This document shows, one piece after another, positions 1-64,000 of a DNA stretch of 64,000 bases (positions are counted from its first letter, which is position 1; every line of letters begins with the position of its first letter). Location of the stretch: assembly GCA_044225365.1 (NCBI GenBank), contig JBGAIQ010000010.1, positions 93,095-157,094 of the forward strand, read 5' to 3'. Source of the stretch: Planctomycetota bacterium (lineage in GTDB: Bacteria > Planctomycetota > B15-G4 > JADJEK01). The notes under the pieces were generated by a model that ran no database searches, was not told the origin of the DNA, and saw only the letters and a list, made by a program, of their open reading frames with translations. Made by a program: the position numbers and the translations under genes.

Positions 1-127
1 TCCGCTTCATCGCTTCACGGGGGCCTGCCCCGAGGTGTACAGCACGATGGGAGATTGGTTGCGAAAACGGGGATTTGCGGGCGCGGCGGCAAAGAAGTGA
101 GCGAAGCTTCGAGCCGGAGGGCGTGAG

Positions 128-1450
128 CTACTTTCCGACCTTGTTCTCTCCGGGCGGTTTCTTCGGCGTCCGATCGATACCCGCCTTCGCCGCGAGCCGA
201 TTCAGCTCGGCCTCCAGCCGTTGGCTCTCACCCATCAGGCAGGTTCCGCACCACGACTCGTACGGATACTTCGACCCCGAGGCGAGCATCCAATCGTAGG
301 CCTCGGGGAAGCGACCCGCAGACTCGTGCGCCTTGGAGATCTCCACGGCGGCGCGATGGCGATAGTTCCGATAGGGCTGCAGCAGTGTATTCGGTTCCTT
401 GTCGTCGACGTCCGAGTCGAAGAGTCGGGTGAGGTAGACGATCGCCGGATCCGCGTGATCGAGTTCGCGCAGAACGAATCCCGTGTTGAACGCGGATCGA
501 CCCCAATCCGGTACGTCGCGATTCCCATCGGCGACAGTTGCGAAAAGCACCGCGGCACGAACCTTGTGATTCGCGGCGAGTTCTCCGTCTGCAAGCCGAG
601 AGAGCGCCGAGGCTCGAAGTCCGGGATCCTGCGATGCACCCGACAAGAGCGCCGTCGCCTCGATCATGTCGCGCTTGAAGCGGTAATCGCCGCTTCCATC
701 CATGCTCGTTCCACAGACAGCAGCGATGCGTTCGACGATCTTGGCGCGAGCGCTGAGGTCGTGCGTCTTGTCGAGAAGCGTCCAGCAGAAATCGAGTCGC
801 GCGATCGCAAGAGCATCGGCATCGCACCTGCCCAGGACGTCGAGCCAGTTCAGCCGCGAGTCGAGGTCTTCGGGCGAAGCCGCGAGCCGATCGATCGCGA
901 GTGCGGCAAGATCCCGTTCCCGCGGATACTTCTCAGCCCGAATGACTTCTTTGACTTCGGAGTATTTCGCTGCTCGTACCAAGTTCCACGCCCTTGCGAG
1001 CGGTTCGCCACGGTCCGTGTCGGTCGATACTCCTGCGGCGATGGCGGCAGTCGCGTCGTCTCCTCCACACCACACCCACGCGCGCATGGGCATCGTGTAC
1101 TCGAACGGCCAGCTCGGGTCCGTGCGCTCGAATTCGCTTCTCATCGCCGCCCTGCGCTGCTGGACATCCTCGATCGCAAAGATCCTCTGTACCGCACGCA
1201 TTGCTTCGCCGTGCACCGACTTCCACTTCGAAAGGAGCGCTTCAGCGCGTCCGACATCCTCGGCGGTGGGAGCGAGGGCGGCGCTCAGGAATTTCGAATC
1301 GTCGGGAGCGAGAACGAATCCGAGTCGGGCCGCGCGTGCCCCGGCGGACTCTTGAACCACGCGATCTACGATCGTCGCACTGGTGGTCGGTGGCATGACG
1401 ACGGCAGCAAAGAGCCATGGGATGCAGTGCGCAAGAATCGAGGTCGTCAT
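128..1450 (-). CDS. Secreted helical (TPR-like) hypothetical protein with C-terminal WCGTC motif
   Basis: ORF 128..1486; likely start MTTSILAHCIPWLFAAVVM (ATG 1450) gives a signal-like N-terminus; Ala-rich helical repeats; YPYESWCGTC near the C-terminus. Confidence 0.65.
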   Translation of the reverse strand: MTTSILAHCIPWLFAAVVMPPTTSATIVDRVVQESAGARAARLGFVLAPDDSKFLSAALAPTAEDVGRAEALLSKWKSVHGEAMRAVQRIFAIEDVQQRRAAMRSEFERTDPSWPFEYTMPMRAWVWCGGDDATAAIAAGVSTDTDRGEPLARAWNLVRAAKYSEVKEVIRAEKYPRERDLAALAIDRLAASPEDLDSRLNWLDVLGRCDADALAIARLDFCWTLLDKTHDLSARAKIVERIAAVCGTSMDGSGDYRFKRDMIEATALLSGASQDPGLRASALSRLADGELAANHKVRAAVLFATVADGNRDVPDWGRSAFNTGFVLRELDHADPAIVYLTRLFDSDVDDKEPNTLLQPYRNYRHRAAVEISKAHESAGRFPEAYDWMLASGSKYPYESWCGTCLMGESQRLEAELNRLAAKAGIDRTPKKPPGENKVGK

Positions 1451-1679
1451 GAGATTCACTTCCGACGAATGGCAAGGCTCTCGCACGTTTCGTTCCGCAA
1501 GTGCGCGAGCGACTCGAGCGATCGGATCGCCGCGAAACGGCGGAACTCGCGCGAAGTTCGAACGATTTCCGTAGCGGACGCTTCCGGGAACGGACGATCG
1601 TCACCCTTCGGAACTGCTGATCTCGAAGACCTCCTCGCGAGCCATCGTCATGATGCCGCACCCGCGATACGATCCGGGA

Positions 1680-3752
1680 ATGAACCGCGCCTACTTCCTC
1701 GCCTGCGTCGTCCTCGTTCCGCTCGCTCACGCCGAGCCCCCAGCGATCCCGCTGATCACGCACGATCCGTATTTCAGCGCGTGGTCGATGAGCAGCAAGC
1801 TGACCGACGATTGGCCGCGCCATTGGTCCGGTGCGACGCTCGGAATGTCGGGGCTCCTCGTGATCGACGGCAAGCCGTTTCGCTATTGCGGGCCGGCGCC
1901 GTCGACTGTGCCCGCGGCCGAGCAAGTGAGCGTGGAGATCGGGCTCACGGCGACGACCTACCAGTTCGTGGCGAACGGGGTCGCGCTCGGCGTCGAGTTC
2001 CGATCGCCGCTCGGAATGGCGGACGATCCCGCGCGCGCGTCCGAGAGCATCTCGTCGATCACGTATCGAGCGAAGTCGCTGGATGCCGCCGCGCACGACG
2101 TCCACGTCTATCTCGATCTGTCGGGCGAATGGTGCTCGAACTCGGAAACCGATCGCTTCGCGTGGTCGCGGCACCACGTGGCGGGGCTCGACGTCCTCTC
2201 CCTCGGCAAAGTCGAGCAGCCGGTGCTCGAGCACACCGGAGATCAGCGCAAGATCGATTGGGGACGCATCTACTTCGCCGGGCCCGACGATGGCTCCACG
2301 CGCGCGGCCGTCGGCAGCGACGTGCGATCGCGCCGACGTTTCCTTGAAACCGGGCGTGCGCTCGAGAGCGATGACTTGAACATGCCGCGCGCCGTGAACG
2401 ACTCGTGGCCCGTGCTCGCGATGACCGTCGACCTCGGCAAGGTCGAGGCGACGGCGAGCCGATCGTTGTTCGTCGGCTACGACGAGCGCCGCGCGATCGA
2501 GTTGTTCGAGCGCCCGCTGCGGCCGTTCTGGCAATCCGTTCACGGCGACGATTTCGCGGCCCGTCTGAAAGCCGCGCGCGAGGATCTCGTCGACGTCGAA
2601 AAGGCGAAGAAGCGCGACGAGGCCGAACAGGCGTTCATCGCGAGTGCGGGAGAGGTCGGGGGCAAGCCCTACGCGCGACTCGTGACTCTCGCCTTCCGCC
2701 AGGTTCTCGCCGGCAACAAGATCGTCGCCGACTGGGACGGCACGCCGCTCATGTTCCCGAAGGAGAACACGAGCAACGGATGTCTCGCGACGGTCGACGT
2801 CATCTACCCCGCCTGTCCGTTCTTCCTGTTCCACGACCCCGCGCTGCTCGAAGCGCAATTGCTGCCGCTCCTGCAGTACGCGCGGAGTTCGCGCTGGAAG
2901 TTCCCATTCGCCCCGCACGATCTCGGCCAGTACCCGAAGGCGAACGGGCAGGTCTATGGCGGTGGCGAGACGAGCGAGGAGAATCAGATGCCCGTCGAGG
3001 AGTCGGGCAACATGCTCGTGATGCTCGGCGCGCTCGCGAAGGTCGAGGGCAACGCCGACTTCAGCAAGCCCTATCAAGCGCAGATCGACGCCTGGGCCGA
3101 GTACCTCCGTGTCCATGGCCTCGATCCCGCGAACCAGCTCTGCACCGACGACTTCGCCGGCCATCTCGCCCGCAACGCGAATCTGTCGGCGAAGACCTGC
3201 GTCGCGCTCGGCGCGTACTCTCAGCTGCTCGCCGCGCTCGGCCGGAACGAGGACTCGCAGCGTTGGCGGAAGATCGCCGAGGAGTTCGCCGCGCGATGGC
3301 TCGAGCTCGCCGCCGGGAAGGACGCGACCGTTCTCGTCTTTCGGGAAAAGGACGCCGCGGACGATGCCCGCACCTGGAGTCAGAAGTACAACCTGATCTG
3401 GGATCGCGTGCTCGGACTCCATCTCTTCCAGGACGAGGTCTTCGAACGCGAGATGGCGTGGTACCGAACCCATCTGCAAAAGTTCGGGTTACCGCTCGAC
3501 AACCGTCGCACTTACACGAAGCTCGACTGGACCTTCTGGTCGGCGTGCCTCACCGGCAAGCGCGCGGACTTCGAGACGATCCTCGCTCCGGTCTACGCTT
3601 GGTCCGAGCTGTCTCCCCCGAAGAGCCGCGTACCCTTGACGGATTGGTACGAGACCACGGATGGCTCGACGATGGGCATGCACACCCGCACGGTCGTCGG
3701 CGGGATCTGGATGCCGCTCCTCATGAAGAAGCTCGGCATCGCGCTGAAGTAG
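1680..3752 (+). CDS. Glutaminase GtaA-like / DUF5127-DUF4965 family secreted (alpha/alpha)6-barrel protein
   Basis: Signal peptide MNRAYFLACVVLVPLAHA; motifs PLITHDPYFSAWS, KENTSNGCLATVDVIYP, APHDLGQYP, MPVEESGNML, QLCTDDFAG, WSQKYNLIWD, TKLDW. Confidence 0.85.
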   Translation: MNRAYFLACVVLVPLAHAEPPAIPLITHDPYFSAWSMSSKLTDDWPRHWSGATLGMSGLLVIDGKPFRYCGPAPSTVPAAEQVSVEIGLTATTYQFVANGVALGVEFRSPLGMADDPARASESISSITYRAKSLDAAAHDVHVYLDLSGEWCSNSETDRFAWSRHHVAGLDVLSLGKVEQPVLEHTGDQRKIDWGRIYFAGPDDGSTRAAVGSDVRSRRRFLETGRALESDDLNMPRAVNDSWPVLAMTVDLGKVEATASRSLFVGYDERRAIELFERPLRPFWQSVHGDDFAARLKAAREDLVDVEKAKKRDEAEQAFIASAGEVGGKPYARLVTLAFRQVLAGNKIVADWDGTPLMFPKENTSNGCLATVDVIYPACPFFLFHDPALLEAQLLPLLQYARSSRWKFPFAPHDLGQYPKANGQVYGGGETSEENQMPVEESGNMLVMLGALAKVEGNADFSKPYQAQIDAWAEYLRVHGLDPANQLCTDDFAGHLARNANLSAKTCVALGAYSQLLAALGRNEDSQRWRKIAEEFAARWLELAAGKDATVLVFREKDAADDARTWSQKYNLIWDRVLGLHLFQDEVFEREMAWYRTHLQKFGLPLDNRRTYTKLDWTFWSACLTGKRADFETILAPVYAWSELSPPKSRVPLTDWYETTDGSTMGMHTRTVVGGIWMPLLMKKLGIALK

Positions 3753-3758
3753 AGATTC

Positions 3759-4176
3759 TTGGACCGCCGGGCTCCAGCCCGACATCGGTGCAATTGGACC
3801 GCCGGGCTCCAGCCCGGCATCGGTGCAATTGGACCGCCGGGCTCCAGCCCGGCATTCATCACCCCGGCATCCATACCATCCCATTGCCGGGCGGAGCCCC
3901 GCGCTCCGGCCATACCATTGCCGGGCGGTGTGTGGTTGGACCGCCGGGCTCCAGCCCGGCATTCATCACCCCGGCGTCCGTACGATCCCATTGCCGGGCG
4001 GAGCCCGGCGCTCCGGCCATCCCATTGCCGGGCGGTGTGTGGTTGGACCGCCGGGCTCCAGCCCGGCATTCATCACCCTGGCGTCCATACCATCCCATTG
4101 CCGGGCGGAGCCCGGCATCCATACCATTGCCGGGCAGAGCCCGGCGCTCCAGCCCGGCGCTCCGGCCCGGCGCTCC
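3759..4176. repeat. REP/BIME-like cluster of palindromic units GGACCGCCGGGCTCCAGCCCGGC in direct and inverted orientation
   Basis: TTGGACCGCCGGGCTCCAGCCCG at 3759, 3794, 3829 (35-bp period), 3936 and 4043; inverted variants TGCCGGGCGGAGCCCGGCGCTCC near 3885, 3992, 4099, 4128; lies between convergent genes. Confidence 0.9.
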
Positions 4177-4178
4177 GT

Positions 4179-4715
4179 TCAGGACTCGAGCTGCTCGCGC
4201 AATGGCTTCCCGATCGCGTCCTTCGCCGAGAGCAGTGGCTCCTTCATTGGCCAATCGATGCCGATCGCGGGGTCGTTCCAGATCACGGTGATCTCGTATC
4301 CCGGGTCGTAGAGATCGGTGCACTTGTACTCGACCTCGGCGATGTCCGACGTCACGCAGAAGCCGTGCACGAAGCCCGGCGGCACGTAGAGCATCTGTTT
4401 GTTCGCCTCGGTGAGCATCACGCCGAACCACTTCCCGAAGTGAGCCGATCCCTTCCTCGCATCGACCGCGACGTCGAAGATCTCACCTCGCAGGCAGCGC
4501 ACGAGCTTGCCCTGCGGCCGGCGAGTCTGCGCATGGAGTCCGCGCAGCGTTCCCTTCACCGACTTCGAGTGATTGTCCTGCACGAACGGTAAGCCGATGC
4601 CGCCGTCCTTGAACTTGCCGGCGTGATAGCTCTCGAAGAAGAACCCACGCGGGTCCTCGAAGACCTTCGGAACGACGAGGATCACTCCGGGCAGCGACGT
4701 AGGACGGAACTCCAA
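4179..4715 (-). CDS. rmlC: dTDP-4-dehydrorhamnose 3,5-epimerase
   Basis: TTG start with GGAGA RBS; motifs [65 protein letters not shown]. Confidence 0.95.
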
Positions 4716-4811
4716 GGCTCTCTCCAAAGGGTGTTGGCGCGATGAGGGCGCTACAACTTGCCGGATCCGCGCTTTGCGCGCAACACCCGGCAGGTACGAT
4801 CCGCCCGCCCC

Positions 4812-5579
4812 ATGGAGCTCGACGCCACACGCTGGACGCTGACGATCGCCGCGGGCGTTGCCTCCGGCTTCATCAACACCTTGTCGGGCGGCGGGTCGTA
4901 CCTCGTCCTCCCGCTCCTCCTCGGGCTCGGCCTCGACAGTCACGCGGCGAATGCAACGAACCGCGTCGGCGTGTTGATGCAGAGCCTCGTCGGTTTTCGG
5001 ACCTTCCAAAAGAGCCGCCCGCTTCCTCGGCCGCTCCTCCTCCGTCTGTCGATCCCGATGGTGCTGGGCGGGATCGTCGGCGCGAGCATCGCCGTGAAGC
5101 TCGATTCGCGCGTGCTCGACATCGTCATCGGCGCACTGCTCGTTCTGCTCCTCGGACTCGTGCTCTGGAAACCCGAGCGGTTCCTGAAACCGCCTGCGGA
5201 TCCGCCGTCGACTCTGCGCCCCCACAGCTACGTGATCATGTTCTCGCTCGGAGTCTATGGCGGCTTCATCCAGGCGGGAATCGGGCTCTTCCTGCTCGCG
5301 GCGCTCGTGCTCGATCTCGGACTCGGGCTCGTTTCCGCCAACGCTGCGAAGCTCCTGCTCGTTCTACTCATCACGCTGCCGGCCCTCGCGATCTTCGGAG
5401 CAGCGAAGCAGGTCGTATGGCCGATCGGGCTCGCGCTCGGCGTCGGTCAGTCGCTCGGCGCGTTCGTGGCGGCTCGATTCGCGACCCGCAAGGCGGAGGC
5501 CGACAAAGTCATCCGCTGGCTGCTGCTCATCGTGCTCCCGGCGACGGCGATCAAGTTGTGGTTCTTCTCGGGCCATTGA
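4812..5579 (+). CDS. Sulfite exporter TauE/SafE family membrane protein
   Basis: About 8 hydrophobic helices; [29 protein letters not shown] motifs. Confidence 0.88.
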
Positions 5580-5587
5580 GGATGCTC

Positions 5588-7609
5588 ATGCTCGCACTCT
5601 CTTCGTACGCTCTCTTCGTCCTCCCCTTCGCCGCTGCCTCGCAGAGTGCGGATCTCTTGACGCCCGCTCGGATCGCGAACATGAAACTCGTGACCGCGGT
5701 GGACATCGCGCCCGACGCATCGCTCGTTGCGTTCACGCTCTCCGTGCCTCGCAAGCCGGGCGACGAGCCGACGGGACCCGCGTGGGACGAACTGCGCGTC
5801 GTCGATCGCGCCGGGAAGGAGCGTGCCTTCATCACGGGCGAGGTCAACGTCAGCGCCGTGCGTTTCAGCAAGGACGGACGCTCGATCACCTATCTTTCCA
5901 AGCGCAACGGCGAGAAGAACACGAGCCTCTATCGCATCCCCGTCGACGGCGGCGAGTCGCGGCGCGTGCTCACGGCGGACACGGGAATCACGTCCTATTC
6001 GTTCTCGCCCGACGAATCGAAGGTCGCGTTCCTCGCGCAGGAACCCGAGAACGAGAAACTGAAGAAGGCGAAGGAGAAGGGTTTCGACGCCGAGGTGTAC
6101 GAAGAGCAGCTTCGCTTCACGCGGGCCTTCGTCGCCGATCTCGGCGCGAGCGCCGGGAAGCCGCGGATGCTACCCCTCGAAGGCAATGCGTCGGAACTAT
6201 CGTGGAGTCCCGCGGGCGACAAGCTCGCGCTGGCGCTCGCTCCCACCCCGCTCGTCGATGACGAATACATGGCGCGACGCATCCGCGTCGTCGACGTCCA
6301 ATCCGGCGCGGTCGTCGGCAAGATCGAGAATCCGGGCAAGCTCGGCGCGGTGAGGTTCTCCCCCGACGGCAAGTACCTCGCGTACATCTCGGCAGCGACG
6401 AAGAACGACACCCACGAAGGCCGGCTCTTCGCCGTGCCCGTTGCCGGCGGCGCTCCCGCCGAACTCCTGCCCGACCTCGACGGACACGTCAGTGCGATCG
6501 CGTGGCGCGACGCCGATACCGTCGCCTGCGTGATCGACTCGCACGTGACGTCGTCGATCGAGGAGGTCGATGTCGACGGGAAGAATCGCCATCCGATCAT
6601 CGCGGGCGGCGAGCACGTGCTCGCCGGTCTCGCGCTCGCCGCCGATGGCACCGTCGCGACGACCGACGAGAACTGGCGGCATCCGCGCGAAGTCCTCGTT
6701 TGCGCGGAATCGAAGGGGACGCCGACGCAGCTCACCGATCACAACGAGTGGATCCGCGACCTCCGGCTCGCGAAGCAGGAAGTCGCGAAGTACAAGGCGC
6801 GCGACGGCCTCGACCTCGAAGGCATCCTCGTTCGACCGCTCGACGAAGTGAGCGGGCAGCGCTACCCATTGATCCTCTGCGTCCACGGCGGACCCGAGTC
6901 CCATGTGAAGAACGGGTTCGTGACGACGTACTCGAACCCGGGCCAACTCGCCGCCGCGCACGGCATGGCGGTCTTCTATCCGAACTATCGCGGGAGCACG
7001 GGACGCGGCGTGAAGTTCGCGGCGCTCGGCCAGAAGGACGACGCCGGCGCCGAATTCGACGACCTCGTCGATGCCGCCGACTACTTCGTCCAGCAGGGCC
7101 TTGCGGACACCGCGAAGATCGGGATCACGGGCGGCAGCTATGGCGGCTACGCGACGGCGTGGTGCGCGACGAAGTACTCCGAACGATTCGCCGCGGGCGT
7201 CATGTTCGTCGGCATCAGCGACCTCATCTCGAAGTCGGGCACGAGCGACATTCCGAATGAGAACTTCGACGTCCACGCCCGCATGTGGCCGTGGAACGAC
7301 TGGAACTTCCATCTCGAGCGCAGCCCCGTGCGATGGGTCGAGAACTGCAAGACCCCCCTCCTGATCTGCGGCGGCAAGGACGATCCGCGCGTCAATCCCG
7401 CGCAGTCGCTCGAGCTGTATCGGCAACTGAAGATCCTGGGCAAGACGCCGGTGCGACTCGTCCAGTACCCGGGCGAAGGGCACGGGAACAGGAAGTCCGC
7501 GTCGCGGTACGACTTCTGCCTCCGGATGCTGCAGTGGTTCGATCACTATCTGAAGGGCCCGGGCGGAAACCCGCCGGCCGCCGAGCTCGACTACGGCGCG
7601 GGGAACTGA
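5588..7609 (+). CDS. S9 family serine peptidase (acylaminoacyl/dipeptidyl peptidase), secreted
   Basis: Signal peptide; beta-propeller FSPDG repeats; VHGGP, NYRGSTGRG, nucleophile GGSYGG, DPRV, GEGHG. Confidence 0.92.
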   Translation: MLALSSYALFVLPFAAASQSADLLTPARIANMKLVTAVDIAPDASLVAFTLSVPRKPGDEPTGPAWDELRVVDRAGKERAFITGEVNVSAVRFSKDGRSITYLSKRNGEKNTSLYRIPVDGGESRRVLTADTGITSYSFSPDESKVAFLAQEPENEKLKKAKEKGFDAEVYEEQLRFTRAFVADLGASAGKPRMLPLEGNASELSWSPAGDKLALALAPTPLVDDEYMARRIRVVDVQSGAVVGKIENPGKLGAVRFSPDGKYLAYISAATKNDTHEGRLFAVPVAGGAPAELLPDLDGHVSAIAWRDADTVACVIDSHVTSSIEEVDVDGKNRHPIIAGGEHVLAGLALAADGTVATTDENWRHPREVLVCAESKGTPTQLTDHNEWIRDLRLAKQEVAKYKARDGLDLEGILVRPLDEVSGQRYPLILCVHGGPESHVKNGFVTTYSNPGQLAAAHGMAVFYPNYRGSTGRGVKFAALGQKDDAGAEFDDLVDAADYFVQQGLADTAKIGITGGSYGGYATAWCATKYSERFAAGVMFVGISDLISKSGTSDIPNENFDVHARMWPWNDWNFHLERSPVRWVENCKTPLLICGGKDDPRVNPAQSLELYRQLKILGKTPVRLVQYPGEGHGNRKSASRYDFCLRMLQWFDHYLKGPGGNPPAAELDYGAGN

Positions 7610-7640
7610 ACGGACCCGGGAAACGAACTCGCGCGGCGAT

Positions 7641-9083
7641 TCAGGCGAGGATCTCGTGCACGACGCTCCCGTGCACGTCCGTGAGTCGGCGATCGACACC
7701 CGCCGTGCGGAAGGTCAGCTTTTTATGGTCGATGCCGAGCAGGTGGAGGATCGTCGCGTGCAGGTCGTAGCACCACGTCACGCCCTCCACCGCCTTGAAG
7801 CCCAGGTCGTCGCTACGCCCGTGCGCGACTCCGCCACGGATCCCCGCGCCCGCCAACCAGGTGACGAACGATCCGCCATTGTGATCGCGTCCGAGTGAAT
7901 CCTGCGCGAAGGGCGTGCGGCCGAACTCGGTGGTCCAGATCACCAACGTATCGTCGAGCAGTCCACGCGCCTTCAGATCGAGGAGGAGGCCCGCGATGGG
8001 AAGATCGACGCTCGCCGCGATCGGCGGTAGTTCCTTCTGGATGTTGGCGTGGTTGTCCCAATTGTTCACGGCGCCTTGCGGCCCACTCCACACTTGCACG
8101 ACGCGCGTACCACGTTCGATCAGGCGACGCGCGAGCAGGCAGCGCCGGCCGAAGTCATCCGTGATCGGATCTCCGACGCCATAGGCGGCGCGAGTGAGGG
8201 CCGTTTCGCTGGCAAGGTCGAACGCTTCCGGCGCGGTGAGCTGCATCCTCGCCGCCAACTCGTAACCGGCGATTCGAGCTTCGAGCCGGCTGTCCTCCGG
8301 ATGCAGGGTCGAATGCTCGCGATTCATCGCCCGCAGGAGCGCGAGCGAATCCGCGTCCCCCCGCGCGTCCGCGAACGTGTGCTTCTTGTCGGCGAAGAGG
8401 TCGGGGACCGGCTCGGCGCTTTCGGCATGGAGGATCGTTCCTTGATGCCGCACGGGCAGGAATCCGGCGCTGAAGTTGGCCTTCTGGTTGTACGGCAACC
8501 CGCGCGGATCGGGGAGCACGACGAACGTCGGAAGATTGTCGGCGAGACTGCCGAGTGCGTACGAGATCCACGCGCCCATGCACGGGAAACCCGGCAACGT
8601 GAAGCCGGTGTTCATCATGTAGCTCGCGGGCCCGTGCACGTTCGTCTTCGTCGTCATGGCCATCAGGAAGGCCATTTCGTCCACCCACTTCGCCTGGTGA
8701 GGGAACACACTGCTCACGAATCGACCGCAGCCCCCGTGCTGCTCGAACGCGAACGGACTCTTCAGGACCGCGCCGGGCTGGCCAGTCTGGCCCTCGGGCT
8801 TCTCCTTCGGACCGAGCATCTGTCCGTGCAGTCGCGCCAACTCTGGCTTGGGGTCGAACGTGTCCATCGGGCTCACGCCGCCGTTCATGAATAACTGGAT
8901 CACGCGTCGCGCCTTCGCCGAGTGATGCAGACCGCCGTTCAATTCGAGTCGCATTCGCGACTCTGCGGGCGATCCGAGCCCATCCCGCGCGAGGAGTTGC
9001 GAAAGCGCGATGCCTGCGACGCCGCCCGCGCTGCGCGCCAGGAATTCGCGACGGGACGTCTTGTTCGTGAGATGGTCACCCAT
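7641..9083 (-). CDS. DUF1501 domain protein with Tat signal
   Basis: SRREFL twin-arginine motif; AKARRVIQLFMNGGVSPMDTFDPKP, FGRRCLLARRLIERG, WDNH, TEFGRTP, GRDH, DLHATILHLLGID, RLTDVHG. Confidence 0.93.
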   Translation of the reverse strand: MGDHLTNKTSRREFLARSAGGVAGIALSQLLARDGLGSPAESRMRLELNGGLHHSAKARRVIQLFMNGGVSPMDTFDPKPELARLHGQMLGPKEKPEGQTGQPGAVLKSPFAFEQHGGCGRFVSSVFPHQAKWVDEMAFLMAMTTKTNVHGPASYMMNTGFTLPGFPCMGAWISYALGSLADNLPTFVVLPDPRGLPYNQKANFSAGFLPVRHQGTILHAESAEPVPDLFADKKHTFADARGDADSLALLRAMNREHSTLHPEDSRLEARIAGYELAARMQLTAPEAFDLASETALTRAAYGVGDPITDDFGRRCLLARRLIERGTRVVQVWSGPQGAVNNWDNHANIQKELPPIAASVDLPIAGLLLDLKARGLLDDTLVIWTTEFGRTPFAQDSLGRDHNGGSFVTWLAGAGIRGGVAHGRSDDLGFKAVEGVTWCYDLHATILHLLGIDHKKLTFRTAGVDRRLTDVHGSVVHEILA

Positions 9084-9095
9084 GATCGATCGACA

Positions 9096-12056
9096 TCACT
9101 CGATGAACAAGAACTCGCTGGTGTTGAACAGGACTCGACACGCGGCCGGCAAACCGTGACTCCCGACCAGTGTCTCGAACGCTTTGGCCTCCTCGGCGGT
9201 GGGCTCGCGCAGCAGCGTGAGCAAGAAGGCTCGTTGAATCTGCGCAGTCGGAGTCACCACTGTCGAAGCGATTCTCTCGGCGAGGAACTCCGAATGACGC
9301 AACACGAACTCGTCGTTGAACAATGCGAGCGACTGCAAGGCGGAGGCCGAGAAGCTTCGCGCGGGTGAGAGCAATCCCAGATCGGGGAAGTCGAGAGCCT
9401 CCATGAACGGATCGGCGATGCTGCGCCATACGACGCGGTAGATGCTGCGTCGTCGCGCCGCCGGCGAGCCCCAATCGAAGTTCGCGTAATCGAGGATCGG
9501 CGTCGATTGCGGTCCGGGCCTCGACGTGAACTGCGCCACGCCAGGTCCTCCCATCGTGAGGTCGATCCGCCCGCTGATCGCGAGCACGCTGTCGCGAATC
9601 GCATCGGCGTCGAGCCGTCTTCGATTCATGCGCCACAGCAAGCGATTGTCGGGATCGACTGCGATCGCGGAGGCATTCGCGATCGACGAGCGACGGTAGG
9701 CTTCGCTCGTCACGATGAGGCGATGGAGCGCTTTCAACGACCCGCGCGCATCGTCGCGGAACCACACGGCGAGCCAGTCGAGGAGATCGGGATGCGAGGG
9801 GACACCACCCATGCGACCGAAGTCGCTTGGCGTGTCGCAGAGGCCGACTCCGAAGTGGTACTGGAAGACCCGGTTCACGATGCTGCGCCAGGTCAGCGGG
9901 TTCTTCGGATCGGCGATCCAATCGGCGAGAGCGGCGCGCCGCGCGCCTTCGTCCTTCCCATCGGCGAGCGCGAAGCGAGCGGGCAGCGCGGTCACGGCGG
10001 AGAGTGCGCCGGGACCGACCTCGGGCCCGGGCTTGTCGAGCTCTCCGCGCTTCAACACATGGATCACGCTCGGGCTCGCGATCGTGACGACGCCCCGCTC
10101 GTTCTCCGCGCAGCGCGAGGCTGCCCACACCTTCTTCTGCGGCGGCAGGCTCGCGAGTTCGTCGCGCGTTCGCGCATGGAGCACGTCGCCCGCGAGCGCG
10201 ACGCGCTGATCTTCGGACCGTTGCGACGCAGGAATCCGAAGGACCGCCTCTGCGGCGCTCTCGATCGCCTCGAGAGGCGCGGTCGGTCCATTCGCCGCGG
10301 AGAGCTTGAAGCGACCGAGGAGGTGGCCGCGTCCTTGGAGCTGTCGCAGGGTGATCGCGAGTCTCGTCTCCTTGTCGACGACGAGCGGCTCCTTCAGTTC
10401 GAGGACTGCGTGATGCGGCGTTCCGACCTCCGGATGGATCGCCCACGAGGTCGAGCGATCGGCGTCGATCGCCTTCGCGACGCCGAATCCGCTCTGCTCG
10501 AAATCCGCGGTCGCGCGACGGAGCGATACGACCTCGGGCGCTGAGGCATCCTTCGAAAACGCTTCGATCTCGATCGAGCTGAGATGGAGGTTGCCGTTGC
10601 TCGCCCGGCCCGGCCCGCGCGCGGGGAGGGAATCATCGGTCATCAGATCGAGTCGCAGCGCGGTGATCCGCTCGAGCTTGCTCGTCGCCGTGATGGTGAT
10701 CGTGTCCGTGTCCGGCGTCGGGCCGCTCGAGAGGAGCGAACCATCGGGCAGTCGTTCGAGACGACAGCCCTCCGCCGATACGAAGGAGTCCGGTACGAGC
10801 GTCTCCCAGGAAGCTGCGGTGGCCCGCGTCGCCTCCCATTCTTCGACGATCGCCGAGTTCTCTCGCGACAGTAGGACCGTGCGATCCCGGCGGACCACCG
10901 CCGCCTCGAGCTCGTTCGCGAGGCGGCGTCGCTTGGAGACGACCGGATCGACGTCGTACGCGATGTCACCACGTCCGATGCCCGCGAAGTCGGCCTGAAG
11001 CGCGAAGTAGTCCTCCTGCGTGATCGGATCGAATTTGTGGGCGTGGCAGCGCGCGCAGTTCGCCGTCGTGCTCACGAACGCCGCCATCGTCTGGGTCACG
11101 AGATCATCGCGATCGAAGTAAGCAAAGCTGGTGGGAGCCGTAGCGGCCGCGCTGCTGTCGTAGTTGCCCGCCCCGAGGAACCCGAGAGCGGGAGTGAGTT
11201 GCGTCTCCTCGGGATAGAAGACGTCGGTCGCCAGTTGCTCGCGAACGAAGCGGTCCCACGGCGTATCGCGATTGAACGAGTCGATCACGTAGTCGCGGAA
11301 TGGCCACGCGTTCGGGCGCAGGTCGTCGTGTTCGAAGCCGTGCGTGTCGGCGAAGTGGATGGTGTCGAGCCAATGACGCGCCCAGCACTCCCCGTAGCGC
11401 GGAGAGTCGAGCAGTCGGTCGACGAGCTTCTCGTAGGCCGAAGGGTCCGGATCGGCGACGAAGGCGGCGACGTCCTCGGGGGAAGGCGGCAGCCCGGTGA
11501 GGTCGAGCGTGAGGCGACGCATCAGTGTGCGGCGATCCGCCGAAGCGACGGGCGCGATCCCGGCCGCGAGAAGACGCTCGCGGACGAATGCGTCGATGGG
11601 ATGCTCTGCGAGCTTCGGCACGCTCGGACGCACCAGCGGTTTCAGCGACCACGAATCGCCGCTCGGCCTCGTATCCGTGACTCTGGGATCGGGTGCGCCG
11701 AGTTCCACCCAGCGTCGCAGCACTTCGATCTCGGCATCCGCGAGTGGCGCCTTCGGCGGCATGCGATGTTCGGCGTCCGACCACGTCACCATCTTGATGA
11801 GGAGGCTCGCATCGATGTCGCCCGGGACCACGGCGGGCCCCGAGTCTCCTCCGCGCTCCCAGCCCGAACGCGAGTCGAGCGTGAGCCCGCCCTTCATCTC
11901 GCCGGACGAATGCGAGTGGCACTCGAAACAGTCGCGTTCGAGCAACGGCACCACTTTCGTCGCGAAGAACTCGTCGGCGCGGCCGGTGCGTGCATCGACC
12001 GAAGGGGCCGTCGCGATGAGGACGGCGCAGGAGACGATGATCCGAAACCGGCTCAT
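9096..12056 (-). CDS. PSD1 (DUF1553)/DUF1549 and planctomycete cytochrome c domain protein
   Basis: CFECH and CARCH heme motifs; HPIDAF, RRLTLDLTGLPP, YGECWARHWLD, NPLTWRSIVNRVFQYHFG, SHPDLLDWLA, RRSIY; GGAGG RBS; adjacent to DUF1501 gene. Confidence 0.93.
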   Translation of the reverse strand: MSRFRIIVSCAVLIATAPSVDARTGRADEFFATKVVPLLERDCFECHSHSSGEMKGGLTLDSRSGWERGGDSGPAVVPGDIDASLLIKMVTWSDAEHRMPPKAPLADAEIEVLRRWVELGAPDPRVTDTRPSGDSWSLKPLVRPSVPKLAEHPIDAFVRERLLAAGIAPVASADRRTLMRRLTLDLTGLPPSPEDVAAFVADPDPSAYEKLVDRLLDSPRYGECWARHWLDTIHFADTHGFEHDDLRPNAWPFRDYVIDSFNRDTPWDRFVREQLATDVFYPEETQLTPALGFLGAGNYDSSAAATAPTSFAYFDRDDLVTQTMAAFVSTTANCARCHAHKFDPITQEDYFALQADFAGIGRGDIAYDVDPVVSKRRRLANELEAAVVRRDRTVLLSRENSAIVEEWEATRATAASWETLVPDSFVSAEGCRLERLPDGSLLSSGPTPDTDTITITATSKLERITALRLDLMTDDSLPARGPGRASNGNLHLSSIEIEAFSKDASAPEVVSLRRATADFEQSGFGVAKAIDADRSTSWAIHPEVGTPHHAVLELKEPLVVDKETRLAITLRQLQGRGHLLGRFKLSAANGPTAPLEAIESAAEAVLRIPASQRSEDQRVALAGDVLHARTRDELASLPPQKKVWAASRCAENERGVVTIASPSVIHVLKRGELDKPGPEVGPGALSAVTALPARFALADGKDEGARRAALADWIADPKNPLTWRSIVNRVFQYHFGVGLCDTPSDFGRMGGVPSHPDLLDWLAVWFRDDARGSLKALHRLIVTSEAYRRSSIANASAIAVDPDNRLLWRMNRRRLDADAIRDSVLAISGRIDLTMGGPGVAQFTSRPGPQSTPILDYANFDWGSPAARRRSIYRVVWRSIADPFMEALDFPDLGLLSPARSFSASALQSLALFNDEFVLRHSEFLAERIASTVVTPTAQIQRAFLLTLLREPTAEEAKAFETLVGSHGLPAACRVLFNTSEFLFIE

Positions 12057-12123
12057 CCATTCACCTCCGCACGAGCGTTGACCATCAAGGCGAACGAAAA
12101 GGCGAACGCAGGAAGTTCACGTC

Positions 12124-12152
12124 ATTAGGTACCTGCCGGCGCGCGCTGTCAA
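12124..12152 (-). promoter_or_regulatory. Possible sigma70-type promoter for the PSD1/DUF1501 operon
   Basis: Perfect TTGACA (12147-12152, minus strand) but only a weak -10 (CCTAAT at 17 nt). Confidence 0.3.
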
Positions 12153-12197
12153 TCTTCTCTCGCCGCCCCGCGGCCGATTCGGCCGCTCACGACGGAT

Positions 12198-13583
12198 TCA
12201 CATCGCGCGGAGCACGGCGCCCACGAACGCTTCGAGCGGGAAGCTCGCGCCGTTCTGCGTGAGTCCGAGACGGACGATCACTGCATCGCTGGACGGGATC
12301 ACGATCACGAATTGACCTTCGTGGCCGTTGGCGAAGAACATGTCCTCCGGCAGGCTCGGGAATGGCCGCTCCGCGCCGGCGGTCCCTCGATTCAGCCACC
12401 AATGCGCGCCGTAGTTTCCCTTCGGCGCATGCGGAGCGGGAGTCGTGACGTAGTCCACGAAGCCCGCAGGGAGTACTCGACGGTTTCGCCACACCCCGTC
12501 GTGCAGGAAGAGCAGACCGAACCGCGCCCAGTCGCGCGCCGTCATGTGGACGTACGAGGAGCCGACGAACGTTCCGGCGGCGTCGCGCTCGAACAACGCG
12601 CTGGAGATTCCGATCGGTCCGAACAGCGCAGCCTGGGGCAGCGAGTGGTACGCAGCATCGTCGCCGATGGCTTCGCGGATCATGCGCTGTACGAGCAGCG
12701 TACTGCCGCTCGCGTAGCTCCAGTGCGTTCCCGGTGGATGGGAGAGCGGACGGCTCGCCGCGTAGGCCGCCATGTCCTTTGCTCGAAAGAGCATCCTCAG
12801 GACATCGGAGCGGGGATTCCCGTAGTCCTCAGTGAGGTCGAGGCCGCTCTCCATCCGCAGGAGATCGAGGAGCGTGATCGATCGTCGCTCGTCGTCTTGC
12901 CACTCCGGGAATCCGGTCGTGCCGCGAAGATCGAGACGCCCCTCTCCCAGCAAAATGCCGACGAGCGAGCTGGTGACGCTCTTCGACATCGACCAGCCGG
13001 GGAGTACGGAGTCCGGCGTGATGTCGGGCGCATAGCGTTCGGCGACGATTCGATCGTGATGGACGATGACCACGGCTCGTGTGCGAAGCGTGCGCTCCGC
13101 GACCTCGCCGTCGAAGGCGAGCTCGAGCGCGCTCGAGAAGGTGCCGTTCTGGAGGCGGGGCGCCGCGTTGCCGTCCGGCCAGGAATCCTGCTCGTTCGCC
13201 TCATCCGCGCTCGGCATCGGATCGGGAAGCGTCGGCTTCTCGACCGGCATCGAGTTGCGATCCGTGAGGAGGATCGCCCCGATCGCGGGCTCGAACTTCG
13301 CGACGCGAACCTGTCCCGGGAGGATCCAGGCTCTCATCGTCCGGGCGGAGGAATCGACCTCGAGATGGAGTCCTCGCAGGAATCCCAGTTCGTCGCTCTG
13401 AATCCGCTCGAGCGGGCGCCCGTCGACGAAGTGCGCGGTGCAAGCGACCTTCGCGGCGTATCCTGCGGCGATCCTCGTGAACGGAATCGCGTACCCGACT
13501 CCGAGGCTGACGAGCAGCGCGAAGGCGAGGGCAACGAACAGGACCGAGAAACGAGTCCGGGTCGTTCGGTCGACGGTGTCCAT
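12198..13583 (-). CDS. Serine hydrolase, beta-lactamase class C / CubicO family, N-terminally anchored
   Basis: SxxK (WSMSKS), LLRMESGL, WSYASG, TARDWARFG, YGAHWW, ANGHEGQ; N-terminal TM helix. Confidence 0.88.
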   Translation of the reverse strand: MDTVDRTTRTRFSVLFVALAFALLVSLGVGYAIPFTRIAAGYAAKVACTAHFVDGRPLERIQSDELGFLRGLHLEVDSSARTMRAWILPGQVRVAKFEPAIGAILLTDRNSMPVEKPTLPDPMPSADEANEQDSWPDGNAAPRLQNGTFSSALELAFDGEVAERTLRTRAVVIVHHDRIVAERYAPDITPDSVLPGWSMSKSVTSSLVGILLGEGRLDLRGTTGFPEWQDDERRSITLLDLLRMESGLDLTEDYGNPRSDVLRMLFRAKDMAAYAASRPLSHPPGTHWSYASGSTLLVQRMIREAIGDDAAYHSLPQAALFGPIGISSALFERDAAGTFVGSSYVHMTARDWARFGLLFLHDGVWRNRRVLPAGFVDYVTTPAPHAPKGNYGAHWWLNRGTAGAERPFPSLPEDMFFANGHEGQFVIVIPSSDAVIVRLGLTQNGASFPLEAFVGAVLRAM

Positions 13584-13620
13584 GTCTCTTCTCCGCACCT
13601 ACGAGTGAGGAGTCACCCAC

Positions 13621-14145
13621 GTGAAGACGACGACGCGCTGGATCGCGGCCATTGCAGCGATCCTACTTTCTGCCTCGATCTCGACCCAGCTCGGCACGGC
13701 GAACGCCGCCGTCCTTAAGTCTCACGATTCTTTCAAGCACTACCGGGTGAAAGGGAAGCTCAAGCACTACATCGAGAACGCCCCGGATTACACCGACTAC
13801 TTCTGGACGGATCTCTACTTCTACGATGACGGTTCGTTCTACGACGGGGAGGACTGGGGAACGTGGAAGTACGACGGCGAGGAGATCCACGCCTCGGTGT
13901 CGAACGACTTCGAGGACGAGATGGAGTGGGAGAACCCGGGCGCAGACGACGTCGACGCCTGGTTCAAGTACACCGATGTCTTCGTCTCGGGCGACAAGAT
14001 CAAGGGGAAGATGAAGGGCGAGGTCGACATCGAGTGGGACTTCTTCTTCTTCGATCCCGACTACCACGAGAAGATGAAGGGGACCTTCTCCGGCTACGAA
14101 GTCGACGACGACGGGAGCGACGACTGGAGTTGGTGGCCCTGGTGA
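13621..14145 (+). CDS. Secreted acidic, aromatic-rich hypothetical protein
   Basis: GAGGAG RBS, GTG start, signal peptide ending ANA; strongly C/G-ending codons; fills the gap between flanking genes. Confidence 0.75.
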   Translation: MKTTTRWIAAIAAILLSASISTQLGTANAAVLKSHDSFKHYRVKGKLKHYIENAPDYTDYFWTDLYFYDDGSFYDGEDWGTWKYDGEEIHASVSNDFEDEMEWENPGADDVDAWFKYTDVFVSGDKIKGKMKGEVDIEWDFFFFDPDYHEKMKGTFSGYEVDDDGSDDWSWWPW

Positions 14146-14149
14146 GGGC

Positions 14150-15067
14150 TCAGGGCCCGCGTTCCGCGATCCGGTACGAAACAACCATGAAGTGCGCATC
14201 GTCGAGGCGCCAGTCCGGGGAATAGGCGCGACCTTGGATCTCGAGCAGTGCTTCGAAGATCGGCTCCGCCGCATCGACGACGACGCGGTTGTACTTGTGG
14301 AATGGCGGACCGACGTGGCCCGTGGCCTTGGAGAACGACTCGGCGTTCTTGCCGTCGCCGACGGCCTGGATCACCCGCCCATCGCCGAGTCCGAGCAACA
14401 TGTGACCTTCGAAGATCACGATGTCGAGCGGTTCCAGCGCGTCGGCGAGGTCGGCCGCGCTTGGTCTTCCCTCGAGTCGCAACAACCCGCGCTGGAATCG
14501 GGCATAGACGTCCTTCGTATCGCCGAAGAACGAGTACTCGGTCGCCACGTTGAAGAGACCGGAACAATCGATGCCCGACGACCGTGCGACGCGGCGCATT
14601 TCGCCGTCCTGCATGTCCGTGAGTTCGAGCAGGCCACGCTCGAGCACCGCGCGCTCTTGGGAATCGCTACCCTCCGGCGCGCTGCCTCCGAACAGATACG
14701 GCACTCCAACGAGGGCGAGCATGCGCTCGAGGACGCGCGCGTCCGGGGGAACGCTCGGCCGTGACCAGGTCGGATCCGACCCTGTCGGAAGAGGCTCGAG
14801 CGTGGATGCGATCGCGAAGAGGTCTTTTCTGAAGTACGGGTGGTACGCGCAATCCGTGACCTGGGCCATGCCGTCGTCGCCGCGGAAGTCGGCGCGCAGG
14901 ACGCTTCCCGCCGGCAGCACCTTTGCGATGTTTCGATCTACTCGCTGGCGCAAGAGGCGCCCCGCCGCGCGATCGAGCAACATCGCCGCGCGATCGTAGA
15001 CCCGAGGGAGGTCGCGAGTCGTGAAGAGCGTCACGGGTTCGCGGGAGAGGCAGGTTTCAGAAGTCAT
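14150..15067 (-). CDS. NlpC/P60-like papain-fold cysteine hydrolase
   Basis: GVPYLFGG ... GIDCSGL ... DIVIFEGHMLL catalytic Cys/His pattern; start uncertain. Confidence 0.7.
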   Translation of the reverse strand: MTSETCLSREPVTLFTTRDLPRVYDRAAMLLDRAAGRLLRQRVDRNIAKVLPAGSVLRADFRGDDGMAQVTDCAYHPYFRKDLFAIASTLEPLPTGSDPTWSRPSVPPDARVLERMLALVGVPYLFGGSAPEGSDSQERAVLERGLLELTDMQDGEMRRVARSSGIDCSGLFNVATEYSFFGDTKDVYARFQRGLLRLEGRPSAADLADALEPLDIVIFEGHMLLGLGDGRVIQAVGDGKNAESFSKATGHVGPPFHKYNRVVVDAAEPIFEALLEIQGRAYSPDWRLDDAHFMVVSYRIAERGP

Positions 15068-15100
15068 GACGAGCGGCGCATCGAGTCGATCGTCATCCGC

Positions 15101-16435
15101 TCAGTGCCGCAACAGGTCGGCGAGGATCATGCTGGCGACGGAGAAGTAGATCACGAGCCCTGTGACGTCGACCAGCGTCGCAACGAAGGGCGCCGAAGCG
15201 CTTGCGGGGTCGAATCCGAGGCGCCGAAGAATGAATGGCAGCATGCAGCCAGAGATCGATCCAAACGTCACGACACCGATGAGACTGAGGAATACCGTGA
15301 GCCCGACGAGGGCGTAATGCTCGCCATACGAAGCGAAAGCAGCCTGCCAAATGAGGATCCGCAGCATGCCGATCGTGCCGAGCACCGTGCCGAGCGCTGC
15401 ACCCGCGAGGATCTCGCGGCGAAGGACTCTCCACCAATCGCCGAGTTGCACTTCTCCCAGCGCCATTGCGCGGATCACGAGAGTCGTGGCCTGCGATCCC
15501 GAGTTTCCACCGCTGCTGATGATCAACGGAACGAACAGCGCCAGTACGACGGCGCGCGCGATTTCGTCCTGGAAGTACGACATCGCCGTTGCCGTCAGCA
15601 GTTCGCCGAGGAACAGCGCGGAGAGCCATCCCGCGCGCATTCGGATCATGCGGCGAAATGGGATCTCGAGATACGGGAATCCCATGACTTCCATACCGCC
15701 CAGCTTTTGAATGTCCTCCGTCGCTTCCTGTTGGACGACGTCGACGATGTCGTCGACGGTGACGACGCCCTTCATATGACCCTCGTCGTCGACGACGGGG
15801 ATCGCGATGAGACCGTGCTTCGCGAACAGGCGGCCGACCGTTTCTTGATCCATGTCCGCCGGCGCCTGAACGACGTTCGTCTTCATGACTTCGCGCACGT
15901 GGGTGTCGGGCTTCGCGGAAAGCAGATCGCGGAACGACACGACTCCAATCAGCTTCTGCTCCGCGTCGACGACGTAGGCGTAGTAGATGGTGCCCGGGTT
16001 CTCGCGGACCTGCTTGCGGATGTAGATGATCGCTTCGTCGACCGTGAGATCCGGGCGCAGCCGCGTATACCGCGGATTCATGATGCCGCCGGCCTCGTCG
16101 TCCTTGTACGCGAGGAGGCCCACGACTTCGCGCCGCGCGCGATCATCGAGTTCACCGAGGAGTTGGAGGCGCTCTTCGATCGGCGTTGCTTGAACGAGGT
16201 CGGCCACCTCGTCGGGCGGGAGCATTCGCAGGCACGAGCGTCGTTCCTTCGGCGTCATGCCGCGAAGGAGTTCGACCTGATCATGCGCTCGCAGCGCGGG
16301 GAAGAGCGTGTCGGCGTTGATGCGATCGAGCTCTCGAAACGCGTTCACTCGCTCCTCGGGCAACAGCAGTGCCCAAGCGCTTTGCAGTTCTTCGCACGAG
16401 AGCGGAACGTCGTTCGCATCTTCCACGGCGGCCAT
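15101..16435 (-). CDS. mgtE: Magnesium transporter MgtE
   Basis: N-domain, CBS pair (AGGIMN, YYAYVVD, GVVTVDDIVD), QEATED, SSGGNSGSQ, DPASASAPFVATLVDVTG. Confidence 0.95.
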   Translation of the reverse strand: MAAVEDANDVPLSCEELQSAWALLLPEERVNAFRELDRINADTLFPALRAHDQVELLRGMTPKERRSCLRMLPPDEVADLVQATPIEERLQLLGELDDRARREVVGLLAYKDDEAGGIMNPRYTRLRPDLTVDEAIIYIRKQVRENPGTIYYAYVVDAEQKLIGVVSFRDLLSAKPDTHVREVMKTNVVQAPADMDQETVGRLFAKHGLIAIPVVDDEGHMKGVVTVDDIVDVVQQEATEDIQKLGGMEVMGFPYLEIPFRRMIRMRAGWLSALFLGELLTATAMSYFQDEIARAVVLALFVPLIISSGGNSGSQATTLVIRAMALGEVQLGDWWRVLRREILAGAALGTVLGTIGMLRILIWQAAFASYGEHYALVGLTVFLSLIGVVTFGSISGCMLPFILRRLGFDPASASAPFVATLVDVTGLVIYFSVASMILADLLRH

Positions 16436-16661
16436 GGCGCGAGTCCTATTCGGCACATGGGTCTGACGGATGTCGCGTGACCGGCTTCAATCACACGGCG
16501 ACTGTCCGCGTTCTTTCGATCTTCTTCTCGCGGTGCGAAGATCGCGCGCGAGAAATCGGAATTTCGTACGAGAGGTGCAACGAACACGCCGCGCAACGTC
16601 GACCGACGAGAGCGCGGCGTCAGACCAGGACGGACCGTCCCGATTCGAGCAGGCTACGAGT

Positions 16662-17669
16662 TCAGCGATCCTTGAACCGGAATGCCTTGTCGAGCGCCGT
16701 GAACGGCTTGCCGTCGAGTTCGGCGTAAGGGTAGATGAAGAAGTTCAAATGCTCGCCCGTTTGCCGCGGCTCGAGATCGATGTCACGCCCTCGCGTGAAT
16801 GCGATGCGATTCTCGGTCAGGTTGCCGAAGTAGTAATCCGCGACGTCCTTCTTGCCGGCGTCGAGTGCCTTGTCCGCCTCGGAGGCGTCGACCGGCACCC
16901 AGCCCGTGTTCTTTACATAGAACTCGGCCCAGCAGTGGTAGCCCTTGACCTCTCCCTCTCCGCGGGCTTCTGGCAGCGGAAATCCGATCGTGAATCGCGT
17001 GGGAATGCCCTTCGATCGTGCCATCGACATGAACATCGCGTGGAAGTCGGTGCAGTTCCCGTACCCGCTCGCGCAGGCGAATTCCGTGCTGCCCTTGCCC
17101 CACCCCTCGCCCTCCTTCGAGTAGCGCATCTTCTCGAGGACTTTGCGATAGATCTTGTCCGCGGCGTCGACCGTACCGGTCGCGTCTTTCGTCGCGTCGG
17201 CCGCCATCTGCGCCGTCGGCCCGCCGATCGGGGCCAGCTTGTCGCCGAGCAGGTCGCGAGGGTGCGGTTCGTCGGCGAACATCGACCCCTTCAAGTCGCC
17301 GATGCGCTCGACGATGTCGACGTCGTATTCGGCCGTGATCTCGCACGGTTTCAACTTGTCGCCCTCGAGGAGGAAATGCGCCATCTTGTTTCCCGAGCCG
17401 CCTTCGACGCGGATGTCCGGCGGAACGGGGCCCTGGATCCGCGAGTCCTTGACGAGTTGTTCCGGCGTCGATTGTGGCATCGGCAGCCAGAGGTCGAGCC
17501 GCTTCGCGCCGGCGGGGGCCTCCTTCACCTTGGCCACATAGGTGAAGGTCACGCTGCGCTGCTTCGCGCCCTCGCGGACGACGAGCTGCGGAGACGCGCC
17601 GGGAAGTGGAATGCTGCTGCATCCCGCAAGGGCGAGGATCGCAGCCGCGTAGGAAACCTTCGAACGCAT
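16662..17669 (-). CDS. Transglutaminase-like lipoprotein
   Basis: Lipobox LAGC; [21 protein letters not shown] catalytic triad motifs. Confidence 0.88.
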
Positions 17670-17821
17670 GGAATCTCCTCTTCGGATGGAATGGGTTGGC
17701 GTCGGTCGATCCTCGTCGATCGATCAGGGCGGGCGCGCGAAGGGATGACACCCCTGACGTCACCGCCCAGCCGCGTTATACCGTTTCTTGGAGCGCGCCT
17801 CGACCGTACGATGAGTTCGCC

Positions 17822-18616
17822 ATGCACGCTTACCTCGAACTCCTCCGCCACATCGAGAACCACGGCACGAAGAAGCTCGACCGCACCGGTGTCGGGACTC
17901 TCTCGGTGTTCGGCTACCAACTGCGCTGCGACCTCGCGAAGGGCTTCCCGCTCCTCACGACGAAGAAGGTCCACCTGAAGTCGGTGATCCACGAACTTCT
18001 GTGGTTCCTCAAGGGATCGACGAACGTCGCCTACTTGAAGCAGAACGGAGTCACGATCTGGGACGAGTGGGCCGACGACCGTGGCGAACTCGGGCCGGTC
18101 TATGGCAAGCAATGGCGATCGTGGGAATGCAAGGACGGGCGGACCGTCGACCAGATCGCACAGGTCGTGGACCAGATCCGGAAGAACCCCGACTCACGCC
18201 GCCACATCGTGTCGGCCTGGAACGTTGGTGAGATCGACAAGATGGCGCTCCCGCCCTGCCACACGCTCTTTCAGTTCTACGTCGCGAATCAGAAGCTGTC
18301 ATGTCAGCTCTACATGCGCAGCGCCGACTGCTTCCTCGGCGTCCCATTCAATATCGCGTCGTACGCACTGTTCACGATGATGATGGCGCAGGTCACCGAT
18401 CTCGCACCGGGCGACTTCGTCCTCACGATCGGCGACGCGCATCTGTATCTCAACCATCTCGAACAGGTTGCGCTCCAGCTCACGCGCGATCCACGGCCGC
18501 TGCCTACGATGAAGCTCAATCCCGCCGTGAAGTCGATCTTCGACTTTACCTACGAGGACTTCACCCTCGAGGGTTACGACTGTCATCCCGCCATCAAGGC
18601 GCCCATCGCCGTCTGA
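17822..18616 (+). CDS. thyA: Thymidylate synthase
   Basis: [69 protein letters not shown]. Confidence 0.98.
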
Positions 18617-18632
18617 AGCGGAGGCACTCGCG

Positions 18633-19133
18633 ATGAAGGTCTCGCTCGTCGTCGCCATGGCCAGGAACGGCGTCATCGGTCGCGACGGAAAGCTGCCGTG
18701 GCACCTCCCTGACGATTTGAAGCGCTTCAAGGCCACGACCGTGGGCCGCGCCGTCATCATGGGTCGCAAGACCTTCGAATCGATCGGAAAGGCCCTCCCG
18801 AATCGCCAGAACATCGTGATTACGCGTCGCGGCGAACTCGCGACGGCCACCGCGCAGGGCTGCGACGTCGTGGCGTCGTTGGAGGAGGCGCTCGCCCGGG
18901 TGCTCGTGCGCGACGAGTGCTTCGTGATCGGCGGCGGCGAGATCTACCGCGCCGCGCTCCCTCGAGCGGACCGGATCCTGTTGACGCAGGTCGACGCCGA
19001 TGTGGAGGGCGACGTCCGATTCCCGCCGTTCGACGCGAAGGAATGGACCGAAGTCGCCTGCGAATCCCACCCGGCCGATGAACGGCATGCGTATGCGTTC
19101 GCTATCGTGACGCTCCAGCGAACGACGGGTTGA
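18633..19133 (+). CDS. folA: Dihydrofolate reductase
   Basis: NGVIG, LPWHLPDDLKRFK, IMGRKTFESI, LPNRQNIV, VIGGGEIY, GDVRFP; GGAGG RBS directly after thyA. Confidence 0.97.
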   Translation: MKVSLVVAMARNGVIGRDGKLPWHLPDDLKRFKATTVGRAVIMGRKTFESIGKALPNRQNIVITRRGELATATAQGCDVVASLEEALARVLVRDECFVIGGGEIYRAALPRADRILLTQVDADVEGDVRFPPFDAKEWTEVACESHPADERHAYAFAIVTLQRTTG

Positions 19134-19169
19134 CGCGATCGGCGGTTGGCCAAGACGACGAAGAACGGA

Positions 19170-19221
19170 GCCGCGCTGGAGCGCGGCGGTCCTCCCGTAG
19201 GGGCGCACGGCTTGTGCGCCC
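19170..19221. repeat. Composite REP site: one GGACC-type unit (minus) plus one GTAG-type unit (plus)
   Basis: GCCGCGCTGGAGCGCGGCGGTCC (19170-19192) and GTAGGGGCGCACGGCTTGTGCGCCC (19197-19221), between convergent genes. Confidence 0.8.
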
Positions 19222-19248
19222 GGACCCCCCCGAATTCGACGTCGGACG

Positions 19249-20799
19249 TCAGCGCAGGACGCGGACCTCGAGCTTCGTGATGCGCATCTGCGCGCCGGTC
19301 GGCACGATGAGTCCGAACGCCCCGCGGCGCTGCATCGTCCACGGGATGTCCCAGTCGAGGAGGGGAACGTCGTTGCCTTCGGTCTTTACGAGCAACTTGC
19401 TGCCGATCATCGAGGCCGTGACGTGCACCGCCTGGTCGGCCGGGAATTTCGAGTCGTCGGGGATGAGGAACGTCGGCACCGTTTGGTCGACGTTGCGACC
19501 GACGCGGTAACCCGTGAGGAGCGTGCCGGCACCGCGGGTGATCACCATATCGACGACGAAGTCGCGCCACTTCTCCTTGTCGCCGACCGTCATGACGGCC
19601 TTGACCTTCTGGCCCTTGCTCTCGTCGGGGCCGATGAGGGTCATGACGCCGCCGTTGGTCGCGTGCGAGAAACCCGCCAGTTCGTCCGTACAGTTCCAGT
19701 CCTGCTTCACCGCGTCCGCGAGCAGATCTCGCCGCGGGGCGGCCGCGATCTTCGCGTCGGTGAAGAACTGCTTGCAGTATCCATCCGACTCCGCGATCGT
19801 CTGCTGGAAGATCGTCTCGAAGCTCGACTGCGCGGCGGCGTCCTTGTCGTTCGCGGCCTTCTCGAGCAACGCACGGATCTCGTCTTCGGCGTTCTTGTAC
19901 TTCTCGAGGATGCCCTTGTCGTCGGTCGGGTTCTGCGTCGCAAAGCCCTTCGCATCCGACTGCAGCTTCTGGGCGTAGGTCTGGTTCACCGACTTGCGAA
20001 TCGCCTTGAGACGCGCCTCGCCGTCGGGCAGAGCGCCAACCTTCGACTCGAGACGATCGATCTTGCGGCGAATCTCGACGAGTGCCGGAAGCGGCTGCAG
20101 GATCGCATCGCGACCGAGAGTCTCGACCTCGAGCAATGCCTTCTGGATCTCGCTCACTTCCATGTCGCGTTCGAGGGTCGCCTTCGCACGGGCCGCGAGG
20201 TTCGACATCTCGCCCGAGATCTCCGTACCGCTCCAGAGTTCACGATCCGCGTTGTACCGCGCGATCAGGGTTTGGGCGTCGCTCGGCTTCGCCATATCGA
20301 GCGCTCGCATCTCCTTGATGAAGCCGTCGATCTTCGCTTTGTAGTCCTTTGCTTCCTTCTCCTGCGCCGCGACCTTCATGTTGCGATAGACCCATACGCC
20401 CACGCAGCCAAGGGTGACGAAGAGCGCGATGACGAGACCGATCTTCGACGCGGTGTTGAGGAGCGGCTTGGGCTCGCGGCGATGCGGCACTCGTCGGCCT
20501 TCGTTGCCGGCGCGGTCATCGCGATGCGCGCGCTCGCCGCGGCGCTGTTCGGGCTCGGCACGCTTCGCGGCGGGACGTTCGGCCCGCGCGGGCGCGGGCG
20601 CCGCGGCCTTCGGCTTCGGTGGCTCGGCGACGGCGGCCGTGGGCTGCGGCTTCTGGGCTCCACCCGCCGCATTGCGCTTCGCGGCTTCCTTGTCGCGACG
20701 GCGCTTCTCGGTGCAATCCGCGCAGAGGATTCGCGACGATGCGACTTCGGCATCGGGCTTCTGCTTGAAGAGAGTTCCGCAGTTTTCGCAGGTGAGCAC
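19249..20799 (-). CDS. Bitopic membrane protein: N-terminal Zn-ribbon, Ala/Pro linker, TM helix, helical and beta-rich periplasmic region
   Basis: CENCG...CADC at the N-terminus; TM IGLVIALFVTLGCVGVWVY; GAGG RBS and GTG start. Confidence 0.8.
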   Translation of the reverse strand: MLTCENCGTLFKQKPDAEVASSRILCADCTEKRRRDKEAAKRNAAGGAQKPQPTAAVAEPPKPKAAAPAPARAERPAAKRAEPEQRRGERAHRDDRAGNEGRRVPHRREPKPLLNTASKIGLVIALFVTLGCVGVWVYRNMKVAAQEKEAKDYKAKIDGFIKEMRALDMAKPSDAQTLIARYNADRELWSGTEISGEMSNLAARAKATLERDMEVSEIQKALLEVETLGRDAILQPLPALVEIRRKIDRLESKVGALPDGEARLKAIRKSVNQTYAQKLQSDAKGFATQNPTDDKGILEKYKNAEDEIRALLEKAANDKDAAAQSSFETIFQQTIAESDGYCKQFFTDAKIAAAPRRDLLADAVKQDWNCTDELAGFSHATNGGVMTLIGPDESKGQKVKAVMTVGDKEKWRDFVVDMVITRGAGTLLTGYRVGRNVDQTVPTFLIPDDSKFPADQAVHVTASMIGSKLLVKTEGNDVPLLDWDIPWTMQRRGAFGLIVPTGAQMRITKLEVRVLR

Positions 20800-20848
20800 G
20801 GTCGTCTACCTCGTCAATCGATCCGAAGCGTTGGGGACGTGAATTCGA

Positions 20849-21793
20849 TCAGGTGGATGGCCCGGCGGTCGGGCCCGACGGCCCCGAGCTTCCGGGCAAT
20901 GGATTGTTCGAGCTCGTTGGGCCGCTCGCAGGGGCGGGTGGCGTCGGCGACATAGGGCGAACGCGGGCGAGCGCCGCGCGATCTCGCAGCCGGATGCCGG
21001 TCACGACCGGGCGTGTCTTGAGCGTGAACACGCGATACAGGAACCACATGAGGCCCATCGCGATGATTGCGATGCCAAACGCGTTCGGCGTCGAGTCGAA
21101 GGACTTCTTGAGCGTAGACGGGTCGACGATCTTGAGCGTGCGGCACAGAAGGTACGGCACGGTGATCTTCTTCCCCGCGTCGTTCTCGAACGTGACGGTT
21201 CGATAGAAGACACCCTCGACCTCGACGAGGTCGCGATGGGATTCGATGTCCGGCGGCGGTTCGGGCAAGTCGAACGCGATGCCGTCGGAGGCGTCGGTGT
21301 CGGTCAAGACACCGCGATAGACATCGGAGATGCCCGCCTGCTCAGGATCCTTCAGCTTCTCCGCGCGGCGCCACGCGATGATTCCTCGACGATGGACCAG
21401 CTTGCCCCGATACGCCGCGGGGTCCGCAAGCGCCTGCGCGTAGTCGATCTCCGCCTTGGGTCGCGCGGCGAAATCGGCAACCGAGAACTGCTTCAGCTCA
21501 CGAAGCGCTCGCAGATAGGCGACGGTCTCCGAGAAGTCCGCGCCATCCGTCGCTTCCCGCATGAGATCTGGGAACAACGTCGCCGCATCGGCCAGCGCGA
21601 CGATCGGCGCCGGCTTCTCCTTGGCAGCCTCTTCCTTCTCCTTCCCCGCTCGTTCCCGCGTGTACCACCAACCTCCCACGCCAATGCAGGCGATGATGAG
21701 CACGACGAGAATGTGCCGCCCCGCGCCGACTGGGGGTACCAGACCGGCGGGGGCGGAAGGATCTCTCGATGCGGAGTTGGGAGGTACAGCCAT
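20849..21793 (-). CDS. Hypothetical membrane protein (two TM helices flanking a possible OB-fold-like domain)
   Basis: TM HILVVLIIACIGVGGWWY; ADPAAYRGKLV...DLVEVEGVFYR; second TM near the C-terminus; operon context. Confidence 0.75.
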   Translation of the reverse strand: MAVPPNSASRDPSAPAGLVPPVGAGRHILVVLIIACIGVGGWWYTRERAGKEKEEAAKEKPAPIVALADAATLFPDLMREATDGADFSETVAYLRALRELKQFSVADFAARPKAEIDYAQALADPAAYRGKLVHRRGIIAWRRAEKLKDPEQAGISDVYRGVLTDTDASDGIAFDLPEPPPDIESHRDLVEVEGVFYRTVTFENDAGKKITVPYLLCRTLKIVDPSTLKKSFDSTPNAFGIAIIAMGLMWFLYRVFTLKTRPVVTGIRLRDRAALARVRPMSPTPPAPASGPTSSNNPLPGSSGPSGPTAGPST

Positions 21794-21813
21794 GGGAACC
21801 TACTTCAACGCGA

Positions 21814-22278
21814 TCAACCCGGGCCCTTGGCTCCGAAGGCGAACTCGAGCTTCTCGAGTTGATTGCGTTTGCAGATGTTCACGACGTTCATCACGTCTTT
21901 CCACGGCACTGCGCTTTCCGCGTCGACCGTGACCGGAATCTCAGAAGCCGTCTTACCGAGCTTCAGGAAGTCATCTCGGGATTCCGCGAGGAATCGTTCG
22001 AGCGCTGCGTCGTCGTCGATCGTACGCGCGCCGACAACCCGCTTCGTCTGGGCCTTCTGAGGATCCCAGAACATGGCGATGCGGATTTCCTTGATGATAT
22101 CCGGCGTGGGAGCTCCACCGACGCCCTTGTCCTTCGGCAGCCACGAGTCGAACTTGCCCTCGAGCTGCTTGAACTTGAGCGAACACATGAAGAACACGCA
22201 GAGACAGAAGATCACGTCGACCATCGGCACGACATTGATCGCGACAGGGTTGTCTTTTTGGTCGCCACCACCAGCCAT
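21814..22278 (-). CDS. exbD: ExbD/TolR family biopolymer transport protein
   Basis: INVVPMVDVIFCLCVFFM (conserved TM Asp), VTVDAESAVPWKDVMNVVN; GGAGG RBS. Confidence 0.88.
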   Translation of the reverse strand: MAGGGDQKDNPVAINVVPMVDVIFCLCVFFMCSLKFKQLEGKFDSWLPKDKGVGGAPTPDIIKEIRIAMFWDPQKAQTKRVVGARTIDDDAALERFLAESRDDFLKLGKTASEIPVTVDAESAVPWKDVMNVVNICKRNQLEKLEFAFGAKGPG

Positions 22279-22330
22279 GCTTCAGTCCTCCATTTCAGTC
22301 GGAAACGCAGTCATAGTTGCCAGCAGTCCG

Positions 22331-22864
22331 TCAAGGCATCGGGCGCGCGGCCGCGATCTCGATCTTGTAGATGCCAGCGAGCGCGCAACCCTCGAAGACC
22401 TTTTGGACGTACCCGTAGGTCGAAAGCCCGTCCGCGCGGATCATCACCTTGCGCTTCGAGAGCTTCTTTCCAGAACCGGGGTCGGCCGTGTCTTCGAGTT
22501 CGAGCTGCGCTTCCGCGGTCAGACGATCACCGATCGTTTCCGGGGTGTAGTCCTGGCCACGAATGGTGATGAGCCAATGCCCCGGTTCGCTACAGGTGCC
22601 GTGAGAGATGTACTGCGGGCACTGGACACCTTGGGTCGTTCCAGCGTGATGGATGTTGACCATCGTCACGCCTTCGAGACCCTTCTCGTTCTTGTCTTCC
22701 TTCGCCTGGTCGGCGACCGGAAGCTCCATTTCTTCGAGCTCGCGGTTGCTCATGTCCGCCGAGAGCATGAAGAAGAGGAGCAACAAGAACATGATGTCGA
22801 TCATCGGGATGAGGTTGCAGGCTAGGCCGTCCTCAACCTCGGGCGGCGAAAGGCGACTACTCAT
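22331..22864 (-). CDS. exbD: ExbD/TolR family biopolymer transport protein with Cys/His insert
   Basis: NLIPMIDIMFLLLLFFML, VMIRADGLSTYGYVQKVF. Confidence 0.88.
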   Translation of the reverse strand: MSSRLSPPEVEDGLACNLIPMIDIMFLLLLFFMLSADMSNRELEEMELPVADQAKEDKNEKGLEGVTMVNIHHAGTTQGVQCPQYISHGTCSEPGHWLITIRGQDYTPETIGDRLTAEAQLELEDTADPGSGKKLSKRKVMIRADGLSTYGYVQKVFEGCALAGIYKIEIAAARPMP

Positions 22865-22868
22865 GGGA

Positions 22869-23588
22869 TCAGTGGGCTCCCGCCTTCGCGAAGGACTTGA
22901 TCATCTCGACGGCGCGAAGACTCATCGAGAGACACATACGCGTGACCTTGTTCTTGAACACGAAGTAGAGCGTGAGGAACACGATCGCCACGAACAGACC
23001 CATCGTGGTGTTCACGAGCGATTCGTACACGCCCGACGCGAGGTCGCCAGGGGTCGGCGCCTTCATCTGCTCGATCTTCTGGAACGACGTGATCATGCCG
23101 GTCACGGTGCCGAGGAGACCGAGGAGCGGAGCGACGTTACCGAGCAGCGAGAGGTAGGAGATCTTCGCCTGGAGCTTGAAGCTCTCTTCGGCCGCGGCCT
23201 GTTCGAGAACGCCGACCATGTGCTCGTAACCGGCGTGACGGAAGCGGAGCGCGGAACCGACCAGCGTCGCGATGAACGTCTCGCTCGCGTCACAGACTTC
23301 GATCGCTTCGTCGCAGTTGTTCTCTTCGATGAGCGTCTCGATTTCCTCGAGCGTGTCCGGCGGCGCGAGGACGACCGGGCGGAGATTGACGAAGTGTTCG
23401 ATCGTGAGCGCAACGCCCGCGATCGAAACGCCGACGAGCAACCAACCGACGAATCCCGTCGAGGCGAAGAGCTCGCCGATCGACTTCTTGTTCTTGAGAA
23501 CCACTTCTTCGGCAGCGGCCGTGTCGATCAGCATCAGCGACACGACGATGAGCATGAACAGCACAGTCCAGCGAGCAGAGATACGCAT
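22869..23588 (-). CDS. exbB: MotA/TolQ/ExbB proton channel family protein
   Basis: APLLGLLGTVTGMITSF, LASGVYESLVNTTMGLFVAI; signal-like N-terminus plus 3 TM helices. Confidence 0.92.
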   Translation of the reverse strand: MRISARWTVLFMLIVVSLMLIDTAAAEEVVLKNKKSIGELFASTGFVGWLLVGVSIAGVALTIEHFVNLRPVVLAPPDTLEEIETLIEENNCDEAIEVCDASETFIATLVGSALRFRHAGYEHMVGVLEQAAAEESFKLQAKISYLSLLGNVAPLLGLLGTVTGMITSFQKIEQMKAPTPGDLASGVYESLVNTTMGLFVAIVFLTLYFVFKNKVTRMCLSMSLRAVEMIKSFAKAGAH

Positions 23589-23686
23589 CGAGATCGTCCT
23601 TTCAGAGCGTGGTCAGGTCTTCGAGCGGGTGAACCTTTCGGTTGCGTCGACGAACGCATCACCCGGACTCTCGGATTCCGGATCGG

Positions 23687-24778
23687 TTACTTTTTCTGAG
23701 TCAGAAACTTCGAGTTAGGGAAAGACTTCTTCAACTCCGCCCAGCGGTCATTGCTGCGCTGGCGGTACTGATTCTTGGCATCGTCCGCGGTCTCGAGATC
23801 GGCGAGGAACTGAAACGCCGTGGCGGCTCCCGCCATCGAACGCTCATACTCGGAACTCGGTTCACTCGCAGACGGAGTGTATTGCACGACTCCGCGCAGA
23901 TAGGCGAAGACGGACTCCAGGATGGCATCCGAGCTGCGCGCTTTCTTGCCCTTCTCGAGCAGGATGTCGCCGATGCCGTTCCAGGCCTGCGCGAGTGCGC
24001 GAGCCGGAAGATCCTGCGTGACGATCGCGCGATAAGCCTTCTCGGCGTCATCGACCTTGCCGCCCGCCTGATCGCAGCGCGCCGCGCCGATCTGGCCCTC
24101 GGCGACCAGCGCCGCACGCGTGTCCTTCATCGCGGCGACGGCGCGATAGTCGGCCGCGGCCTTGTCGAGCTTGCCCGAGAGCTCCGCGACGCGCGCGCCG
24201 AGGAGCTTCATCTCGGTGTCGAATCCGGCCGGGAGACCCGCGGCCTTGCCATCCTTGCCGGCCTTGTCGACGATCGCCTGCGCGGCCGCCGCGTCCGGCT
24301 TGGCCAGCGCGGCCTCGACGCCGAGTCGCGTGACATCGACGACGTAGCGGCCCGCGGGGAACTCCGTGCGCAAACGGTCCGCGGCGGCATTCGCCTCGTC
24401 CATCTGTCCGGCGCGGTAGAGGGCCGCGGCCTGACAGAAGAGGGCGCGTTGATGCAGCACGGGGCGCAGCTTCTTGTCGTCGGCCAGCGACTTCAGGATC
24501 TGCGACGCGCTGACCGCATCGCCGGCGCTCAGGGTCTTCATCGCGTCGTCGATCTTCTCGCCACCTTCGTAGGTGATCGAGTCGACCTGGTCCCACGGGA
24601 TGTCGAGCTTCTTCTTCGCCGCCTCGAACTGGAGGACGGCGTAGTCCTCGGACTTGATCTTGCCCTGCTGGGCCTGTCCGTCCTTGGTGCGAACGGTGTC
24701 GTCCGCGAGCGCCGAGGGCGCGAGACTCAGGGCGAGTCCCGAGCACGTCACGAACCAAGCCAACATCACTGTCTTCAT
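23687..24778 (-). CDS. Secreted TPR protein
   Basis: Signal peptide ending ALA-DD; small beta domain DTVRTKDG..QGKI; Ala-rich TPR-like helices; GGAG RBS. Confidence 0.82.
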   Translation of the reverse strand: MKTVMLAWFVTCSGLALSLAPSALADDTVRTKDGQAQQGKIKSEDYAVLQFEAAKKKLDIPWDQVDSITYEGGEKIDDAMKTLSAGDAVSASQILKSLADDKKLRPVLHQRALFCQAAALYRAGQMDEANAAADRLRTEFPAGRYVVDVTRLGVEAALAKPDAAAAQAIVDKAGKDGKAAGLPAGFDTEMKLLGARVAELSGKLDKAAADYRAVAAMKDTRAALVAEGQIGAARCDQAGGKVDDAEKAYRAIVTQDLPARALAQAWNGIGDILLEKGKKARSSDAILESVFAYLRGVVQYTPSASEPSSEYERSMAGAATAFQFLADLETADDAKNQYRQRSNDRWAELKKSFPNSKFLTQKK

Positions 24779-24807
24779 GCGTCCAACTCCGCACCGTGCG
24801 GGATTCA

Positions 24808-27687
24808 TTACTTCGTGACCTTGGTGGCGATGAACTTTGCGAGCGCAACGAACTTATCGCGTAGGCCGTACTTGTTTCCGTCGTAGTCTTGCGAGGTGCG
24901 CTCTACGGCGCGGATCGCGATGTCCGCCTGGTCGTAGATGCCGAGGTCGGCAAGGCACTGGATTTGACCGTACTTGGAATGCCACCAAGCCTCGTAGTCC
25001 TGCCCGACGCTGCGGCAAACCGTCTCGAAGATCTCGCGAGCATGCGAGATGCGATCGTCCTGCTTCTCGCTCTTGCCGATCTCGCGCTCGGCGACGCCCC
25101 ACTCGACGTAGGCGAGGAGCAACTCCTTCTTTGCCGTGAGCGTCGCGGGCTTGATGACGTGCGTCGTCGGATCGACGATCGCTTCGTTCTCGAACAGATG
25201 CTCGAACTGCTTCGCGGCGTCTTCGAAGCGACCGAGGAAGCCGAGCGAGCGAGCGAGCTTCACTTCGGTGCGATAGGACGGCGCGCGGTCGTAGATCGCC
25301 TTGTAGACCCGAACCGCCGACTCGAAGTAGGCCTTGTTCGCGATCTTCTTGAGATCGACGTTGGCCGACGACGTGACCGAGTCGGGCAGATCGTTGAGGA
25401 CGAACGCGAGCGCGTAGACGCGCTCGGCGACTTCGGAGAGCGCGGTCGTGGAGAACGAACGGCTCGCGAGCTGCGGCCGGACGCTCGCTTCGTAGTAGCG
25501 AGCCGCCTTGTCGTACAGCGCGCGCGCTTCCTTCGACTTCGCGTCCTTCGCCACGAGCTCTCCCGCGCGCTTGTCGAACGCGCGAGCGAGGATGCCGGCA
25601 GCCGCGCCCGTCGCGGGCGCATCCGGCTGACCCGCCATCAGCGTGGCGAGCAGCTTCTCGGCATCGTCGAGCTTGCCGAGCTTCTGGAGCGCTTGAATAC
25701 GCAGACGCCACACGGAGGTCAGCTTGTCGGCGTCGCCCTTGGCGTCGGCCTCCGCGCCGTCGAGCAGCGCGAGCGCGTCCTTGTCCTTCGCCATGACCTC
25801 CATCAGGTACAGATTGGCGAGGGAGACTCGGGCCTCGAACGAGACGCGGTCGAGATTGGCGAGCGCGTTGGAGTCGAGGGTCTTCTGACGCGCGGGAGCG
25901 ATCGCGTCGATCGACTTCTTGAGGTACTCCTCGCTCTTCTGGAGCATCGCCTTCGCCTCGGCGTCCTTCTTCTCCGAGACGAGGCGCTGCCCGTCGCGGA
26001 GGAAGCAGTAGCCGGCGCGATACATCGCTTCTTCGTAAGCGGAGGCGCCCGCGAGGACCTTCATGTACGCGGTCGCCGCGTCTGCGTAGCGCTTCTCCGT
26101 CTCGAGCTGTCGCCCTTCGATGAGCTGCGCCTGGCTCGCGGCGGGATGCTTCGGATACTCGCGCGCGATCCGCGACAATCGCTCATCGATTCGGCGCTTG
26201 TAGAACGGCTTCTTCTCGAGCGCCTTCAATTGCATGTCGACCTGGATCGCCTGCCACAGTCCTTCGGGCGCGTCATCCGTGCCCGCGGCGATCACCGCGA
26301 GCTGGTCGTACGCCGCTGCGGCTTCGTGCAGGAAGTTCTTGCGTTGATAGAGGGAGCCGAGGCGCAGCAGTGCCTGCGCTCCGCCCGGCTTCGAGCCCTG
26401 GCGGCCCGGATCGTAGATCGCCTTGCGACAGGTCTCGATCGCCTCGTCGATCTCGCCGCGCGAAGCCTGGGCGTCGGCGAGCTGGAGGAGGTCGGTGACA
26501 CCCAGGGCCGGAGCCGCGCCGCCGCCGCCGCCCTTCGCGAGGATCTCGCGAGCGCGCGCCGCGAAGCGGCCGGTCTTGTCCTGATCCATGATCTCGCGAG
26601 CGGACTTCTCGGCCTGATCGGTCTTGCCGGCCGCGTTCAGCGAGTCGACGAGCGCGAGCTTCACCGCGTAGTAGGCGTCGGGATTGGTGTCCGGCACGGT
26701 CGTCTTGATGAAGTCCTCCGCCGTCGCGATCGCCTCGGCGGGCTGCTTCAGCGTGTCGAGGAGCTTCATCTTCTGCACGACGCCGTTGGAGACGATCTCG
26801 ATGCCCTCGGGCGGCATCTCGTAGCGGCCCTTGTTGTCCTGCGGCCAGCTCTCGCGGACCTTGATCGCCTCGTCGAGCGTGAGCAATGCGTCGTCGTTCT
26901 TGCCGAGTTCGATCTCGCAGAGGGCCTGCAGGACCTGGCCCTCGAAGCAGACGAGCGTATCGTTGTGATCGAGCGTGAACTGCTGGAAGGCTTCGATCGC
27001 CTCACCCAGGATCTGCTCGCGGCCGAGATCGTTCGGCTTGTAGAGCAGGCTGCGGAAATAACGCAGACGGGCGAGGTTGTACTTCGCCATCACGTACTGC
27101 TGCTCGACCGTCGCCGCGTTCTTCTCGTCGAGCGTCTGACTGCGCAGGTCGTCGAGCGTCGCGACTTCCGCGATCAGTCCCTTCATGCCGTCGAGGAACA
27201 TCTGCTTCGCTTCGCCCTCGAGCTTCGCGACCTTCGCAGCATCCTTCTCGGCCTTGATCGTTGCGATCGTCGCCTCGGCGAGGAGGCGGTAGGCGAGCGG
27301 CATGTTGGCGCGCAGCGTCGGCGTCACCGGCGAATCGGGGTTCTTCGCGATGAAGTCCTGGCGAGCCGTCAGATTCGCGCGCAGGACTTCCATGCGCTTC
27401 TGCGGATCGGGATCGCGCGATGCCTTGTCGGCGTCGACGTCGAGCATGAGCGCGGAGGCACCCATACGTTCGGCGTCGGAGGAGTCCGGACTCTTGAGGA
27501 GCGCGTCGCAAACCTTCGAGGCGAGATCGTGATACCCCACCTCGAGCAGACGCCGAGCGAAGTACACGTCATCGCGGCCGAGGATGCCGGTCGGATCTCC
27601 GGCGAGCGCGCCGGAGGACATCGCGAACGCAGCGAGGCACAGCGACAAGCCGGCCTGCGCCGCGCGCAGGCTGCGCGAAGCGGACAT
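24808..27687 (-). CDS. Large secreted TPR/alpha-solenoid protein (~960 aa)
   Basis: Signal peptide ending ALA-GD; repeated TPR-like units (ALLRLGSLY, AMYRAGYCF, ARVSLANLY); alternative GTG start 27699 overlaps the upstream stop. Confidence 0.85.
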   Translation of the reverse strand: MSASRSLRAAQAGLSLCLAAFAMSSGALAGDPTGILGRDDVYFARRLLEVGYHDLASKVCDALLKSPDSSDAERMGASALMLDVDADKASRDPDPQKRMEVLRANLTARQDFIAKNPDSPVTPTLRANMPLAYRLLAEATIATIKAEKDAAKVAKLEGEAKQMFLDGMKGLIAEVATLDDLRSQTLDEKNAATVEQQYVMAKYNLARLRYFRSLLYKPNDLGREQILGEAIEAFQQFTLDHNDTLVCFEGQVLQALCEIELGKNDDALLTLDEAIKVRESWPQDNKGRYEMPPEGIEIVSNGVVQKMKLLDTLKQPAEAIATAEDFIKTTVPDTNPDAYYAVKLALVDSLNAAGKTDQAEKSAREIMDQDKTGRFAARAREILAKGGGGGAAPALGVTDLLQLADAQASRGEIDEAIETCRKAIYDPGRQGSKPGGAQALLRLGSLYQRKNFLHEAAAAYDQLAVIAAGTDDAPEGLWQAIQVDMQLKALEKKPFYKRRIDERLSRIAREYPKHPAASQAQLIEGRQLETEKRYADAATAYMKVLAGASAYEEAMYRAGYCFLRDGQRLVSEKKDAEAKAMLQKSEEYLKKSIDAIAPARQKTLDSNALANLDRVSFEARVSLANLYLMEVMAKDKDALALLDGAEADAKGDADKLTSVWRLRIQALQKLGKLDDAEKLLATLMAGQPDAPATGAAAGILARAFDKRAGELVAKDAKSKEARALYDKAARYYEASVRPQLASRSFSTTALSEVAERVYALAFVLNDLPDSVTSSANVDLKKIANKAYFESAVRVYKAIYDRAPSYRTEVKLARSLGFLGRFEDAAKQFEHLFENEAIVDPTTHVIKPATLTAKKELLLAYVEWGVAEREIGKSEKQDDRISHAREIFETVCRSVGQDYEAWWHSKYGQIQCLADLGIYDQADIAIRAVERTSQDYDGNKYGLRDKFVALAKFIATKVTK

Positions 27688-27695
27688 GGGCGACC

Positions 27696-29522
27696 TCACT
27701 TCTTCTCGCCTTCCTTCTTGGTGTCGTCGGCCTTCGGCGGCTCGGCCTTTGGCGCTTCAGCCTTCGGAGCCTTCTTCTCGCGCGCCGAGCTGCCGAAGGC
27801 GTTCTCGTACCGGTAGTACACCTCGAGCGTCAGGATGTTGATCGCCGTCGTGTAGATGCGGCTCGCCTCGTAGCTCCAGCGATCGCGACCTAGCCAGGCG
27901 CCCATCGAGCAGCTCTTCTCGGTCTTGTCCTGGAGTCCGAGCAGCACCTTGTTCATCGCCGTGTTCCAGGCGTTCCAGTGCCGGTTCGTCTTCTTCGGGC
28001 TGTCCGGACCGTCGACCTGATTGAGCGCGAGGGTCGCGTAGTACCAGTAGTAGTAATCGACCGAGAGTCCGTCATCCGAGGCCGCCGGGAGGTTCTCCGG
28101 CTTGATGAGCTGATCGGCGGCAGCGACGAGGAAGGGATCGTCCGGATTGTGCTCGAGGAAGATCCGGATGCACATGTTCACGGCGCCCATCGAGCTGCCC
28201 GTGTAGTACTTGTACTGATCGTTCGGACCGGTGAGCTTCTGCGTCGCTTGATCGGCGCGCTGATAGCCCGAGAGACCGCTCGGCTGGCCCATCGCTTTCG
28301 CGAAGTTCATGGCGCCTTCCTTGCACTCGGGCGGCACGTTGAGGCCCGACAGCTCGGCGGACTTCAGCGCCATCACGACCCAGCCGGTCACCGAGGTGTC
28401 GGAGTCGTTGAGCGCTTCGTTGAACTTCGCGTCGGTCGCATAGTCGGAGCGGCGATCCTCGATGTACTTGCGGGTGTCGTAGCGCCAACCCCAACGCTTG
28501 CTGACGTCACCGGGAGCTGGTCGCTGCGCGCCCGCGAGGAAGTCGACGGCCTTCTGCGCCGGGACCTTCCAGTAGCGGTTCTTCGTCAGACCATAGGCTT
28601 CGCAGAGCGCGAGCGTCGCGATCGCTTCGTTGTACATGAACGTTCCCGCCGCGCTGAACGAGCCGTCCGGCTGCTGGCGATCGGTCAGGTACTGCAGGCC
28701 CTTCTTCACGACCTCGCCGAGGCGATACTTCCTCGCCGTGACCGGGTCGACGATGTACTGCTTCGACTCATGGGTGTAGCCCGAGCCGAGGAAACAGAGG
28801 AGCGCGAGACCGGTGAGACCTTCGTCGAGGCGGTCGGAGCGATCGTCCTCGGACGTGAAGCAGTGACCCTCCTGGTTGCACTTGTCCGCACAACCGCGGG
28901 TCGTCCACGAACCGTCGTCGTTCTGGTGGCGGAGCAGCCAGCGCAGACCGTTCAGCACGGCTTCTTCGGTCGCTTGCGTGGGGCCGCCGACGCGACCCTT
29001 CTTGCCGCCGCCGAGACGGCCCGCGAATGCCGACGGCCGACCGGTTCCGAAGTGACCGCCCGTACCGACACCCATCGAGGTGCCACCCGTGAAGCCGGAC
29101 GTGTTGGAGAGCGCCGTCGGATCCCCTCGCGGCTGCGTGAGGTCCTGATCCGGAACCTCCATCGTCGGCGTGAAGACGTTCTCGTCGAAAGTGACGACTT
29201 CGGCTTCCTGGTTCTCCGGGATGGCCTTGCGGTCCACCTTCTCCTCGGGAGGAGGTGGTGGCTCGTCCGCTTCCTTCGCCTGCTTCAGGTTCATCACCAC
29301 GGGCGGAGCTTCCACGGCGGCCTTCTGCGAGCCGACGTAGCTCATGCCGAGGATCGCGATGACCGCCAAGTGGACGGCCACCGAGATCACGACCCAGGGT
29401 GAGTTCCGAACGAAGTTGCGGATGACTTCCATCCGCGTCTGGGGAGCGTTGAGGCGCTCCTCGAGAGTCATGTCGTCCGCATCATCCATCGGCTCGGAAT
29501 CGTCATCGTTTCGACGGGCCAT
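27696..29522 (-). CDS. Prenyltransferase/squalene-oxidase-repeat (terpene cyclase-like toroid) protein with TonB/TolA-like SxxxH TM anchor and Pro/Gly linker
   Basis: TM PWVVISVAVHLAVIAILG; EPPPPPEE; Gly-rich stretch; GLRWLLRHQNDDGSW, GLQYLTDRQQPDGSF, DTSVTGWVVMALKSA, YYYWYYATLAL, TTAINILTLEVYYRY. Confidence 0.88.
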   Translation of the reverse strand: MARRNDDDSEPMDDADDMTLEERLNAPQTRMEVIRNFVRNSPWVVISVAVHLAVIAILGMSYVGSQKAAVEAPPVVMNLKQAKEADEPPPPPEEKVDRKAIPENQEAEVVTFDENVFTPTMEVPDQDLTQPRGDPTALSNTSGFTGGTSMGVGTGGHFGTGRPSAFAGRLGGGKKGRVGGPTQATEEAVLNGLRWLLRHQNDDGSWTTRGCADKCNQEGHCFTSEDDRSDRLDEGLTGLALLCFLGSGYTHESKQYIVDPVTARKYRLGEVVKKGLQYLTDRQQPDGSFSAAGTFMYNEAIATLALCEAYGLTKNRYWKVPAQKAVDFLAGAQRPAPGDVSKRWGWRYDTRKYIEDRRSDYATDAKFNEALNDSDTSVTGWVVMALKSAELSGLNVPPECKEGAMNFAKAMGQPSGLSGYQRADQATQKLTGPNDQYKYYTGSSMGAVNMCIRIFLEHNPDDPFLVAAADQLIKPENLPAASDDGLSVDYYYWYYATLALNQVDGPDSPKKTNRHWNAWNTAMNKVLLGLQDKTEKSCSMGAWLGRDRWSYEASRIYTTAINILTLEVYYRYENAFGSSAREKKAPKAEAPKAEPPKADDTKKEGEKK

Positions 29523-29567
29523 GTTGGTTCCTAGCTGAGCTCATTGCCTCAGGCGACGAAGCGCCGG

Positions 29568-29576
29568 ATTCTAACA
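29568..29576 (-). promoter_or_regulatory. Extended -10 promoter element (TGTTAGAAT) upstream of the toroid/TPR/ExbBD operon
   Basis: attctaaca on + strand = TGnTAGAAT on minus, about 45 nt upstream of ATG 29522; no good -35. Confidence 0.5.
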
Positions 29577-29827
29577 ACGTCCACGGTTTGTTGAGGGTCT
29601 GACGACGAAAGCGCGTCGATTCCCGTTGTCATTGGATCCATCGATCACGGGAGGATTCGAACGCAGCTATGTGTTGGACTCACGAACTCCGGGGCGAACG
29701 GACGACGGCCTTACCGGTTTGAACCGATACCAGAACGCTTTTCATACCGGCGGATTGTCATCTCGAGTCATCTCGCGCAAACGATTCGGGGGTCTTCTTC
29801 GCTCCGGTTGCTCCACTGTCCGCATCA

Positions 29828-31789
29828 TCACTTGCCTGCCGGAGCGATGAGTGGACGGTGGCGCAGGGGCACCACGACCTCGAAAACCTTGTTCTTAGCG
29901 GCGCCGAGGCGGAAGCGATAGGTGAAGGTTGGCGAATCCGCGGATGCATTTGGCGGGAGCGGATCCGCGACGAGGCCCTTCACTGCGGCGACTTCCTTGG
30001 GCGGACCGTCGAGCGCCATCGCGGCTACGAACTCGCCGCGCTTGTCGATGAGCACGAGCGCGTCGTGCGAACGATCGACCGCCACGGCGCCCTGCGCGAT
30101 CGGTTCGGGAGCAGCCTGCGGCTCGGGCGCTTCGGGCGCTTCGGGGGCCGACGACTCGGGCTCCTTCTCGCCGCCTTCCTTGCCTTCGCTCTTCGGATCT
30201 TTGGCGTCCTTGCCACCCTTCGCGTCTTTTCCGCCCTTGGAGTCCTTGCTGTCCTTGCCCTCCTTGCTGGGGGCATCGGGCCGCTTGGCCTTATCATCCT
30301 TCGCCGCTGGGGGCTTGGCGGGCGCCTTCGCAGGCGCGGTCGGCTTCGTCGGCTTTGCGGGAGTCGCCGCGGCGTCCACCGCATCGCGACCGGCGTAGTT
30401 CCATCCCGACTTCGGGAAAACGAGCTTCTTCTGGGTCTCCGCGATCTTCAGATCGCGTGCCAGGATCCCGACTCCGTATTCGCCGGACGTCAGGCGCGGT
30501 TCGAGGATCGGTTCGGAAGTCGCAAGGAGCCCGATCATCACGGGCGCCTTCTGCGCACGCGTCATCAGGTCGGTGACCGAGAGATTGCCGCCCGTCTTCT
30601 CGCGCTGCACGGAGTCCGCCGGCGCGAGGACGAAGTGAGACTCGCCTGTGATCAGTCCCTGATCGTTGTAGTGCACGCTCTCGGTCGCGATGACGTCGGC
30701 CCACGCGATCGGCGAATTCTCGAAGCGTCGGGCCTGGAGCGCCGCGATCGCCTGGTGGATGACTTCCGCGCCGGGGCGGACGTCCCGCACGCAGCGGAAG
30801 CCGATCGTGTTGTACCAAGTGCCGGGTTCGGTCCCCTGCCGCACGGCGGAGAGGAGCGCGATGGGGTTCGAGTCGAACTGCCCGCCGCGAATCACCATCT
30901 GCTTCTCGCTGAGGATGCTCGCTGCCGTGACCGTCTTCGGCTTGCCGGTCTTCGCGGGGATGTCGATCGAGATCGTCTTGGTGTCGAACGCCGTCATCGG
31001 CGAGCTCGTCCACTCCCAGACGTTGCCGCAGAGGTCCTGGATGCCGAAGGGACTGGCGCCGTCGGGGAACGAGCCCACGTCCGCGACGACGCGCGACCCC
31101 TTCGAGGAGCCGCAATTCGCGCGCGTCCCGCCGCGCTTGCCGTCCTCGTCGAACTTCACGCCCCAGGGGTACATTCGGCCGTCGGTGCCGCGCGCGGCAT
31201 ACTCCCACTCGAACTCGGTCGGGATGCGCTTCAGGCACCAGGCCGCGAACTTCTCGACCTCGGGGTACGAAACGAAGACCACGGGCTTCTTCTCGTGGCC
31301 CTTGGGGATCTTCCCTTCCGCCCAGTAGTTGTTGACGAGCTGATCGGAGGGCTTCTGTCCCGTGGCGTCGAGGTAGACCTTCCACTGGGCGTTCGTCACT
31401 TCGAACTTGTCCATGTAGAAGGCTTCGATCGGGCGATTGTTGAACCCGGGATACGACGCGACGAGCTGCGTCAGGAAGTTTGCGTTCTCGAGGTTGAGGG
31501 CGAGGATCTGGTCCTTGTCGAGGCCGATCTTCGGCGCACCTGCGGGTACGAAGGCCATCTCGGGAGGGATGGAGTTCGCCGGATCGACCTTGGGCATCGA
31601 TGTGCGATCGAAGGACTTCGTCGATCCCTTGTCGCTCGCGCCGGCCGCTGCGGGCGCGCCGTCCTCCTTCTCCGACTTCGCCGTCACCGCGGACTTGTCC
31701 TGCGGCGGATCCGAGGCGACCGCTACGGCCGGGCAATACGCCAGCGCAATTGCGAGGGAGAGCCTTGCCGCGATGAGTGTGTCAAGCAT
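29828..31789 (-). CDS. SUMF1/FGE-sulfatase-fold secreted protein with Lys/Pro/Ala-rich linker
   Basis: FYMDKFEVTNAQW, PVVFVSY, RIPTEFEWEYAARG, YPWG, FGIQDLCGNVWEW, RGGQF, IGFRC; signal peptide. Confidence 0.88.
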   Translation of the reverse strand: MLDTLIAARLSLAIALAYCPAVAVASDPPQDKSAVTAKSEKEDGAPAAAGASDKGSTKSFDRTSMPKVDPANSIPPEMAFVPAGAPKIGLDKDQILALNLENANFLTQLVASYPGFNNRPIEAFYMDKFEVTNAQWKVYLDATGQKPSDQLVNNYWAEGKIPKGHEKKPVVFVSYPEVEKFAAWCLKRIPTEFEWEYAARGTDGRMYPWGVKFDEDGKRGGTRANCGSSKGSRVVADVGSFPDGASPFGIQDLCGNVWEWTSSPMTAFDTKTISIDIPAKTGKPKTVTAASILSEKQMVIRGGQFDSNPIALLSAVRQGTEPGTWYNTIGFRCVRDVRPGAEVIHQAIAALQARRFENSPIAWADVIATESVHYNDQGLITGESHFVLAPADSVQREKTGGNLSVTDLMTRAQKAPVMIGLLATSEPILEPRLTSGEYGVGILARDLKIAETQKKLVFPKSGWNYAGRDAVDAAATPAKPTKPTAPAKAPAKPPAAKDDKAKRPDAPSKEGKDSKDSKGGKDAKGGKDAKDPKSEGKEGGEKEPESSAPEAPEAPEPQAAPEPIAQGAVAVDRSHDALVLIDKRGEFVAAMALDGPPKEVAAVKGLVADPLPPNASADSPTFTYRFRLGAAKNKVFEVVVPLRHRPLIAPAGK

Positions 31790-31822
31790 TCGAGAACTCG
31801 GCGATCAGAGTGCAGTCAGGGC

Positions 31823-31851
31823 ATTCTATGGAAGAGCCAAAAAACTGGCAA
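31823..31851 (-). promoter_or_regulatory. Sigma70-type promoter for the SUMF1-fold gene
   Basis: TTGCCA (31846-31851), 17 nt spacer, TAGAAT (31823-31828) on minus strand, 34 nt upstream of ATG 31789. Confidence 0.7.
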
Positions 31852-31861
31852 GACCCGTAAC

Positions 31862-31891
31862 GACCCGCGCGGCCCCACGCGGGTCTTTCGT
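31862..31891. terminator. GC-rich hairpin, possible terminator
   Basis: GACCCGCG-cggcccca-CGCGGGTC followed by TTTCG on + strand; intergenic. Confidence 0.35.
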
Positions 31892-32142
31892 TCGAATCGA
31901 CGATCGACCAAGGCACTCGTTTCGGCGATGCGTCGATCCGAATTCACGTGCGATCGAACCGTGCAACGAAGTCTCGCTCGCGCCGGCAGCGCTTCGATCA
32001 CCATGGGGTTCGCTAGCCGGATTTCCTCGCCAGGTAACCGGCTGCGACCTTCTGGCAGGTGCTCGACGACTGCCGTCCGCCGCGCGCCAGGACCGTCAAG
32101 AGCGAAGCATGGAACGGCGGAACGCGGATTCCGCGCGACTTC

Positions 32143-35100
32143 TCAGCCGCGTCGCAACGCGACGAAAGCCGCTGCGAGCAAGGCGATCACGGGGAACGCC
32201 ATCAGCACGATGCCGAGGCGGTCGACCCCTTCGTCCTCGCCCGCGGACGACGGGCGACCGGCCTCCGGCGATTTCGCACCGACCCCACCGCCCGGGAGAC
32301 CTTGCACCTGGGTTTTCAGGAAGGCTACGACGTCGCGCATCTCTCGCAGACTCAGCTTGTCCTTCATCGTCGGCATCGCGCTCACGAGTCCGAAGCCCTT
32401 CACGATGTTGGCCTGCGGATCGAGCATCGACTGCAGCAGGTACCGCTCGTTCTGTCGCGCGCCGACGCCCGTGAGGTTCGGGCCCACGGTCCCACCGGTC
32501 CCATTCAGCGTGTGACAGCGCAGACACTCGGCGACGCGGTTGTAGAGGAACACGCGCTCGCCCCGCGCGGGGTCGCCGCCGACGAGCGCCACGCCATTCT
32601 CCGCGAGGGGGTCTCCGGAGAGGCGGATATTCTTCCACGTGTCGAGCTCGCCCTGGATCTCCGCGACGAAATCCGGCTCGCGCAGCAACTTCGCCGCTTC
32701 GAGCGTCTCGAGCGCCAGGCCCGCGGGCAACTCCCCCGCCGTGAGATCGCGCACGAGCGGTCGCAGCATGCGCGCTGCGCGCTTCTCGAGATCGGCGCCG
32801 AGTCCGAGCTCGAATCGAATCGAACTCTCCGGCGCCTTCTCGATCACGGTCCGCCACAACTCGCGGCGATTGGCATCGAGCGCTTTCACCACCGCCCCGT
32901 TCAATCGCTTCTGATGCCCGTTGTCCGTGCGGTTCCACAGCACGATCGCATCGATCCGGTATTCGGCGCCGAGATCGACCTCGAGCCAAGGGTCGTTCTC
33001 GATCGAGGTGTGGGAGACCGAGGGCTTTGCGCTGTGGTCGCCCGCGGTCGAACCATCGAATGCGAGTTCGACCGGGCCGTCGTAGTCGGTCGTCGATTGC
33101 GTCGCCTTCGCGCCCTTGCCGCGCGCCACGTTCTCCGCCCCCGCGAAGACCTCGAGTTCAGCGAGCGAGAGGATCCGTCCCGTACCCGGAAGATCAACGC
33201 GGACGTAGCGCGCGATCGGGCGGAAGTAGCGCGGGAGGAGGTCGATCGCGCTTTGCTGCTCCTGCAGCGTTCCGAAGCGCAGACTCGCCGCGATCTCGGG
33301 AAGCGCCGCCTCGGGATCGAGGCGCGCGAGTTGGTTGCGCGCTGCCGTGCGGAGCATCGCCTCGTTCGAACGCAACGCGAGTTCGATCGCCTGACGGGCC
33401 TCTTCGGCCGAGCGACGGGCCACGATGCGCAGCGAGTCGAGCCGCAGGTTCACGTTCTCGTCGACGTTGGCGATCACGGCGAGGTGCTCGCTCGTCGGCT
33501 TCGCGGGCAGCAGTCGATTGTTCAGGCTCGAGATCCGCTCGCGGAGAGCGTCGGATTCGCTCTGGATTCGGGTGAGGACACCCTCGCGCTGGGCCTTCTG
33601 ATAGGCGCGGGCGGCGATTCCCGCGTCCCGCGCCGGGCACGGCCAAACGTCGTAGTAGACGGGATCCTTCGGTGCCGGCTGATCCCACTGCTCGAGACAC
33701 TCGAGCGCGAAGATCCGCTTGTCCTCGGGATACCCGGGGATCGCGGCGAAGCGCAACAAACGATCCGCGGCCTCCTCGGTCCCCTGGCGGAGGTTGACGG
33801 CGATCGAGCGGCGCAAGATCGCTTCACTGTTGTCGCGGTTGAAGGGAAAGCGCGGAGGATCGATCGCGATCTGCTTGCCGAGCGCGGGAAACGCCGCCTC
33901 GACCCGCTCGTCGTAGATCGCACGTGCCGCTTCGCTCGCGACCTGGAACTCGGCGTCGTCGAGGAAGCGCGCGAGTTCCGGTGAGCGCAGGCGACGCAAC
34001 GCAAGCACGGCCGCGAGCCGCACCGACCGATCGGCGTGCGTGCTGAGCGCCGCGAGGCGCGCCGCATCCCCACAACCCACGAATCCCAGGACTCCGCCAT
34101 GCCGGAGCACCGCGTCGTGATCGGCGTTCGCCTTCAGCATTTCGACGAGCGGCAGGAACGCCGATGCGGCGCCGATCTTCGACAGAGCGATCGCGGACTG
34201 CAGACGTACTCGCGCCGATGCGTCCGTGAGGTGGGCGATCAGCGGCGCCGCAGCGCCCGCGACTTTGCGGTCACCGAGTTCGATCGCGGCGGCCTCGCGG
34301 TGATGGGGATCGGCGGCCGAGAGTACGGCGACGAGCGCCTCGGCCGCAGCGGAGTCGAACGCCTGCTTCCTCTCGCGGAACGACTGGGCGAGTCCATGGA
34401 TCGCGTGGATGCGTGCGAAGTGCGGAGCGGCGGAGTCCTTCACGACCGCTAGAAGGGCCGCGCGACCCTCGTCGCCGCGATCGACGAGCGCATACTGCGC
34501 GTACTGCCGCGCGCGCCAGTCGAAGTGGTCGAGCAGCTTCACGAGTTCTTCGGTCTTGCGCTGCGAGAACCCGTCGGCGAACAACTGCTTCACTTCCGCG
34601 ACGCGCGGGTCCTTCTGGCCGGCTTCGTCGTAGACGACCTCGATCGACGAATCCTTGTTGAGATCCCAGCCGCTTCCCCAGTTGGTGCAGTACAGCCGGC
34701 TGTCGTAGCCGAAGATCGCGTCGGACGGGCCGACCACCCGATCCTGCTCGAGGAAGATGTGGAAGTCCCTCACGCGGCTGCCGGCGCCGTCGTCCTCGAA
34801 CTGAAAACTCTGCAGCAGGCCGCCGCCACCCGCACAGTGCGCGAGGATGAAGTGATCGCGATAGCGCTCGGGCAATCCCGCTCCGGGGCAGTAGCAAGCG
34901 CCGGCCGGTCCTTGACCGACGGGGTAGAAGAGCGGAGGCAGGACCCACGCCGGTTTCGTCGGATCCTTCAGGAGGTCGAGAGGATTCGCCACTTTGAGGT
35001 GTTGGGCGAGATCGTCGAGCGTCATCCAGGTGAACTCCCGCATCCACGGCCCACCGGAGTCGGCGCGCTGTGGCGGTAATCGCCAACCGTAGTCCGCACC

Positions 35101-36036
35101 TTCGATGATGCGCTCGATGCGGGCGGAGTCGCCCTTGTCGCAGTTGTTGTCGCCCGTCATCAGATCGCCGTGGGCGTTGAAGGCGAGATCCTGCGGATTG
35201 CGCAGGCCCTGCGCGAAGAGCTCCACCTCGCTCCCGTCGCGGTTGCACCGGAAGACGCCGCCCATCTTCCCTTCGAAGTGCTTTCCCTCCGCCGTCGTGA
35301 TGTTGAAGCTGCGATCCCCGATCGACCAGTAGAGCCGACCGTCGAGGCCCATCACGAGGCCGTGGAGGTCGTGGCCCATGAACGAGTACACCGTGCCGAA
35401 GCCGTGCTGGACGACCGTGCGCTCGGTCTCGTCCGCGACGCCATCGCCGTTCTTGTCCTCGAGCAGCCAGAGATTCGGGATGTCGGTGTAGAAGACCTTG
35501 CCGTTCAACTCGAAGACGTCGGCGCCGGGCCCTGAGTACCAGTCGTCGAATCCATCGGCGAAGATGTGATGACGATCGGCGACGCCGTCACCGTCGGTGT
35601 CTTCGTAGAGCGAGATGCGGTCCGACAGCCCCTGATACATGCAATAGGCCGGATCGGGGTTGTTCTTGTCGGGATCGCGCCGGAACTTCCCCTTCGCCAC
35701 TTGCGACCGCAACATCTCCTCGAAGTCCTCCACGGTCTTCGCCTGGAGCTCGAGGTCTTCCAGTTCGGTGTCGCCGCGCGACTGTTTCACGCCGACCGAA
35801 TAGCGTTCGGTCTCGGCGGCGTAGACGCGACCCTTCTCGTCGATCGCGAGGCTGATCGGATGGCCCGCCATGCCGGGTGGCGCGAAGTTCTTCACGACGA
35901 GCGGCATCTGCCGCTCCGGCCCCTCGCCCGAGGGGAGCTTCGCCACCGTGGGCGGTACGTCGGGGCCGTCCTTCGTTCCATGCTCGTTCTGAGCGAACAA
36001 CAGGACGACGGCGAGATGCAGGGAGTGTGGATCCAT
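32143..36036 (-). CDS. PVC-type membrane-bound dehydrogenase-like protein: beta-propeller, HEAT repeats, discoidin/fucolectin-like insert, C-terminal CxxCH cytochrome and TM anchor
   Basis: Start MDPHSLHLAVVLLFAQ with GAGG RBS; GHDLHGL, GLRNPQDLAF, GDNNCD; HEAT repeats; ENVARGKGAKATQS..DPWLEVDLG..IVLWNRTD; GDPARGERVF..CLRCH..VGPNLT; C-terminal TM. Confidence 0.88.
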   Translation of the reverse strand: MDPHSLHLAVVLLFAQNEHGTKDGPDVPPTVAKLPSGEGPERQMPLVVKNFAPPGMAGHPISLAIDEKGRVYAAETERYSVGVKQSRGDTELEDLELQAKTVEDFEEMLRSQVAKGKFRRDPDKNNPDPAYCMYQGLSDRISLYEDTDGDGVADRHHIFADGFDDWYSGPGADVFELNGKVFYTDIPNLWLLEDKNGDGVADETERTVVQHGFGTVYSFMGHDLHGLVMGLDGRLYWSIGDRSFNITTAEGKHFEGKMGGVFRCNRDGSEVELFAQGLRNPQDLAFNAHGDLMTGDNNCDKGDSARIERIIEGADYGWRLPPQRADSGGPWMREFTWMTLDDLAQHLKVANPLDLLKDPTKPAWVLPPLFYPVGQGPAGACYCPGAGLPERYRDHFILAHCAGGGGLLQSFQFEDDGAGSRVRDFHIFLEQDRVVGPSDAIFGYDSRLYCTNWGSGWDLNKDSSIEVVYDEAGQKDPRVAEVKQLFADGFSQRKTEELVKLLDHFDWRARQYAQYALVDRGDEGRAALLAVVKDSAAPHFARIHAIHGLAQSFRERKQAFDSAAAEALVAVLSAADPHHREAAAIELGDRKVAGAAAPLIAHLTDASARVRLQSAIALSKIGAASAFLPLVEMLKANADHDAVLRHGGVLGFVGCGDAARLAALSTHADRSVRLAAVLALRRLRSPELARFLDDAEFQVASEAARAIYDERVEAAFPALGKQIAIDPPRFPFNRDNSEAILRRSIAVNLRQGTEEAADRLLRFAAIPGYPEDKRIFALECLEQWDQPAPKDPVYYDVWPCPARDAGIAARAYQKAQREGVLTRIQSESDALRERISSLNNRLLPAKPTSEHLAVIANVDENVNLRLDSLRIVARRSAEEARQAIELALRSNEAMLRTAARNQLARLDPEAALPEIAASLRFGTLQEQQSAIDLLPRYFRPIARYVRVDLPGTGRILSLAELEVFAGAENVARGKGAKATQSTTDYDGPVELAFDGSTAGDHSAKPSVSHTSIENDPWLEVDLGAEYRIDAIVLWNRTDNGHQKRLNGAVVKALDANRRELWRTVIEKAPESSIRFELGLGADLEKRAARMLRPLVRDLTAGELPAGLALETLEAAKLLREPDFVAEIQGELDTWKNIRLSGDPLAENGVALVGGDPARGERVFLYNRVAECLRCHTLNGTGGTVGPNLTGVGARQNERYLLQSMLDPQANIVKGFGLVSAMPTMKDKLSLREMRDVVAFLKTQVQGLPGGGVGAKSPEAGRPSSAGEDEGVDRLGIVLMAFPVIALLAAAFVALRRG

Positions 36037-36217
36037 CGTGGGTCCTCGTTGGAGGCGGTGAACCCGACGACGAGCGCGTGACCGCGCGGGCCGATGGGCC
36101 TCGGAGGGACGGACGGTCGAATCTATCGTCGTTCGTTTCGCGGCGCGAGTGCGCGCTGTCCATTCCCCATCGCAACTCCCGAGATCATCGCACAGGAGGT
36201 TCCGTAGGATTCCGCGC

Positions 36218-38602
36218 ATGCGACCCACACTCTCGCTCGCGCTCACCCTCCTTCCTCTCACTTCACTCGCGTTCGCCCAGGGCCGCCGCTCGGACTTCGA
36301 ACGCTCCGCGTCGCTCGACGAGCGCACGCGCGATCTCGTGACCCGCGACAACGTCCATCCCCATTGGATCCCGGCGACGAGCGTCCTGTGGTATCGCGTC
36401 GACACGGGGAAGGGCACGCACGAATTCGTGCTCGTCGATTCGGAGCATGGTTCGCGACGTGTGTTCGCCGAGCAGAAGGACTTGATCGCCGCCCTGCGCG
36501 CCGCGGGCGCGGATCCGACGTCGGACTCGACGATCGGCGCCATGCATCCTTCCACCGTGCGCCGCAGCCGCCGCGGGGGCGAGCCCGTCACGATCGAGTT
36601 CGTCAATTCGCGAACGGATCGCGTCGTCCTGTATTGGCTCGACGAAAGGGGCAATCGAGTCGAATACGCGCACCTTCCGCCGGCCGGTCGTTTCGGCCAA
36701 CACACCTTCTGCCGCCATGCGTGGGTCGCCACGACGGAGACAGGCGATCCGATCGCGGCCTTCGCGATCCCTGATTCCACGAGCGACGGCGCGGTAGCGA
36801 CGATCCCAAACACCACGCCGGAAGCCCCGCCCGACGCCGGACCGAAGGCCACGCCGCGCTCGGTCGCGCCCGATCATCGGTTGGAGGCCGCGATCGAAGG
36901 ACATCAGGTCGTCCTCGTCGACACCGCATCGAAGGCGCGGCGCACGATCACGCAGGATGGAACGGAGAGCGATTCGTTCACCGGCGACTTCGAGTGGGCG
37001 CCCGACTCCGCGCATCTGATCGCGTGGCGTCTTCATCCGGGCGAACATCGCCAAGTGACGATCGTCGAATCCTCACCGCGCGATCAGACCCAGCCGAAGG
37101 TCGAATCGTTCCGCTACGACAAGCCGGGCGATCGCCTCGATCAACGCACCCCGTACCTGATCACCGTCGCGACCTCCGAGGCCCGGCCGCTGTACTCGCC
37201 AAAGGAGGTTGAGGGCGCGTTCGACATCGACTTCGTCCGTTGGACCGCCGACGGCTCACGTGCGGTCTTCCGTTACAACCAGCGGGGGCACCAGCTGCTC
37301 GCGCTCGATGCTTTCGGGGGCGACGCGCAACGCACTCGCCTCGCCGAAGAGCGAAGCGATACCTTCGTCGATTACTCGCAGAAGACCTGGTTCCAGTTCA
37401 TCGATTCATCGCATGAACTGATCTGGATGTCGGAGCGTAGTGGTTGGAATCACCTCTACCTCGTCGACGCGAACGACGGTCGCGTGAAGAACGCCATCAC
37501 CGCAGGCGAATTCGTCGTCCATCGCGTCCTCGAGTTCGATGAATCGCGGCGTGAGATCTGGCTCCTCGCGCGCGGGATCACGCCGGGCGAGGACCCCTAT
37601 CACGACCATCTCTGCCGCGTGAACTTCGACGGGTCGGGCTTCACGAAGCTGACCGAAGGAGATGGCACCCATACGATCGAGTTCTCCCCCGACCATCGGT
37701 TCTTCGTCGATCGCTGGTCGCGCGTCGATCTCCCGCCCGTCTCCGAACTGCGCGATGCCCGCAGCGGCAAGCTCGTCACCCCACTCGAGAAGGCCGACGC
37801 CTCGCGTTTGCTCGCAGCCGGGTGGACACTTCCCGAACGGTTCACGGCGAAGGGCCGCGACGGAGCGACCGACATCTGTGGCTTCCTCATCAAGCCCTCG
37901 AACTTCGATCCCAAGAAGAAGTACCCCGTCGTCGACGACATCTACTCGGGCCCCCACGACGCGCACGTCCCGAAAACGTTCGACCGACTGCTGTATCCCC
38001 ATCAGTTGGCAGAGCTCGGCTTCATCGTGGTGCAGATCGACGGCATGGGGACCAACTGGCGGTCGAAGGCCTTCCACGACGTCTGCTGGCGCAACCTGAA
38101 GGACGCGGGGATCCCCGACCACATCGCGTGGCTGAAGGCCAAGGCCGCGATCGATCCCTCGCTCGACCTCACCAATGTGGGAATCTTCGGCGTATCGGCG
38201 GGCGGGCAGAACGCACTCGCTGCCCTGCTCCATCATGGTGACTTCTATCGGGTGGGAATCGCCGACTGCGGTTGCCACGACAACCGGATGGACAAGGTGT
38301 GGTGGAACGAGGCCTGGATGGGGTACCCGATCGGCCCCTGGTACGCCGAGAACTCGAATGTCGTCAACGCCCCGAAATTGACGGGCGACCTCTTCCTCAT
38401 CGTGGGCGAGATGGACCACAACGTCGATCCCGCCTCCACTATGCAGGTCGTCGACGCTTTGATCCGTGCGAACAAGGACTTCGATCTGCTCGTCGTCCCG
38501 GGCGCCGACCACGGTGCGGGGGAATCCCCCTATGGACGGCGCCGTCAGGCGGATTTCCTGGTACGCCATCTGTGGCACGTCGAGCCGCGGGCAACGGACT
38601 GA
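36218..38602 (+). CDS. S9B/DPP IV-like peptidase with inserted VHL beta-domain
   Basis: Signal peptide; DPPIV_N-type SERSGWNHLYL; KKYPVVDDIYSGP, GVSAGG, DHNVD, GADHG; VHL-like segment near 36580-36770. Confidence 0.9.
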   Translation: MRPTLSLALTLLPLTSLAFAQGRRSDFERSASLDERTRDLVTRDNVHPHWIPATSVLWYRVDTGKGTHEFVLVDSEHGSRRVFAEQKDLIAALRAAGADPTSDSTIGAMHPSTVRRSRRGGEPVTIEFVNSRTDRVVLYWLDERGNRVEYAHLPPAGRFGQHTFCRHAWVATTETGDPIAAFAIPDSTSDGAVATIPNTTPEAPPDAGPKATPRSVAPDHRLEAAIEGHQVVLVDTASKARRTITQDGTESDSFTGDFEWAPDSAHLIAWRLHPGEHRQVTIVESSPRDQTQPKVESFRYDKPGDRLDQRTPYLITVATSEARPLYSPKEVEGAFDIDFVRWTADGSRAVFRYNQRGHQLLALDAFGGDAQRTRLAEERSDTFVDYSQKTWFQFIDSSHELIWMSERSGWNHLYLVDANDGRVKNAITAGEFVVHRVLEFDESRREIWLLARGITPGEDPYHDHLCRVNFDGSGFTKLTEGDGTHTIEFSPDHRFFVDRWSRVDLPPVSELRDARSGKLVTPLEKADASRLLAAGWTLPERFTAKGRDGATDICGFLIKPSNFDPKKKYPVVDDIYSGPHDAHVPKTFDRLLYPHQLAELGFIVVQIDGMGTNWRSKAFHDVCWRNLKDAGIPDHIAWLKAKAAIDPSLDLTNVGIFGVSAGGQNALAALLHHGDFYRVGIADCGCHDNRMDKVWWNEAWMGYPIGPWYAENSNVVNAPKLTGDLFLIVGEMDHNVDPASTMQVVDALIRANKDFDLLVVPGADHGAGESPYGRRRQADFLVRHLWHVEPRATD

Positions 38603-38911
38603 ATCACGCGAAAACGCCGCACGAGCGCAACGAACTTGCCCCGCGGGCGGATCGAATCGTCGGAAATCGGGACTCGACCCGGCGTTTCGAATCGAACGCC
38701 ACCCTGATCGAACCGGTGGATTCGACCCCCGACTTCCTTTACACTCTGACCCTGTGTATCGAACGACCGGAGTTTTCAGCCTCGCGAGTCCGGGTGAACG
38801 CCTGGTCCTCGCGAGAAGTCTTTATCGGACCCGGCTCTTTCGAATCGAACGGTTCATGGCGAGAACCGCGCGCCCGATCGCACGACTCGCCGAGGCAATT
38901 CCGAGCAGACC

Positions 38912-41080
38912 ATGACGCAAGTGCTCCAACCACTCGTTCGACTCGCACTCGACGGTAACTTCAAGGCTCTCGAAGAAGCGTGGATGCAGGCGGTCAGCGC
39001 CGGCGAGCGCGAGTTCGAGCACTACTTCGAAGCCGCGGACCGCACCGTGGCATCGGGTCGCGGCGACGTCGCGGGTCCGCTCCTCGGCATGCTGCTGGAG
39101 TCGATCGCCCGCGATACCGTCGACGATCACGTCTTGTCGTTCGCCGAACGTTGCGTGCTCCTGTGCATCGCGGACAAGTCGGTGCGCACGCACGCCGCCG
39201 CGATCCACAAGAAGGGCGGACGACCGGAGCTTCCCGCGCTCGTCGCACCGCTCGACGGCAGCAACAGCGACGGCATGCGCGACCGCGTCGCGAAGTGTCT
39301 GCGGTTGAAGCCGGGCGTGTTCGTGTCGGGCACCGTCCGGATCGGCCCCGAGCGTGTGACGCGCTTCGACACCGACGCACTGATCTTCGCGCTCACCGAT
39401 GGCGAGTCCGAGCGACACGTCACGCCGGAACAGGCCGCCAGCGAACTCACGCTGCTCGCGCACGACGACTTCCGCGCGCTGCTCCGGTTCGAAGTGAATC
39501 GACTGATCGAGCTCGCGGACAAGGATCCGTCGACGCTCGTCGTCTCTGCGCTGAAGGCGCACAAGAATCGCCTCGAGTGGCAAGCGCTCAAGAAGCTGCT
39601 CGCGCGCGGCGTCGTCGATCCGACCTCGTTCGCACGCTGGTGGAACAAGGCGCGCGGCCTCGTCGAGCGCAACCCGATGATCCAGGTCTACGGCGATCGC
39701 CAGCCGATCCTGATCCTGCGCACCCGTCCGATCACGCACGAAGAAGAACTCTCCGCGAAGCTGAAGACCACGAAGACCGAACTCGAGAAGTTCGACGTCG
39801 TGCTCGACTACCTGCAATCCCTCACGCAGGGCCACGCCGCGGATGCCGAGTTCCTCTCGCAGCTCGCGGACATGCTGATCGACATCGCCGAAGCGCCGAC
39901 GACCAAGGCTTCGCTCGCGATCACCGCGGCGTCGATCCTCGACGACGTGAAGAAGCTCGTTCCGACGCACACGCGCGCCGTCGACCTCGAAGCGCTCGCG
40001 ACTCGCACGCAGGACATCGCGGAGATCGCGACGCAGCTCGAGTCGGAGGATCTCTGTCGCCGCGTGCTCGAGTTCATCCGCGCGCGCATGCCCGACCGCT
40101 GGGCGCAGATCTACGCGAAGGCGCTGCCGACGGCGCCCGGTCGCCTCACGGACATGATCGCGAAGGAGTTGCTCTCCGCCGGCAAGGGCGAGGAGCTGGC
40201 GAGCGCCATCTCGGCGATCCTTGCGTCGCCCGACCGCTTCGGTGAAGGCCTGCTCTGGTTGTGGAAGGCCGCGACGAGCGACCAGCTCGCGAAGGCGCCG
40301 TGCCGCATCGACAAGGTCGCGATCACCCTCGCGGTCATCCGCACGATGAATCGCTGGGCTCGCGGCGCTCGCTCGCACGTGTCGGCGGCGCAAAAGGCGC
40401 TCGGCACGCGCATGCGCAACGCCGTCGTCGCCTCGAACTACAAAGTCGTCCTCGGGGTCTTCGAGACCGTCGACGATTCGCAAGCGGTTCAGCTCTTCCA
40501 AGCGCTCAAGGACAACCTGGGCTTCACGGACGCACAGCGCCACAAGCTCTCGGAGGAGCTGAAGCACGATCACAAGGACGCGATCATGGGCAAGAAGGAG
40601 TTGTGGGAGGAAGACGTCCTCTACACGACTCCGCGTGGCCTGCGTCAGCGCGAGGACGAGTTCAACAAGATCGTGAACAACGAGATGGTGAAGAACTCGG
40701 CCGCGATCGGCGAAGCCGCCGGTTTCGGCGACCTCTCCGAGAACGCCGAATTCACAGCCGCTCTCGAGCGTCGTGACTTCCTGGCCGCGCGCGCGAACGA
40801 GATCGGCGACGAATTGAAGAAGGCGATGCCGATCCCGGAAGACGTGAAGACCGATCGCGTGAACATCGGCACTCGCATCCGCGTGAAGAACCTGGCGTCG
40901 GGCGTCGAAGAGAATTTCACCTTCCTCGGGCCGTGGGACGCCAACCTCGAGAAGGCGATCTACTCCTATCTCGCGCCGTTCGCGCGAGTGTTCCTCGGCA
41001 AGAAGATCGGCGACGAGGTCGAGGACGGCGAGAAGCGCTACCAGATCCTCTCGATCGAGCGCGCCGAGATCACTCCCTGA
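38912..41080 (+). CDS. greA: GreA/GreB family transcription elongation factor with ~560-aa N-terminal extension
   Basis: C-terminal TTPRGL..AIGEAAGFGDLSENAEFTAA..VNIGTRI..FLGPWDA..SYLAPFARVFLGKKIGD; SFARWWNKAR in the extension. Confidence 0.85.
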   Translation: MTQVLQPLVRLALDGNFKALEEAWMQAVSAGEREFEHYFEAADRTVASGRGDVAGPLLGMLLESIARDTVDDHVLSFAERCVLLCIADKSVRTHAAAIHKKGGRPELPALVAPLDGSNSDGMRDRVAKCLRLKPGVFVSGTVRIGPERVTRFDTDALIFALTDGESERHVTPEQAASELTLLAHDDFRALLRFEVNRLIELADKDPSTLVVSALKAHKNRLEWQALKKLLARGVVDPTSFARWWNKARGLVERNPMIQVYGDRQPILILRTRPITHEEELSAKLKTTKTELEKFDVVLDYLQSLTQGHAADAEFLSQLADMLIDIAEAPTTKASLAITAASILDDVKKLVPTHTRAVDLEALATRTQDIAEIATQLESEDLCRRVLEFIRARMPDRWAQIYAKALPTAPGRLTDMIAKELLSAGKGEELASAISAILASPDRFGEGLLWLWKAATSDQLAKAPCRIDKVAITLAVIRTMNRWARGARSHVSAAQKALGTRMRNAVVASNYKVVLGVFETVDDSQAVQLFQALKDNLGFTDAQRHKLSEELKHDHKDAIMGKKELWEEDVLYTTPRGLRQREDEFNKIVNNEMVKNSAAIGEAAGFGDLSENAEFTAALERRDFLAARANEIGDELKKAMPIPEDVKTDRVNIGTRIRVKNLASGVEENFTFLGPWDANLEKAIYSYLAPFARVFLGKKIGDEVEDGEKRYQILSIERAEITP

Positions 41081-41165
41081 CGAACTCAGATTCGATGCGC
41101 GTCGATGAATCCGACGTTGCGCGCCGTAGCCTTCCGCATCTCGCGTGCGGCACAGGGCGGCGCTC

Positions 41166-42602
41166 ATGACGTCGCCGCTCGATCTCAGTCCGCATGAGTT
41201 TCGGCTCGTTGCGAGCGCGTTCGCCGAGATCATGGCGGGCTACCTCGAGGAACTCGGCAATCGCAGGGTCTGCGGCGCCACGAGCCCGCAGGAACTCATC
41301 GCCGCGTTCGACGAGGCGCTCCCACGCCAAGGCAAGGGCCTCGAAGCGCTGCTGACGCAACTGCGCGAACGGGTGCTGCCCGAGAGCATGGGCATCGGTT
41401 CGCCTCGTTACTTCGGACAGTTCAATCCGTCGCCGATCCCGCTCGCCGCGCTCTGCGAGATCATCGTCTCGGTGCTGAATCAGAACGCGGGCTCGTTCCT
41501 GCAGAGCCCCGTGATGACCGCGCTCGAGCATCGCGTCATCCAATGGCTGCTCGAACGCGCAGGGTTCTCGAAGAGCGCGCACGGCACGTTCACGAGCGGC
41601 GGCACCGCCGCGAACATGACGGCGCTCAAGATCGCGCGCGATCGCGCGTTTCCCGAAGCGCGGGAGGAAGGTGCGTCGGCTCTGCCGCGCGTGCGCATCT
41701 ACGCATCCGATCAAGTGCACTTCTCGATGCCGCGCTCACTCGACTTCCTCGGGCTCGGAAGGAACTCGCTCGCGCGGATCGCGAGCGATTCGAACTTCCG
41801 CATGCGCGGCGATCTCCTCCGCGAGGCGATCGAGCAGGACAGGAAGGACGGCATCGTGCCGCTCGCGATCGTCGCGACGGCCGGCACGACGCCGACCGGC
41901 AGCCTCGACCCACTTCCCGTCATCGCAAACCTCGCCGCCGAGTATCGAATCCATCTCCACGTCGATGCCGCGTATGGCGGCGCGGCGCTGCTCTCCGATC
42001 GTTTGAAACCGCGCCTGCTCGGGATCGAGCGCGCCGACACGATCACGATCGACCCGCACAAGTGGATGATGATGCCGAACGAAGCCGGCTGCCTCCTGGT
42101 GCGCGACAAGGCGCTGCTCCTCGGTTCGTTCAACGAGCAACCTCACTACCTCGCCGACAGCGCCGATCGCCATGCGATCCTTCCCGACTACTATCGCCAC
42201 GGCATGCAGGGCAGCCGGCATCCGCGCTCGTTCAAGCTGTGGGCGACGCTCCAGGTTCTCGGCCTCGATCCGATCGCCGCCGCGCTCGAGCGGCACGTCG
42301 AACTCGTGCAGGTTCTTCGCGAACGGGTGAAGCGCCTCCCCGAATTCGAACTCTGCCACGACGCGGACTTCGCACTGCAGTGCTTCCGCTACGCCCCGAA
42401 GGGCAAGACCCTCGAACAACAGGACGAAGCAAACCGCCAGATCCAACGCGCGGTCGAGAGCTCGGGCGAGGCGTGGTTCGCCACGACCGTGCTGCGCGGC
42501 CGCAAGGTCCTCCGCATCAACATCGAGTCGTTCCGCACGACGGAAGCCGACATCGATCGACTGCTCGCGGCCATTCAGGCCGCTGCGTCACCTACGACCT
42601 GA
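41166..42602 (+). CDS. Group II PLP-dependent amino acid decarboxylase
   Basis: SPRYFG, GTFTSGGTAAN, HFS, ATAGTTPTGSLD, HVDAAYGG, DPHKW (PLP lysine). Confidence 0.92.
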   Translation: MTSPLDLSPHEFRLVASAFAEIMAGYLEELGNRRVCGATSPQELIAAFDEALPRQGKGLEALLTQLRERVLPESMGIGSPRYFGQFNPSPIPLAALCEIIVSVLNQNAGSFLQSPVMTALEHRVIQWLLERAGFSKSAHGTFTSGGTAANMTALKIARDRAFPEAREEGASALPRVRIYASDQVHFSMPRSLDFLGLGRNSLARIASDSNFRMRGDLLREAIEQDRKDGIVPLAIVATAGTTPTGSLDPLPVIANLAAEYRIHLHVDAAYGGAALLSDRLKPRLLGIERADTITIDPHKWMMMPNEAGCLLVRDKALLLGSFNEQPHYLADSADRHAILPDYYRHGMQGSRHPRSFKLWATLQVLGLDPIAAALERHVELVQVLRERVKRLPEFELCHDADFALQCFRYAPKGKTLEQQDEANRQIQRAVESSGEAWFATTVLRGRKVLRINIESFRTTEADIDRLLAAIQAAASPTT

Positions 42603-42623
42603 GGGCGATCGGCCCAACGATGC

Positions 42624-42648
42624 GGGCGCACAAACCGTGCGCTCCTAC
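42624..42648 (-). repeat. GTAG-type REP
   Basis: Minus strand GTAGGAGCGCACGGTTTGTGCGCCC; near-identical to copies at 19197 and 45344. Confidence 0.8.
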
Positions 42649-43922
42649 GGCATCAGGATGTCGACGGGATCCTGGTCTGCCATCTTCACGGCGAGTTCGC
42701 GGCTCCCCGTAGCGCCGGAAGACTCCGCGAGCAGGACGAGGTACTGCACGCCAAGCCACTTCACCTCGAGTTCGAAGCGGCCTTCTGCGTCCGTCACGGC
42801 GAACGACTCCGCGAAGTTCTGCAAGTCCTCGTCGGGGTCGTTCTCCGCCGCCGACTTCCCCGAAACCGCACAGACCTTTCGATGGGCGATCGGAGCGCCA
42901 TCCCGCGTGCGAATGCGCCCGCGGATCGATCCATGCGTCGAGATCTCGATTCGACACGGAACCTCGACGCCGCCCTCGACTCGGAGCGAGGTGCTCGTTT
43001 CTGGCCAGTTCGGCAAGAAAGGGATCCCCGAACTCTCTGGGATCGTGACGCGGACCGACCCGGGTTCGACCTGTGAGATTTCGAATCCCCCGTCGGCATC
43101 GGAGTACACGCGGCCAGAGAGTCTTGCCCCCTGCCAACGAACTTCCGTGCTGCATCCGATCCCGTTGACGGTGACGCGGCCCACGATCTTCTCGAAAGCT
43201 TCGGGGTACACCGCTTCGACTCGCATCAGATCGCGTGCGCGGAAATCCTCGAGTGCGATCGCGTGGCGAAGCATCGCTCCATCGCGGCGCTCGAACTCGA
43301 GCGCTCTTGCGTAGAGCGGATCAGCATCGCGAATCTCGAAGCGTCCGGCTGTATCGGTCATCGCCTCGAGATCCGTCGAGACTGGCGTCGCCGAGCCCGA
43401 GATCGGGAACGACCCGGAGGAAAACGGGATCGATTCCTCGCGCGCGAACACCCGGCCGCCCCTCGCAAACGGGGCGCGAACGCGCACGTTCGCCATGGGA
43501 GCCCCGCGCGCATCCAGGACCGTGCCCTCGATCCGCAACGCGTTGGGCACGACGAGGGCGACGTCGCCGACCTCCCTCCAGCGCGCGACCTCGACACGCA
43601 AGAACGATCCTTCCACGTGAGACGGCGACGCGGCGACGAAGAGCCAACGGTCGAAGTCGCCGGCGGAATGACGAATCTCGAACGTGCCATCGAACGCAGT
43701 GCCCGATCGCGCGACGCGGTCGCCGAGGAAGCGACAGAGATCGACGAAGACGTTGGGAACCGGGTCACCGTTTTCATCGACGACGCGACCGTGGATCACG
43801 ATTTCGTCGCCGGCCGCGCGAGAGTCCGTGACGGCCAACGGCCCGATCGAGGATTGCGCGCAGCCCACCGCCACGCACGAGCCGAGCACGATCGCGAGCA
43901 AGTTGATTCCGCTCGACACCAT
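42645..43922 (-). CDS. Carboxypeptidase-regulatory-like (prealbumin/Cna-B) repeat lipoprotein, paralog 1
   Basis: Lipobox-like AVGC; repeats GRVVDENGDPV, GTVLDARGAPM, TDTAGRFEI, GRVTVNG, KWL. Confidence 0.75.
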   Translation of the reverse strand: MVSSGINLLAIVLGSCVAVGCAQSSIGPLAVTDSRAAGDEIVIHGRVVDENGDPVPNVFVDLCRFLGDRVARSGTAFDGTFEIRHSAGDFDRWLFVAASPSHVEGSFLRVEVARWREVGDVALVVPNALRIEGTVLDARGAPMANVRVRAPFARGGRVFAREESIPFSSGSFPISGSATPVSTDLEAMTDTAGRFEIRDADPLYARALEFERRDGAMLRHAIALEDFRARDLMRVEAVYPEAFEKIVGRVTVNGIGCSTEVRWQGARLSGRVYSDADGGFEISQVEPGSVRVTIPESSGIPFLPNWPETSTSLRVEGGVEVPCRIEISTHGSIRGRIRTRDGAPIAHRKVCAVSGKSAAENDPDEDLQNFAESFAVTDAEGRFELEVKWLGVQYLVLLAESSGATGSRELAVKMADQDPVDILMP

Positions 43923-45179
43923 TCAAGTCCCCTTCGCCGACTCGCGCATCGCGACCAGTTCGAGATCGGTCATGCCCGCTCGAACGACGAAGCGCGGATG
44001 GAGATACCCCGGCTCGGCGACACATACGATGTAGTCGGTCGCGAGCCACTTCACCGGGATCTTGAATCGGCCCCGTTCGTCCGTGAGAACACTTGCCTCG
44101 ACGTGAGAGAACAGAGTCGGATCGTCCCACGAGCTGGGGGACTCGTCGTACGCGTTACTTCCGGGGATGGGCACCGCGATGATCCGAATGCCCTGGATCT
44201 TCGCGCCCCGCATGGCAAACAGTCCACCCTCGATCTCGCCATGCGTTGCCAGCGCGAAGTCGTGTTCCACCCGCTCGTCGTTATGAACCTGGACGACTGC
44301 CGAGTCCTCGGGGAAGCCGGGAAGCGACACGTCGTCCGCCTCGGTCCCCGTGAGAGCGAGACCCTCCGGGATCGCGTGGCGAGGCGTCAGTTCGACTCGC
44401 CCTGCTTCGACTCCTTCGATGCGAACCCACCCTTCCTTCGACGCGCGCACGATTCCGCGCATCGATTCGCCTCGCCACTCGATGAAGGCGGGGATCGGGA
44501 CGTCGTTCAGAGTCACCTTGCCGACGATCGTGCCGACGGCCTCGGGAAGTCGGATCTCGACGATCCAGTCGCGTTCCTTCGTGGGCGGACTCCCGAGCTC
44601 TGCATGGAAGACCCAATTCCGCTCGGTACGGATCGTCGCCGTCGAGTCGAGAGTCTTCTTCACGTTCGAGAAATCGAATCGCCCGCTCGCGTCGGTCCTC
44701 GTCGCGAGTTCGGGCCCGAGCGCCGACGGAACCCAAACGTTGTGGGCGTATCCAGAGGGGATGACGACGTGTGCGTTCGCGGTGGGAGCGCCGCCGTGAT
44801 CGAGGACTCGCCCGGAGAGCCGCAGGGAACGCTCGACCTCGAGCCGAATGTCGCCGGTCGAATCGATGTTCGCGGCGAGCACGTCCTGGAACCCGCCCTT
44901 GCGAAACCATGGCGATGCCGCCACGGTGAACTTGCGCGACAGGCTTCGATCGACTCCGGCGAAGACGAACTCGCCATCTCGCAACGTCACCGTGCTCGCA
45001 ACGACCCGGTTCGTGTCGTCGAACAACTTCACGATCGCGTTCGATTTCGCCCATCCGTCTTCGTCGACGACGTGCCCCCACAATGTGCCGCTCGGACGCT
45101 CTTCGGGCGATCCCGAACACGCGAGGAAGACGAGCGACGGCGCCACTGCGAGCACGATCGCGATTTGCCATGGTCTCAT
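43923..45179 (-). CDS. Carboxypeptidase-regulatory-like repeat lipoprotein, paralog 2
   Basis: MRPWQIAIVLAVAPSLVFLAC lipobox; GHVVDEDG, GRVLDHGGAP, TDASGRFDF, GKVTLND, KWL. Confidence 0.78.
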   Translation of the reverse strand: MRPWQIAIVLAVAPSLVFLACSGSPEERPSGTLWGHVVDEDGWAKSNAIVKLFDDTNRVVASTVTLRDGEFVFAGVDRSLSRKFTVAASPWFRKGGFQDVLAANIDSTGDIRLEVERSLRLSGRVLDHGGAPTANAHVVIPSGYAHNVWVPSALGPELATRTDASGRFDFSNVKKTLDSTATIRTERNWVFHAELGSPPTKERDWIVEIRLPEAVGTIVGKVTLNDVPIPAFIEWRGESMRGIVRASKEGWVRIEGVEAGRVELTPRHAIPEGLALTGTEADDVSLPGFPEDSAVVQVHNDERVEHDFALATHGEIEGGLFAMRGAKIQGIRIIAVPIPGSNAYDESPSSWDDPTLFSHVEASVLTDERGRFKIPVKWLATDYIVCVAEPGYLHPRFVVRAGMTDLELVAMRESAKGT

Positions 45180-45298
45180 CGACGCTCTCCCACCCGTGAA
45201 TCGACCTGCATCGTCCGGTCCACGCGGGGTTGCGTCAAGCAAGCGATGTGTAACGACCGCCGCGCATCGCGGTTCCCGAACCCGCGTCGAATCCCAAC

Positions 45299-45368
45299 GT
45301 AGGGGTCGACGGCTGTCGACCCGTCTTACACCCGAAGCGACTCGGGCGCACAAGCCGTGCGCCCCTAC
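45299..45368. repeat. Inverted pair of GTAG REPs (REPIN-like doublet)
   Basis: GTAGGGGTCGACGGCTGTCGACCC (45299-45322) and reverse-oriented GTAGGGGCGCACGGCTTGTGCGCCC (45344-45368). Confidence 0.85.
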
Positions 45369-45668
45369 GAATCGAAATCGAGCGCTGCCAGATCGTTCAC
45401 GGTCGCAGCGCGATCGATCCATGCATCGAGCTTCGCGCCATCCGAGACGGCCCCGACCCAGGCGATGAGAGCCGCCGGCGCGGTTCCAAATCTCGCCGTA
45501 TCAACCATCGCGGGTACCTCCGATGCGAACGGCGATTGCCGCTCGTGCGGAGATCACGAAGCGCTTCGCGTCGAAGATTTGGGACGAACCGCGCCCCATG
45601 GCCCGCAACTGCCGAACTGCTCGCGGCTACGGGGGTTTTTGTCCCTGCGCGGCAGCTGCCCGCCGCGA

Positions 45669-47264
45669 TCACTGCCTCGGGATCAGTCCGATCGTGATCG
45701 TAGGTGCGCCCGCGATCATTGGAAAACCGTTCATCTCGAATCGCGGATCGACGACCACGAGCAGGTAGGGAGCGTCGAGCCACTTCACCCGGAGGACCAC
45801 GGAACCGTCGGCATCGGAATCGGCCACCGACTCGGCACGCTCTTCCATCTCGGTCCGTGAGAGCACGGCGAGAGGCATTTCATCTTCCGCCGCCGCGATT
45901 TGCGAGATGGCCGCGATGCGGACTCCTGAGACCGGTCGACCCATGAGCGCAATCACCTTCCCACGGATTTCTCCCTGCGTCGTGATCGCGCAGTCTCGAT
46001 GAACTCGGGCGTTATCCTCCACCTCCATGCGATAGGTCTGAGGAGGCCATGTCGGATGCACTTTCACGACCTCGAGGAGTATCCGTAGCAGTTCGCCTTT
46101 CTTCTTATGGCCCCCTGGATTCGCCGTCGCCGGTTCAATCGCATTCTCGAGCGGCGGAGCCACGGTCCATTCGATCACTCCGGCTGCGATGCGGGAGATC
46201 TCGTACGTACCGTCGTCGCGGGTCGAAACGGTTCCGCTCTGCGCCGTCGGAGCCAGACTCCGCCACTCGATTCTCGCTCGAAGGGGCACTCCGTTCACGG
46301 TGACGCGGCCTTCGACCGTGGCGGTTCCGACTTCTACTGGCGCCCGGATCTCGACCCTTCCGGTCGCCAACTCCTCGGCGGTGAGCGTTCGAAGGATGCG
46401 GCGATCCTTCGCGAGGTCGACGGTGAGATGCCCCAGGAGTTCGGGGTCCACATCGAACAGAGTGAATTGGCCGTCGGCATCGGTAAGCGTGCTCGCCGTT
46501 CCCGGAGCCAGGACGTGGAGTTCACCCACGACCTGGTCAGCCTCGGCGTCGATCCAATGTCGATGCCGCTCGCTGTTCGCGATCGAAACGAGAACGCCCT
46601 TCAGCGGCGCCCCGGTTGCATCGAGAACGCGTCCGGTCATTCGACCGAGAGCGCCGACTTCGAGTTCGAGTCGCGCGGTCGAGTCGATTCTCGTGGCGTC
46701 GAATTGGCGAAACGAAGTAGTTCGATTTCCCGCGCGCACTTCGACGAAAAGATGGGTATTCGGCGTGCGACGGATCCCCGTGAAGGAGAACGCGCCCTCG
46801 TTCGCGGTCGAAGTGCGCTCGAGGATCACGCCGTCCCTGGTTCCCAGCAAGACGATAAGCCCCGACGCCGGCGCCCCGCTCCGATCGACGACTCTGCCCT
46901 CGACCCGGCCATCGCGCGGAACGCGAAACTCCGTCGAATTGACTCCCGCCTTGACGGGCGGCACGTACTCGACGAAATCGACCGCGCCCGGCGCGTGCAC
47001 GTGGAAGTAGAGATCGACCCCCACGCGCAAAGGCCGCACTTCGAACTCGCCCTTCGAGTTCGTAAGGCCCTCGCGAAACTCGGGACCCGCCACCGTCTCG
47101 CTGACGGCGACACGGACACCGGCGAGTGGCGCACCCGAATCGGCCGAAACCACGCGTCCCTGGAGAACGGCGACCTCGGGCGGCTTGGCCCACGCTGGCG
47201 TCGTTCTCAGGAAGAGCGAGACCAACAGCACGGACCACGCGATCCCTCCGAACCGCAACTGCAT
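45669..47264 (-). CDS. Carboxypeptidase-regulatory-like repeat secreted protein, paralog 3
   Basis: Signal peptide ending AWA; GRVVSADSGAPL, GRVVDRSGAP, GRVLDATGAPL, GRVTVNG, KWL..YLLVVVDPRF. Confidence 0.8.
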   Translation of the reverse strand: MQLRFGGIAWSVLLVSLFLRTTPAWAKPPEVAVLQGRVVSADSGAPLAGVRVAVSETVAGPEFREGLTNSKGEFEVRPLRVGVDLYFHVHAPGAVDFVEYVPPVKAGVNSTEFRVPRDGRVEGRVVDRSGAPASGLIVLLGTRDGVILERTSTANEGAFSFTGIRRTPNTHLFVEVRAGNRTTSFRQFDATRIDSTARLELEVGALGRMTGRVLDATGAPLKGVLVSIANSERHRHWIDAEADQVVGELHVLAPGTASTLTDADGQFTLFDVDPELLGHLTVDLAKDRRILRTLTAEELATGRVEIRAPVEVGTATVEGRVTVNGVPLRARIEWRSLAPTAQSGTVSTRDDGTYEISRIAAGVIEWTVAPPLENAIEPATANPGGHKKKGELLRILLEVVKVHPTWPPQTYRMEVEDNARVHRDCAITTQGEIRGKVIALMGRPVSGVRIAAISQIAAAEDEMPLAVLSRTEMEERAESVADSDADGSVVLRVKWLDAPYLLVVVDPRFEMNGFPMIAGAPTITIGLIPRQ

Positions 47265-47342
47265 GTGAACCCCCATCGACGATTCGTTGCGATGATGTTC
47301 GATCCGGAGAGACTCCCCGTCAAGGGGGCCCGTCGACGGAAA

Positions 47343-48497
47343 TCAACGCGTCACATTCGTGTATCGCTCATAAGTCTCGAGCGTCAGTACGTTGAGGGCC
47401 GTCGAATACACGGGTCCGCATTCTCGTGAAACTCGATCTTCCACGAGCCATCCGCCGTCGTCGCGTGAGCCCGTGACTCCATGCTGGAGTGCGAGGATCG
47501 TCTCGACGGTCGCGCTCATCCACGCCTCGAACCGCGCGCGCTCCGTCGGCGCGTCGGACTCGAACAGAACGAACCGCGCGAGCGTCGCGAAGTGCCAATA
47601 CGCGTAGTCGAAAGAACGAGCGGTCACATGCGCGACCGGCAGCTCCTCCTCATCGATCCGTCTCTCGACGCCGAGGCTTGCTCGGACCTCCGTGAGGTCG
47701 CGAAGCAGGAAGATCCGCGCGCACGCCGAGGCAGCCGCTGCCGCTGACCCGAGTCGCACGTCGACCGTGGGATCGTGGCGAGCGATTCCGAGAGCCAACT
47801 CGCGCGCGCGCGGAGGATCGTGAAGTCGGGCTCGTCTCGCACAGAACAACGCCAGTGCGACGATGCCATTCACGACCGGTTCGCGCGGGACCGTGGCGAG
47901 ATGATTGATCGCGCGTTGGGCGCCGTCGCGGAGCGACTCATTCGATGAGAAAGAAGAGGACTGGGAGAACGCGAGAACCTCGCAGAGCGCGAGCGTCGCG
48001 ACGGCGCCATTTGCGTGAAGGGCATCGTCCTGGCGGAACGAGCCGTCGGGCTCCTCATGGGCGAGGACGAAGTCGAGCGCGGATCTCGTGATCCTCGCCA
48101 ACTCGTACTTCGCGCCATCGAACGGGTCGATGAAGTATTGCTTCGAGTCGGGGCCGTATCCGTCGCCGAGGAACGCGAGGACGCACAGTGCGGTCGATCC
48201 GACGGCATGCGAATCGTCGCGGCTCCGCCACGATCCATCCTTGCCCTGATGACGCGCGAGCCAGCGCAGACCATTCAGAACGGCTTCCTCTGAATCTCGG
48301 TTCGGGTGAGTACGGCTCGTGCTTCCGTGTGCGCCCCGGAACGGCACTCGCGATCGAAAGACCGTGTCGTTCGCGTACCTCTCATTCGCATCCTCCGAGA
48401 GGAGCGGCGATGGAGGCGTCGTGGCGGGCGGCTCGCGGCAGGCAACAGCGATGAAGAGGAGAATCCCCATCGTCCATCGCCAGCCGCTCCTCGCCAC
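47343..48497 (-). CDS. Shortened prenyltransferase/squalene-repeat toroid paralog, probable lipoprotein
   Basis: ILLFIAVAC lipobox-like; EEAVLNGLRWLARHQGKDGSW, DYAYWHFATLA, YSTALNVLTLETYERY; start uncertain (48470/48497/48512). Confidence 0.75.
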   Translation of the reverse strand: MARSGWRWTMGILLFIAVACREPPATTPPSPLLSEDANERYANDTVFRSRVPFRGAHGSTSRTHPNRDSEEAVLNGLRWLARHQGKDGSWRSRDDSHAVGSTALCVLAFLGDGYGPDSKQYFIDPFDGAKYELARITRSALDFVLAHEEPDGSFRQDDALHANGAVATLALCEVLAFSQSSSFSSNESLRDGAQRAINHLATVPREPVVNGIVALALFCARRARLHDPPRARELALGIARHDPTVDVRLGSAAAAASACARIFLLRDLTEVRASLGVERRIDEEELPVAHVTARSFDYAYWHFATLARFVLFESDAPTERARFEAWMSATVETILALQHGVTGSRDDGGWLVEDRVSRECGPVYSTALNVLTLETYERYTNVTR

Positions 48498-48508
48498 CGG
48501 AACCTCTC

Positions 48509-50263
48509 TCACTGCTTCATCCCGAACGCGTTCTCGTAGCGGTAGTACACCTCGAGCGTCAGCACGTTGATCGCGGTCGAGTAGATCCGGCCCGCGTCGT
48601 GACTCCAGCGATCGCGGGCCATCCACGCACCCTTTCGGCACGTGTTGTCCGATTTCTCCTGAAGCGCGAGCAGCGACTTCGTCATCGCGGTATTCCACGG
48701 GCCCCAGAATTTGCCAGTGTGCTTCGGGCTGTCCGGGCCGTCGATCTGATTGAGTGCGAGCGTCGCGTAGTACCAGTAGTAGTAATCGATCGAGAGCCCG
48801 TCGTCGGAGACGGAAGGGAGACTCTCGGGCTTCACGAGTTGATCGGCGGCGGCGACGAGGAACGGATCCGTCGGATCGTGTTCCATGAAGATGCGGATGC
48901 AGGCCGTGACCGCCGCCATCGATCCCGAGAAGTACTGATACTGATCGTTCGGGCCCGAGAGTTTCTGCCCGGCCTGATCCGGTCGTTGATAACCCGCGAG
49001 CCCATTCGGCTTCCCGACCCATTTCGCGAAGGCGAGTGCGCCGTCACAGGCTTCCTTCGGCACTTCGAGTCCGGCGAGCTGCGCCGACTTGAACGCCATC
49101 GCGACCCATCCCGTGACCGACGCGTCGGCATCGGTCAGCTCCGCGCGAAACGCGGATTCGGATGCGTAGTCCGCACGATGGTCCTCCACGTGCTTGCGCG
49201 AGGTGTAACGCCAACCGAAGCGTGGATTCGAGTCGGTCGGGCCCGGGCGCTGCGCGCTCGCGAGGAACTCGATCGCGCGACGCGCGGGCTTCTTCCAGTA
49301 CGCACTCTTCGTCAGCGCGTAGGCCTCGCACATCGCAAGGGTCGCGATCGCGTCGTTGTACATGAATGGACCTGCAGTACTGAACGAGCCGTCCTCCTGC
49401 TGGTGATTCATGAGATACATGAGTCCGCGCTTCACCACCTCGCCGAAGCGAAAGGTCTGCTTCGTCACGGGATCCACCACGAAGCGTTTCGATTGGTGCG
49501 AGTAGCCGGCGCCGAGGAAGGAGAGGAGCGCGAGACCCGTCAGGCCCTCGTCGTACTGGTCCGACTTGTTGTCCTCCGCGGTGAAGCACCCGCCGTCGCC
49601 CACGCAATGGTCTGCGCTGCCGCGCATCGTCCACGAGCCATCGGCGTTCTGATGGCGGCAGAGCCAAAGCTGTCCGTTCAGCACCGCCTCCTCCGTTTGA
49701 ACGGTGGGGCCTCGGCCCTTTCCCGGACGATGGTTCCCGGGGTTCCTCGAGGTGAACGGAGTGGGCCCACTCCCATCGCGATATCCGTGATCTCCGACGC
49801 CGATGCCGGTGTTGGATCGAGTGAAAGCCCCATTCGAAACGAGCGCAGGTTCGACGCTTGGGTTCGGATCTCCCGAGTCGATGCTGACCGGCGCGACGAT
49901 GTGCTCGTTCTGAAAATCGACGACCTCCAGTTCGTCGTCGTTCGGGATCTTGTGCCGTTCGACGGGCGGTTCGACGGGCGGCGCCTCGGGGATCTCGTCA
50001 CGTTGCGAATGGACCGGAATGACGGGGATCACGACTTCCTTCGGTCGTTCGGACCGCACGTAGCTCATCCCGAGAATCGCGATCACCGCAAGGTGCGCCG
50101 CGACCGAGATCACGACCCACGGTGAGTTGCGAACGTAGGCGCGCAGCGCGTCGATCCTCGTCCGCTGCGGTCGCAACGAGTCGCCACCTATTTCGGACTC
50201 TGCGGTCGCTACTTCCTCTTTCGTGCCGATCTCTCGTCGCTCACGACCCATGGCGTCACCCAT
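48509..50263 (-). CDS. Prenyltransferase/squalene-repeat toroid protein with SxxxH TM anchor; close paralog of 27696..29522
   Basis: RNSPWVVISVAAHLAVIAILGMSYV, DASVTGW, YYYWYYATLALNQIDGPDSPK, TLEVYYRYENAFG nearly identical to the first copy; start 50251 or 50263. Confidence 0.88.
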   Translation of the reverse strand: MGDAMGRERREIGTKEEVATAESEIGGDSLRPQRTRIDALRAYVRNSPWVVISVAAHLAVIAILGMSYVRSERPKEVVIPVIPVHSQRDEIPEAPPVEPPVERHKIPNDDELEVVDFQNEHIVAPVSIDSGDPNPSVEPALVSNGAFTRSNTGIGVGDHGYRDGSGPTPFTSRNPGNHRPGKGRGPTVQTEEAVLNGQLWLCRHQNADGSWTMRGSADHCVGDGGCFTAEDNKSDQYDEGLTGLALLSFLGAGYSHQSKRFVVDPVTKQTFRFGEVVKRGLMYLMNHQQEDGSFSTAGPFMYNDAIATLAMCEAYALTKSAYWKKPARRAIEFLASAQRPGPTDSNPRFGWRYTSRKHVEDHRADYASESAFRAELTDADASVTGWVAMAFKSAQLAGLEVPKEACDGALAFAKWVGKPNGLAGYQRPDQAGQKLSGPNDQYQYFSGSMAAVTACIRIFMEHDPTDPFLVAAADQLVKPESLPSVSDDGLSIDYYYWYYATLALNQIDGPDSPKHTGKFWGPWNTAMTKSLLALQEKSDNTCRKGAWMARDRWSHDAGRIYSTAINVLTLEVYYRYENAFGMKQ

Positions 50264-50436
50264 TTCCGAAGCGCCGAGCTTCGGATTCCTTCGAGTTCGA
50301 ATTGTCGCGGGTCCCGCAGCGGGGGTGGGCCGACTCGGATTCGATCGGCGCTTCTCGTCTCGCGTCTCGCGAACGGCCGAGGGGAACGAGGGTCTCGCCC
50401 CTTGGTTTGACGATTCCGAAAAAAGGCGTCGCGGGC

Positions 50437-51879
50437 TCAGTTACCGGGAGACTTCGTCATCGCCGTGACGATGGCATCCATCTCGCCGCCACGAGCTTCG
50501 ATCCCGCTCTCGTCGAATCGAGGATCGACCACCGTGATGAAGCCCGCCTTCGCGGTTCCTGGCATGAGCAGTTCGAACTTGCCTTCCTGGTCCGCATCGC
50601 CTTCGAGACTCGCCGGGGTCTCGCGTTCGGCGACTTCGGTGATTCGCAGGTGCACGCCGGGCACGACGCGACCCTTCTGATCGAGCACGACTCCGCGAAC
50701 GTGTTTGCCGTCGTTCGTGAATGCGAACTCGTGCTGCACCACCCGATTCGGCGCGGCGACGACGACGATCGACTTCTCCTCGTGATACTGCATCTCGCGC
50801 ACGAGGATCTCGACGGACCCGACCGGCAAGCCGCCGAACGAGGTCGCCTCGGGTGGGCGGAATTCGCCGTAGCCTTCGCATTCCTTCTGCCGCCAGCGGA
50901 CGAGAGCGCGCGTGGGCTCTCCGTTCAAGGTCACGGCCAGGGTGAGCGTCGCCGAGCGATCGAGGGGCGGCACGGTGAGGTGAACGTCTCGCGATTCACC
51001 CGTGTTCTTGAACGGCTCGATCGCACCGCGAACTCGCACACCATTCGCGACGATCTCGACCTGGGAGTAGGGCAAGGGAGGAAGTCCCGCGAACACGCCG
51101 TGCCCCGCGTCGTCGAGCGTGGTGACGTTCTCGCCGAAATCGAGGAGGCTGACCCCGCTCGGCAGCTCGAAGGGAAGGAATCGTGGCAGATCGATCTGTG
51201 CGCGGTTCTTGGCATCGATGGTGAGGAGGACGCTGGTTCGAGGAAGCGCGGCGTCCCCTTCCGAAGCGGTGACGTCGACCCGGCACTCCTGTCCCACGAC
51301 GAGGGTCTGCTCGACGTCGTACGGAGTATTCCCGACGCGCAGTCGAACGGAGCGACTCGTGCCGAAGCAGCCGTCCTTCTTGGCGTAGAGCGAGAACGCG
51401 GTCGTCTCGCGCTCGGCGGATCCCGTGAGCGTCACGTGCCCGTTGGCGTCCGTCGTCCCGGCAGGGAACGGCAGGGCGAATCCGCCGACGCCCACGCCCT
51501 CGACCGGCTTCTTCGTTTCGGCGTCGAGTACGAGCACTCGAACCTGGCGCGACCGATCGAGCTTGAAGTCTCGAACGTTCTCGCCGTCCTCGAAGCGGCC
51601 GAGTTGTCGCAACTCCGGAATCGATCCCGCGACGGCGAGGAACGCGTTGACTTCGTCGTTCATCGGCGGCGACTCGATGCGATAGACGCCGTCCTTGTCG
51701 GTCTCGCCCTGGGGCGAGAACACGATCTCTCCCACTCGCAACGTGACCTTCACGCCTGCGATCGGCTTCTTCGTGAAGATGTCGGTGATCTTCCCCGTGA
51801 GGTAGGTGCCGTCGACGTGCGGCGAAGCCAAGGCGATCGATGTCGACGTGAGGACGAAGAGAAGAAGGAACGAGCGCAT
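50437..51879 (-). CDS. Carboxypeptidase-regulatory-like repeat secreted protein, paralog 4
   Basis: Signal peptide MRSFLLLFVLTSTSIALA; GKITDIFTKKPIAGV, TDKDGVY, VTLNGEP..VRWR, GVVLDQKG, TVVDPRF. Confidence 0.8.
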   Translation of the reverse strand: MRSFLLLFVLTSTSIALASPHVDGTYLTGKITDIFTKKPIAGVKVTLRVGEIVFSPQGETDKDGVYRIESPPMNDEVNAFLAVAGSIPELRQLGRFEDGENVRDFKLDRSRQVRVLVLDAETKKPVEGVGVGGFALPFPAGTTDANGHVTLTGSAERETTAFSLYAKKDGCFGTSRSVRLRVGNTPYDVEQTLVVGQECRVDVTASEGDAALPRTSVLLTIDAKNRAQIDLPRFLPFELPSGVSLLDFGENVTTLDDAGHGVFAGLPPLPYSQVEIVANGVRVRGAIEPFKNTGESRDVHLTVPPLDRSATLTLAVTLNGEPTRALVRWRQKECEGYGEFRPPEATSFGGLPVGSVEILVREMQYHEEKSIVVVAAPNRVVQHEFAFTNDGKHVRGVVLDQKGRVVPGVHLRITEVAERETPASLEGDADQEGKFELLMPGTAKAGFITVVDPRFDESGIEARGGEMDAIVTAMTKSPGN

Positions 51880-51890
51880 AGTCCTGATTT

Positions 51891-52238
51891 CTACGAAGGA
51901 GGTTCCTTGGCGACTCGCCCGCCACGCAACGCCCGCCAGATTCGAGACCAGACTCCGACCTTCACGGGGACGGACGAATCGATCGACGTCACACCGGTCT
52001 TGTGGCATTGCGTGCAGTAAACGAACAGACGGACGATTCCAGGAGTCGCAGGATCGATGTGACGCCGCCATCGCGACTCGCGCAACTTACAGAACGGACA
52101 GTAGACCTTGCCGGCGTCCTTCGGCCCCATCACGAACGCACGCGCCTCGCGCGCAATCGCGTCGATCTCGCTCTGCGAGTACCGCTGCGCGTTGTCGAGC
52201 TCGCCGAGCTTGTCCGGACCGGGCACGCCATCCATCAT
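51891..52238 (-). CDS. Small (115 aa) CxxC...CxxC Zn-ribbon-like protein
   Basis: 3' end of listed ORF 51891..53267; ATG overlaps the upstream stop (ATGA); YCPFC...YCTQCH. Confidence 0.65.
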   Translation of the reverse strand: MMDGVPGPDKLGELDNAQRYSQSEIDAIAREARAFVMGPKDAGKVYCPFCKLRESRWRRHIDPATPGIVRLFVYCTQCHKTGVTSIDSSVPVKVGVWSRIWRALRGGRVAKEPPS

Positions 52239-53887
52239 CGATCCTTCGATAGCTCGTACAGGCCGATCGTGGGAAGGAACGCCGCGCCGCGGCGGATCGG
52301 ATGCTCGTAGAGGGGAGCGAACATCGCGATGCGGTCGTAGTTGCTCACGTATTGCCGCATCGACGGCGGAAGCCCTGCGGGCAAAGGATGCGGGTCGAAC
52401 GCGGTCACCATCGGATCGTAGTGCGCGAAGACGATGAAGCGCGGCAGATCGTCGCCCGGTTCCAATGTGGGCAGCGCGCTGGGTGCGGAGTACTTCGCTA
52501 CGACACGCGCCGGGATCTCGACGTTCGAGAGCGGGAACTGCAGCGCCGCGATCACGCTCGCTCCTTCGGGGAGCGCGGTCTCGAGATACGCCGCGGCCCG
52601 CCCCTGCGGGTCGTCGAGCAGCATCGCATCGACCTCGATCGCCCGTTGCGCGCGCTCGCCGAGCAACACGAATGCGATGAGCAAACCAGGAAGGCGCAGG
52701 ACGCGATGCCGCAACAACAGCGAAAGACCGATCGCCGCGGCGATGAACAGCAAGAGGCTGATCGGCAGCGTGAATCGTTGATAGCAGTATCGAATCGGTG
52801 CGAGGAAGCTGAGGTGATAGGACAGTGCGGGCACCAGGATCGCGCCGAGGGCCACCTTGTTCTTCCTCGCCATTGCGATGAGCCCGGCGATCGCGAACAG
52901 GAGCAGCGGAGCGCCCATGGCGTCGAGGACGTGCAGTCCGACTTCGTGCGCGAGTTCGACCTGTCCGACCCACGACTTCGGATAGAGCTGATACGCCTCC
53001 GAGCCCGCTCCGAAGATGTGATCGAGGTGCGCCTTCACGCCCGCGGTGTCGAACGGAAGTCCGATCGCGAGCGCGTACGTGACTCCGCCCGCGACGAGCG
53101 AGAAGACGACCGCGCGAATCGGAAAGGGCGCATTGGGGCGCGGCGACCACGAAGTCCAGCGCAGGAGCACGAATGGGATCGTGAAGAGGAACCAACCGTA
53201 GGCCTGGTCCTTCGTCGCGATCGCGAGCGCCGCCATCATCGATGTCAGTAAGAGCCGCCTTCCGCACCGGCGGTTGGCAGCGGCAAACGCGAAAGCGAGC
53301 GCGAGTGCGCCGAGCGCGAGGTACATCACGTCGACGTTGAGTGTGTGGGCGTAGTACACGACGGGATACGCAACCGCGGTGAGGAACGCCGCGAGGAAGG
53401 CCTCGAGCCGACCCGTGATCTCCCGCGCGAGCAGGAACATCGCGAAGACGAGGAGCACGCCCATCGCCGCGGAGAAGACCCGTCCGACGAGGATCAACGC
53501 CGAGAGATCACGCTTCCATCTCGAGAACCGATCGCGCGGCGCGACGATCGTGGATCTCGGAGCACTCGCGTCGTGCGAACGCAGACACTCCACGATCTCG
53601 TGCGCGATGCGCGAGCCTTCGGAAGGTCCGTGCCTCAGGACGAGGTACGCGCGATCGAGGAGGCCCGTCGCGAGGGGATGCAGTCGCGGGTACTTGATGC
53701 CGGCGAGATCACGCTCCCCGAATGCGTGTTCGACGGCGTCGAGCGCGATCGCGGGGTGGATCGAATCGACCGAGGGATCGTAGTGCCGGGGGAGGTAGAA
53801 GCCGATTCCGACCGTGTCGAGCGCCGCCGCGAACAGCAGGAGGATGAGCAACGAAAGGCGTTCGAGTCGCGAGTTGAACACGGCCAT
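52235..53887 (-). CDS. GT-C fold (ArnT/PMT, GT39/83-like) membrane glycosyltransferase
   Basis: Many TM helices; YP.LHP, GRVFSAAMG, YYAHTLNVD, LAIATKDQ, RFTLPI motifs. Confidence 0.8.
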   Translation of the reverse strand: MAVFNSRLERLSLLILLLFAAALDTVGIGFYLPRHYDPSVDSIHPAIALDAVEHAFGERDLAGIKYPRLHPLATGLLDRAYLVLRHGPSEGSRIAHEIVECLRSHDASAPRSTIVAPRDRFSRWKRDLSALILVGRVFSAAMGVLLVFAMFLLAREITGRLEAFLAAFLTAVAYPVVYYAHTLNVDVMYLALGALALAFAFAAANRRCGRRLLLTSMMAALAIATKDQAYGWFLFTIPFVLLRWTSWSPRPNAPFPIRAVVFSLVAGGVTYALAIGLPFDTAGVKAHLDHIFGAGSEAYQLYPKSWVGQVELAHEVGLHVLDAMGAPLLLFAIAGLIAMARKNKVALGAILVPALSYHLSFLAPIRYCYQRFTLPISLLLFIAAAIGLSLLLRHRVLRLPGLLIAFVLLGERAQRAIEVDAMLLDDPQGRAAAYLETALPEGASVIAALQFPLSNVEIPARVVAKYSAPSALPTLEPGDDLPRFIVFAHYDPMVTAFDPHPLPAGLPPSMRQYVSNYDRIAMFAPLYEHPIRRGAAFLPTIGLYELSKDR

Positions 53888-54012
53888 CCGAACGTTTCGG
53901 GGGTACCATTCGCTCCGCTTCGTTGTAAGGTCGACCAAGGCCGATCGCAAGCGGAACGCGAGCGACGGCGTTTGCGCACCGTCATGGGCGCGCTACTCCT
54001 CTTCCCTGCGAA

Positions 54013-55065
54013 ATGACGAACACCGCACCCACGAACGAGACCGCGCGCGAGACCCAGAACGCAACCCAGATTGCTACTTGGGTCCGAGCTGACGATTCGC
54101 GTCCCTACTGCGCGCGACCGTGGAACCAGATCGCGGTGCTCTCGGACGGGACGGCGGTCTGCGCCTGCATCGACGCCGAGAAGACGAATCCGCTCGGCAA
54201 CTTCAAGACGCAGACCCTTGACGAGATCTGGCGCGGCCCGCGGTACGAAGGTCTGCGGCGAGCGATCCGAAAGGACATCGACGTCGTCCCGATCTGTCGG
54301 GGTTGCCCGAATCGCATCGCGGCGCCCCCGCCGGGCGCCGAGGTCCCGCTCCCGCAGAAACCGCGCGCGCTCTACCTCGAGTCGTACGCGGGATGCAATC
54401 TCGAGTGTCCAGGGTGCAACCGCCCGGGCATCGAAGGCAGCAGGACCGAACTCGCGCTCGACTTCGCGACCTACACCAAGATCATCGATTCGCTCGCGCC
54501 CGACCTCGCCTACATGGAGTTCCATCTCGGCGGCGAGAACTACATGCACAAGCAGGCGTCCGCGATGGTGCGCTATTGTCGCGACAAGAATCCGCGCTGC
54601 GTCATCCTCTCGTCGACGAACGGCCACTTCTTCCACACCGACGAACGCGCGAAGGAAGCGCTCGCTTCCGGCATCGACTGTCTCGTGTTCTCGGTCGATG
54701 GCGCGCGGCAGGACTCGTACGAGAAGTACCGCGTGAACGGCCGCATCGATCGCGTGTTCGACGGCATGCGACGACTCGTTCGCCTGAGGCAGGAGCTCGG
54801 GCTCGAACGGCCGCTGATCGTCTGGCGCTACATCCTCTTCTCGTGGAACGATTCGCGCGACGAGATGGACCTCGCGCGCGCTCTCGCGAAGGAGATCGGG
54901 GTCGATCACCTCGCGTGGCACCTCAACGCGGTCGAGAGCCAGCAGGCTTCGACGCGATATTTCGTCGGCTCGAAGCACCTCGCCGAGATCGAACACGAAC
55001 TCTGGGACACGCTCCCGCGGCGCATCGGTGCGAGCCTCGACGTCGACTTCTCGGCCTACACGTGA
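54013..55065 (+). CDS. Radical SAM protein with N-terminal SPASM/twitch domain
   Basis: CARPW..DGTAVCAC.D..LGN..TLDEIW..CRGC followed by CNLECPGC, GGEN, STNG, FSVDG. Confidence 0.88.
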   Translation: MTNTAPTNETARETQNATQIATWVRADDSRPYCARPWNQIAVLSDGTAVCACIDAEKTNPLGNFKTQTLDEIWRGPRYEGLRRAIRKDIDVVPICRGCPNRIAAPPPGAEVPLPQKPRALYLESYAGCNLECPGCNRPGIEGSRTELALDFATYTKIIDSLAPDLAYMEFHLGGENYMHKQASAMVRYCRDKNPRCVILSSTNGHFFHTDERAKEALASGIDCLVFSVDGARQDSYEKYRVNGRIDRVFDGMRRLVRLRQELGLERPLIVWRYILFSWNDSRDEMDLARALAKEIGVDHLAWHLNAVESQQASTRYFVGSKHLAEIEHELWDTLPRRIGASLDVDFSAYT

Positions 55066-57368
55066 ACGACGCTCGGACGGACGAGACCGAAACCGACTGC
55101 GACGTCGAACCGCAGATCCTGCCGCGGGACTGGAGTCGCGTCCCGTTCGTGATCGGGAATCTCGGAGCCTCCGCGATCATCGACCTCGCGAAGAGCCGGC
55201 CGCTTGCGAGCGACCCACTCCTCGGCAAGCTCGATCGCTACGCCGCGCTCGGCGTCGACGCCATCGAGGACTACATCGGCTGGAGCGTCGTCGAGCCGCG
55301 TGAAGGCGAGCTCGACTTCTCCCGACACCGCGAGCATCGCGACGCGGTACGCCGTCTCGGCATGCAGTACGTCGCGTATCCGTGGATGCACGCGCTGCCA
55401 TCGTTCATCGCCGACGAGAGTCGTTTCGAGCCGTTCCGATGCCTCGAGCACGGACTCGCGACGATCCATCCCTCGATCTTCGCTCCGTCCACGCTCGAAC
55501 TCTTCGACCGCTTCTATGCGTTGCTCGCGCGCGGTTTCGACGGCGATCTGCCCGCGATCACGCTCGCCATGCCGTGCGACTACGGCGAAGTCGGTTACCC
55601 GACGGGAATGGGCGCCTGGGTCCTGAACGGCGATTCGGACGCGGTCCATCGCCATGCCGGATTCTGGTGCGGCGACGATCATGCACTCTCCGATTTCCGC
55701 CAGCGGATGCTGCACCGCTTCGGATCGCTCGACGCGGTCAACGCGGTCTTCGGCACCAGCTTCGCCCGCGAAGACGATCTGCGGCCGCTTCCGCCTCCTC
55801 ATCTCGACGTTCACAGCGATCGATTCCGCTTCGAGCTCATCGAGTGGTATCGCGAGGCGGTGCTGCGCTTCCTGCGATCGCTCGTCCTCATCGTGCGTCG
55901 CCACTTCCCGAGTTCGCGACTCGCGATCAAGTGCGGCTACGGGGGTGAACTCGCCTGCTTCGGGCAGGACTACGCGCGTCTCGTCCCGCTCGCGCGCGAG
56001 CTCGGTCTCACGATCTGGTCGACGCACGGCACGCTTCCCACCGTCTTCCACAAGCGAATCGCGACGCTCTGCCGGGTGCATGGCGTGCCCTACTTCACGG
56101 AGTCGCCGTCCGAACGGTCGCGGGAGCAGGTGCGCGACCGCCTGTTCGAGGACGCCGCCGAAGGCTCACGCGGGTTCTTCGAATTCAGTGATACCTTCGA
56201 TGCGTTCGAGAGCGATTTCCTCGCTCATCGCCATCTGCTCCGCGGCGAGACGCCCAGCATCGAATTCGCTGTCCTCTTCCACTCGACGGCGCAGATGCTC
56301 GAGCCCGGGCGTTCCCTGCCGCCCGGACTCGTCGCGATCGGCGAGGAGCTGCGCGATCTCGTCGACTACGACGTCATCGACGAGGAAACCGCTGCGATCG
56401 CCCCGTTGGGGCGATATTCAGTCCTCCTCGTCCCCGATCCCGGACCCGCATTCGCGCCAGCGATTGCAGCGCTCGAACGCTACGTCGAACAGGGCGGAAT
56501 CGTCGTCGTCGCCGCGAGCCCGGATCTGCAGCCGATCGGCGGACGGGCCGCGTTCCTAGCGTCGCGACCCGATCTCTCGATCCACCTGCCTCCGGGCGAG
56601 TTGAAGAGCGTCGCGACGCGCGAGTACGACGCTATCGCGTTCGGATCGGGAACGGACGAATGGGCGCTCTTCGGCGATCACCTGGGGCCCGAGCGAGCCG
56701 ATGCGTACTTCGGTACGCGAGCGCATCCCTACTCGCGTTGGATCGGCTCTCACGCCGGGTTTCGCATGCCGCGTCCGCTCTCGGACGATGCCATCCTGGA
56801 GATCACTCTCTTCGCGGATCCACGCGCATTGACGATTCCATACGTCGTGACGTGCGATGGCGCGGAGATCGCGCGAATCACGGAGCCCGGTGCGCAGACT
56901 CTCGAGTTCACGCTCGGGCCGCGCTCGGTGGAAGACCGCGCCCACTTCGAGATCGCTTTCCAAGGCACGCCCTTTCGCCCCGCGGATGACGGTAGCCCGG
57001 ATCGCCGCGCACTCGGCCTCTTGTTGCATCGCGCGACGACACGCCCCTACGACGGAACATCGACGGCTCCGACTCCGACGGGGCCCGCGCTCTACGCGAG
57101 ACTCGATCCAAGATCGTTGCTCACGACGCGGTTCACGTCGCGCGGACGCGGCGGCGTGCTGCTCGCGCCCGCGAACGATCGCATGGCGCTCGTCGCGGCG
57201 GCGCTCTGCGCGTTCGAACATCGCAGCGCCTTCGTTCAGGGCGCAACGGAGCCGACGCCCCGCAGCATTCCGATCGGTGTCAGGGTCGTCTCGTCTCGGG
57301 ATCGCACGATCACGTATCACCGAAACGAAGCCGTGCGCAGCATCGTCGAACTGCCGCGACTCGTGTGA
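55062..57368 (+). CDS. TIM-barrel glycoside hydrolase-like protein (GH14/GH42-like) with trimerisation-like and beta-sandwich domains
   Basis: GTG overlaps the upstream TGA; LGVDAIEDYIGWSVVEPREGELDFS, FWCGDDHALSDFR, FGSLDAVNAVFGTSF, DYDVIDE, LERYVEQGG. Confidence 0.72.
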   Translation: MNDARTDETETDCDVEPQILPRDWSRVPFVIGNLGASAIIDLAKSRPLASDPLLGKLDRYAALGVDAIEDYIGWSVVEPREGELDFSRHREHRDAVRRLGMQYVAYPWMHALPSFIADESRFEPFRCLEHGLATIHPSIFAPSTLELFDRFYALLARGFDGDLPAITLAMPCDYGEVGYPTGMGAWVLNGDSDAVHRHAGFWCGDDHALSDFRQRMLHRFGSLDAVNAVFGTSFAREDDLRPLPPPHLDVHSDRFRFELIEWYREAVLRFLRSLVLIVRRHFPSSRLAIKCGYGGELACFGQDYARLVPLARELGLTIWSTHGTLPTVFHKRIATLCRVHGVPYFTESPSERSREQVRDRLFEDAAEGSRGFFEFSDTFDAFESDFLAHRHLLRGETPSIEFAVLFHSTAQMLEPGRSLPPGLVAIGEELRDLVDYDVIDEETAAIAPLGRYSVLLVPDPGPAFAPAIAALERYVEQGGIVVVAASPDLQPIGGRAAFLASRPDLSIHLPPGELKSVATREYDAIAFGSGTDEWALFGDHLGPERADAYFGTRAHPYSRWIGSHAGFRMPRPLSDDAILEITLFADPRALTIPYVVTCDGAEIARITEPGAQTLEFTLGPRSVEDRAHFEIAFQGTPFRPADDGSPDRRALGLLLHRATTRPYDGTSTAPTPTGPALYARLDPRSLLTTRFTSRGRGGVLLAPANDRMALVAAALCAFEHRSAFVQGATEPTPRSIPIGVRVVSSRDRTITYHRNEAVRSIVELPRLV

Positions 57369-57378
57369 AGCAGGCGCC

Positions 57379-58017
57379 TCAGCCCGCGACGCAGAACGCC
57401 CGCGCGTAGCACCGAGCCATCGTCCAGATCTCTCGACATTGCGCCTCGAAGGTCTGGTTGCCGACGGCGATCCGCACGAATTGCGGTACGTGGATCGCGA
57501 TCCATCGCCGCTTGTCGTCTCCGACGCGTGCGATCTGGAACTGCAGTGCGCCCAGCTTGCGAAGTCTCGCGCGCAGCGCCCGATCCGCGACGAGGACGAT
57601 CCAGTCGACGGCCTTCTCCTCGAGGTACATTGCGAGCGTCGCGAGCAGGGTGCATGTCCCACCGTCGGTTCCGGTCGTGAGCGACTCGACCTCGACGATT
57701 CGCTTCCGGTCGATCGCACGCCCTGACACTCGGGCGAGCTCGAGCTCGAGCGGGCGGGAGAGCGAGGATTCGACCGGAAGCGGACCATCGACCGCAGAAA
57801 CGAATCCCGCGACGCTGATGAGGTTGCCCATCGCGTCCTGGAGGCCCATCAGCACTCCGTGTTTCGCCGGGCCGCGGGGGCTGCCGTTCGGGCCGTCGTT
57901 CCGGGATTCAGATTCGATGAAGCGCTCGAGACGGGCGCGATCGGGATGGTCGCCGCTCCGGAAGAGGACGCTCGTTTCGGCAAGCGGATGACGGTTCTCG
58001 AACGATTCGGGCGACAT
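57379..58017 (-). CDS. Thermostable hemolysin (GNAT-like) family protein
   Basis: RARLERFI, GPLPVESSLSRPLE, IDRKRIVEVESL, DWIVLVADRALRARLRKLG; GGAGG RBS. Confidence 0.7.
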   Translation of the reverse strand: MSPESFENRHPLAETSVLFRSGDHPDRARLERFIESESRNDGPNGSPRGPAKHGVLMGLQDAMGNLISVAGFVSAVDGPLPVESSLSRPLELELARVSGRAIDRKRIVEVESLTTGTDGGTCTLLATLAMYLEEKAVDWIVLVADRALRARLRKLGALQFQIARVGDDKRRWIAIHVPQFVRIAVGNQTFEAQCREIWTMARCYARAFCVAG

Positions 58018-58175
58018 GGGGAGACCTCCGGAACGACGACGGGCCGATCATGCCCGACGCACGGCCCGGCGTCCCTGACGTCGCAATGACCGTTCGTTCA
58101 GGGAATTCACTCGTTGTTCGGATCCCGCACCGGACTCGACCAATTCTCCGGCCGTGGCCGTACAATTCGACGAGC

Positions 58176-59159
58176 ATGTCCGAAACCGACGATCGAGAAG
58201 AACCCGACGAGCCGAACGACGAATCCGAGTCGTGGCGCGATCCCGATGACCGAGAGGACGGGGATTCCGCTGACGAGAAGATGGCTCGCCCGAGCCGTTT
58301 CGATCCCGAACGCTGGCTGCGGCGGCTCGACTTCGTCCTGCAGCGCCACGAATTCCCCACCGAACGCTCTTTCCGCCGATTCCTCGAGTCCGAGGTCCAT
58401 CAACGCAATGCCGAAGCGCTCGACGAGGTGATGACCATCGAGGAGGAGGCGCAGGAACTCGCGTATCTCGCGCTCGAGGCCGAGGACGACACGACGGCCG
58501 AAACGTACGCCCGCGACGCGATCGCGCTCGACCCGGATTGCGTCGACGCCCGCGTGCTGCTCTCGTTCTTCACGACCGACGATCTCGATGAGCGAATCTG
58601 GTTGCTCGAACGCGCGGTCGACTGCGGCCGCTGGCGATTCGAATCGGCGAAGACGGGCGACTTCCGCGACTACTATCTCCAACGCATCGAAGCCAAGCCC
58701 TTGCAGCGCTCGCTCCACTCGCTCGCCGAGACCTTGATGGAAGCCGGCGAGGAGGACGAGGCCGAGAAGCTGTTCGAGGAGAGCAGCCAACTCCCCCTCG
58801 AGGAGGAGGACGACGTGCTCTATCTGTGCGCGGCGTTCATGCTGCGCATCGGCAAGCTCGAGAAAGCGCGGCACACGATCGAGCGCTTGCCCGTCGACGA
58901 CGCGGCCCGCGACTGGTGCGAAGTGCTCGAGCGCTTCCTGGCGGGTGAACGCGACGAAGCGGAGTCTCTGCTCGCGCAGGCCCGCACGCGGAACTTTTAC
59001 GTCGAACAGTTCCTGACCGGCGACACCGAGTTGCCCGCTCCCACGAAAGTCACCCCCGAGATGTCGGAGGAACAAGACGACGCGATTTGGATCGCGAGCA
59101 TGCTCCGCCCCGCCTGGGAAGCTCATCCCGAGGCATTGGAGTGGCTACGCGCTCGTTGA
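58176..59159 (+). CDS. Acidic TPR-like hypothetical protein
   Basis: EAQELAYLALEA, AIALDPDCVDARVLL, AWEAHPEALEWLR; TACAAT just upstream of the ATG. Confidence 0.75.
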   Translation: MSETDDREEPDEPNDESESWRDPDDREDGDSADEKMARPSRFDPERWLRRLDFVLQRHEFPTERSFRRFLESEVHQRNAEALDEVMTIEEEAQELAYLALEAEDDTTAETYARDAIALDPDCVDARVLLSFFTTDDLDERIWLLERAVDCGRWRFESAKTGDFRDYYLQRIEAKPLQRSLHSLAETLMEAGEEDEAEKLFEESSQLPLEEEDDVLYLCAAFMLRIGKLEKARHTIERLPVDDAARDWCEVLERFLAGERDEAESLLAQARTRNFYVEQFLTGDTELPAPTKVTPEMSEEQDDAIWIASMLRPAWEAHPEALEWLRAR

Positions 59160-59236
59160 CCGCGTCGTAAATCGGCACGCGAGCTTCGGCTCTCCTTTGC
59201 GACCGAGGGCCGCGGGCCTCCACTGAGCTGTCTGGG

Positions 59237-59604
59237 CCTCGGTGGAAACTCCGCATCGTTCCCCGAAAGTGCACGCGGGAAGGCTGAAGCGAGCGGCGCG
59301 GCCGTCCGTGAGGAGGACGCGGGTCGTTTCACACGGAGGACCACGGAGGTCAGAGGAGGTCCACGGAGGTCGGAGAAGAACGACGTCAGAGAAGGGGCCG
59401 TCCGCACACGCGATGCGATCGAAGCTCCTCGGCAACCGCGTTCGTCGAGACCGTCGAGCCAGCCCCCTTTTCATGCTTCCTGTCCTCCGTGGGCCTCCTC
59501 TGTCCTCCGTGAACCTCCGTGGCAATCTCCGCATCGTTCCCCGAGAGTGCACGCGGGAATCCACGAGCGCGCGTCACGGCTGTCCGAGAGGATGACGCGG
59601 GCCG
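59237..59604. repeat. MITE-like element with 38-bp inverted repeats, interleaved with ~90-bp imperfect direct repeats
   Basis: IR 59332-59369 / 59484-59521 (CACGGAGG modules); DR 59237-59326 / 59514-59604 (CTCCGCATCGTTCCCCGARAGTGCACGCGGGAA...GACGCGGG). Confidence 0.75.
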
Positions 59605-59605
59605 A

Positions 59606-60973
59606 TCACTCGAAGAGGTGCGCGAGCAGCAATGCCGACACGTCGACGGCGCGCACTCGGTCGCGCGCGAGCGAGCGCCGCGTGCTGACGAAGATCGGTT
59701 TCTCGTCGTCGTGATCGGGCAAGCGACCGTGTGAACCGCGGACTCCCGACGCATCGAGAGAGATCACGTCCATCGTGTAGCGGAAACCGAGGAGCTTCCG
59801 CGCGAGGATGCTCGCGACCTTGAGCTTCGGCAGGACGATCTGCGGATCGACGAACAGCTCGACCGGGTCGTACCCCGGTTTCTTGTGGATGTCGACCGTG
59901 CGCGCGAAGTCGGGGGCCCTCGCGTCGTCCATCCAGTAGTAGTAGGTGAACCAGCGATCCTTCGCCGCGATCAGCACGAGTTCGCCGGAGCGTTCGTGGT
60001 CGATGCCGAATTCACGCTTTCCCGAAGCGTCGAGTACGCGTTCGACGCCGTCGAGCTTCTCCAGCAGGATCTTCAAAGCGGGCACGTCCCGTTCGTCCTT
60101 CACGTAGACGTGCGCCACTTGATGATCCGCGACGGCGAACGCGCGGGACACACCGGCATCGAGCAACTCACCGACTTGATTGTCCTGGGCGCGCAGATAA
60201 CCGGCCTCGCGGAGCGCGCGATTCACGTGCACCGGGCCGCGGACGTTCGTGATCCCGTACTCCGAGAGGACGACGACGTCGTAGCCCTTCCCCCGCGCAT
60301 GATCGGCGAGATCGGCGGCGACGTCGTCGATCGCCTTCACCTGCGCCGGGATCTTCGGGTCGGTGGGCCCGAAACGCTGGAGGTCGTAATCGAGATGCGG
60401 AAGGTAGACGAGACACAGTGAGGGCTTCGCCCGATCGAGGATCGCACGCGCGGAGTTCGCGATCCACTGCGAGGAGCGAATGCCCGCCCGCGGGCCCCAG
60501 AAGTCGAACAACGGAAAGGCACCGAGCTTCTCGTTCAGTTCGCCCTTCAACTCCGGCGGATCCGTCCAGATGTCGGCCGCCTTCTTGCCGTCCGCGAAGT
60601 ACGCGGGACGCGGCGTCACGGCGATGTCGAATTCGCCGTACATCGCGTACCACCAGAACAGGTACGCACAGGTGAATGCCGGATCGCGGCGCTTCGCGAC
60701 CTGCCACAGCTTGTCGCCCTGCACCAGCCGATTCGACTGGCGCCACAGCCACACCTCCGACAGATCCCGAAAGTACCAGCCGTTCCCGACGATGCCGTGC
60801 CCGCTCGGCAAGGCGCCGGTGAGGAATGTCGACTGCACCGTCGTCGTGACGGCGGGGAACACCGTTTCGACGGGCGCGGAGAAGCCGCTCTCGCCGAGTG
60901 CGGCAAGACGCGGCGCGTGCGTGAGGAGCGTGCGGTCGAGACCGACGACGTCGAGGACGAGCAGTGGCTTCAC
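59606..60973 (-). CDS. Alkaline phosphatase superfamily nucleotide pyrophosphatase/phosphodiesterase (EboF-like)
   Basis: LDVVGL, FPAVTTTVQSTFLTG, HGIVGNGWY, YLPHLDYDLQRFG, LSEYGI, DFARTVDIHKKPGYDPVELF, GSHG. Confidence 0.9.
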   Translation of the reverse strand: MKPLLVLDVVGLDRTLLTHAPRLAALGESGFSAPVETVFPAVTTTVQSTFLTGALPSGHGIVGNGWYFRDLSEVWLWRQSNRLVQGDKLWQVAKRRDPAFTCAYLFWWYAMYGEFDIAVTPRPAYFADGKKAADIWTDPPELKGELNEKLGAFPLFDFWGPRAGIRSSQWIANSARAILDRAKPSLCLVYLPHLDYDLQRFGPTDPKIPAQVKAIDDVAADLADHARGKGYDVVVLSEYGITNVRGPVHVNRALREAGYLRAQDNQVGELLDAGVSRAFAVADHQVAHVYVKDERDVPALKILLEKLDGVERVLDASGKREFGIDHERSGELVLIAAKDRWFTYYYWMDDARAPDFARTVDIHKKPGYDPVELFVDPQIVLPKLKVASILARKLLGFRYTMDVISLDASGVRGSHGRLPDHDDEKPIFVSTRRSLARDRVRAVDVSALLLAHLFE

Positions 60974-61016
60974 GCGGCACTCACCTCGCTCGCCGATGCC
61001 TCTGCCCGAAGGTTCG

Positions 61017-61673
61017 TCACTTCGGCAGACGAGGCGCGCGCAGACCGTTCACGAGATCGGTCTCGCTCGGCGAATACTGCGCGATGAGGTCGGAGCAGAA
61101 GAGCCGCAGTTCGTAGTCGTCGGCGAAGTCGACCTTGGGCTGCATCGCCTTCTTGACCGCGGCATCCGACGGAGCGACGGCCCCGCTCTTGATCGCGAAG
61201 GCCAGCTCCTTCTCGATCTTCGCCGCGTCGACCTGCTCGGGAAGTGCCGGCGTACCGAAGAACATCACGGCCTTCGATAGATCGAGATCCGGCGAGCCAT
61301 CGGCCTTCGCACCCGTGGGCACGATCACGACCAGGCGACCGGACTCATGGCCGAGGTTCACTCGTTCCGCGGTCTGTTGACCGACGACGAGCACGGGTTC
61401 CGCGGATTGGCGCGGATGAACGAGTTCGGGATCGACCTCGAGCACGAGGACGTAGCCGGTCTTGTACTGCGGCTGCTCCTTGCGCCAGTAGTGCGTCGCC
61501 GCGGTTTCGAGCGAGAACGGTCGGGCATACCCGAGCGCGACTTGGCTCTTCGCGGGATTGGCGGGGAGTGGCGGCGGCGAGTCGGAGAGCAGCGGCTTCA
61601 CCCACGCGTTGAGCGCGGGGACGGCGACGGCGAGGAGGACGGCGGCGGTGAGGAGTTTGCTCTTGCGGTTCAT
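61017..61673 (-). CDS. Secreted hypothetical protein
   Basis: GAGG RBS; signal peptide MNRKSKLLTAAVLLAVAVPALNA; directly follows the upstream hydrolase. Confidence 0.75.
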   Translation of the reverse strand: MNRKSKLLTAAVLLAVAVPALNAWVKPLLSDSPPPLPANPAKSQVALGYARPFSLETAATHYWRKEQPQYKTGYVLVLEVDPELVHPRQSAEPVLVVGQQTAERVNLGHESGRLVVIVPTGAKADGSPDLDLSKAVMFFGTPALPEQVDAAKIEKELAFAIKSGAVAPSDAAVKKAMQPKVDFADDYELRLFCSDLIAQYSPSETDLVNGLRAPRLPK

Positions 61674-61690
61674 GTTGGCCTCGACGTCCA

Positions 61691-64000
61691 TCAATCCTTG
61701 GTGAGCTCGACATCGTCGAGACCGAGACGACCCTGAGCGTTCCCGAACGAGGGACCGAAGTCCAGCTCGACCGAGACGATCCTCGAGAGCTCGACGTGCG
61801 ACGCATTGGATTGGAAGTCCGTGAGTCGCAGCCGAATCGTCTCGAATTCATTGCCCCAGCCCGCGCCCGAACCGCAGCTCGTTCGCTGGTAGGGCTCCTC
61901 GATTCCACCGCCGCCCGCTCCGATGTTGATCGAGCCGCTGTGGCCGTACGCATCCGTGAGCTTGACGCTGAACGTGAGATCGCCGAGGACGGCGGTCGTC
62001 AGCGGATTGCGAGTCGCCTGGCAGGCGCGAAGCGACAAATACTTGAAGGACGAGAAGTCCTGATTCGCCTGCGGCAGCGAGTACTGGATGAACGCGTCCA
62101 CGTTGTTGAACTCGAACACCGCTCCGCGGGTCGAGTCGCTCGGCCCCGCTTCGGTGAACCCGTTCCACACGTCCGTCGCGTTGTTCGTGAAGTCTGAGTT
62201 GCTGTCGTTCATCACGCCTTCGGTGAGACTCGCGACGCTGGATGTTACGGACGCGCCGCTGCTCGCGAGATTCGTCGCAGCATTGGTCTGGAAGTCGTCG
62301 ATCACGAACTTGCCGGTATCGGGCGATTCCCGATATTGCAGGTCGACGACGCAGCACGGATTCGTGAACGGCGCGCCGATCGGATGGAGATCTTCCCACT
62401 GGCGAGTGAGGAAGTCCTTCGCCGGGATGTTGCCCTCGATGTGGTACTTCACGAGCGGCAGGAAGTAGCCGAGGATCTCGAGGTGCGCATTCGGCTTGCC
62501 CATCTGACACGGGCCGGTAGCGACGGATCCAGTGGAGTCGTGGAAGTCGCCGTGACCGACCCCGTGCAGCTCGGTCGACTGACGGTTCTTCGTCGCGCGC
62601 TCGAGCAGGTGATAGGTCTGAGCGACGTCGTTGCTCGCGCAGCCGTTCACGTCGTTGTCGGAACCGCCGGTCCACAAGTGGTAGTCGACGCCTTGCGGAT
62701 TCGACTGACCCGCGCCGAGGAAGTCCGTGGGCGCCATGCTCGACAGCAGCTTGATGTCGGAGAGCACGTAGTTCGTCGGAACGTACGCCCCGCTGAAGAT
62801 GCGCTGATATGCGCGACAGATGCCCTCACCGCCGCGGCTGTGCCCGATCCACGTCGTGTGATGCGAATCGACGTGCCCCAGCAACGCTCCGCCCGCGATC
62901 GTCGAGAGGTGCGAGAGGAAGTAATCGTTGTTGGTGAGCGTCGTGGTGGACGCCGTCTCGATGCCCGGCGCCGTGTTGTTCTCGTGGCTCATCACGATGT
63001 AGCCGTAGGACGCGAGGTGATTGCCGATGTAGTCGTACCACTGATAATTGTGGCCGTTGCCGTGGCTGATCGTGACGAGGGGGAGTTGACCGAGCGATGC
63101 GATGTTCGTCGGGTAGTAGAGATCCTGACCGAGCCAGGTACCGCCCGAGTAGATGACTTCTGTCACCGCGTACGGTCCGGGCTTCGTGAGGTCGTGGACC
63201 ACGTACAGACCGGCCTCATCCCCGTAGCCGTCGATGACGTCGCCGGGCCCGAGGAAGCCGTCCTGATCGAGGTCGAGCACGACGTCGTAGCCGACGCCGA
63301 TGCTCGCGCCCGCCTGGCCCGACAGCGAGCCCGCGTCGAGGGTGAACGTGTCGTTCTGGATCGTGCCGGCGGTGAACTGCACCACGTCCGCGCCGTTCGC
63401 CGTGACGTCGACGAGCGAGCGATCGGAATCCCACGCCGCCACGTCCTTCTTGGCGACCACGTAGGCCTTCGCGGTCTGGCCGACGACGAACGGAAAGCGC
63501 CCGGGATCGATCGCGATCTGGATCGAGTCGAGCCCTTGGTTGAACGCCCGCACGTATTCGAAGAAGGGACTCGTCGCGAGCGACTTGCCGGCGAGATCGG
63601 TATTGCGGAACGGGAGCGCGCCGAACTGAACGCTCGCACCGTTGCTGAAATCGATCCCGAACAGCGCGTTCGAGTCGAGGACGACCGCCGTCGCGAAGAC
63701 GTTGCGACCGTCGAGCGCCGGATCGTTCGGCAGGGCGAAGTTGAACGTCACACTGCCCGAGCCCGGCAGATTCCCGATCGGATAGACCTGGACGAGCGAG
63801 GAGAACTCGACGTCGAGCGTCCGTCCAAGATAGTTCGTGGGACCGGAGAAGGCGTCGACGATGAGGTACGCCGGCTGACCGGGCGCGCCGGTCACCGTCA
63901 CGTTCATCGAACTGCCGATCTGGCGAAGGACCGAGTCCTTGCCGTCGAACTTCAGGGTTGCCGCCGATGCGGATGCTGCAAGAAGGGCCGAGCTCGTGGC
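61691..64000 (-). CDS. Large secreted alpha/beta hydrolase (chlorophyllase/lipase-like); 5' end beyond the window
   Basis: Frame open to the window edge, where it reads ATSSALLAASASAA (end of a signal peptide); PLVTISHGNG, HLASYGYIV, nucleophile GHSRGG, DNDV, GHGDFH. Confidence 0.82.
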   Translation of the reverse strand, partial: ATSSALLAASASAATLKFDGKDSVLRQIGSSMNVTVTGAPGQPAYLIVDAFSGPTNYLGRTLDVEFSSLVQVYPIGNLPGSGSVTFNFALPNDPALDGRNVFATAVVLDSNALFGIDFSNGASVQFGALPFRNTDLAGKSLATSPFFEYVRAFNQGLDSIQIAIDPGRFPFVVGQTAKAYVVAKKDVAAWDSDRSLVDVTANGADVVQFTAGTIQNDTFTLDAGSLSGQAGASIGVGYDVVLDLDQDGFLGPGDVIDGYGDEAGLYVVHDLTKPGPYAVTEVIYSGGTWLGQDLYYPTNIASLGQLPLVTISHGNGHNYQWYDYIGNHLASYGYIVMSHENNTAPGIETASTTTLTNNDYFLSHLSTIAGGALLGHVDSHHTTWIGHSRGGEGICRAYQRIFSGAYVPTNYVLSDIKLLSSMAPTDFLGAGQSNPQGVDYHLWTGGSDNDVNGCASNDVAQTYHLLERATKNRQSTELHGVGHGDFHDSTGSVATGPCQMGKPNAHLEILGYFLPLVKYHIEGNIPAKDFLTRQWEDLHPIGAPFTNPCCVVDLQYRESPDTGKFVIDDFQTNAATNLASSGASVTSSVASLTEGVMNDSNSDFTNNATDVWNGFTEAGPSDSTRGAVFEFNNVDAFIQYSLPQANQDFSSFKYLSLRACQATRNPLTTAVLGDLTFSVKLTDAYGHSGSINIGAGGGGIEEPYQRTSCGSGAGWGNEFETIRLRLTDFQSNASHVELSRIVSVELDFGPSFGNAQGRLGLDDVELTKD

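Follow-up and report, generated by a model that had tools for sequence, protein, structure and literature searches.

Organization of the locus

The window analysed here, a 64,000-nucleotide stretch of a Planctomycetota genome, contains at positions 27696-29522 (minus strand) a genuine open reading frame with an ATG start, encoding 608 residues and overlapping the following gene by 4 nt. The encoded protein consists of five parts, namely a putative cytoplasmic tail, a transmembrane (TM) helix, a linker, an (alpha/alpha)6 toroid, and a charged C-terminal tail, and its gene heads a tight eight-gene cluster with successive gene spacings of -4, -1, 98, 4, 52, 20, and 49 nt (Table 1). No vWA gene was found further downstream of this cluster, where thyA and folA come next on the opposite strand.

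Table 1. Parts of the toroid protein, other genes of its cluster, and paralogues in the window
Feature	Position	Strand	Characteristics
Acidic, putatively cytoplasmic tail, residues 1-41	29400..29522	-	Arg just before the membrane; from translation, low pLDDT
Sole TM helix, residues 42-64	29331..29399	-	P42-W43, S47, H51 (PW-x3-S-x3-H); AF2 helix, pLDDT ~89-94
Disordered linker, residues 65-180	28983..29330	-	Pro/acidic, then Gly-rich; pLDDT mostly <60
(alpha/alpha)6 toroid head, residues 181-573	27804..28982	-	Distantly homologous to the terpene cyclase fold, DxDD absent
C-terminal tail, residues 574-608	27699..27803	-	Lys/Pro/Ala/Glu-rich; varies among relatives
TPR protein, 963 aa	24808..27699	-	Signal-like N-terminal segment; TPR_14 4e-9; start overlaps toroid-gene stop by 4 nt
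TPR protein, 373 aa	23687..24808	-	Signal-like N-terminus; Pfam TPR matches weak, none reaching cut-off; position conserved in related loci
ExbB/TolQ-type motor subunit, 239 aa	22869..23588	-	PF01618 3e-27
ExbD/TolR paralogue 1 (ExbD1), 177 aa	22331..22864	-	PF02472 5e-18; TM Asp23 invariant in 30 rows
ExbD/TolR paralogue 2 (ExbD2), 154 aa	21814..22278	-	PF02472 6e-14; TM Asp21 invariant in 29 rows
p314, 314 aa	20849..21793	-	Two TM helices flanking a predicted periplasmic beta-barrel; no Pfam match; AF2 pLDDT 78.9
Zinc-ribbon membrane protein, 516 aa	19249..20799	-	N-terminal CxxC...CxxC, one TM helix, predicted periplasmic domain; no Pfam match
Paralogue P0122, 584 aa	48509..50263	-	60% identical; TM core near-identical, S and H kept; no adjoining motor
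Toroid-only paralogue P0123, ~384 aa	47343..48497	-	GTG at 48497; lipoprotein-like N-terminus; directly behind P0122

The closest PDB sequence matches of the ExbB-type subunit are TolQ chains (E 1e-8), and a HMMER alignment to these chains indicates that it keeps TM1 S55 along with Thr161 and Thr194, the equivalents of the pore threonine ring. Judging from these retained threonines and from the invariant Asp23 and Asp21 of the two ExbD paralogues, the motor appears to be active. The positions of the E. coli contact Trp and Pro are occupied by V59 and V203. Across 42 rows of the ExbB family, the contact-Trp position holds Thr (26), Val (5), Met (5), Leu (3), Phe (2), or Ser (1) and never Trp, while the TM3 Pro position holds V, T, I, L, or F. 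Hence, any docking onto this ExbB must differ in detail from that of E. coli.

Among the other cluster products, the 963-aa TPR protein displays a weak match to YbgF/CpoB (1.7e-5), and its gene directly follows the toroid gene in 49 of 68 related loci. The protein p314, whose gene is located on the downstream side of ExbD2 in the majority of linked loci, was considered as the true TonB-like partner and rejected on account of its two TM helices, of Foldseek matches in the PDB limited to weak OB-fold/SSB hits (E ~1e-4), and of orthologues lacking a conserved TM His; none of the remaining cluster genes qualifies for the role of TonB. The conserved part of the cluster ends with the gene for the 516-aa protein, for which tblastn gave matches downstream of p314 on the + strand in 29 related loci. 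A + strand open reading frame overlapping this gene has matches in 4 loci only, in antisense orientation.

Transmembrane motif and linker

Residues 46-58 of the toroid protein (ISVAVHLAVIAIL) give the arrangement S47-x3-H51, with L58 at S+11. An earlier note on this DNA, made from the sequence alone, had singled out this helix as the SxxxH energy-coupling segment of a TonB/TolA-like force transducer, and the strings that it quoted are all present (the TM string, EPPPPPEE at residues 87-94, HQNDDGSW at 199, QQPDGSF at 283, and DSDTS at 373). In an alignment of 48 full-length relatives with 31-59% identity (A2), the expected conservation of this motif was confirmed for the histidine, which is retained at position 51 in 43 of the 48 sequences, but not for a strict serine, since position 47 is either Ser (30) or Ala (18). 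The remaining relatives have Asn (1) or V, V, T, or G (4) in place of H51. P42 (46/48), W43 (40/48), and I46 (34/48) are also kept, and these three form the lowest-entropy TM columns together with positions 47 and 51, all other columns between 44 and 64 reaching at least 2.16 bits. Of the full SHLS motif, neither Leu nor the second Ser is conserved, L58 being found in just 17 of the 48 relatives.

The conserved [S/A]xxxH lies in the cytoplasm-proximal part of the TM helix, as do the contact residues of TonB and TolA, for which published cryo-EM data describe S16/H20 and S18/H22, respectively, touching ExbB or TolQ (PMC12215075). A His-to-Asn change occurs naturally in one sub-clade of relatives (L070, L072, L073, L079, and L084), and the text of a preprint reports the same change to leave E. 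coli TonB fully active (bioRxiv 10.1101/2021.12.08.471779). In five of six planctomycete proteins with a TonB_C domain that were examined, the N-terminal region displays PW-x2-S-x3-H, A-x3-H, or S-x3-H, whereas Thr takes the place of the His in the remaining one.

Other approaches returned negative results. Conservation over the whole TM helix showed no significant one-sided periodicity, the observed moment being reached in 3374 of 5000 permutations. When the N-terminal module was used as a search profile (A3, 30 sequences) against the PDB sequences at E values up to 10, no TonB or TolA chain was retrieved and the single match was a designed coiled coil, so that homology of the anchor to TonB or TolA is not demonstrated by this search. 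Language-model look-alikes of residues 25-180 were just fragments of the same family, with scores of at most 0.82. Finally, in a phylogeny-aware test on 37 of 42 rows (L020, L042, L056, L065, and L080 were left out for want of a TM state), the apparent co-variation between the toroid TM helix and ExbB TM1 came down to just 2-4 independent contrasts, with a sign-test p of 1. The raw pair counts were 33 for a toroid-protein His with an ExbB Ser, 3 for Asn with Phe, and 1 for Val with Ser, and Ser47 was paired with a non-hydroxyl ExbB residue at 8:2, compared to 6:21 for Ala47.

The 116-residue linker includes 13 Pro, 17 Gly, and 16 Asp/Glu, with proline and acidic side chains located in the N-terminal half and glycine in the C-terminal half, bearing out the Pro-rich then Gly-rich order originally noted. 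It also contains the conserved motifs IDRxAIP (~96-102), EAE[LV]V (~106-110), GDP (133-135), and GGTxxGVG (~146-153), with R98, P102, G133, P135, G151, G153, and G156 invariant in alignment A1. EAE[LV]V is a candidate for the “motor box”, a beta-strand predicted in the linkers of vWA-headed transducers (PMC12204202); AF2 places an isolated bridge at residue 108 and nothing more. Complex predictions of linker residues 64-182 with the periplasmic portions of ExbD1 and ExbD2, based on custom alignments and run without controls, scored 0.00 in both cases, a value that argues neither for nor against such a contact.

The toroid head

The toroid (residues 181-573) is confidently modelled by AF2 as an all-helical domain. 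It shares the (alpha/alpha)6 fold, QW-like repeats, and distant sequence homology with class II terpene cyclases (squalene-hopene cyclase; single-domain forms including PDB 8paj and MstE), the family profile matching squalene-hopene cyclase at E 6e-14 over cyclase residues 393-566 only. Unlike these enzymes, however, the head lacks the DxDD general acid, is tethered behind a TM helix, is encoded in a motor operon, and scores below family cut-offs (21.9 bits for PF13243 against 26.1, and 34.8 for NCBIfam TIGR01787 against 322.7). The sole D.DD match in the protein falls at residues 14-17, within the cytoplasmic tail, and the proposal that DSDTS stands in for the cyclase motif is not supported, as HMMER places it opposite squalene-hopene cyclase residues ~549-566, within a repeat element. 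Given the sub-cut-off Pfam score and the source labels on relatives (“prenyltransferase/squalene oxidase repeat-containing”), the warning that automated annotation would mislead was a fair one.

An aromatic and acidic cluster is invariant in the toroid (W195, H199, Q200, W206, W346, D375, S377, D489, Y491, Y492, W493, Q531, and R571). A thioester head resembling the TED of alpha-2-macroglobulin was also considered and rejected, the Cys of LCEAYG being unconserved and no CGEQ-type motif being visible in A1 by eye.

The head is probably located outside the cytoplasm, in the periplasm. Of 21 relatives that are toroid-only or carry other fusions, 20 begin with a hydrophobic signal-like segment by a crude hydropathy test, and 4 of these 20 signal-bearing relatives, which lack the TM module, show a lipobox-like pattern by the same test. 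The same location is suggested by two cysteines, C215 and C538, that do not vary among 22 close relatives.

Conservation and distribution

Downstream flank of at least 5.6 kb is available for 55 of the 76 related loci, and 41 of these 55 encode an ExbB near the toroid gene on the same strand, either downstream (38) or upstream (3). The co-occurrence with exbBD that the earlier note had put forward as a check is thus observed, and the ExbB-ExbD-ExbD synteny is conserved. The 14 loci without a nearby ExbB are paralogues, at least 9 of them from assemblies that also yielded a linked copy. Unlinked paralogues retain the same TM motif. The toroid head is additionally found apart from the TM module, in secreted or lipoprotein form or joined to other domains.

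The family is widespread, with 1589 cluster representatives at E <=1e-30, and, of 151 genomes sampled across the phylum, 124 contain relatives of the toroid protein at E <=1e-20. Since TonB_C is present in 110 of these 151 genomes, the toroid protein is no general TonB replacement. In the window's own genome (94.3% complete), TonB_C, Plug, and the TonB-dependent barrel gave no match at E <=0.01, in a search whose controls were positive in 3 of 14 genomes, although with the genome incomplete this falls short of proof that they are missing. This genome encodes three 5:2 motors, one of which is MotAB, and the two ExbB-type motors both adjoin toroid proteins with an [S/A]xxxH helix.

Comparison with known transducers

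The nearest described systems are vWA-headed transducers of PVC and other bacteria, which carry an SHLS helix, are encoded near TPR, tolQ, and two tolR genes, and were proposed as a motor output in 2025, as presented in the article's text (Williams-Jones et al., Mol Biol Evol, PMC12204202). According to that text, they resemble the toroid protein in their N-terminal TM Ser/His motif, their disordered or Pro-rich linker, and their globular non-TonB head, and both types adjoin genes for a TPR protein, a tolQ/exbB-like protein, and two different tolR/exbD-like proteins (PMC12204202). The head is a vWA/Rossmann domain in one case and an (alpha/alpha)6 toroid of ~390 residues in the other, and the vWA transducer gene comes last in its cluster whereas the toroid gene comes first (PMC12204202). 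Compared to the vWA systems as published there, the toroid cluster adds a second TPR protein, the weakly OB-fold-matching p314 with its two TM helices, and the zinc-ribbon TM protein. Toroid, prenyltransferase, “terpen-”, and squalene are not mentioned in the article text of PMC12204202, and in the openly accessible article texts searched, no ExbBD/TolQR partner was described as having a head of toroid, prenyltransferase, or cyclase-like type.

With TonB of the E. coli ExbB-ExbD-TonB system, the toroid protein shares a single TM helix, here predicted to be N-in, in which PW precedes S-x3-H close to the cytoplasmic end, a Pro-rich spacer, here presumably periplasmic, an exbB-exbD neighbourhood, and, as far as the available TonB report goes, a His position at which Asn is tolerated. 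It differs in lacking a TonB C-terminal domain (PF03544, no match at E <=0.01) and in the spacing from PW to Ser (3 residues versus 4), the ExbB encoded with it has neither the contact Trp nor the contact Pro of E. coli ExbB, and its genome (94% complete) yielded no TonB C-terminal domain and no Ton-box-bearing, TonB-dependent receptors. Likeness to TolA and Tol-Pal extends to the S-x3-H TM helix, the TolQ/TolR-type motor, and a co-encoded exported TPR protein (CpoB/YbgF, a weak match). In contrast to TolA, however, there is no TolA C-terminal domain and the linker is disordered rather than helical, and in contrast to Tol-Pal the cluster has two ExbD paralogues and neither TolB nor Pal.

A putative motor-coupled transducer and its alternatives

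We consider it likely that the toroid protein is a motor-coupled force transducer built on the TonB/TolA plan with a new type of head, a case made throughout from comparative evidence. This reading, which in essence is that of the earlier note (a TonB/TolA-like transducer with a periplasmic toroid head rather than a lipid cyclase), is the best supported, because [S/A]xxxH is conserved in the cytoplasm-proximal part of the sole TM helix, because ExbB-ExbD-ExbD synteny is conserved, because this genome yielded no TonB_C, and because the toroid fold lacks DxDD and toroid-only relatives carry export signals.

Serving an ExbB-ExbD1-ExbD2 proton motor as its force-transmitting arm, the protein would insert with its N-terminus inside, and its TM helix would dock against the outer face of the ExbB pentamer by way of the small-residue/His pair S47/H51 near the cytoplasmic end. 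The disordered Pro/Gly-rich linker of ~115 residues would then span the periplasm, its conserved strand-prone motif probably meeting the ExbD periplasmic domains, and the toroid would grip a target in the envelope, for which an outer-membrane protein or lipoprotein, either of the co-encoded TPR proteins, and a glycan are candidates. Rotation of the motor would pull on this target.

Distinctly less likely is a membrane-tethered periplasmic enzyme or binding protein acting for example on polysaccharide or peptidoglycan, with a TM helix that is a mere anchor and a pathway shared with the motor and TPR proteins without mechanical coupling. The invariant D375, D489, and E308, along with the aromatic cluster, could equally form an enzyme active site, and the existence of the same head in secreted, lipoprotein, or otherwise fused forms without a TM module, as well as the 14 of 55 loci with no motor neighbour, would also be consistent with this possibility. 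However, a plain anchor would not be expected to hold a His and a small residue four apart (43-48 of 48 relatives) amid a drifting helix, nor to be followed by a linker with invariant motifs; moreover, the TM motif is kept in unlinked paralogues, and the genome's ExbBD motors have no other candidate partner.

We regard as improbable a MotB- or Pal-like stator anchor or scaffold, in which the toroid would hold on to the cell wall or a TPR protein and thereby fix the ExbBD motor, while another cluster protein moves. The cluster does include four more conserved envelope proteins (two TPR proteins, p314, and the 516-aa protein), and the ExbDs have no Pfam-recognised peptidoglycan-binding domain beyond ExbD itself. 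Yet an [S/A]xxxH helix marks a transducer and not a stator plug in the systems as described in the cited texts, the periplasmic part of the stator is normally supplied by ExbD-type proteins themselves, and the other cluster proteins have no TonB-like anchor. Lastly, the activity implied by the automatic name, that of a true class II terpene cyclase or prenyltransferase with a membrane lipid as substrate, is scarcely credible despite the family-profile match and QW-like repeats, given the absence of DxDD from the toroid, the presence of a single toroid in place of the two-domain cyclase body, a sequence match confined to cyclase residues 393-566, scores far under both cut-offs, and a head that sits on a 116-residue tether, probably in the periplasm and off the membrane face used by cyclases.

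Implications for planctomycete envelope biology

5:2 proton motors drive three known kinds of work, namely flagellar rotation, TonB-dependent uptake, and Tol-Pal envelope maintenance. If the toroid protein is indeed a motor-coupled transducer, its toroid-headed arm would represent a further output of such motors beyond vWA heads, and thousands of “prenyltransferase/squalene oxidase repeat” annotations would need to be re-labelled. A broader and more doubtful possibility is that the Planctomycetota, and probably other PVC phyla, possess an undescribed, phylum-wide Ton/Tol-like machine, in which paralogous toroid-headed arms (plain, in tandem, or joined to a TolB-like propeller) would share ExbB-ExbD1-ExbD2 motors, with heads gripping a glycan or an outer-membrane partner on giant TPR scaffolds. 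Such a machine could take over energised work at the outer envelope, including the uptake of large substrates and the tethering or remodelling of the envelope, and would matter most in lineages with no detected TonB or TonB-dependent receptors. The biology of the planctomycete envelope is disputed, and a toroid-headed arm, if confirmed, would offer a handle on how these bacteria bring energy to their outer layers.

Architecture of the toroid protein

All strings quoted in the earlier note were recovered in the toroid protein: ISVAVHLAVIAIL at residues 46-58, EPPPPPEE at 87-94, HQNDDGSW at 199, QQPDGSF at 283, and DSDTS at 373. The first gives S47-x3-H51, with L58 at S+11. An AlphaFold2 model with 48 relatives as input (mean pLDDT 79.7, pTM 0.74) divides the protein into a TM helix, linker, toroid head, and tail (table below). 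The linker is Pro-rich and then Gly-rich as first described, its 116 positions including 13 Pro, 17 Gly, and 16 acidic residues, with Pro and acidic residues in front and Gly behind.

Features of the toroid protein, its gene neighborhood, and other toroid loci of the same genome
Feature	Position	Strand	Description
Toroid gene	27696-29522	-	ATG start; 608 residues
TM helix	residues 42-64		pLDDT about 89-94
Linker	residues 65-180		disordered
Toroid head	residues 181-573		all-helical, confident
C-terminal tail	after toroid head		charged, disordered
963-aa TPR protein		-	signal-like N-terminus
373-aa TPR protein		-	signal-like N-terminus
ExbB		-	PF01618, 3e-27
Two different ExbD		-	PF02472, 5e-18 and 6e-14
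314-aa protein	20849-21793	-	no Pfam match; conserved; two TM helices
516-aa protein	19249-20799	-	no Pfam family; conserved; cytoplasmic CxxC...CxxC start, one TM helix, periplasmic domain of ~370 residues
thyA, folA	17606-19133	+	thymidylate synthase and dihydrofolate reductase, adjacent; mark cluster end
FGE-sulfatase-family protein	29828-31789	-	653 aa; just upstream of toroid gene; long Lys/Pro/Ala-rich C-terminal part
Second toroid locus	42645-52071	-	no motor gene there
Paralogue P0122	48509-50263	-	20 kb from toroid gene
Toroid-only P0123	~47343-48497	-	lipoprotein-like; directly after P0122
Four CarboxypepD_reg proteins	50437-52071, 45669-47276, 43923-45422, 42645-43922	-	flank P0122/P0123
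PMT_2 protein	52235-53950	-	571 aa; dolichyl-phosphate-mannose-type glycosyltransferase domain; near second toroid locus
Motor locus L088 (G000:C100:48000-66000)	about 2818-10686	+	TPR(1017 aa)-ExbB-ExbD, then toroid protein of ~1190-1214 aa
Locus L095 (G000:C73:1-14000), contig start	315-10262	-	TPR(1016)-TPR(367)-ExbD-unknown(498)-toroid-toroid

Conservation of the TM helix

The SxxxH motif was read in an alignment of 48 full-length relatives (31-59% identity). Its His was retained (His 43, Asn 1, and V/V/T/G in 4), and its Ser only in part, with Ser in 30 relatives and Ala in the other 18 at position 47. P42 (46/48), W43 (40/48), and I46 (34/48) were also conserved, while every remaining column of 44-64 had an entropy of at least 2.16 bits, which places the conservation at the cytoplasm-proximal part of the helix. 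A helical-moment test across the whole helix was not significant, the observed value being reached by 3374 of 5000 permutations. The latter half of the classical SHLS motif of TonB and TolA is not conserved (L58 in only 17/48); the cryo-EM study of the E. coli Ton and Tol motors, which shows the TonB and TolA helices as built, describes this Leu and the second Ser as less conserved (PMC12215075). Of six planctomycete proteins with a TonB C-terminal domain that were read, five carry an N-terminal helix with PW-x2-S-x3-H, A-x3-H, or S-x3-H, and the sixth has Thr at the His position; Ser or Ala followed by His is thus how a real TonB appears in Planctomycetota. Asn replaces the TM His in a sub-clade of loci beyond this alignment (L070, L072, L073, L079, and L084, with L072 and L084 represented by the arm only, i.e., the toroid protein with its TM helix and linker), where PW is also changed to PY. 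According to a Postle-laboratory preprint, E. coli TonB with His20 changed to Asn is fully functional (10.1101/2021.12.08.471779).

Gene cluster and motor subunits

The toroid gene is the first of a packed cluster with gene spacings of -4, -1, 98, 4, 52, 20, and 49 nt. When one genome was scanned per species and neighbors were identified by tblastn with the window proteins, 76 related loci were obtained, all in Planctomycetota MAGs. Where the flank measures 1.5 kb or more (68 loci), the large TPR gene lies immediately downstream of the toroid gene in 49. The expected co-occurrence with exbBD was found: where the flank measures 5.6 kb or more (55 loci), 38 have a same-strand ExbB downstream and three more (L080-L082) have ExbB-ExbD-ExbD upstream on the same strand. 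ExbB is absent nearby in the other 14, at least nine of which are second paralogues, a linked locus having been obtained from the same assemblies as well. At L083 the two TPR genes and an ExbD match are present without an ExbB match, and at L078 a second toroid copy separates the match from the TPR gene, and the flank runs out first. Toroid genes form a tandem pair at many loci, and in 29 the 516-aa gene comes after the 314-aa gene.

The 314-aa protein was considered for the TonB slot and rejected, as its two TM helices surround a beta-barrel and the TM His is not kept in orthologues; this periplasmic barrel (AlphaFold pLDDT 78.9) had only weak OB-fold matches in the PDB (E about 1e-4). The FGE-sulfatase-family protein has a weak resemblance, well short of the cut-off (5.6e-22), to GldK/PorK, a ring lipoprotein of the T9SS; a relative lies upstream in antisense at 5 of the 76 loci, and a weak match just downstream in antisense at three unlinked loci.

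Pore threonines are kept in a HMMER alignment of ExbB to TolQ chains, and Asp23 and Asp21 of the two ExbD proteins show no variation across 30 and 29 rows, respectively. In the E. coli structures, Ser16/His20 of TonB and Ser18/His22 of TolA touch a Ser and a Trp of ExbB/TolQ TM1 near the cytoplasm (PMC12215075). The contact Ser is kept here (S55; Ser in 39/42 orthologues), no orthologue has Trp at the Trp position (T 26, V 5, M 5, L 3, F 2, S 1), and the TM3 Pro position is V/T/I/L/F, so that any docking of the arm on ExbB would have to differ in detail from E. coli. Pairs of arm residue and ExbB TM1 Ser were His/Ser in 33 cases, Asn/Phe in three (L070, L073, and L079, with Thr beside the Phe), and Val/Ser in one; the Asn/Phe pairing, from a single lineage, may represent a compensated interface. 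The residue at ExbB S+4 mostly lacks a hydroxyl where the arm has Ser47 (8 vs 2) and is mostly Thr or Ser where it has Ala47 (21 vs 6). A co-variation test on an ExbD1+ExbD2+TPR373 tree offered only 2-4 independent contrasts (sign test p = 1), and both patterns hint at direct arm-ExbB contact as leads, not evidence.

The toroid head and alternative functions

Thirteen residues are invariant across all 48 relatives (W195, H199, Q200, W206, W346, D375, S377, D489, Y491, Y492, W493, Q531, and R571), and they make up a conserved aromatic and acidic site that would be fit for ligand binding or catalysis. By a crude hydropathy measure, 20 of 21 relatives without the TM-linker module have a hydrophobic signal-like start, four of these with a lipobox-like pattern, and the sole exception resembles a fragment. 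Together with the invariance of C215 and C538 in 22 close relatives, this suggests that the head is likely periplasmic. The main rival reading, in which a tethered enzyme or binding protein of the periplasm acts in the same pathway with no mechanical coupling, is in our judgment rather unlikely.

The toroid family profile matches squalene-hopene cyclase (E 6e-14, spanning cyclase residues 393-566), so that the head is distantly homologous to the cyclase repeat domain. DxDD is indeed absent from the toroid (no D.DD match), and the proposal that DSDTS takes its place is not supported, as DSDTS aligned to cyclase residues about 549-566 with no catalytic DxDD opposite. With curated family scores far under cut-off (PF13243, 21.9 vs 26.1; TIGR01787, 34.8 vs 322.7), a true lipid cyclase is very improbable. 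The initial observation as a whole was confirmed, and the reading given in the earlier note, a putative motor-coupled force transducer, is the best explanation of the toroid protein, one that we hold with reasonable confidence.

Williams-Jones et al. (2025) searched beside motor genes in species without TolA and TonB and described force transducers with no known phenotype, in which an SHLS helix is joined to a vWA head by a disordered linker containing a ‘motor box’ (PMC12204202). The toroid protein shares this plan, but its head and gene order differ. A vWA gene was sought beyond the cluster and none was found, thyA and folA lying there on the other strand. The main text of that article makes no mention of toroid, prenyltransferase, terpen-, or squalene, and no description of a toroid-headed ExbBD/TolQR partner was found in the full-text literature searched.

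Toroid arms in the genome and phylum

Searches of the 94.3% complete assembly for the TonB C-terminal domain, Plug, and TonB-dependent barrel gave no match at E <= 0.01, the same searches giving matches in E. coli, Caulobacter, and Bacteroides. Three MotA/ExbB-type loci were detected, namely MotA-MotB, the toroid-gene cluster, and L088. The L088 toroid protein opens with an N-terminal TM helix and continues through PD40 repeats, a TM hairpin (second helix A-x3-H), and a ~400-residue low-complexity linker, with Gly, Ala, and Ser abundant, to a toroid at its C-terminus. Both toroid proteins at L095 carry PW...S-x3-H; no ExbB match was found at that locus, and its 498-aa protein without Pfam match could be a divergent channel subunit. 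P0122 is 60% identical to the toroid protein, with a near-identical TM motif. Taken together, these loci give the genome at least five toroid proteins with a TonB-type helix and two ExbB-type motors, with no TonB found. In the phylum as a whole, 124 of 151 sampled genomes (77 of 95 high-quality ones) have relatives at E <= 1e-20, and TonB_C was found in 110 of the 151 and in 0 of 3 from the window's own family. The toroid arm and TonB usually coexist in the phylum, and the toroid arm is not a simple TonB substitute.

Follow-up and report, generated by a model that had tools for sequence, protein, structure and literature searches.

A VHL-related domain inserted in a predicted exported DPP IV-fold peptidase of a Planctomycetota bacterium, and a gene-context link of its clade to 4-hydroxyproline catabolism

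The 64,000-nucleotide stretch of DNA analysed here (the window; Planctomycetota bacterium, contig JBGAIQ010000010.1) encodes an S9 peptidase of DPP IV-type fold, predicted to be exported, which carries within its chain a relative of the human VHL beta domain. On balance, we favour the view that this enzyme is specialised for oligopeptides containing hydroxyproline (Hyp), which its inserted domain would bind. Since the domain is a VHL relative and related genes occur in Hyp-catabolism operons, the peptidase probably serves nutrition by cutting peptides that are collagen-like or come from plant cell walls; its substrates may be fragments of collagen or gelatin, or of the hydroxyproline-rich glycoproteins of plants and algae. 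The finding that is new here is the gene-context link of the VHL-peptidase clade to 4-hydroxyproline catabolism, observed in 9 of 80 loci.

The 45-residue peptide that had been read as part of a VHL domain, within positions 36580-36770, is located at 36593-36727 (+) and is enclosed by the open reading frame 36149..38602 (+). The upstream boundary of this frame is a GTG codon at 36149, the likely true start being the ATG at 36218. The product predicted from 36218-38602 (+) is an intact exported protein of 794 aa (P0002), to which all residue numbers (W140, S660 etc.) refer; in its structure model, residues 2-18 form an N-terminal helix, within the stretch of the predicted signal peptide. The gene comprises the following features:

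36218..38602 (+), gene of the VHL-domain S9 peptidase (open reading frame with ATG start; GC3 0.80)
36218..36277 (+), predicted Sec signal peptide MRPTLSLALTLLPLTSLAFA, then QG (read off the translation)
36335..36517 (+), N-terminal propeller segment, residues ~40-100, with three strands and a helix (secondary structure of the model)
36575..36808 (+), VHL beta-type domain, a beta sandwich of seven strands (Pfam, phmmer, profile, model and Foldseek)
36605-36607 (+), codon of the invariant N of the VHL-type domain
36635-36637, 36665-36667 and 36701-36703 (+), pocket codons W, Y and H of the VHL-type domain
36704-36706, 36716-36718 and 36722-36724 (+), pocket codons T, H and W of the VHL-type domain
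36809..36853 (+), Pro/Thr/Ala-rich linker after the VHL-type domain (pLDDT < 50 at residues 198-210)
about 36956-36970 (+), site at which the double-Glu helix is missing (alignment with canonical DPP IV)
36989..37738 (+), rest of the beta-propeller (positions 106-354 of the Pfam DPPIV_N profile)
38006..38560 (+), alpha/beta-hydrolase catalytic domain (Pfam Peptidase_S9)
38195-38197, 38414-38416 and 38510-38512 (+), catalytic Ser, Asp and His (alignments)
38264..38296 (+), family-invariant block DCGCHDNRMDK, in place of the S1-pocket segment of DPP IV

Ten of 77 full-length relatives lack exactly a stretch of ~85 aa and are otherwise collinear with the protein, indicating that, as judged from the alignment, the VHL-type domain sits as a clean insert of ~85 aa in an S9 peptidase of DPP4 fold, in agreement with the insertion originally proposed. 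Within the N-terminal propeller segment, W58, V73 and D74 are conserved among 21 aligned family peptidases. The domain runs straight into the linker, whose length differs between relatives, and then into the propeller. The profile alignment to 5yp1 begins only at residue 159, so that the insertion is placed no more closely than in the N-terminal part of the propeller.

Homology between the inserted domain and the VHL beta domain of man is genuine. When a 97-aa piece was compared with all PDB sequences by phmmer, the best match was VHL (E 0.0025), and the 24 best of the 26 matches were VHL chains, the other two having E values of 0.79 and 1.5. A profile built from 33 domains of the family matched VHL in the PDB with E 9e-12 (48 bits), the best non-VHL chain reaching 0.012. 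Pfam by itself was marginal: PF01847 scored 16.9 bits against the whole protein, below the cut-off of 21 bits, and 22.3 bits against a 77-aa piece, above it. In a six-frame search of the genome the score was 20.9 bits, or 21.3 bits with frame neighbours (counted as over the cut-off), and the window locus was the only one in its own genome over the VHL cut-off. Higher scores are reached by close relatives, for example the homologue from Chthoniobacter flavus with 27.1 bits. The VHL fold proposed at the outset is also predicted, the AlphaFold model of the domain (pLDDT 87.4) having seven strands and matching solved VHL structures; in the Foldseek search VHL occupied every row among those listed, to rank 49, the best match having E 2.5e-6, probability 1.00, TM 0.75, rmsd 3.7 and 27% identity. 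The HMMER alignment with human VHL, numbered with a single offset of 51 from chain index to residue number, pairs W88 with W, Y98 with Y, H110 with H, S111 with T, Y112 with F, H115 with H and W117 with W, and is identical to the alignment made earlier by eye, in which W, Y, H and W were kept and Ser was replaced by Thr.

The Hyp site of VHL consists, according to PMC9528729, of W88, Y98, H110, S111, H115 and W117, with S111 and H115 bonding the hydroxyl. The corresponding residues W140, Y150, T163, H167 and W169 are invariant in an alignment of 21 family peptidases with a mean column identity of 49%. In the more divergent set of 33 domain sequences (21% mean identity), N, W, Y, T, H and W form the sole invariant columns, so that these five pocket positions make up five of only six. 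Among 297 copies of the domain, W was found in 292, Y in 244, T in 277 and S in a further 15, H in 282 and the second W in 282. As far as these alignments go, nothing else in the domain is conserved as strongly as the residues for Hyp contact. Invariance might also reflect folding needs, if the VHL domain, with no specific ligand, served the propeller structurally as a lid or spacer that might gate the side opening or act in oligomerisation. In human VHL, W117 and F76 are indeed part of the folding core, which PMC3688787 describes as an "aromatic tetrahedron" of F76, W117, F119 and F136; the linkers on both sides of the domain have low model confidence; and relatives without the VHL domain keep all catalytic features, which means that the domain is dispensable for catalysis. 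However, only F76 and W117 of the tetrahedron are kept, the F119 position being not aromatic (F136 is unplaced in the alignment), whereas there is no variation at the non-core contact positions W88, Y98, S111 (as T) and H115, and a polar Thr/His pair would be atypical for a purely structural core. Since F119 is lost while the contact residues are retained, conservation in this alignment tracks the binding site rather than the core, and a domain serving only as lid or spacer is distinctly improbable.

Outside the insertion, the protein was originally described as DPP IV-like, which holds for its fold and its Ser-Asp-His triad but not for the double-Glu helix and the S1 pocket. Pfam matches of the whole protein were DPPIV_N (2.5e-35) and Peptidase_S9 (3.6e-40), and the whole model matched 2ecf with Z 29.9 over 619 aligned residues (rmsd 7.2). 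In the alignment with 5yp1, S660, D733 and H765 pair with S613, D689 and H721, and none of the three varies across 21 sequences. In DPP IV, the double-Glu helix (blade 4) anchors the substrate's N-terminus. The double-Glu pair E208-E209 of 5yp1 aligns to T-E in the window protein, and in an alignment with the canonical paralogues of the genome the DW[VL]Y[EQ]EE segment corresponds to a gap in all seven family members shown; three such canonical DPP IV paralogues, with normal motifs, are encoded elsewhere in the same genome. The residues N614, V639, W642, Y645, Y649 and V692 forming the S1 pocket of PmDAP IV are replaced, on the basis of sequence alignment only, by A, C, N, D, W and V, i.e., one of six is identical, and D646 is replaced by K; four of these exchanges (V639, W642, Y645 and D646 to C, N, D and K) fall into the DCGCHDNRMDK block. 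The designation "proline-specific-type" is therefore not borne out, the double-Glu helix being absent and the S1 pocket altered in five positions. By these alignments the window peptidase is no canonical DPP IV, though its triad is intact, and because it has lost the double-Glu helix and has Lys for the nearby Asp, activity as a dipeptidyl aminopeptidase is improbable. The usual substrates of S9 propeller peptidases are oligopeptides, so that collagen, extensin and similar polymers are unlikely to be attacked directly.

The gene context was surveyed in a sample of 80 of at least 588 related loci, with flanks of 8 kb. Hyp-catabolism genes were found within 8 kb in nine loci (by chance, about 0.3-1.3 of 80 would be expected, assuming 1-3 such genes per genome of 3-5 Mb), which are distributed over Armatimonadota, Verrucomicrobiota and Planctomycetota and show at least four different gene orders. 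A DHDPS-family gene was present in eight of them, a Pro_racemase-family gene in eight and a DAO gene in six. In the five loci scanned, the racemase-family genes gave their best matches to 4-hydroxyproline epimerase (383-417 bits, versus 196-225 bits to proline racemase). In Chthoniobacter flavus Ellin428, one strand carries, in this order, genes of a DHDPS-family protein, an Xaa-Pro aminopeptidase, a Hyp epimerase, the VHL-peptidase and a D-amino-acid dehydrogenase. In a phylum sample of 151 genomes, a Pro_racemase-family gene was present in 7 of 16 genomes with the peptidase and in 14 of 135 without it, corresponding to an odds ratio of 6.7, a value that counts kin as if independent; the other nine of the 16 lack the epimerase family. 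The nine linked loci are independent support for a Hyp-peptide substrate. One of them (L062) has a peptidase without VHL domain, so the linkage belongs to the peptidase clade and not strictly to the domain. There is no Hyp gene within 8 kb in 71 of the 80 loci, and since no neighbour cluster recurs in more than 10 of them, the association is not that of an obligate operon. In the window itself, the neighbouring genes (a divergent DUF7133-HEAT-cytochrome c gene, a GreA-like fusion and a PLP decarboxylase) are unrelated to Hyp, with no 4-Hyp epimerase, D-Hyp dehydrogenase or DHDPS-type deaminase among them; considered as a functional clue, they were rejected as uninformative for the peptidase gene. 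The genome of origin (94% complete) shows no Pro_racemase-family gene.

The scarcity of Hyp-catabolism genes in most loci and in the genome of the window bears on another reading, in which the pocket holds a ligand other than 4-Hyp (for example proline without modification, some other residue that is hydroxylated or cyclic, or a small molecule) and the enzyme cuts ordinary proline-rich or other oligopeptides. It is in line with this reading that Ser is replaced by Thr in 277 of 297 copies, and that N67, R69, F91 and I109, the peripheral peptide subsites of pVHL, are not kept in the window protein. Moreover, the pocket residues are also conserved in TIR_2 and Peptidase_C14 (caspase) fusions and in the retron type X partner, whose VHL domain is predicted to be cytoplasmic; because Hyp is not expected in such settings, the ligand of the family may extend beyond Hyp. 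Against a different ligand in the peptidase clade, the Thr/His pair, which bonds the 4-hydroxyl in VHL, is invariant, and the nine loci from three phyla tie the peptidase to genes of the 4-Hyp epimerase type and not to those of proline utilisation. We consider a non-Hyp ligand unlikely on these grounds. The same gene context speaks against the idea that the peptidase removes endogenous proteins or peptides marked with Hyp by a bacterial prolyl hydroxylase, in analogy to the PHD-VHL degron but with the ubiquitin ligase replaced by a protease. This idea draws on the combination of reader domain and hydrolase on one chain and on a single 2OG-Fe(II) oxygenase of the genome (PF13640, 28.1 bits in the six-frame search and 25.5 bits on the called ORF, cut-off 27). 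The oxygenase, however, is a marginal match on a different contig, no 2OG oxygenase cluster is recurrent among the neighbours of the 80 loci, the peptidase has a predicted signal peptide, and the linked genes are catabolic, not regulatory. Such a role of the peptidase is hardly likely at all.

In the reading that we favour, specialisation for Hyp-containing oligopeptides, the VHL-type beta-sandwich in the N-terminal propeller keeps the pocket by which human VHL holds trans-4-hydroxyproline, with W, Y and W as an aromatic cage and the Thr/His pair for hydrogen bonds to the 4-hydroxyl. The module may dock a Hyp residue of the substrate, so that the peptide would be both selected and positioned in the propeller-hydrolase cleft, and the register of cleavage may come from Hyp docking instead of an anchor for the N-terminus. 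Like Hyp binding and the substrate class, endo- versus exo-action and the cooperation of pocket and active site are steps that we infer. The products would pass via Xaa-Pro aminopeptidase into the pathway of Hyp epimerase, D-Hyp dehydrogenase and deaminase, where the host has these enzymes. That bacterial VHL domains give a clue to the ancestral function of VHL, as suggested originally, gains plausibility from the great size of the bacterial family. A more far-reaching proposal, that bacterial VHL domains are ancient extracellular Hyp readers, that the reader replaced the DPP IV anchor in the present clade as a "Hyp-ruler", and that pVHL descends from a nutrient-scavenging module, is tentative and seems to us possible but doubtful.

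The Hyp pocket of VHL underlies oxygen sensing in animals and most PROTAC drugs, and the peptidase clade is a concrete case in which a putative reader pocket and a hydrolase share one chain. Some hosts are in culture, among them Chthoniobacter flavus, where the gene is part of an operon for hydroxyproline catabolism. If Hyp is what the pocket reads, this would account for the harvesting of collagen- and extensin-derived peptides by soil and water PVC bacteria, offer peptide mapping and biotechnology a naturally Hyp-specific peptidase, and imply that Hyp recognition is older than the ubiquitin system of eukaryotes; otherwise, a pocket so nearly invariant would point to some other ligand.

Compared with human pVHL (PDB 1lm8, 4ajy, 6fmi), the window domain has the seven-strand beta-sandwich fold in common. 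Human pVHL is the cytosolic hydroxyproline reader of the CRL2-VHL ubiquitin ligase, whereas the window domain is embedded in an enzyme rather than an adaptor and is predicted to be exported; as the Pfam matches of the whole protein, up to E = 1, include no alpha domain or BC-box for Elongin C, the protein has no link to Elongin C or a cullin. Outside the VHL domain, the best sequence and structure matches are bacterial S9B DAP IV enzymes (PmDAP IV, 5yp1; Stenotrophomonas maltophilia, 2ecf), with E 5e-45 by sequence and 3.8e-61 by profile. A signal peptide, predicted in the window protein, is common to it and periplasmic PmDAP IV, but PmDAP IV has no VHL domain, and the window peptidase combines this additional domain with the deletion of the double-Glu helix.

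In collagen and Hyp utilisation clusters, peptidases likewise lie beside genes of Hyp epimerase, D-Hyp dehydrogenase and deaminase (LhpA-type epimerase pathway; accessible part of PMC7883544). The Colwellia cluster described there combines Hyp utilisation genes with an M9 collagenase, an aminopeptidase and a Hyp dipeptidase, and an S9 peptidase with VHL domain is not named among the peptidases in that part of the source. The window's own locus differs from these systems in having no such cluster.

Prokaryotic VHL domains are a large, mostly uncharacterised family already labelled by Pfam. Among the 150 best matches, drawn from 1157 clusters, the Pfam count took in the 132 of at most 700 aa, 131 of which carry Pfam VHL over the cut-off; the PF01847 label stands beside PF00930 and PF00326 in 17 of the 25 homologues found. 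According to Mestre 2020 (PMC7736814), the function of prokaryotic VHL domains is unknown; only this paper and, as far as its accessible text goes, an in-silico note (PMC9002001) were found on the subject, and peptidase families receive only a passing mention in the eLife 2014 neighbourhood paper (PMC4113996). The Pfam-labelled proteins are stand-alone exported proteins of ~100 aa, tandem arrays and multi-domain fusions with lectin, OmpA, CAP, TIR, caspase and metallopeptidase domains, and they share with the window domain a signature of N, W, Y, T, H and W that is close to invariant. The peptidase clade of the window protein differs from them in the insertion of the domain within an enzyme and in its gene-context link to hydroxyproline catabolism.

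The VHL-containing peptidase is encoded on the plus strand of the window; its frame is considered a real gene because of a GC3 of 0.80 (window GC content, 65%) and its many homologues. The peptide quoted in the original prediction was located within this gene, at 36593-36727. As read from the translation, the recorded 794-residue form (P0002, whose numbering is used below) starts with a predicted, typical Sec signal peptide, MRPTLSLALTLLPLTSLAFA, followed by QG. The features of the region are:

32146-36000, minus strand: large gene transcribed divergently, encoding DUF7133, HEAT repeats, a galactose-binding-like F5/8 type C domain and, C-terminally, a cytochrome c domain
36149-38602, plus strand: open frame of the VHL-peptidase, from GTG to stop
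36218-38602, plus strand: VHL-peptidase gene as in the database record, from ATG, 794 aa
38264-38296, plus strand: invariant block DCGCHDNRMDK, replacing the S1-pocket segment of DPP IV
38912-41080, plus strand: 722-aa protein, the last ~150 residues being GreA/GreB N- and C-terminal domains
42648-52086, minus strand: four to five genes with CarboxypepD_reg-like repeats and partial dioxygenase-like matches
52238-55065: PMT_2 glycosyltransferase and SPASM/radical-SAM gene, following the CarboxypepD_reg-like genes

The VHL-peptidase gene's own neighbours in the window were uninformative as to its function. A DUF7133 gene also adjoins the peptidase at 6 of the 80 related loci kept for detailed comparison, which may reflect the mere abundance of this family in PVC bacteria. 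The 722-aa protein is an unusually long Gre-factor fusion, with no Pfam match in the ~570 residues ahead of its Gre domains.

Pfam assigned the window protein to Peptidase_S9 (3.6e-40) and DPPIV_N (2.5e-35, profile positions 106-354 only). Among solved structures, bacterial dipeptidyl aminopeptidases IV match it best; PDB entry 5yp1 was matched with E-values of 5e-45 (single sequence) and 3.8e-61 (peptidase family profile). The full-length AlphaFold model (pLDDT 82.8, pTM 0.77) aligned with 2ecf over 619 of 794 residues (Z 29.9, rmsd 7.2), the unaligned residues approximating the size of the signal peptide, inserted domain and linkers.

The Pfam VHL profile (PF01847, cut-off 21 bits) gave marginal scores: 16.9 bits for the full-length sequence and 22.3 for a 77-aa piece. 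In a phmmer search of all PDB sequences with a 97-aa piece, VHL chains made up the top 24 of 26 matches (best E-value 0.0025), followed by two non-VHL matches (0.79 and 1.5); the alignment drawn by eye in the original prediction is the same as the one printed by phmmer. A chain index plus 51 places W88, Y98, H110, S111, Y112, H115 and W117 on the correct VHL letters, where the window protein reads W, Y, H, T, F, H and W, bearing out the claim that the pocket keeps W, Y, H and W with serine replaced by threonine. With the same 97-aa piece as query, a search of 1.84 billion cluster representatives retrieved 1157 clusters at E ≤ 0.001, of which 85 reached E ≤ 1e-10; many of the clusters contain tandem domain copies. 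Pfam VHL scored above its cut-off in 131 of the 132 representatives scanned (proteins of ≤700 aa among the best 150 clusters). A profile of 33 domain sequences, comprising the window protein, 19 peptidase relatives and 13 short stand-alone proteins, matched VHL in the PDB with an E-value of 9e-12, the next non-VHL chain following at 0.012. The domain model based on this alignment (pLDDT 87.4, seven strands) retrieved VHL chains in all Foldseek rows listed, to rank 49, the best with an E-value of 2.5e-6, a TM-score of 0.75 and 27% identity. These searches and models establish the homology and the predicted fold of the inserted piece as those of the VHL beta domain; the lack of a predicted VHL fold, which the original prediction named as refuting it, was not observed.

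P0027-P0033, P0096 and P0100 are among the longer cluster representatives: each has 4 to 24 tandem VHL-type domains in a chain of 900-2200 aa. The genome of the window itself has a second, weak VHL-profile match (G000:C30:211877-212053; 15.5 bits, below cut-off) in a 90-aa open frame, which could be a diverged stand-alone VHL-type domain or a chance match.

The peptidase clade, recognised by the invariant blocks [AS]DCGCHDN and GExDxNVDPA, comprises at least 588 loci in a scan of one genome per species, mostly from Planctomycetota, Verrucomicrobiota and Armatimonadota; cultured hosts include Chthoniobacter flavus Ellin428, Novipirellula rosea and a Bremerella strain. Among the 80 loci compared, the VHL domain lies within the peptidase frame in 67, three are cut by a contig end, and ten encode full-length peptidases that lack exactly the ~85-aa domain. 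This clean presence or absence supports the description of the domain as inserted, and indicates by alignment that it is a discrete module spliced into the N-terminal propeller part. Just ahead of the VHL domain, at the position of P0002 residues ~95-113 (window ~36500-36556), most relatives carry a strand-rich segment of ~65 aa that the window protein, the C. flavus homologue and a few others lack, whether or not the VHL domain is present; this may represent the gain or loss of an entire propeller blade. Sequence does not place the VHL domain between particular blades, because the profile alignment to 5yp1 begins only at residue 159.

In VHL, the hydroxyproline (Hyp) site is described as W88, Y98, H110, S111, H115 and W117, of which S111 and H115 bond the 4-hydroxyl and Y98 the carbonyl of Hyp (PMC9528729). 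Equivalents of W88, Y98, S111 (as T), H115, W117 and N78 are invariant in an alignment of 21 peptidases (49% mean column identity), and the same six are the sole invariant columns of the 33-sequence domain alignment, at 21% mean identity. Across 297 domain copies from the 150 best representatives of the 1157 clusters, the pocket reads W in 292, Y in 244, T in 277 (S in 15), H in 282 and W in 282; the position of H110 varies. F76, W117, F119 and F136 are given as the VHL folding core (PMC3688787). The bacterial family keeps F76 and W117, F136 has no placeable equivalent, and the F119 position is not aromatic while the pocket residues are invariant; conservation as read from the alignments therefore follows the binding site rather than the folding core. 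Against this background, a role of the domain as a structural lid appears improbable. The window protein does not preserve the peripheral subsites N67, R69, F91 and I109, which is what binding of a different peptide around the same central residue would predict. The safest statement is that the family conserves a VHL-type ligand pocket.

As to the ligand, no neighbour cluster is universal when the flanking ORFs of the 80 loci are clustered, the largest covering 10. Those that recur include the DHDPS family at 8 loci, the proline-racemase family, also at 8, and DAO-type FAD oxidoreductases at 6; together the three occur, within 8 kb, at nine loci, where chance would predict 0.3-1.3 (assuming 1-3 such genes per 3-5 Mb genome):

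Armatimonadota: L024, L086
Verrucomicrobiota: L030, L037, L045, L051, L058, L063
Planctomycetota: L062

An NCBIfam scan of five of these loci matched the racemase-family genes best to 4-hydroxyproline epimerase equivalogs (383-417 bits, slightly short of the curated cut-offs, 442-450); with the model for proline racemase they reached only 196-225 bits. The DAO genes matched the D-amino-acid dehydrogenase subfamily, and one locus also has an aldehyde dehydrogenase that matches 2,5-dioxovalerate/alpha-ketoglutarate-semialdehyde dehydrogenases best, though weakly. Together, these families correspond to the enzymes of the bacterial trans-4-hydroxy-L-proline pathway. At least four gene orders occur among the nine loci. 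C. flavus Ellin428 has, on one strand, genes for DHDPS, Xaa-Pro aminopeptidase, Hyp epimerase, VHL-peptidase and dehydrogenase, the final two ORFs overlapping; at L024, likewise on a single strand, DHDPS comes first, then an unassigned stretch, the epimerase, the dehydrogenase and the peptidase. A Xaa-Pro aminopeptidase gene is present at two Chthoniobacter loci, and a DUF885 gene, from a family to which Pfam assigns no function, adjoins the peptidase at two loci (L045:5746-7917, Chthoniobacter; L062:10084-12009, Pirellulales), which hints at a multi-peptidase set for Hyp-peptide degradation. Among 151 evenly sampled genomes of the window's phylum, the peptidase (≥860 bits) occurs in 16 and a racemase-family gene in 21, namely in 7 of the 16 peptidase-bearing genomes versus 14 of the 135 others (odds ratio 6.7, Fisher p 0.002, both overstated by the non-independence of kin).

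Counter-evidence comes from several sides. No Hyp gene was found within 8 kb at 71 of the 80 loci; the epimerase family is absent from 9 of the 16 peptidase-bearing genomes, one of them the window's own (94% complete), and the peptidase at the Hyp-linked locus L062 is without a VHL domain. The pocket signature is also conserved where Hyp is unlikely: TIR and caspase fusions of the VHL domain keep it, as does a retron partner with a predicted cytoplasmic VHL domain. That the pocket holds another ligand is a less likely reading, and an endogenous hydroxylation-coupled degradation system seems very improbable. For the exported peptidase clade, Hyp is the best-supported ligand. We lean, by a little, towards a mechanism in which the exported enzyme would act on Hyp-containing oligopeptides, the VHL module docking a Hyp residue and thereby selecting and positioning the substrate. 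The catalytic domain, having no N-terminus anchor, would then cut where Hyp docking dictates and not two residues from the N-terminus, and the products would pass to Xaa-Pro aminopeptidase and Hyp catabolism in hosts having them.

The domain combination PF01847, PF00930 and PF00326 was already labelled in 17 of 25 homologues found. On the function of bacterial VHL domains, our search, which covered sources other than subscription journals, found only a statement in PMC7736814 that it is unknown for prokaryotes and PMC9002001, an in-silico note on one hypothetical protein. The present analysis adds counts of pocket conservation across the family and of linkage to Hyp operons (nine of 80 loci, from three phyla), together with the evidence for a clean indel and for loss of the residues that determine DPP IV specificity.

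The dipeptidyl aminopeptidase PmDAP IV (5yp1) is described as having the catalytic triad S613/D689/H721, an S1 pocket of N614, V639, W642, Y645, Y649 and V692, and a double-Glu motif (E208-E209) that holds the substrate N-terminus and lies on a short blade-4 helix; in FAP, alanine replacing the D646 equivalent is thought there to favour endopeptidase action (PMC5807507). The window protein keeps the triad as S660, D733 and H765, which are family-invariant. Unlike in PmDAP IV, its S1 equivalents read A, C, N, D, W and V and the D646 position is lysine, these residues falling within the family-invariant block DCGCHDNRMDKxWWNE. The DCGCHDNRMDK part, with two cysteines in a CGC arrangement, marks this S9 clade in at least 588 genomes, and its polar residues H, D, N, R, D and K hint at an S1 site of quite another kind, or at a site for a metal or a disulfide. 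Three canonical DPPIV_N paralogues in the same genome carry DW[VL]Y[EQ]EE and YDxIYxERYM, whereas the VHL-peptidase family shows a gap at the position of the double-Glu helix. The lysine and the loss of the helix argue, at the sequence level, against dipeptidyl-aminopeptidase action. The peptidase is not a canonical DPP IV.
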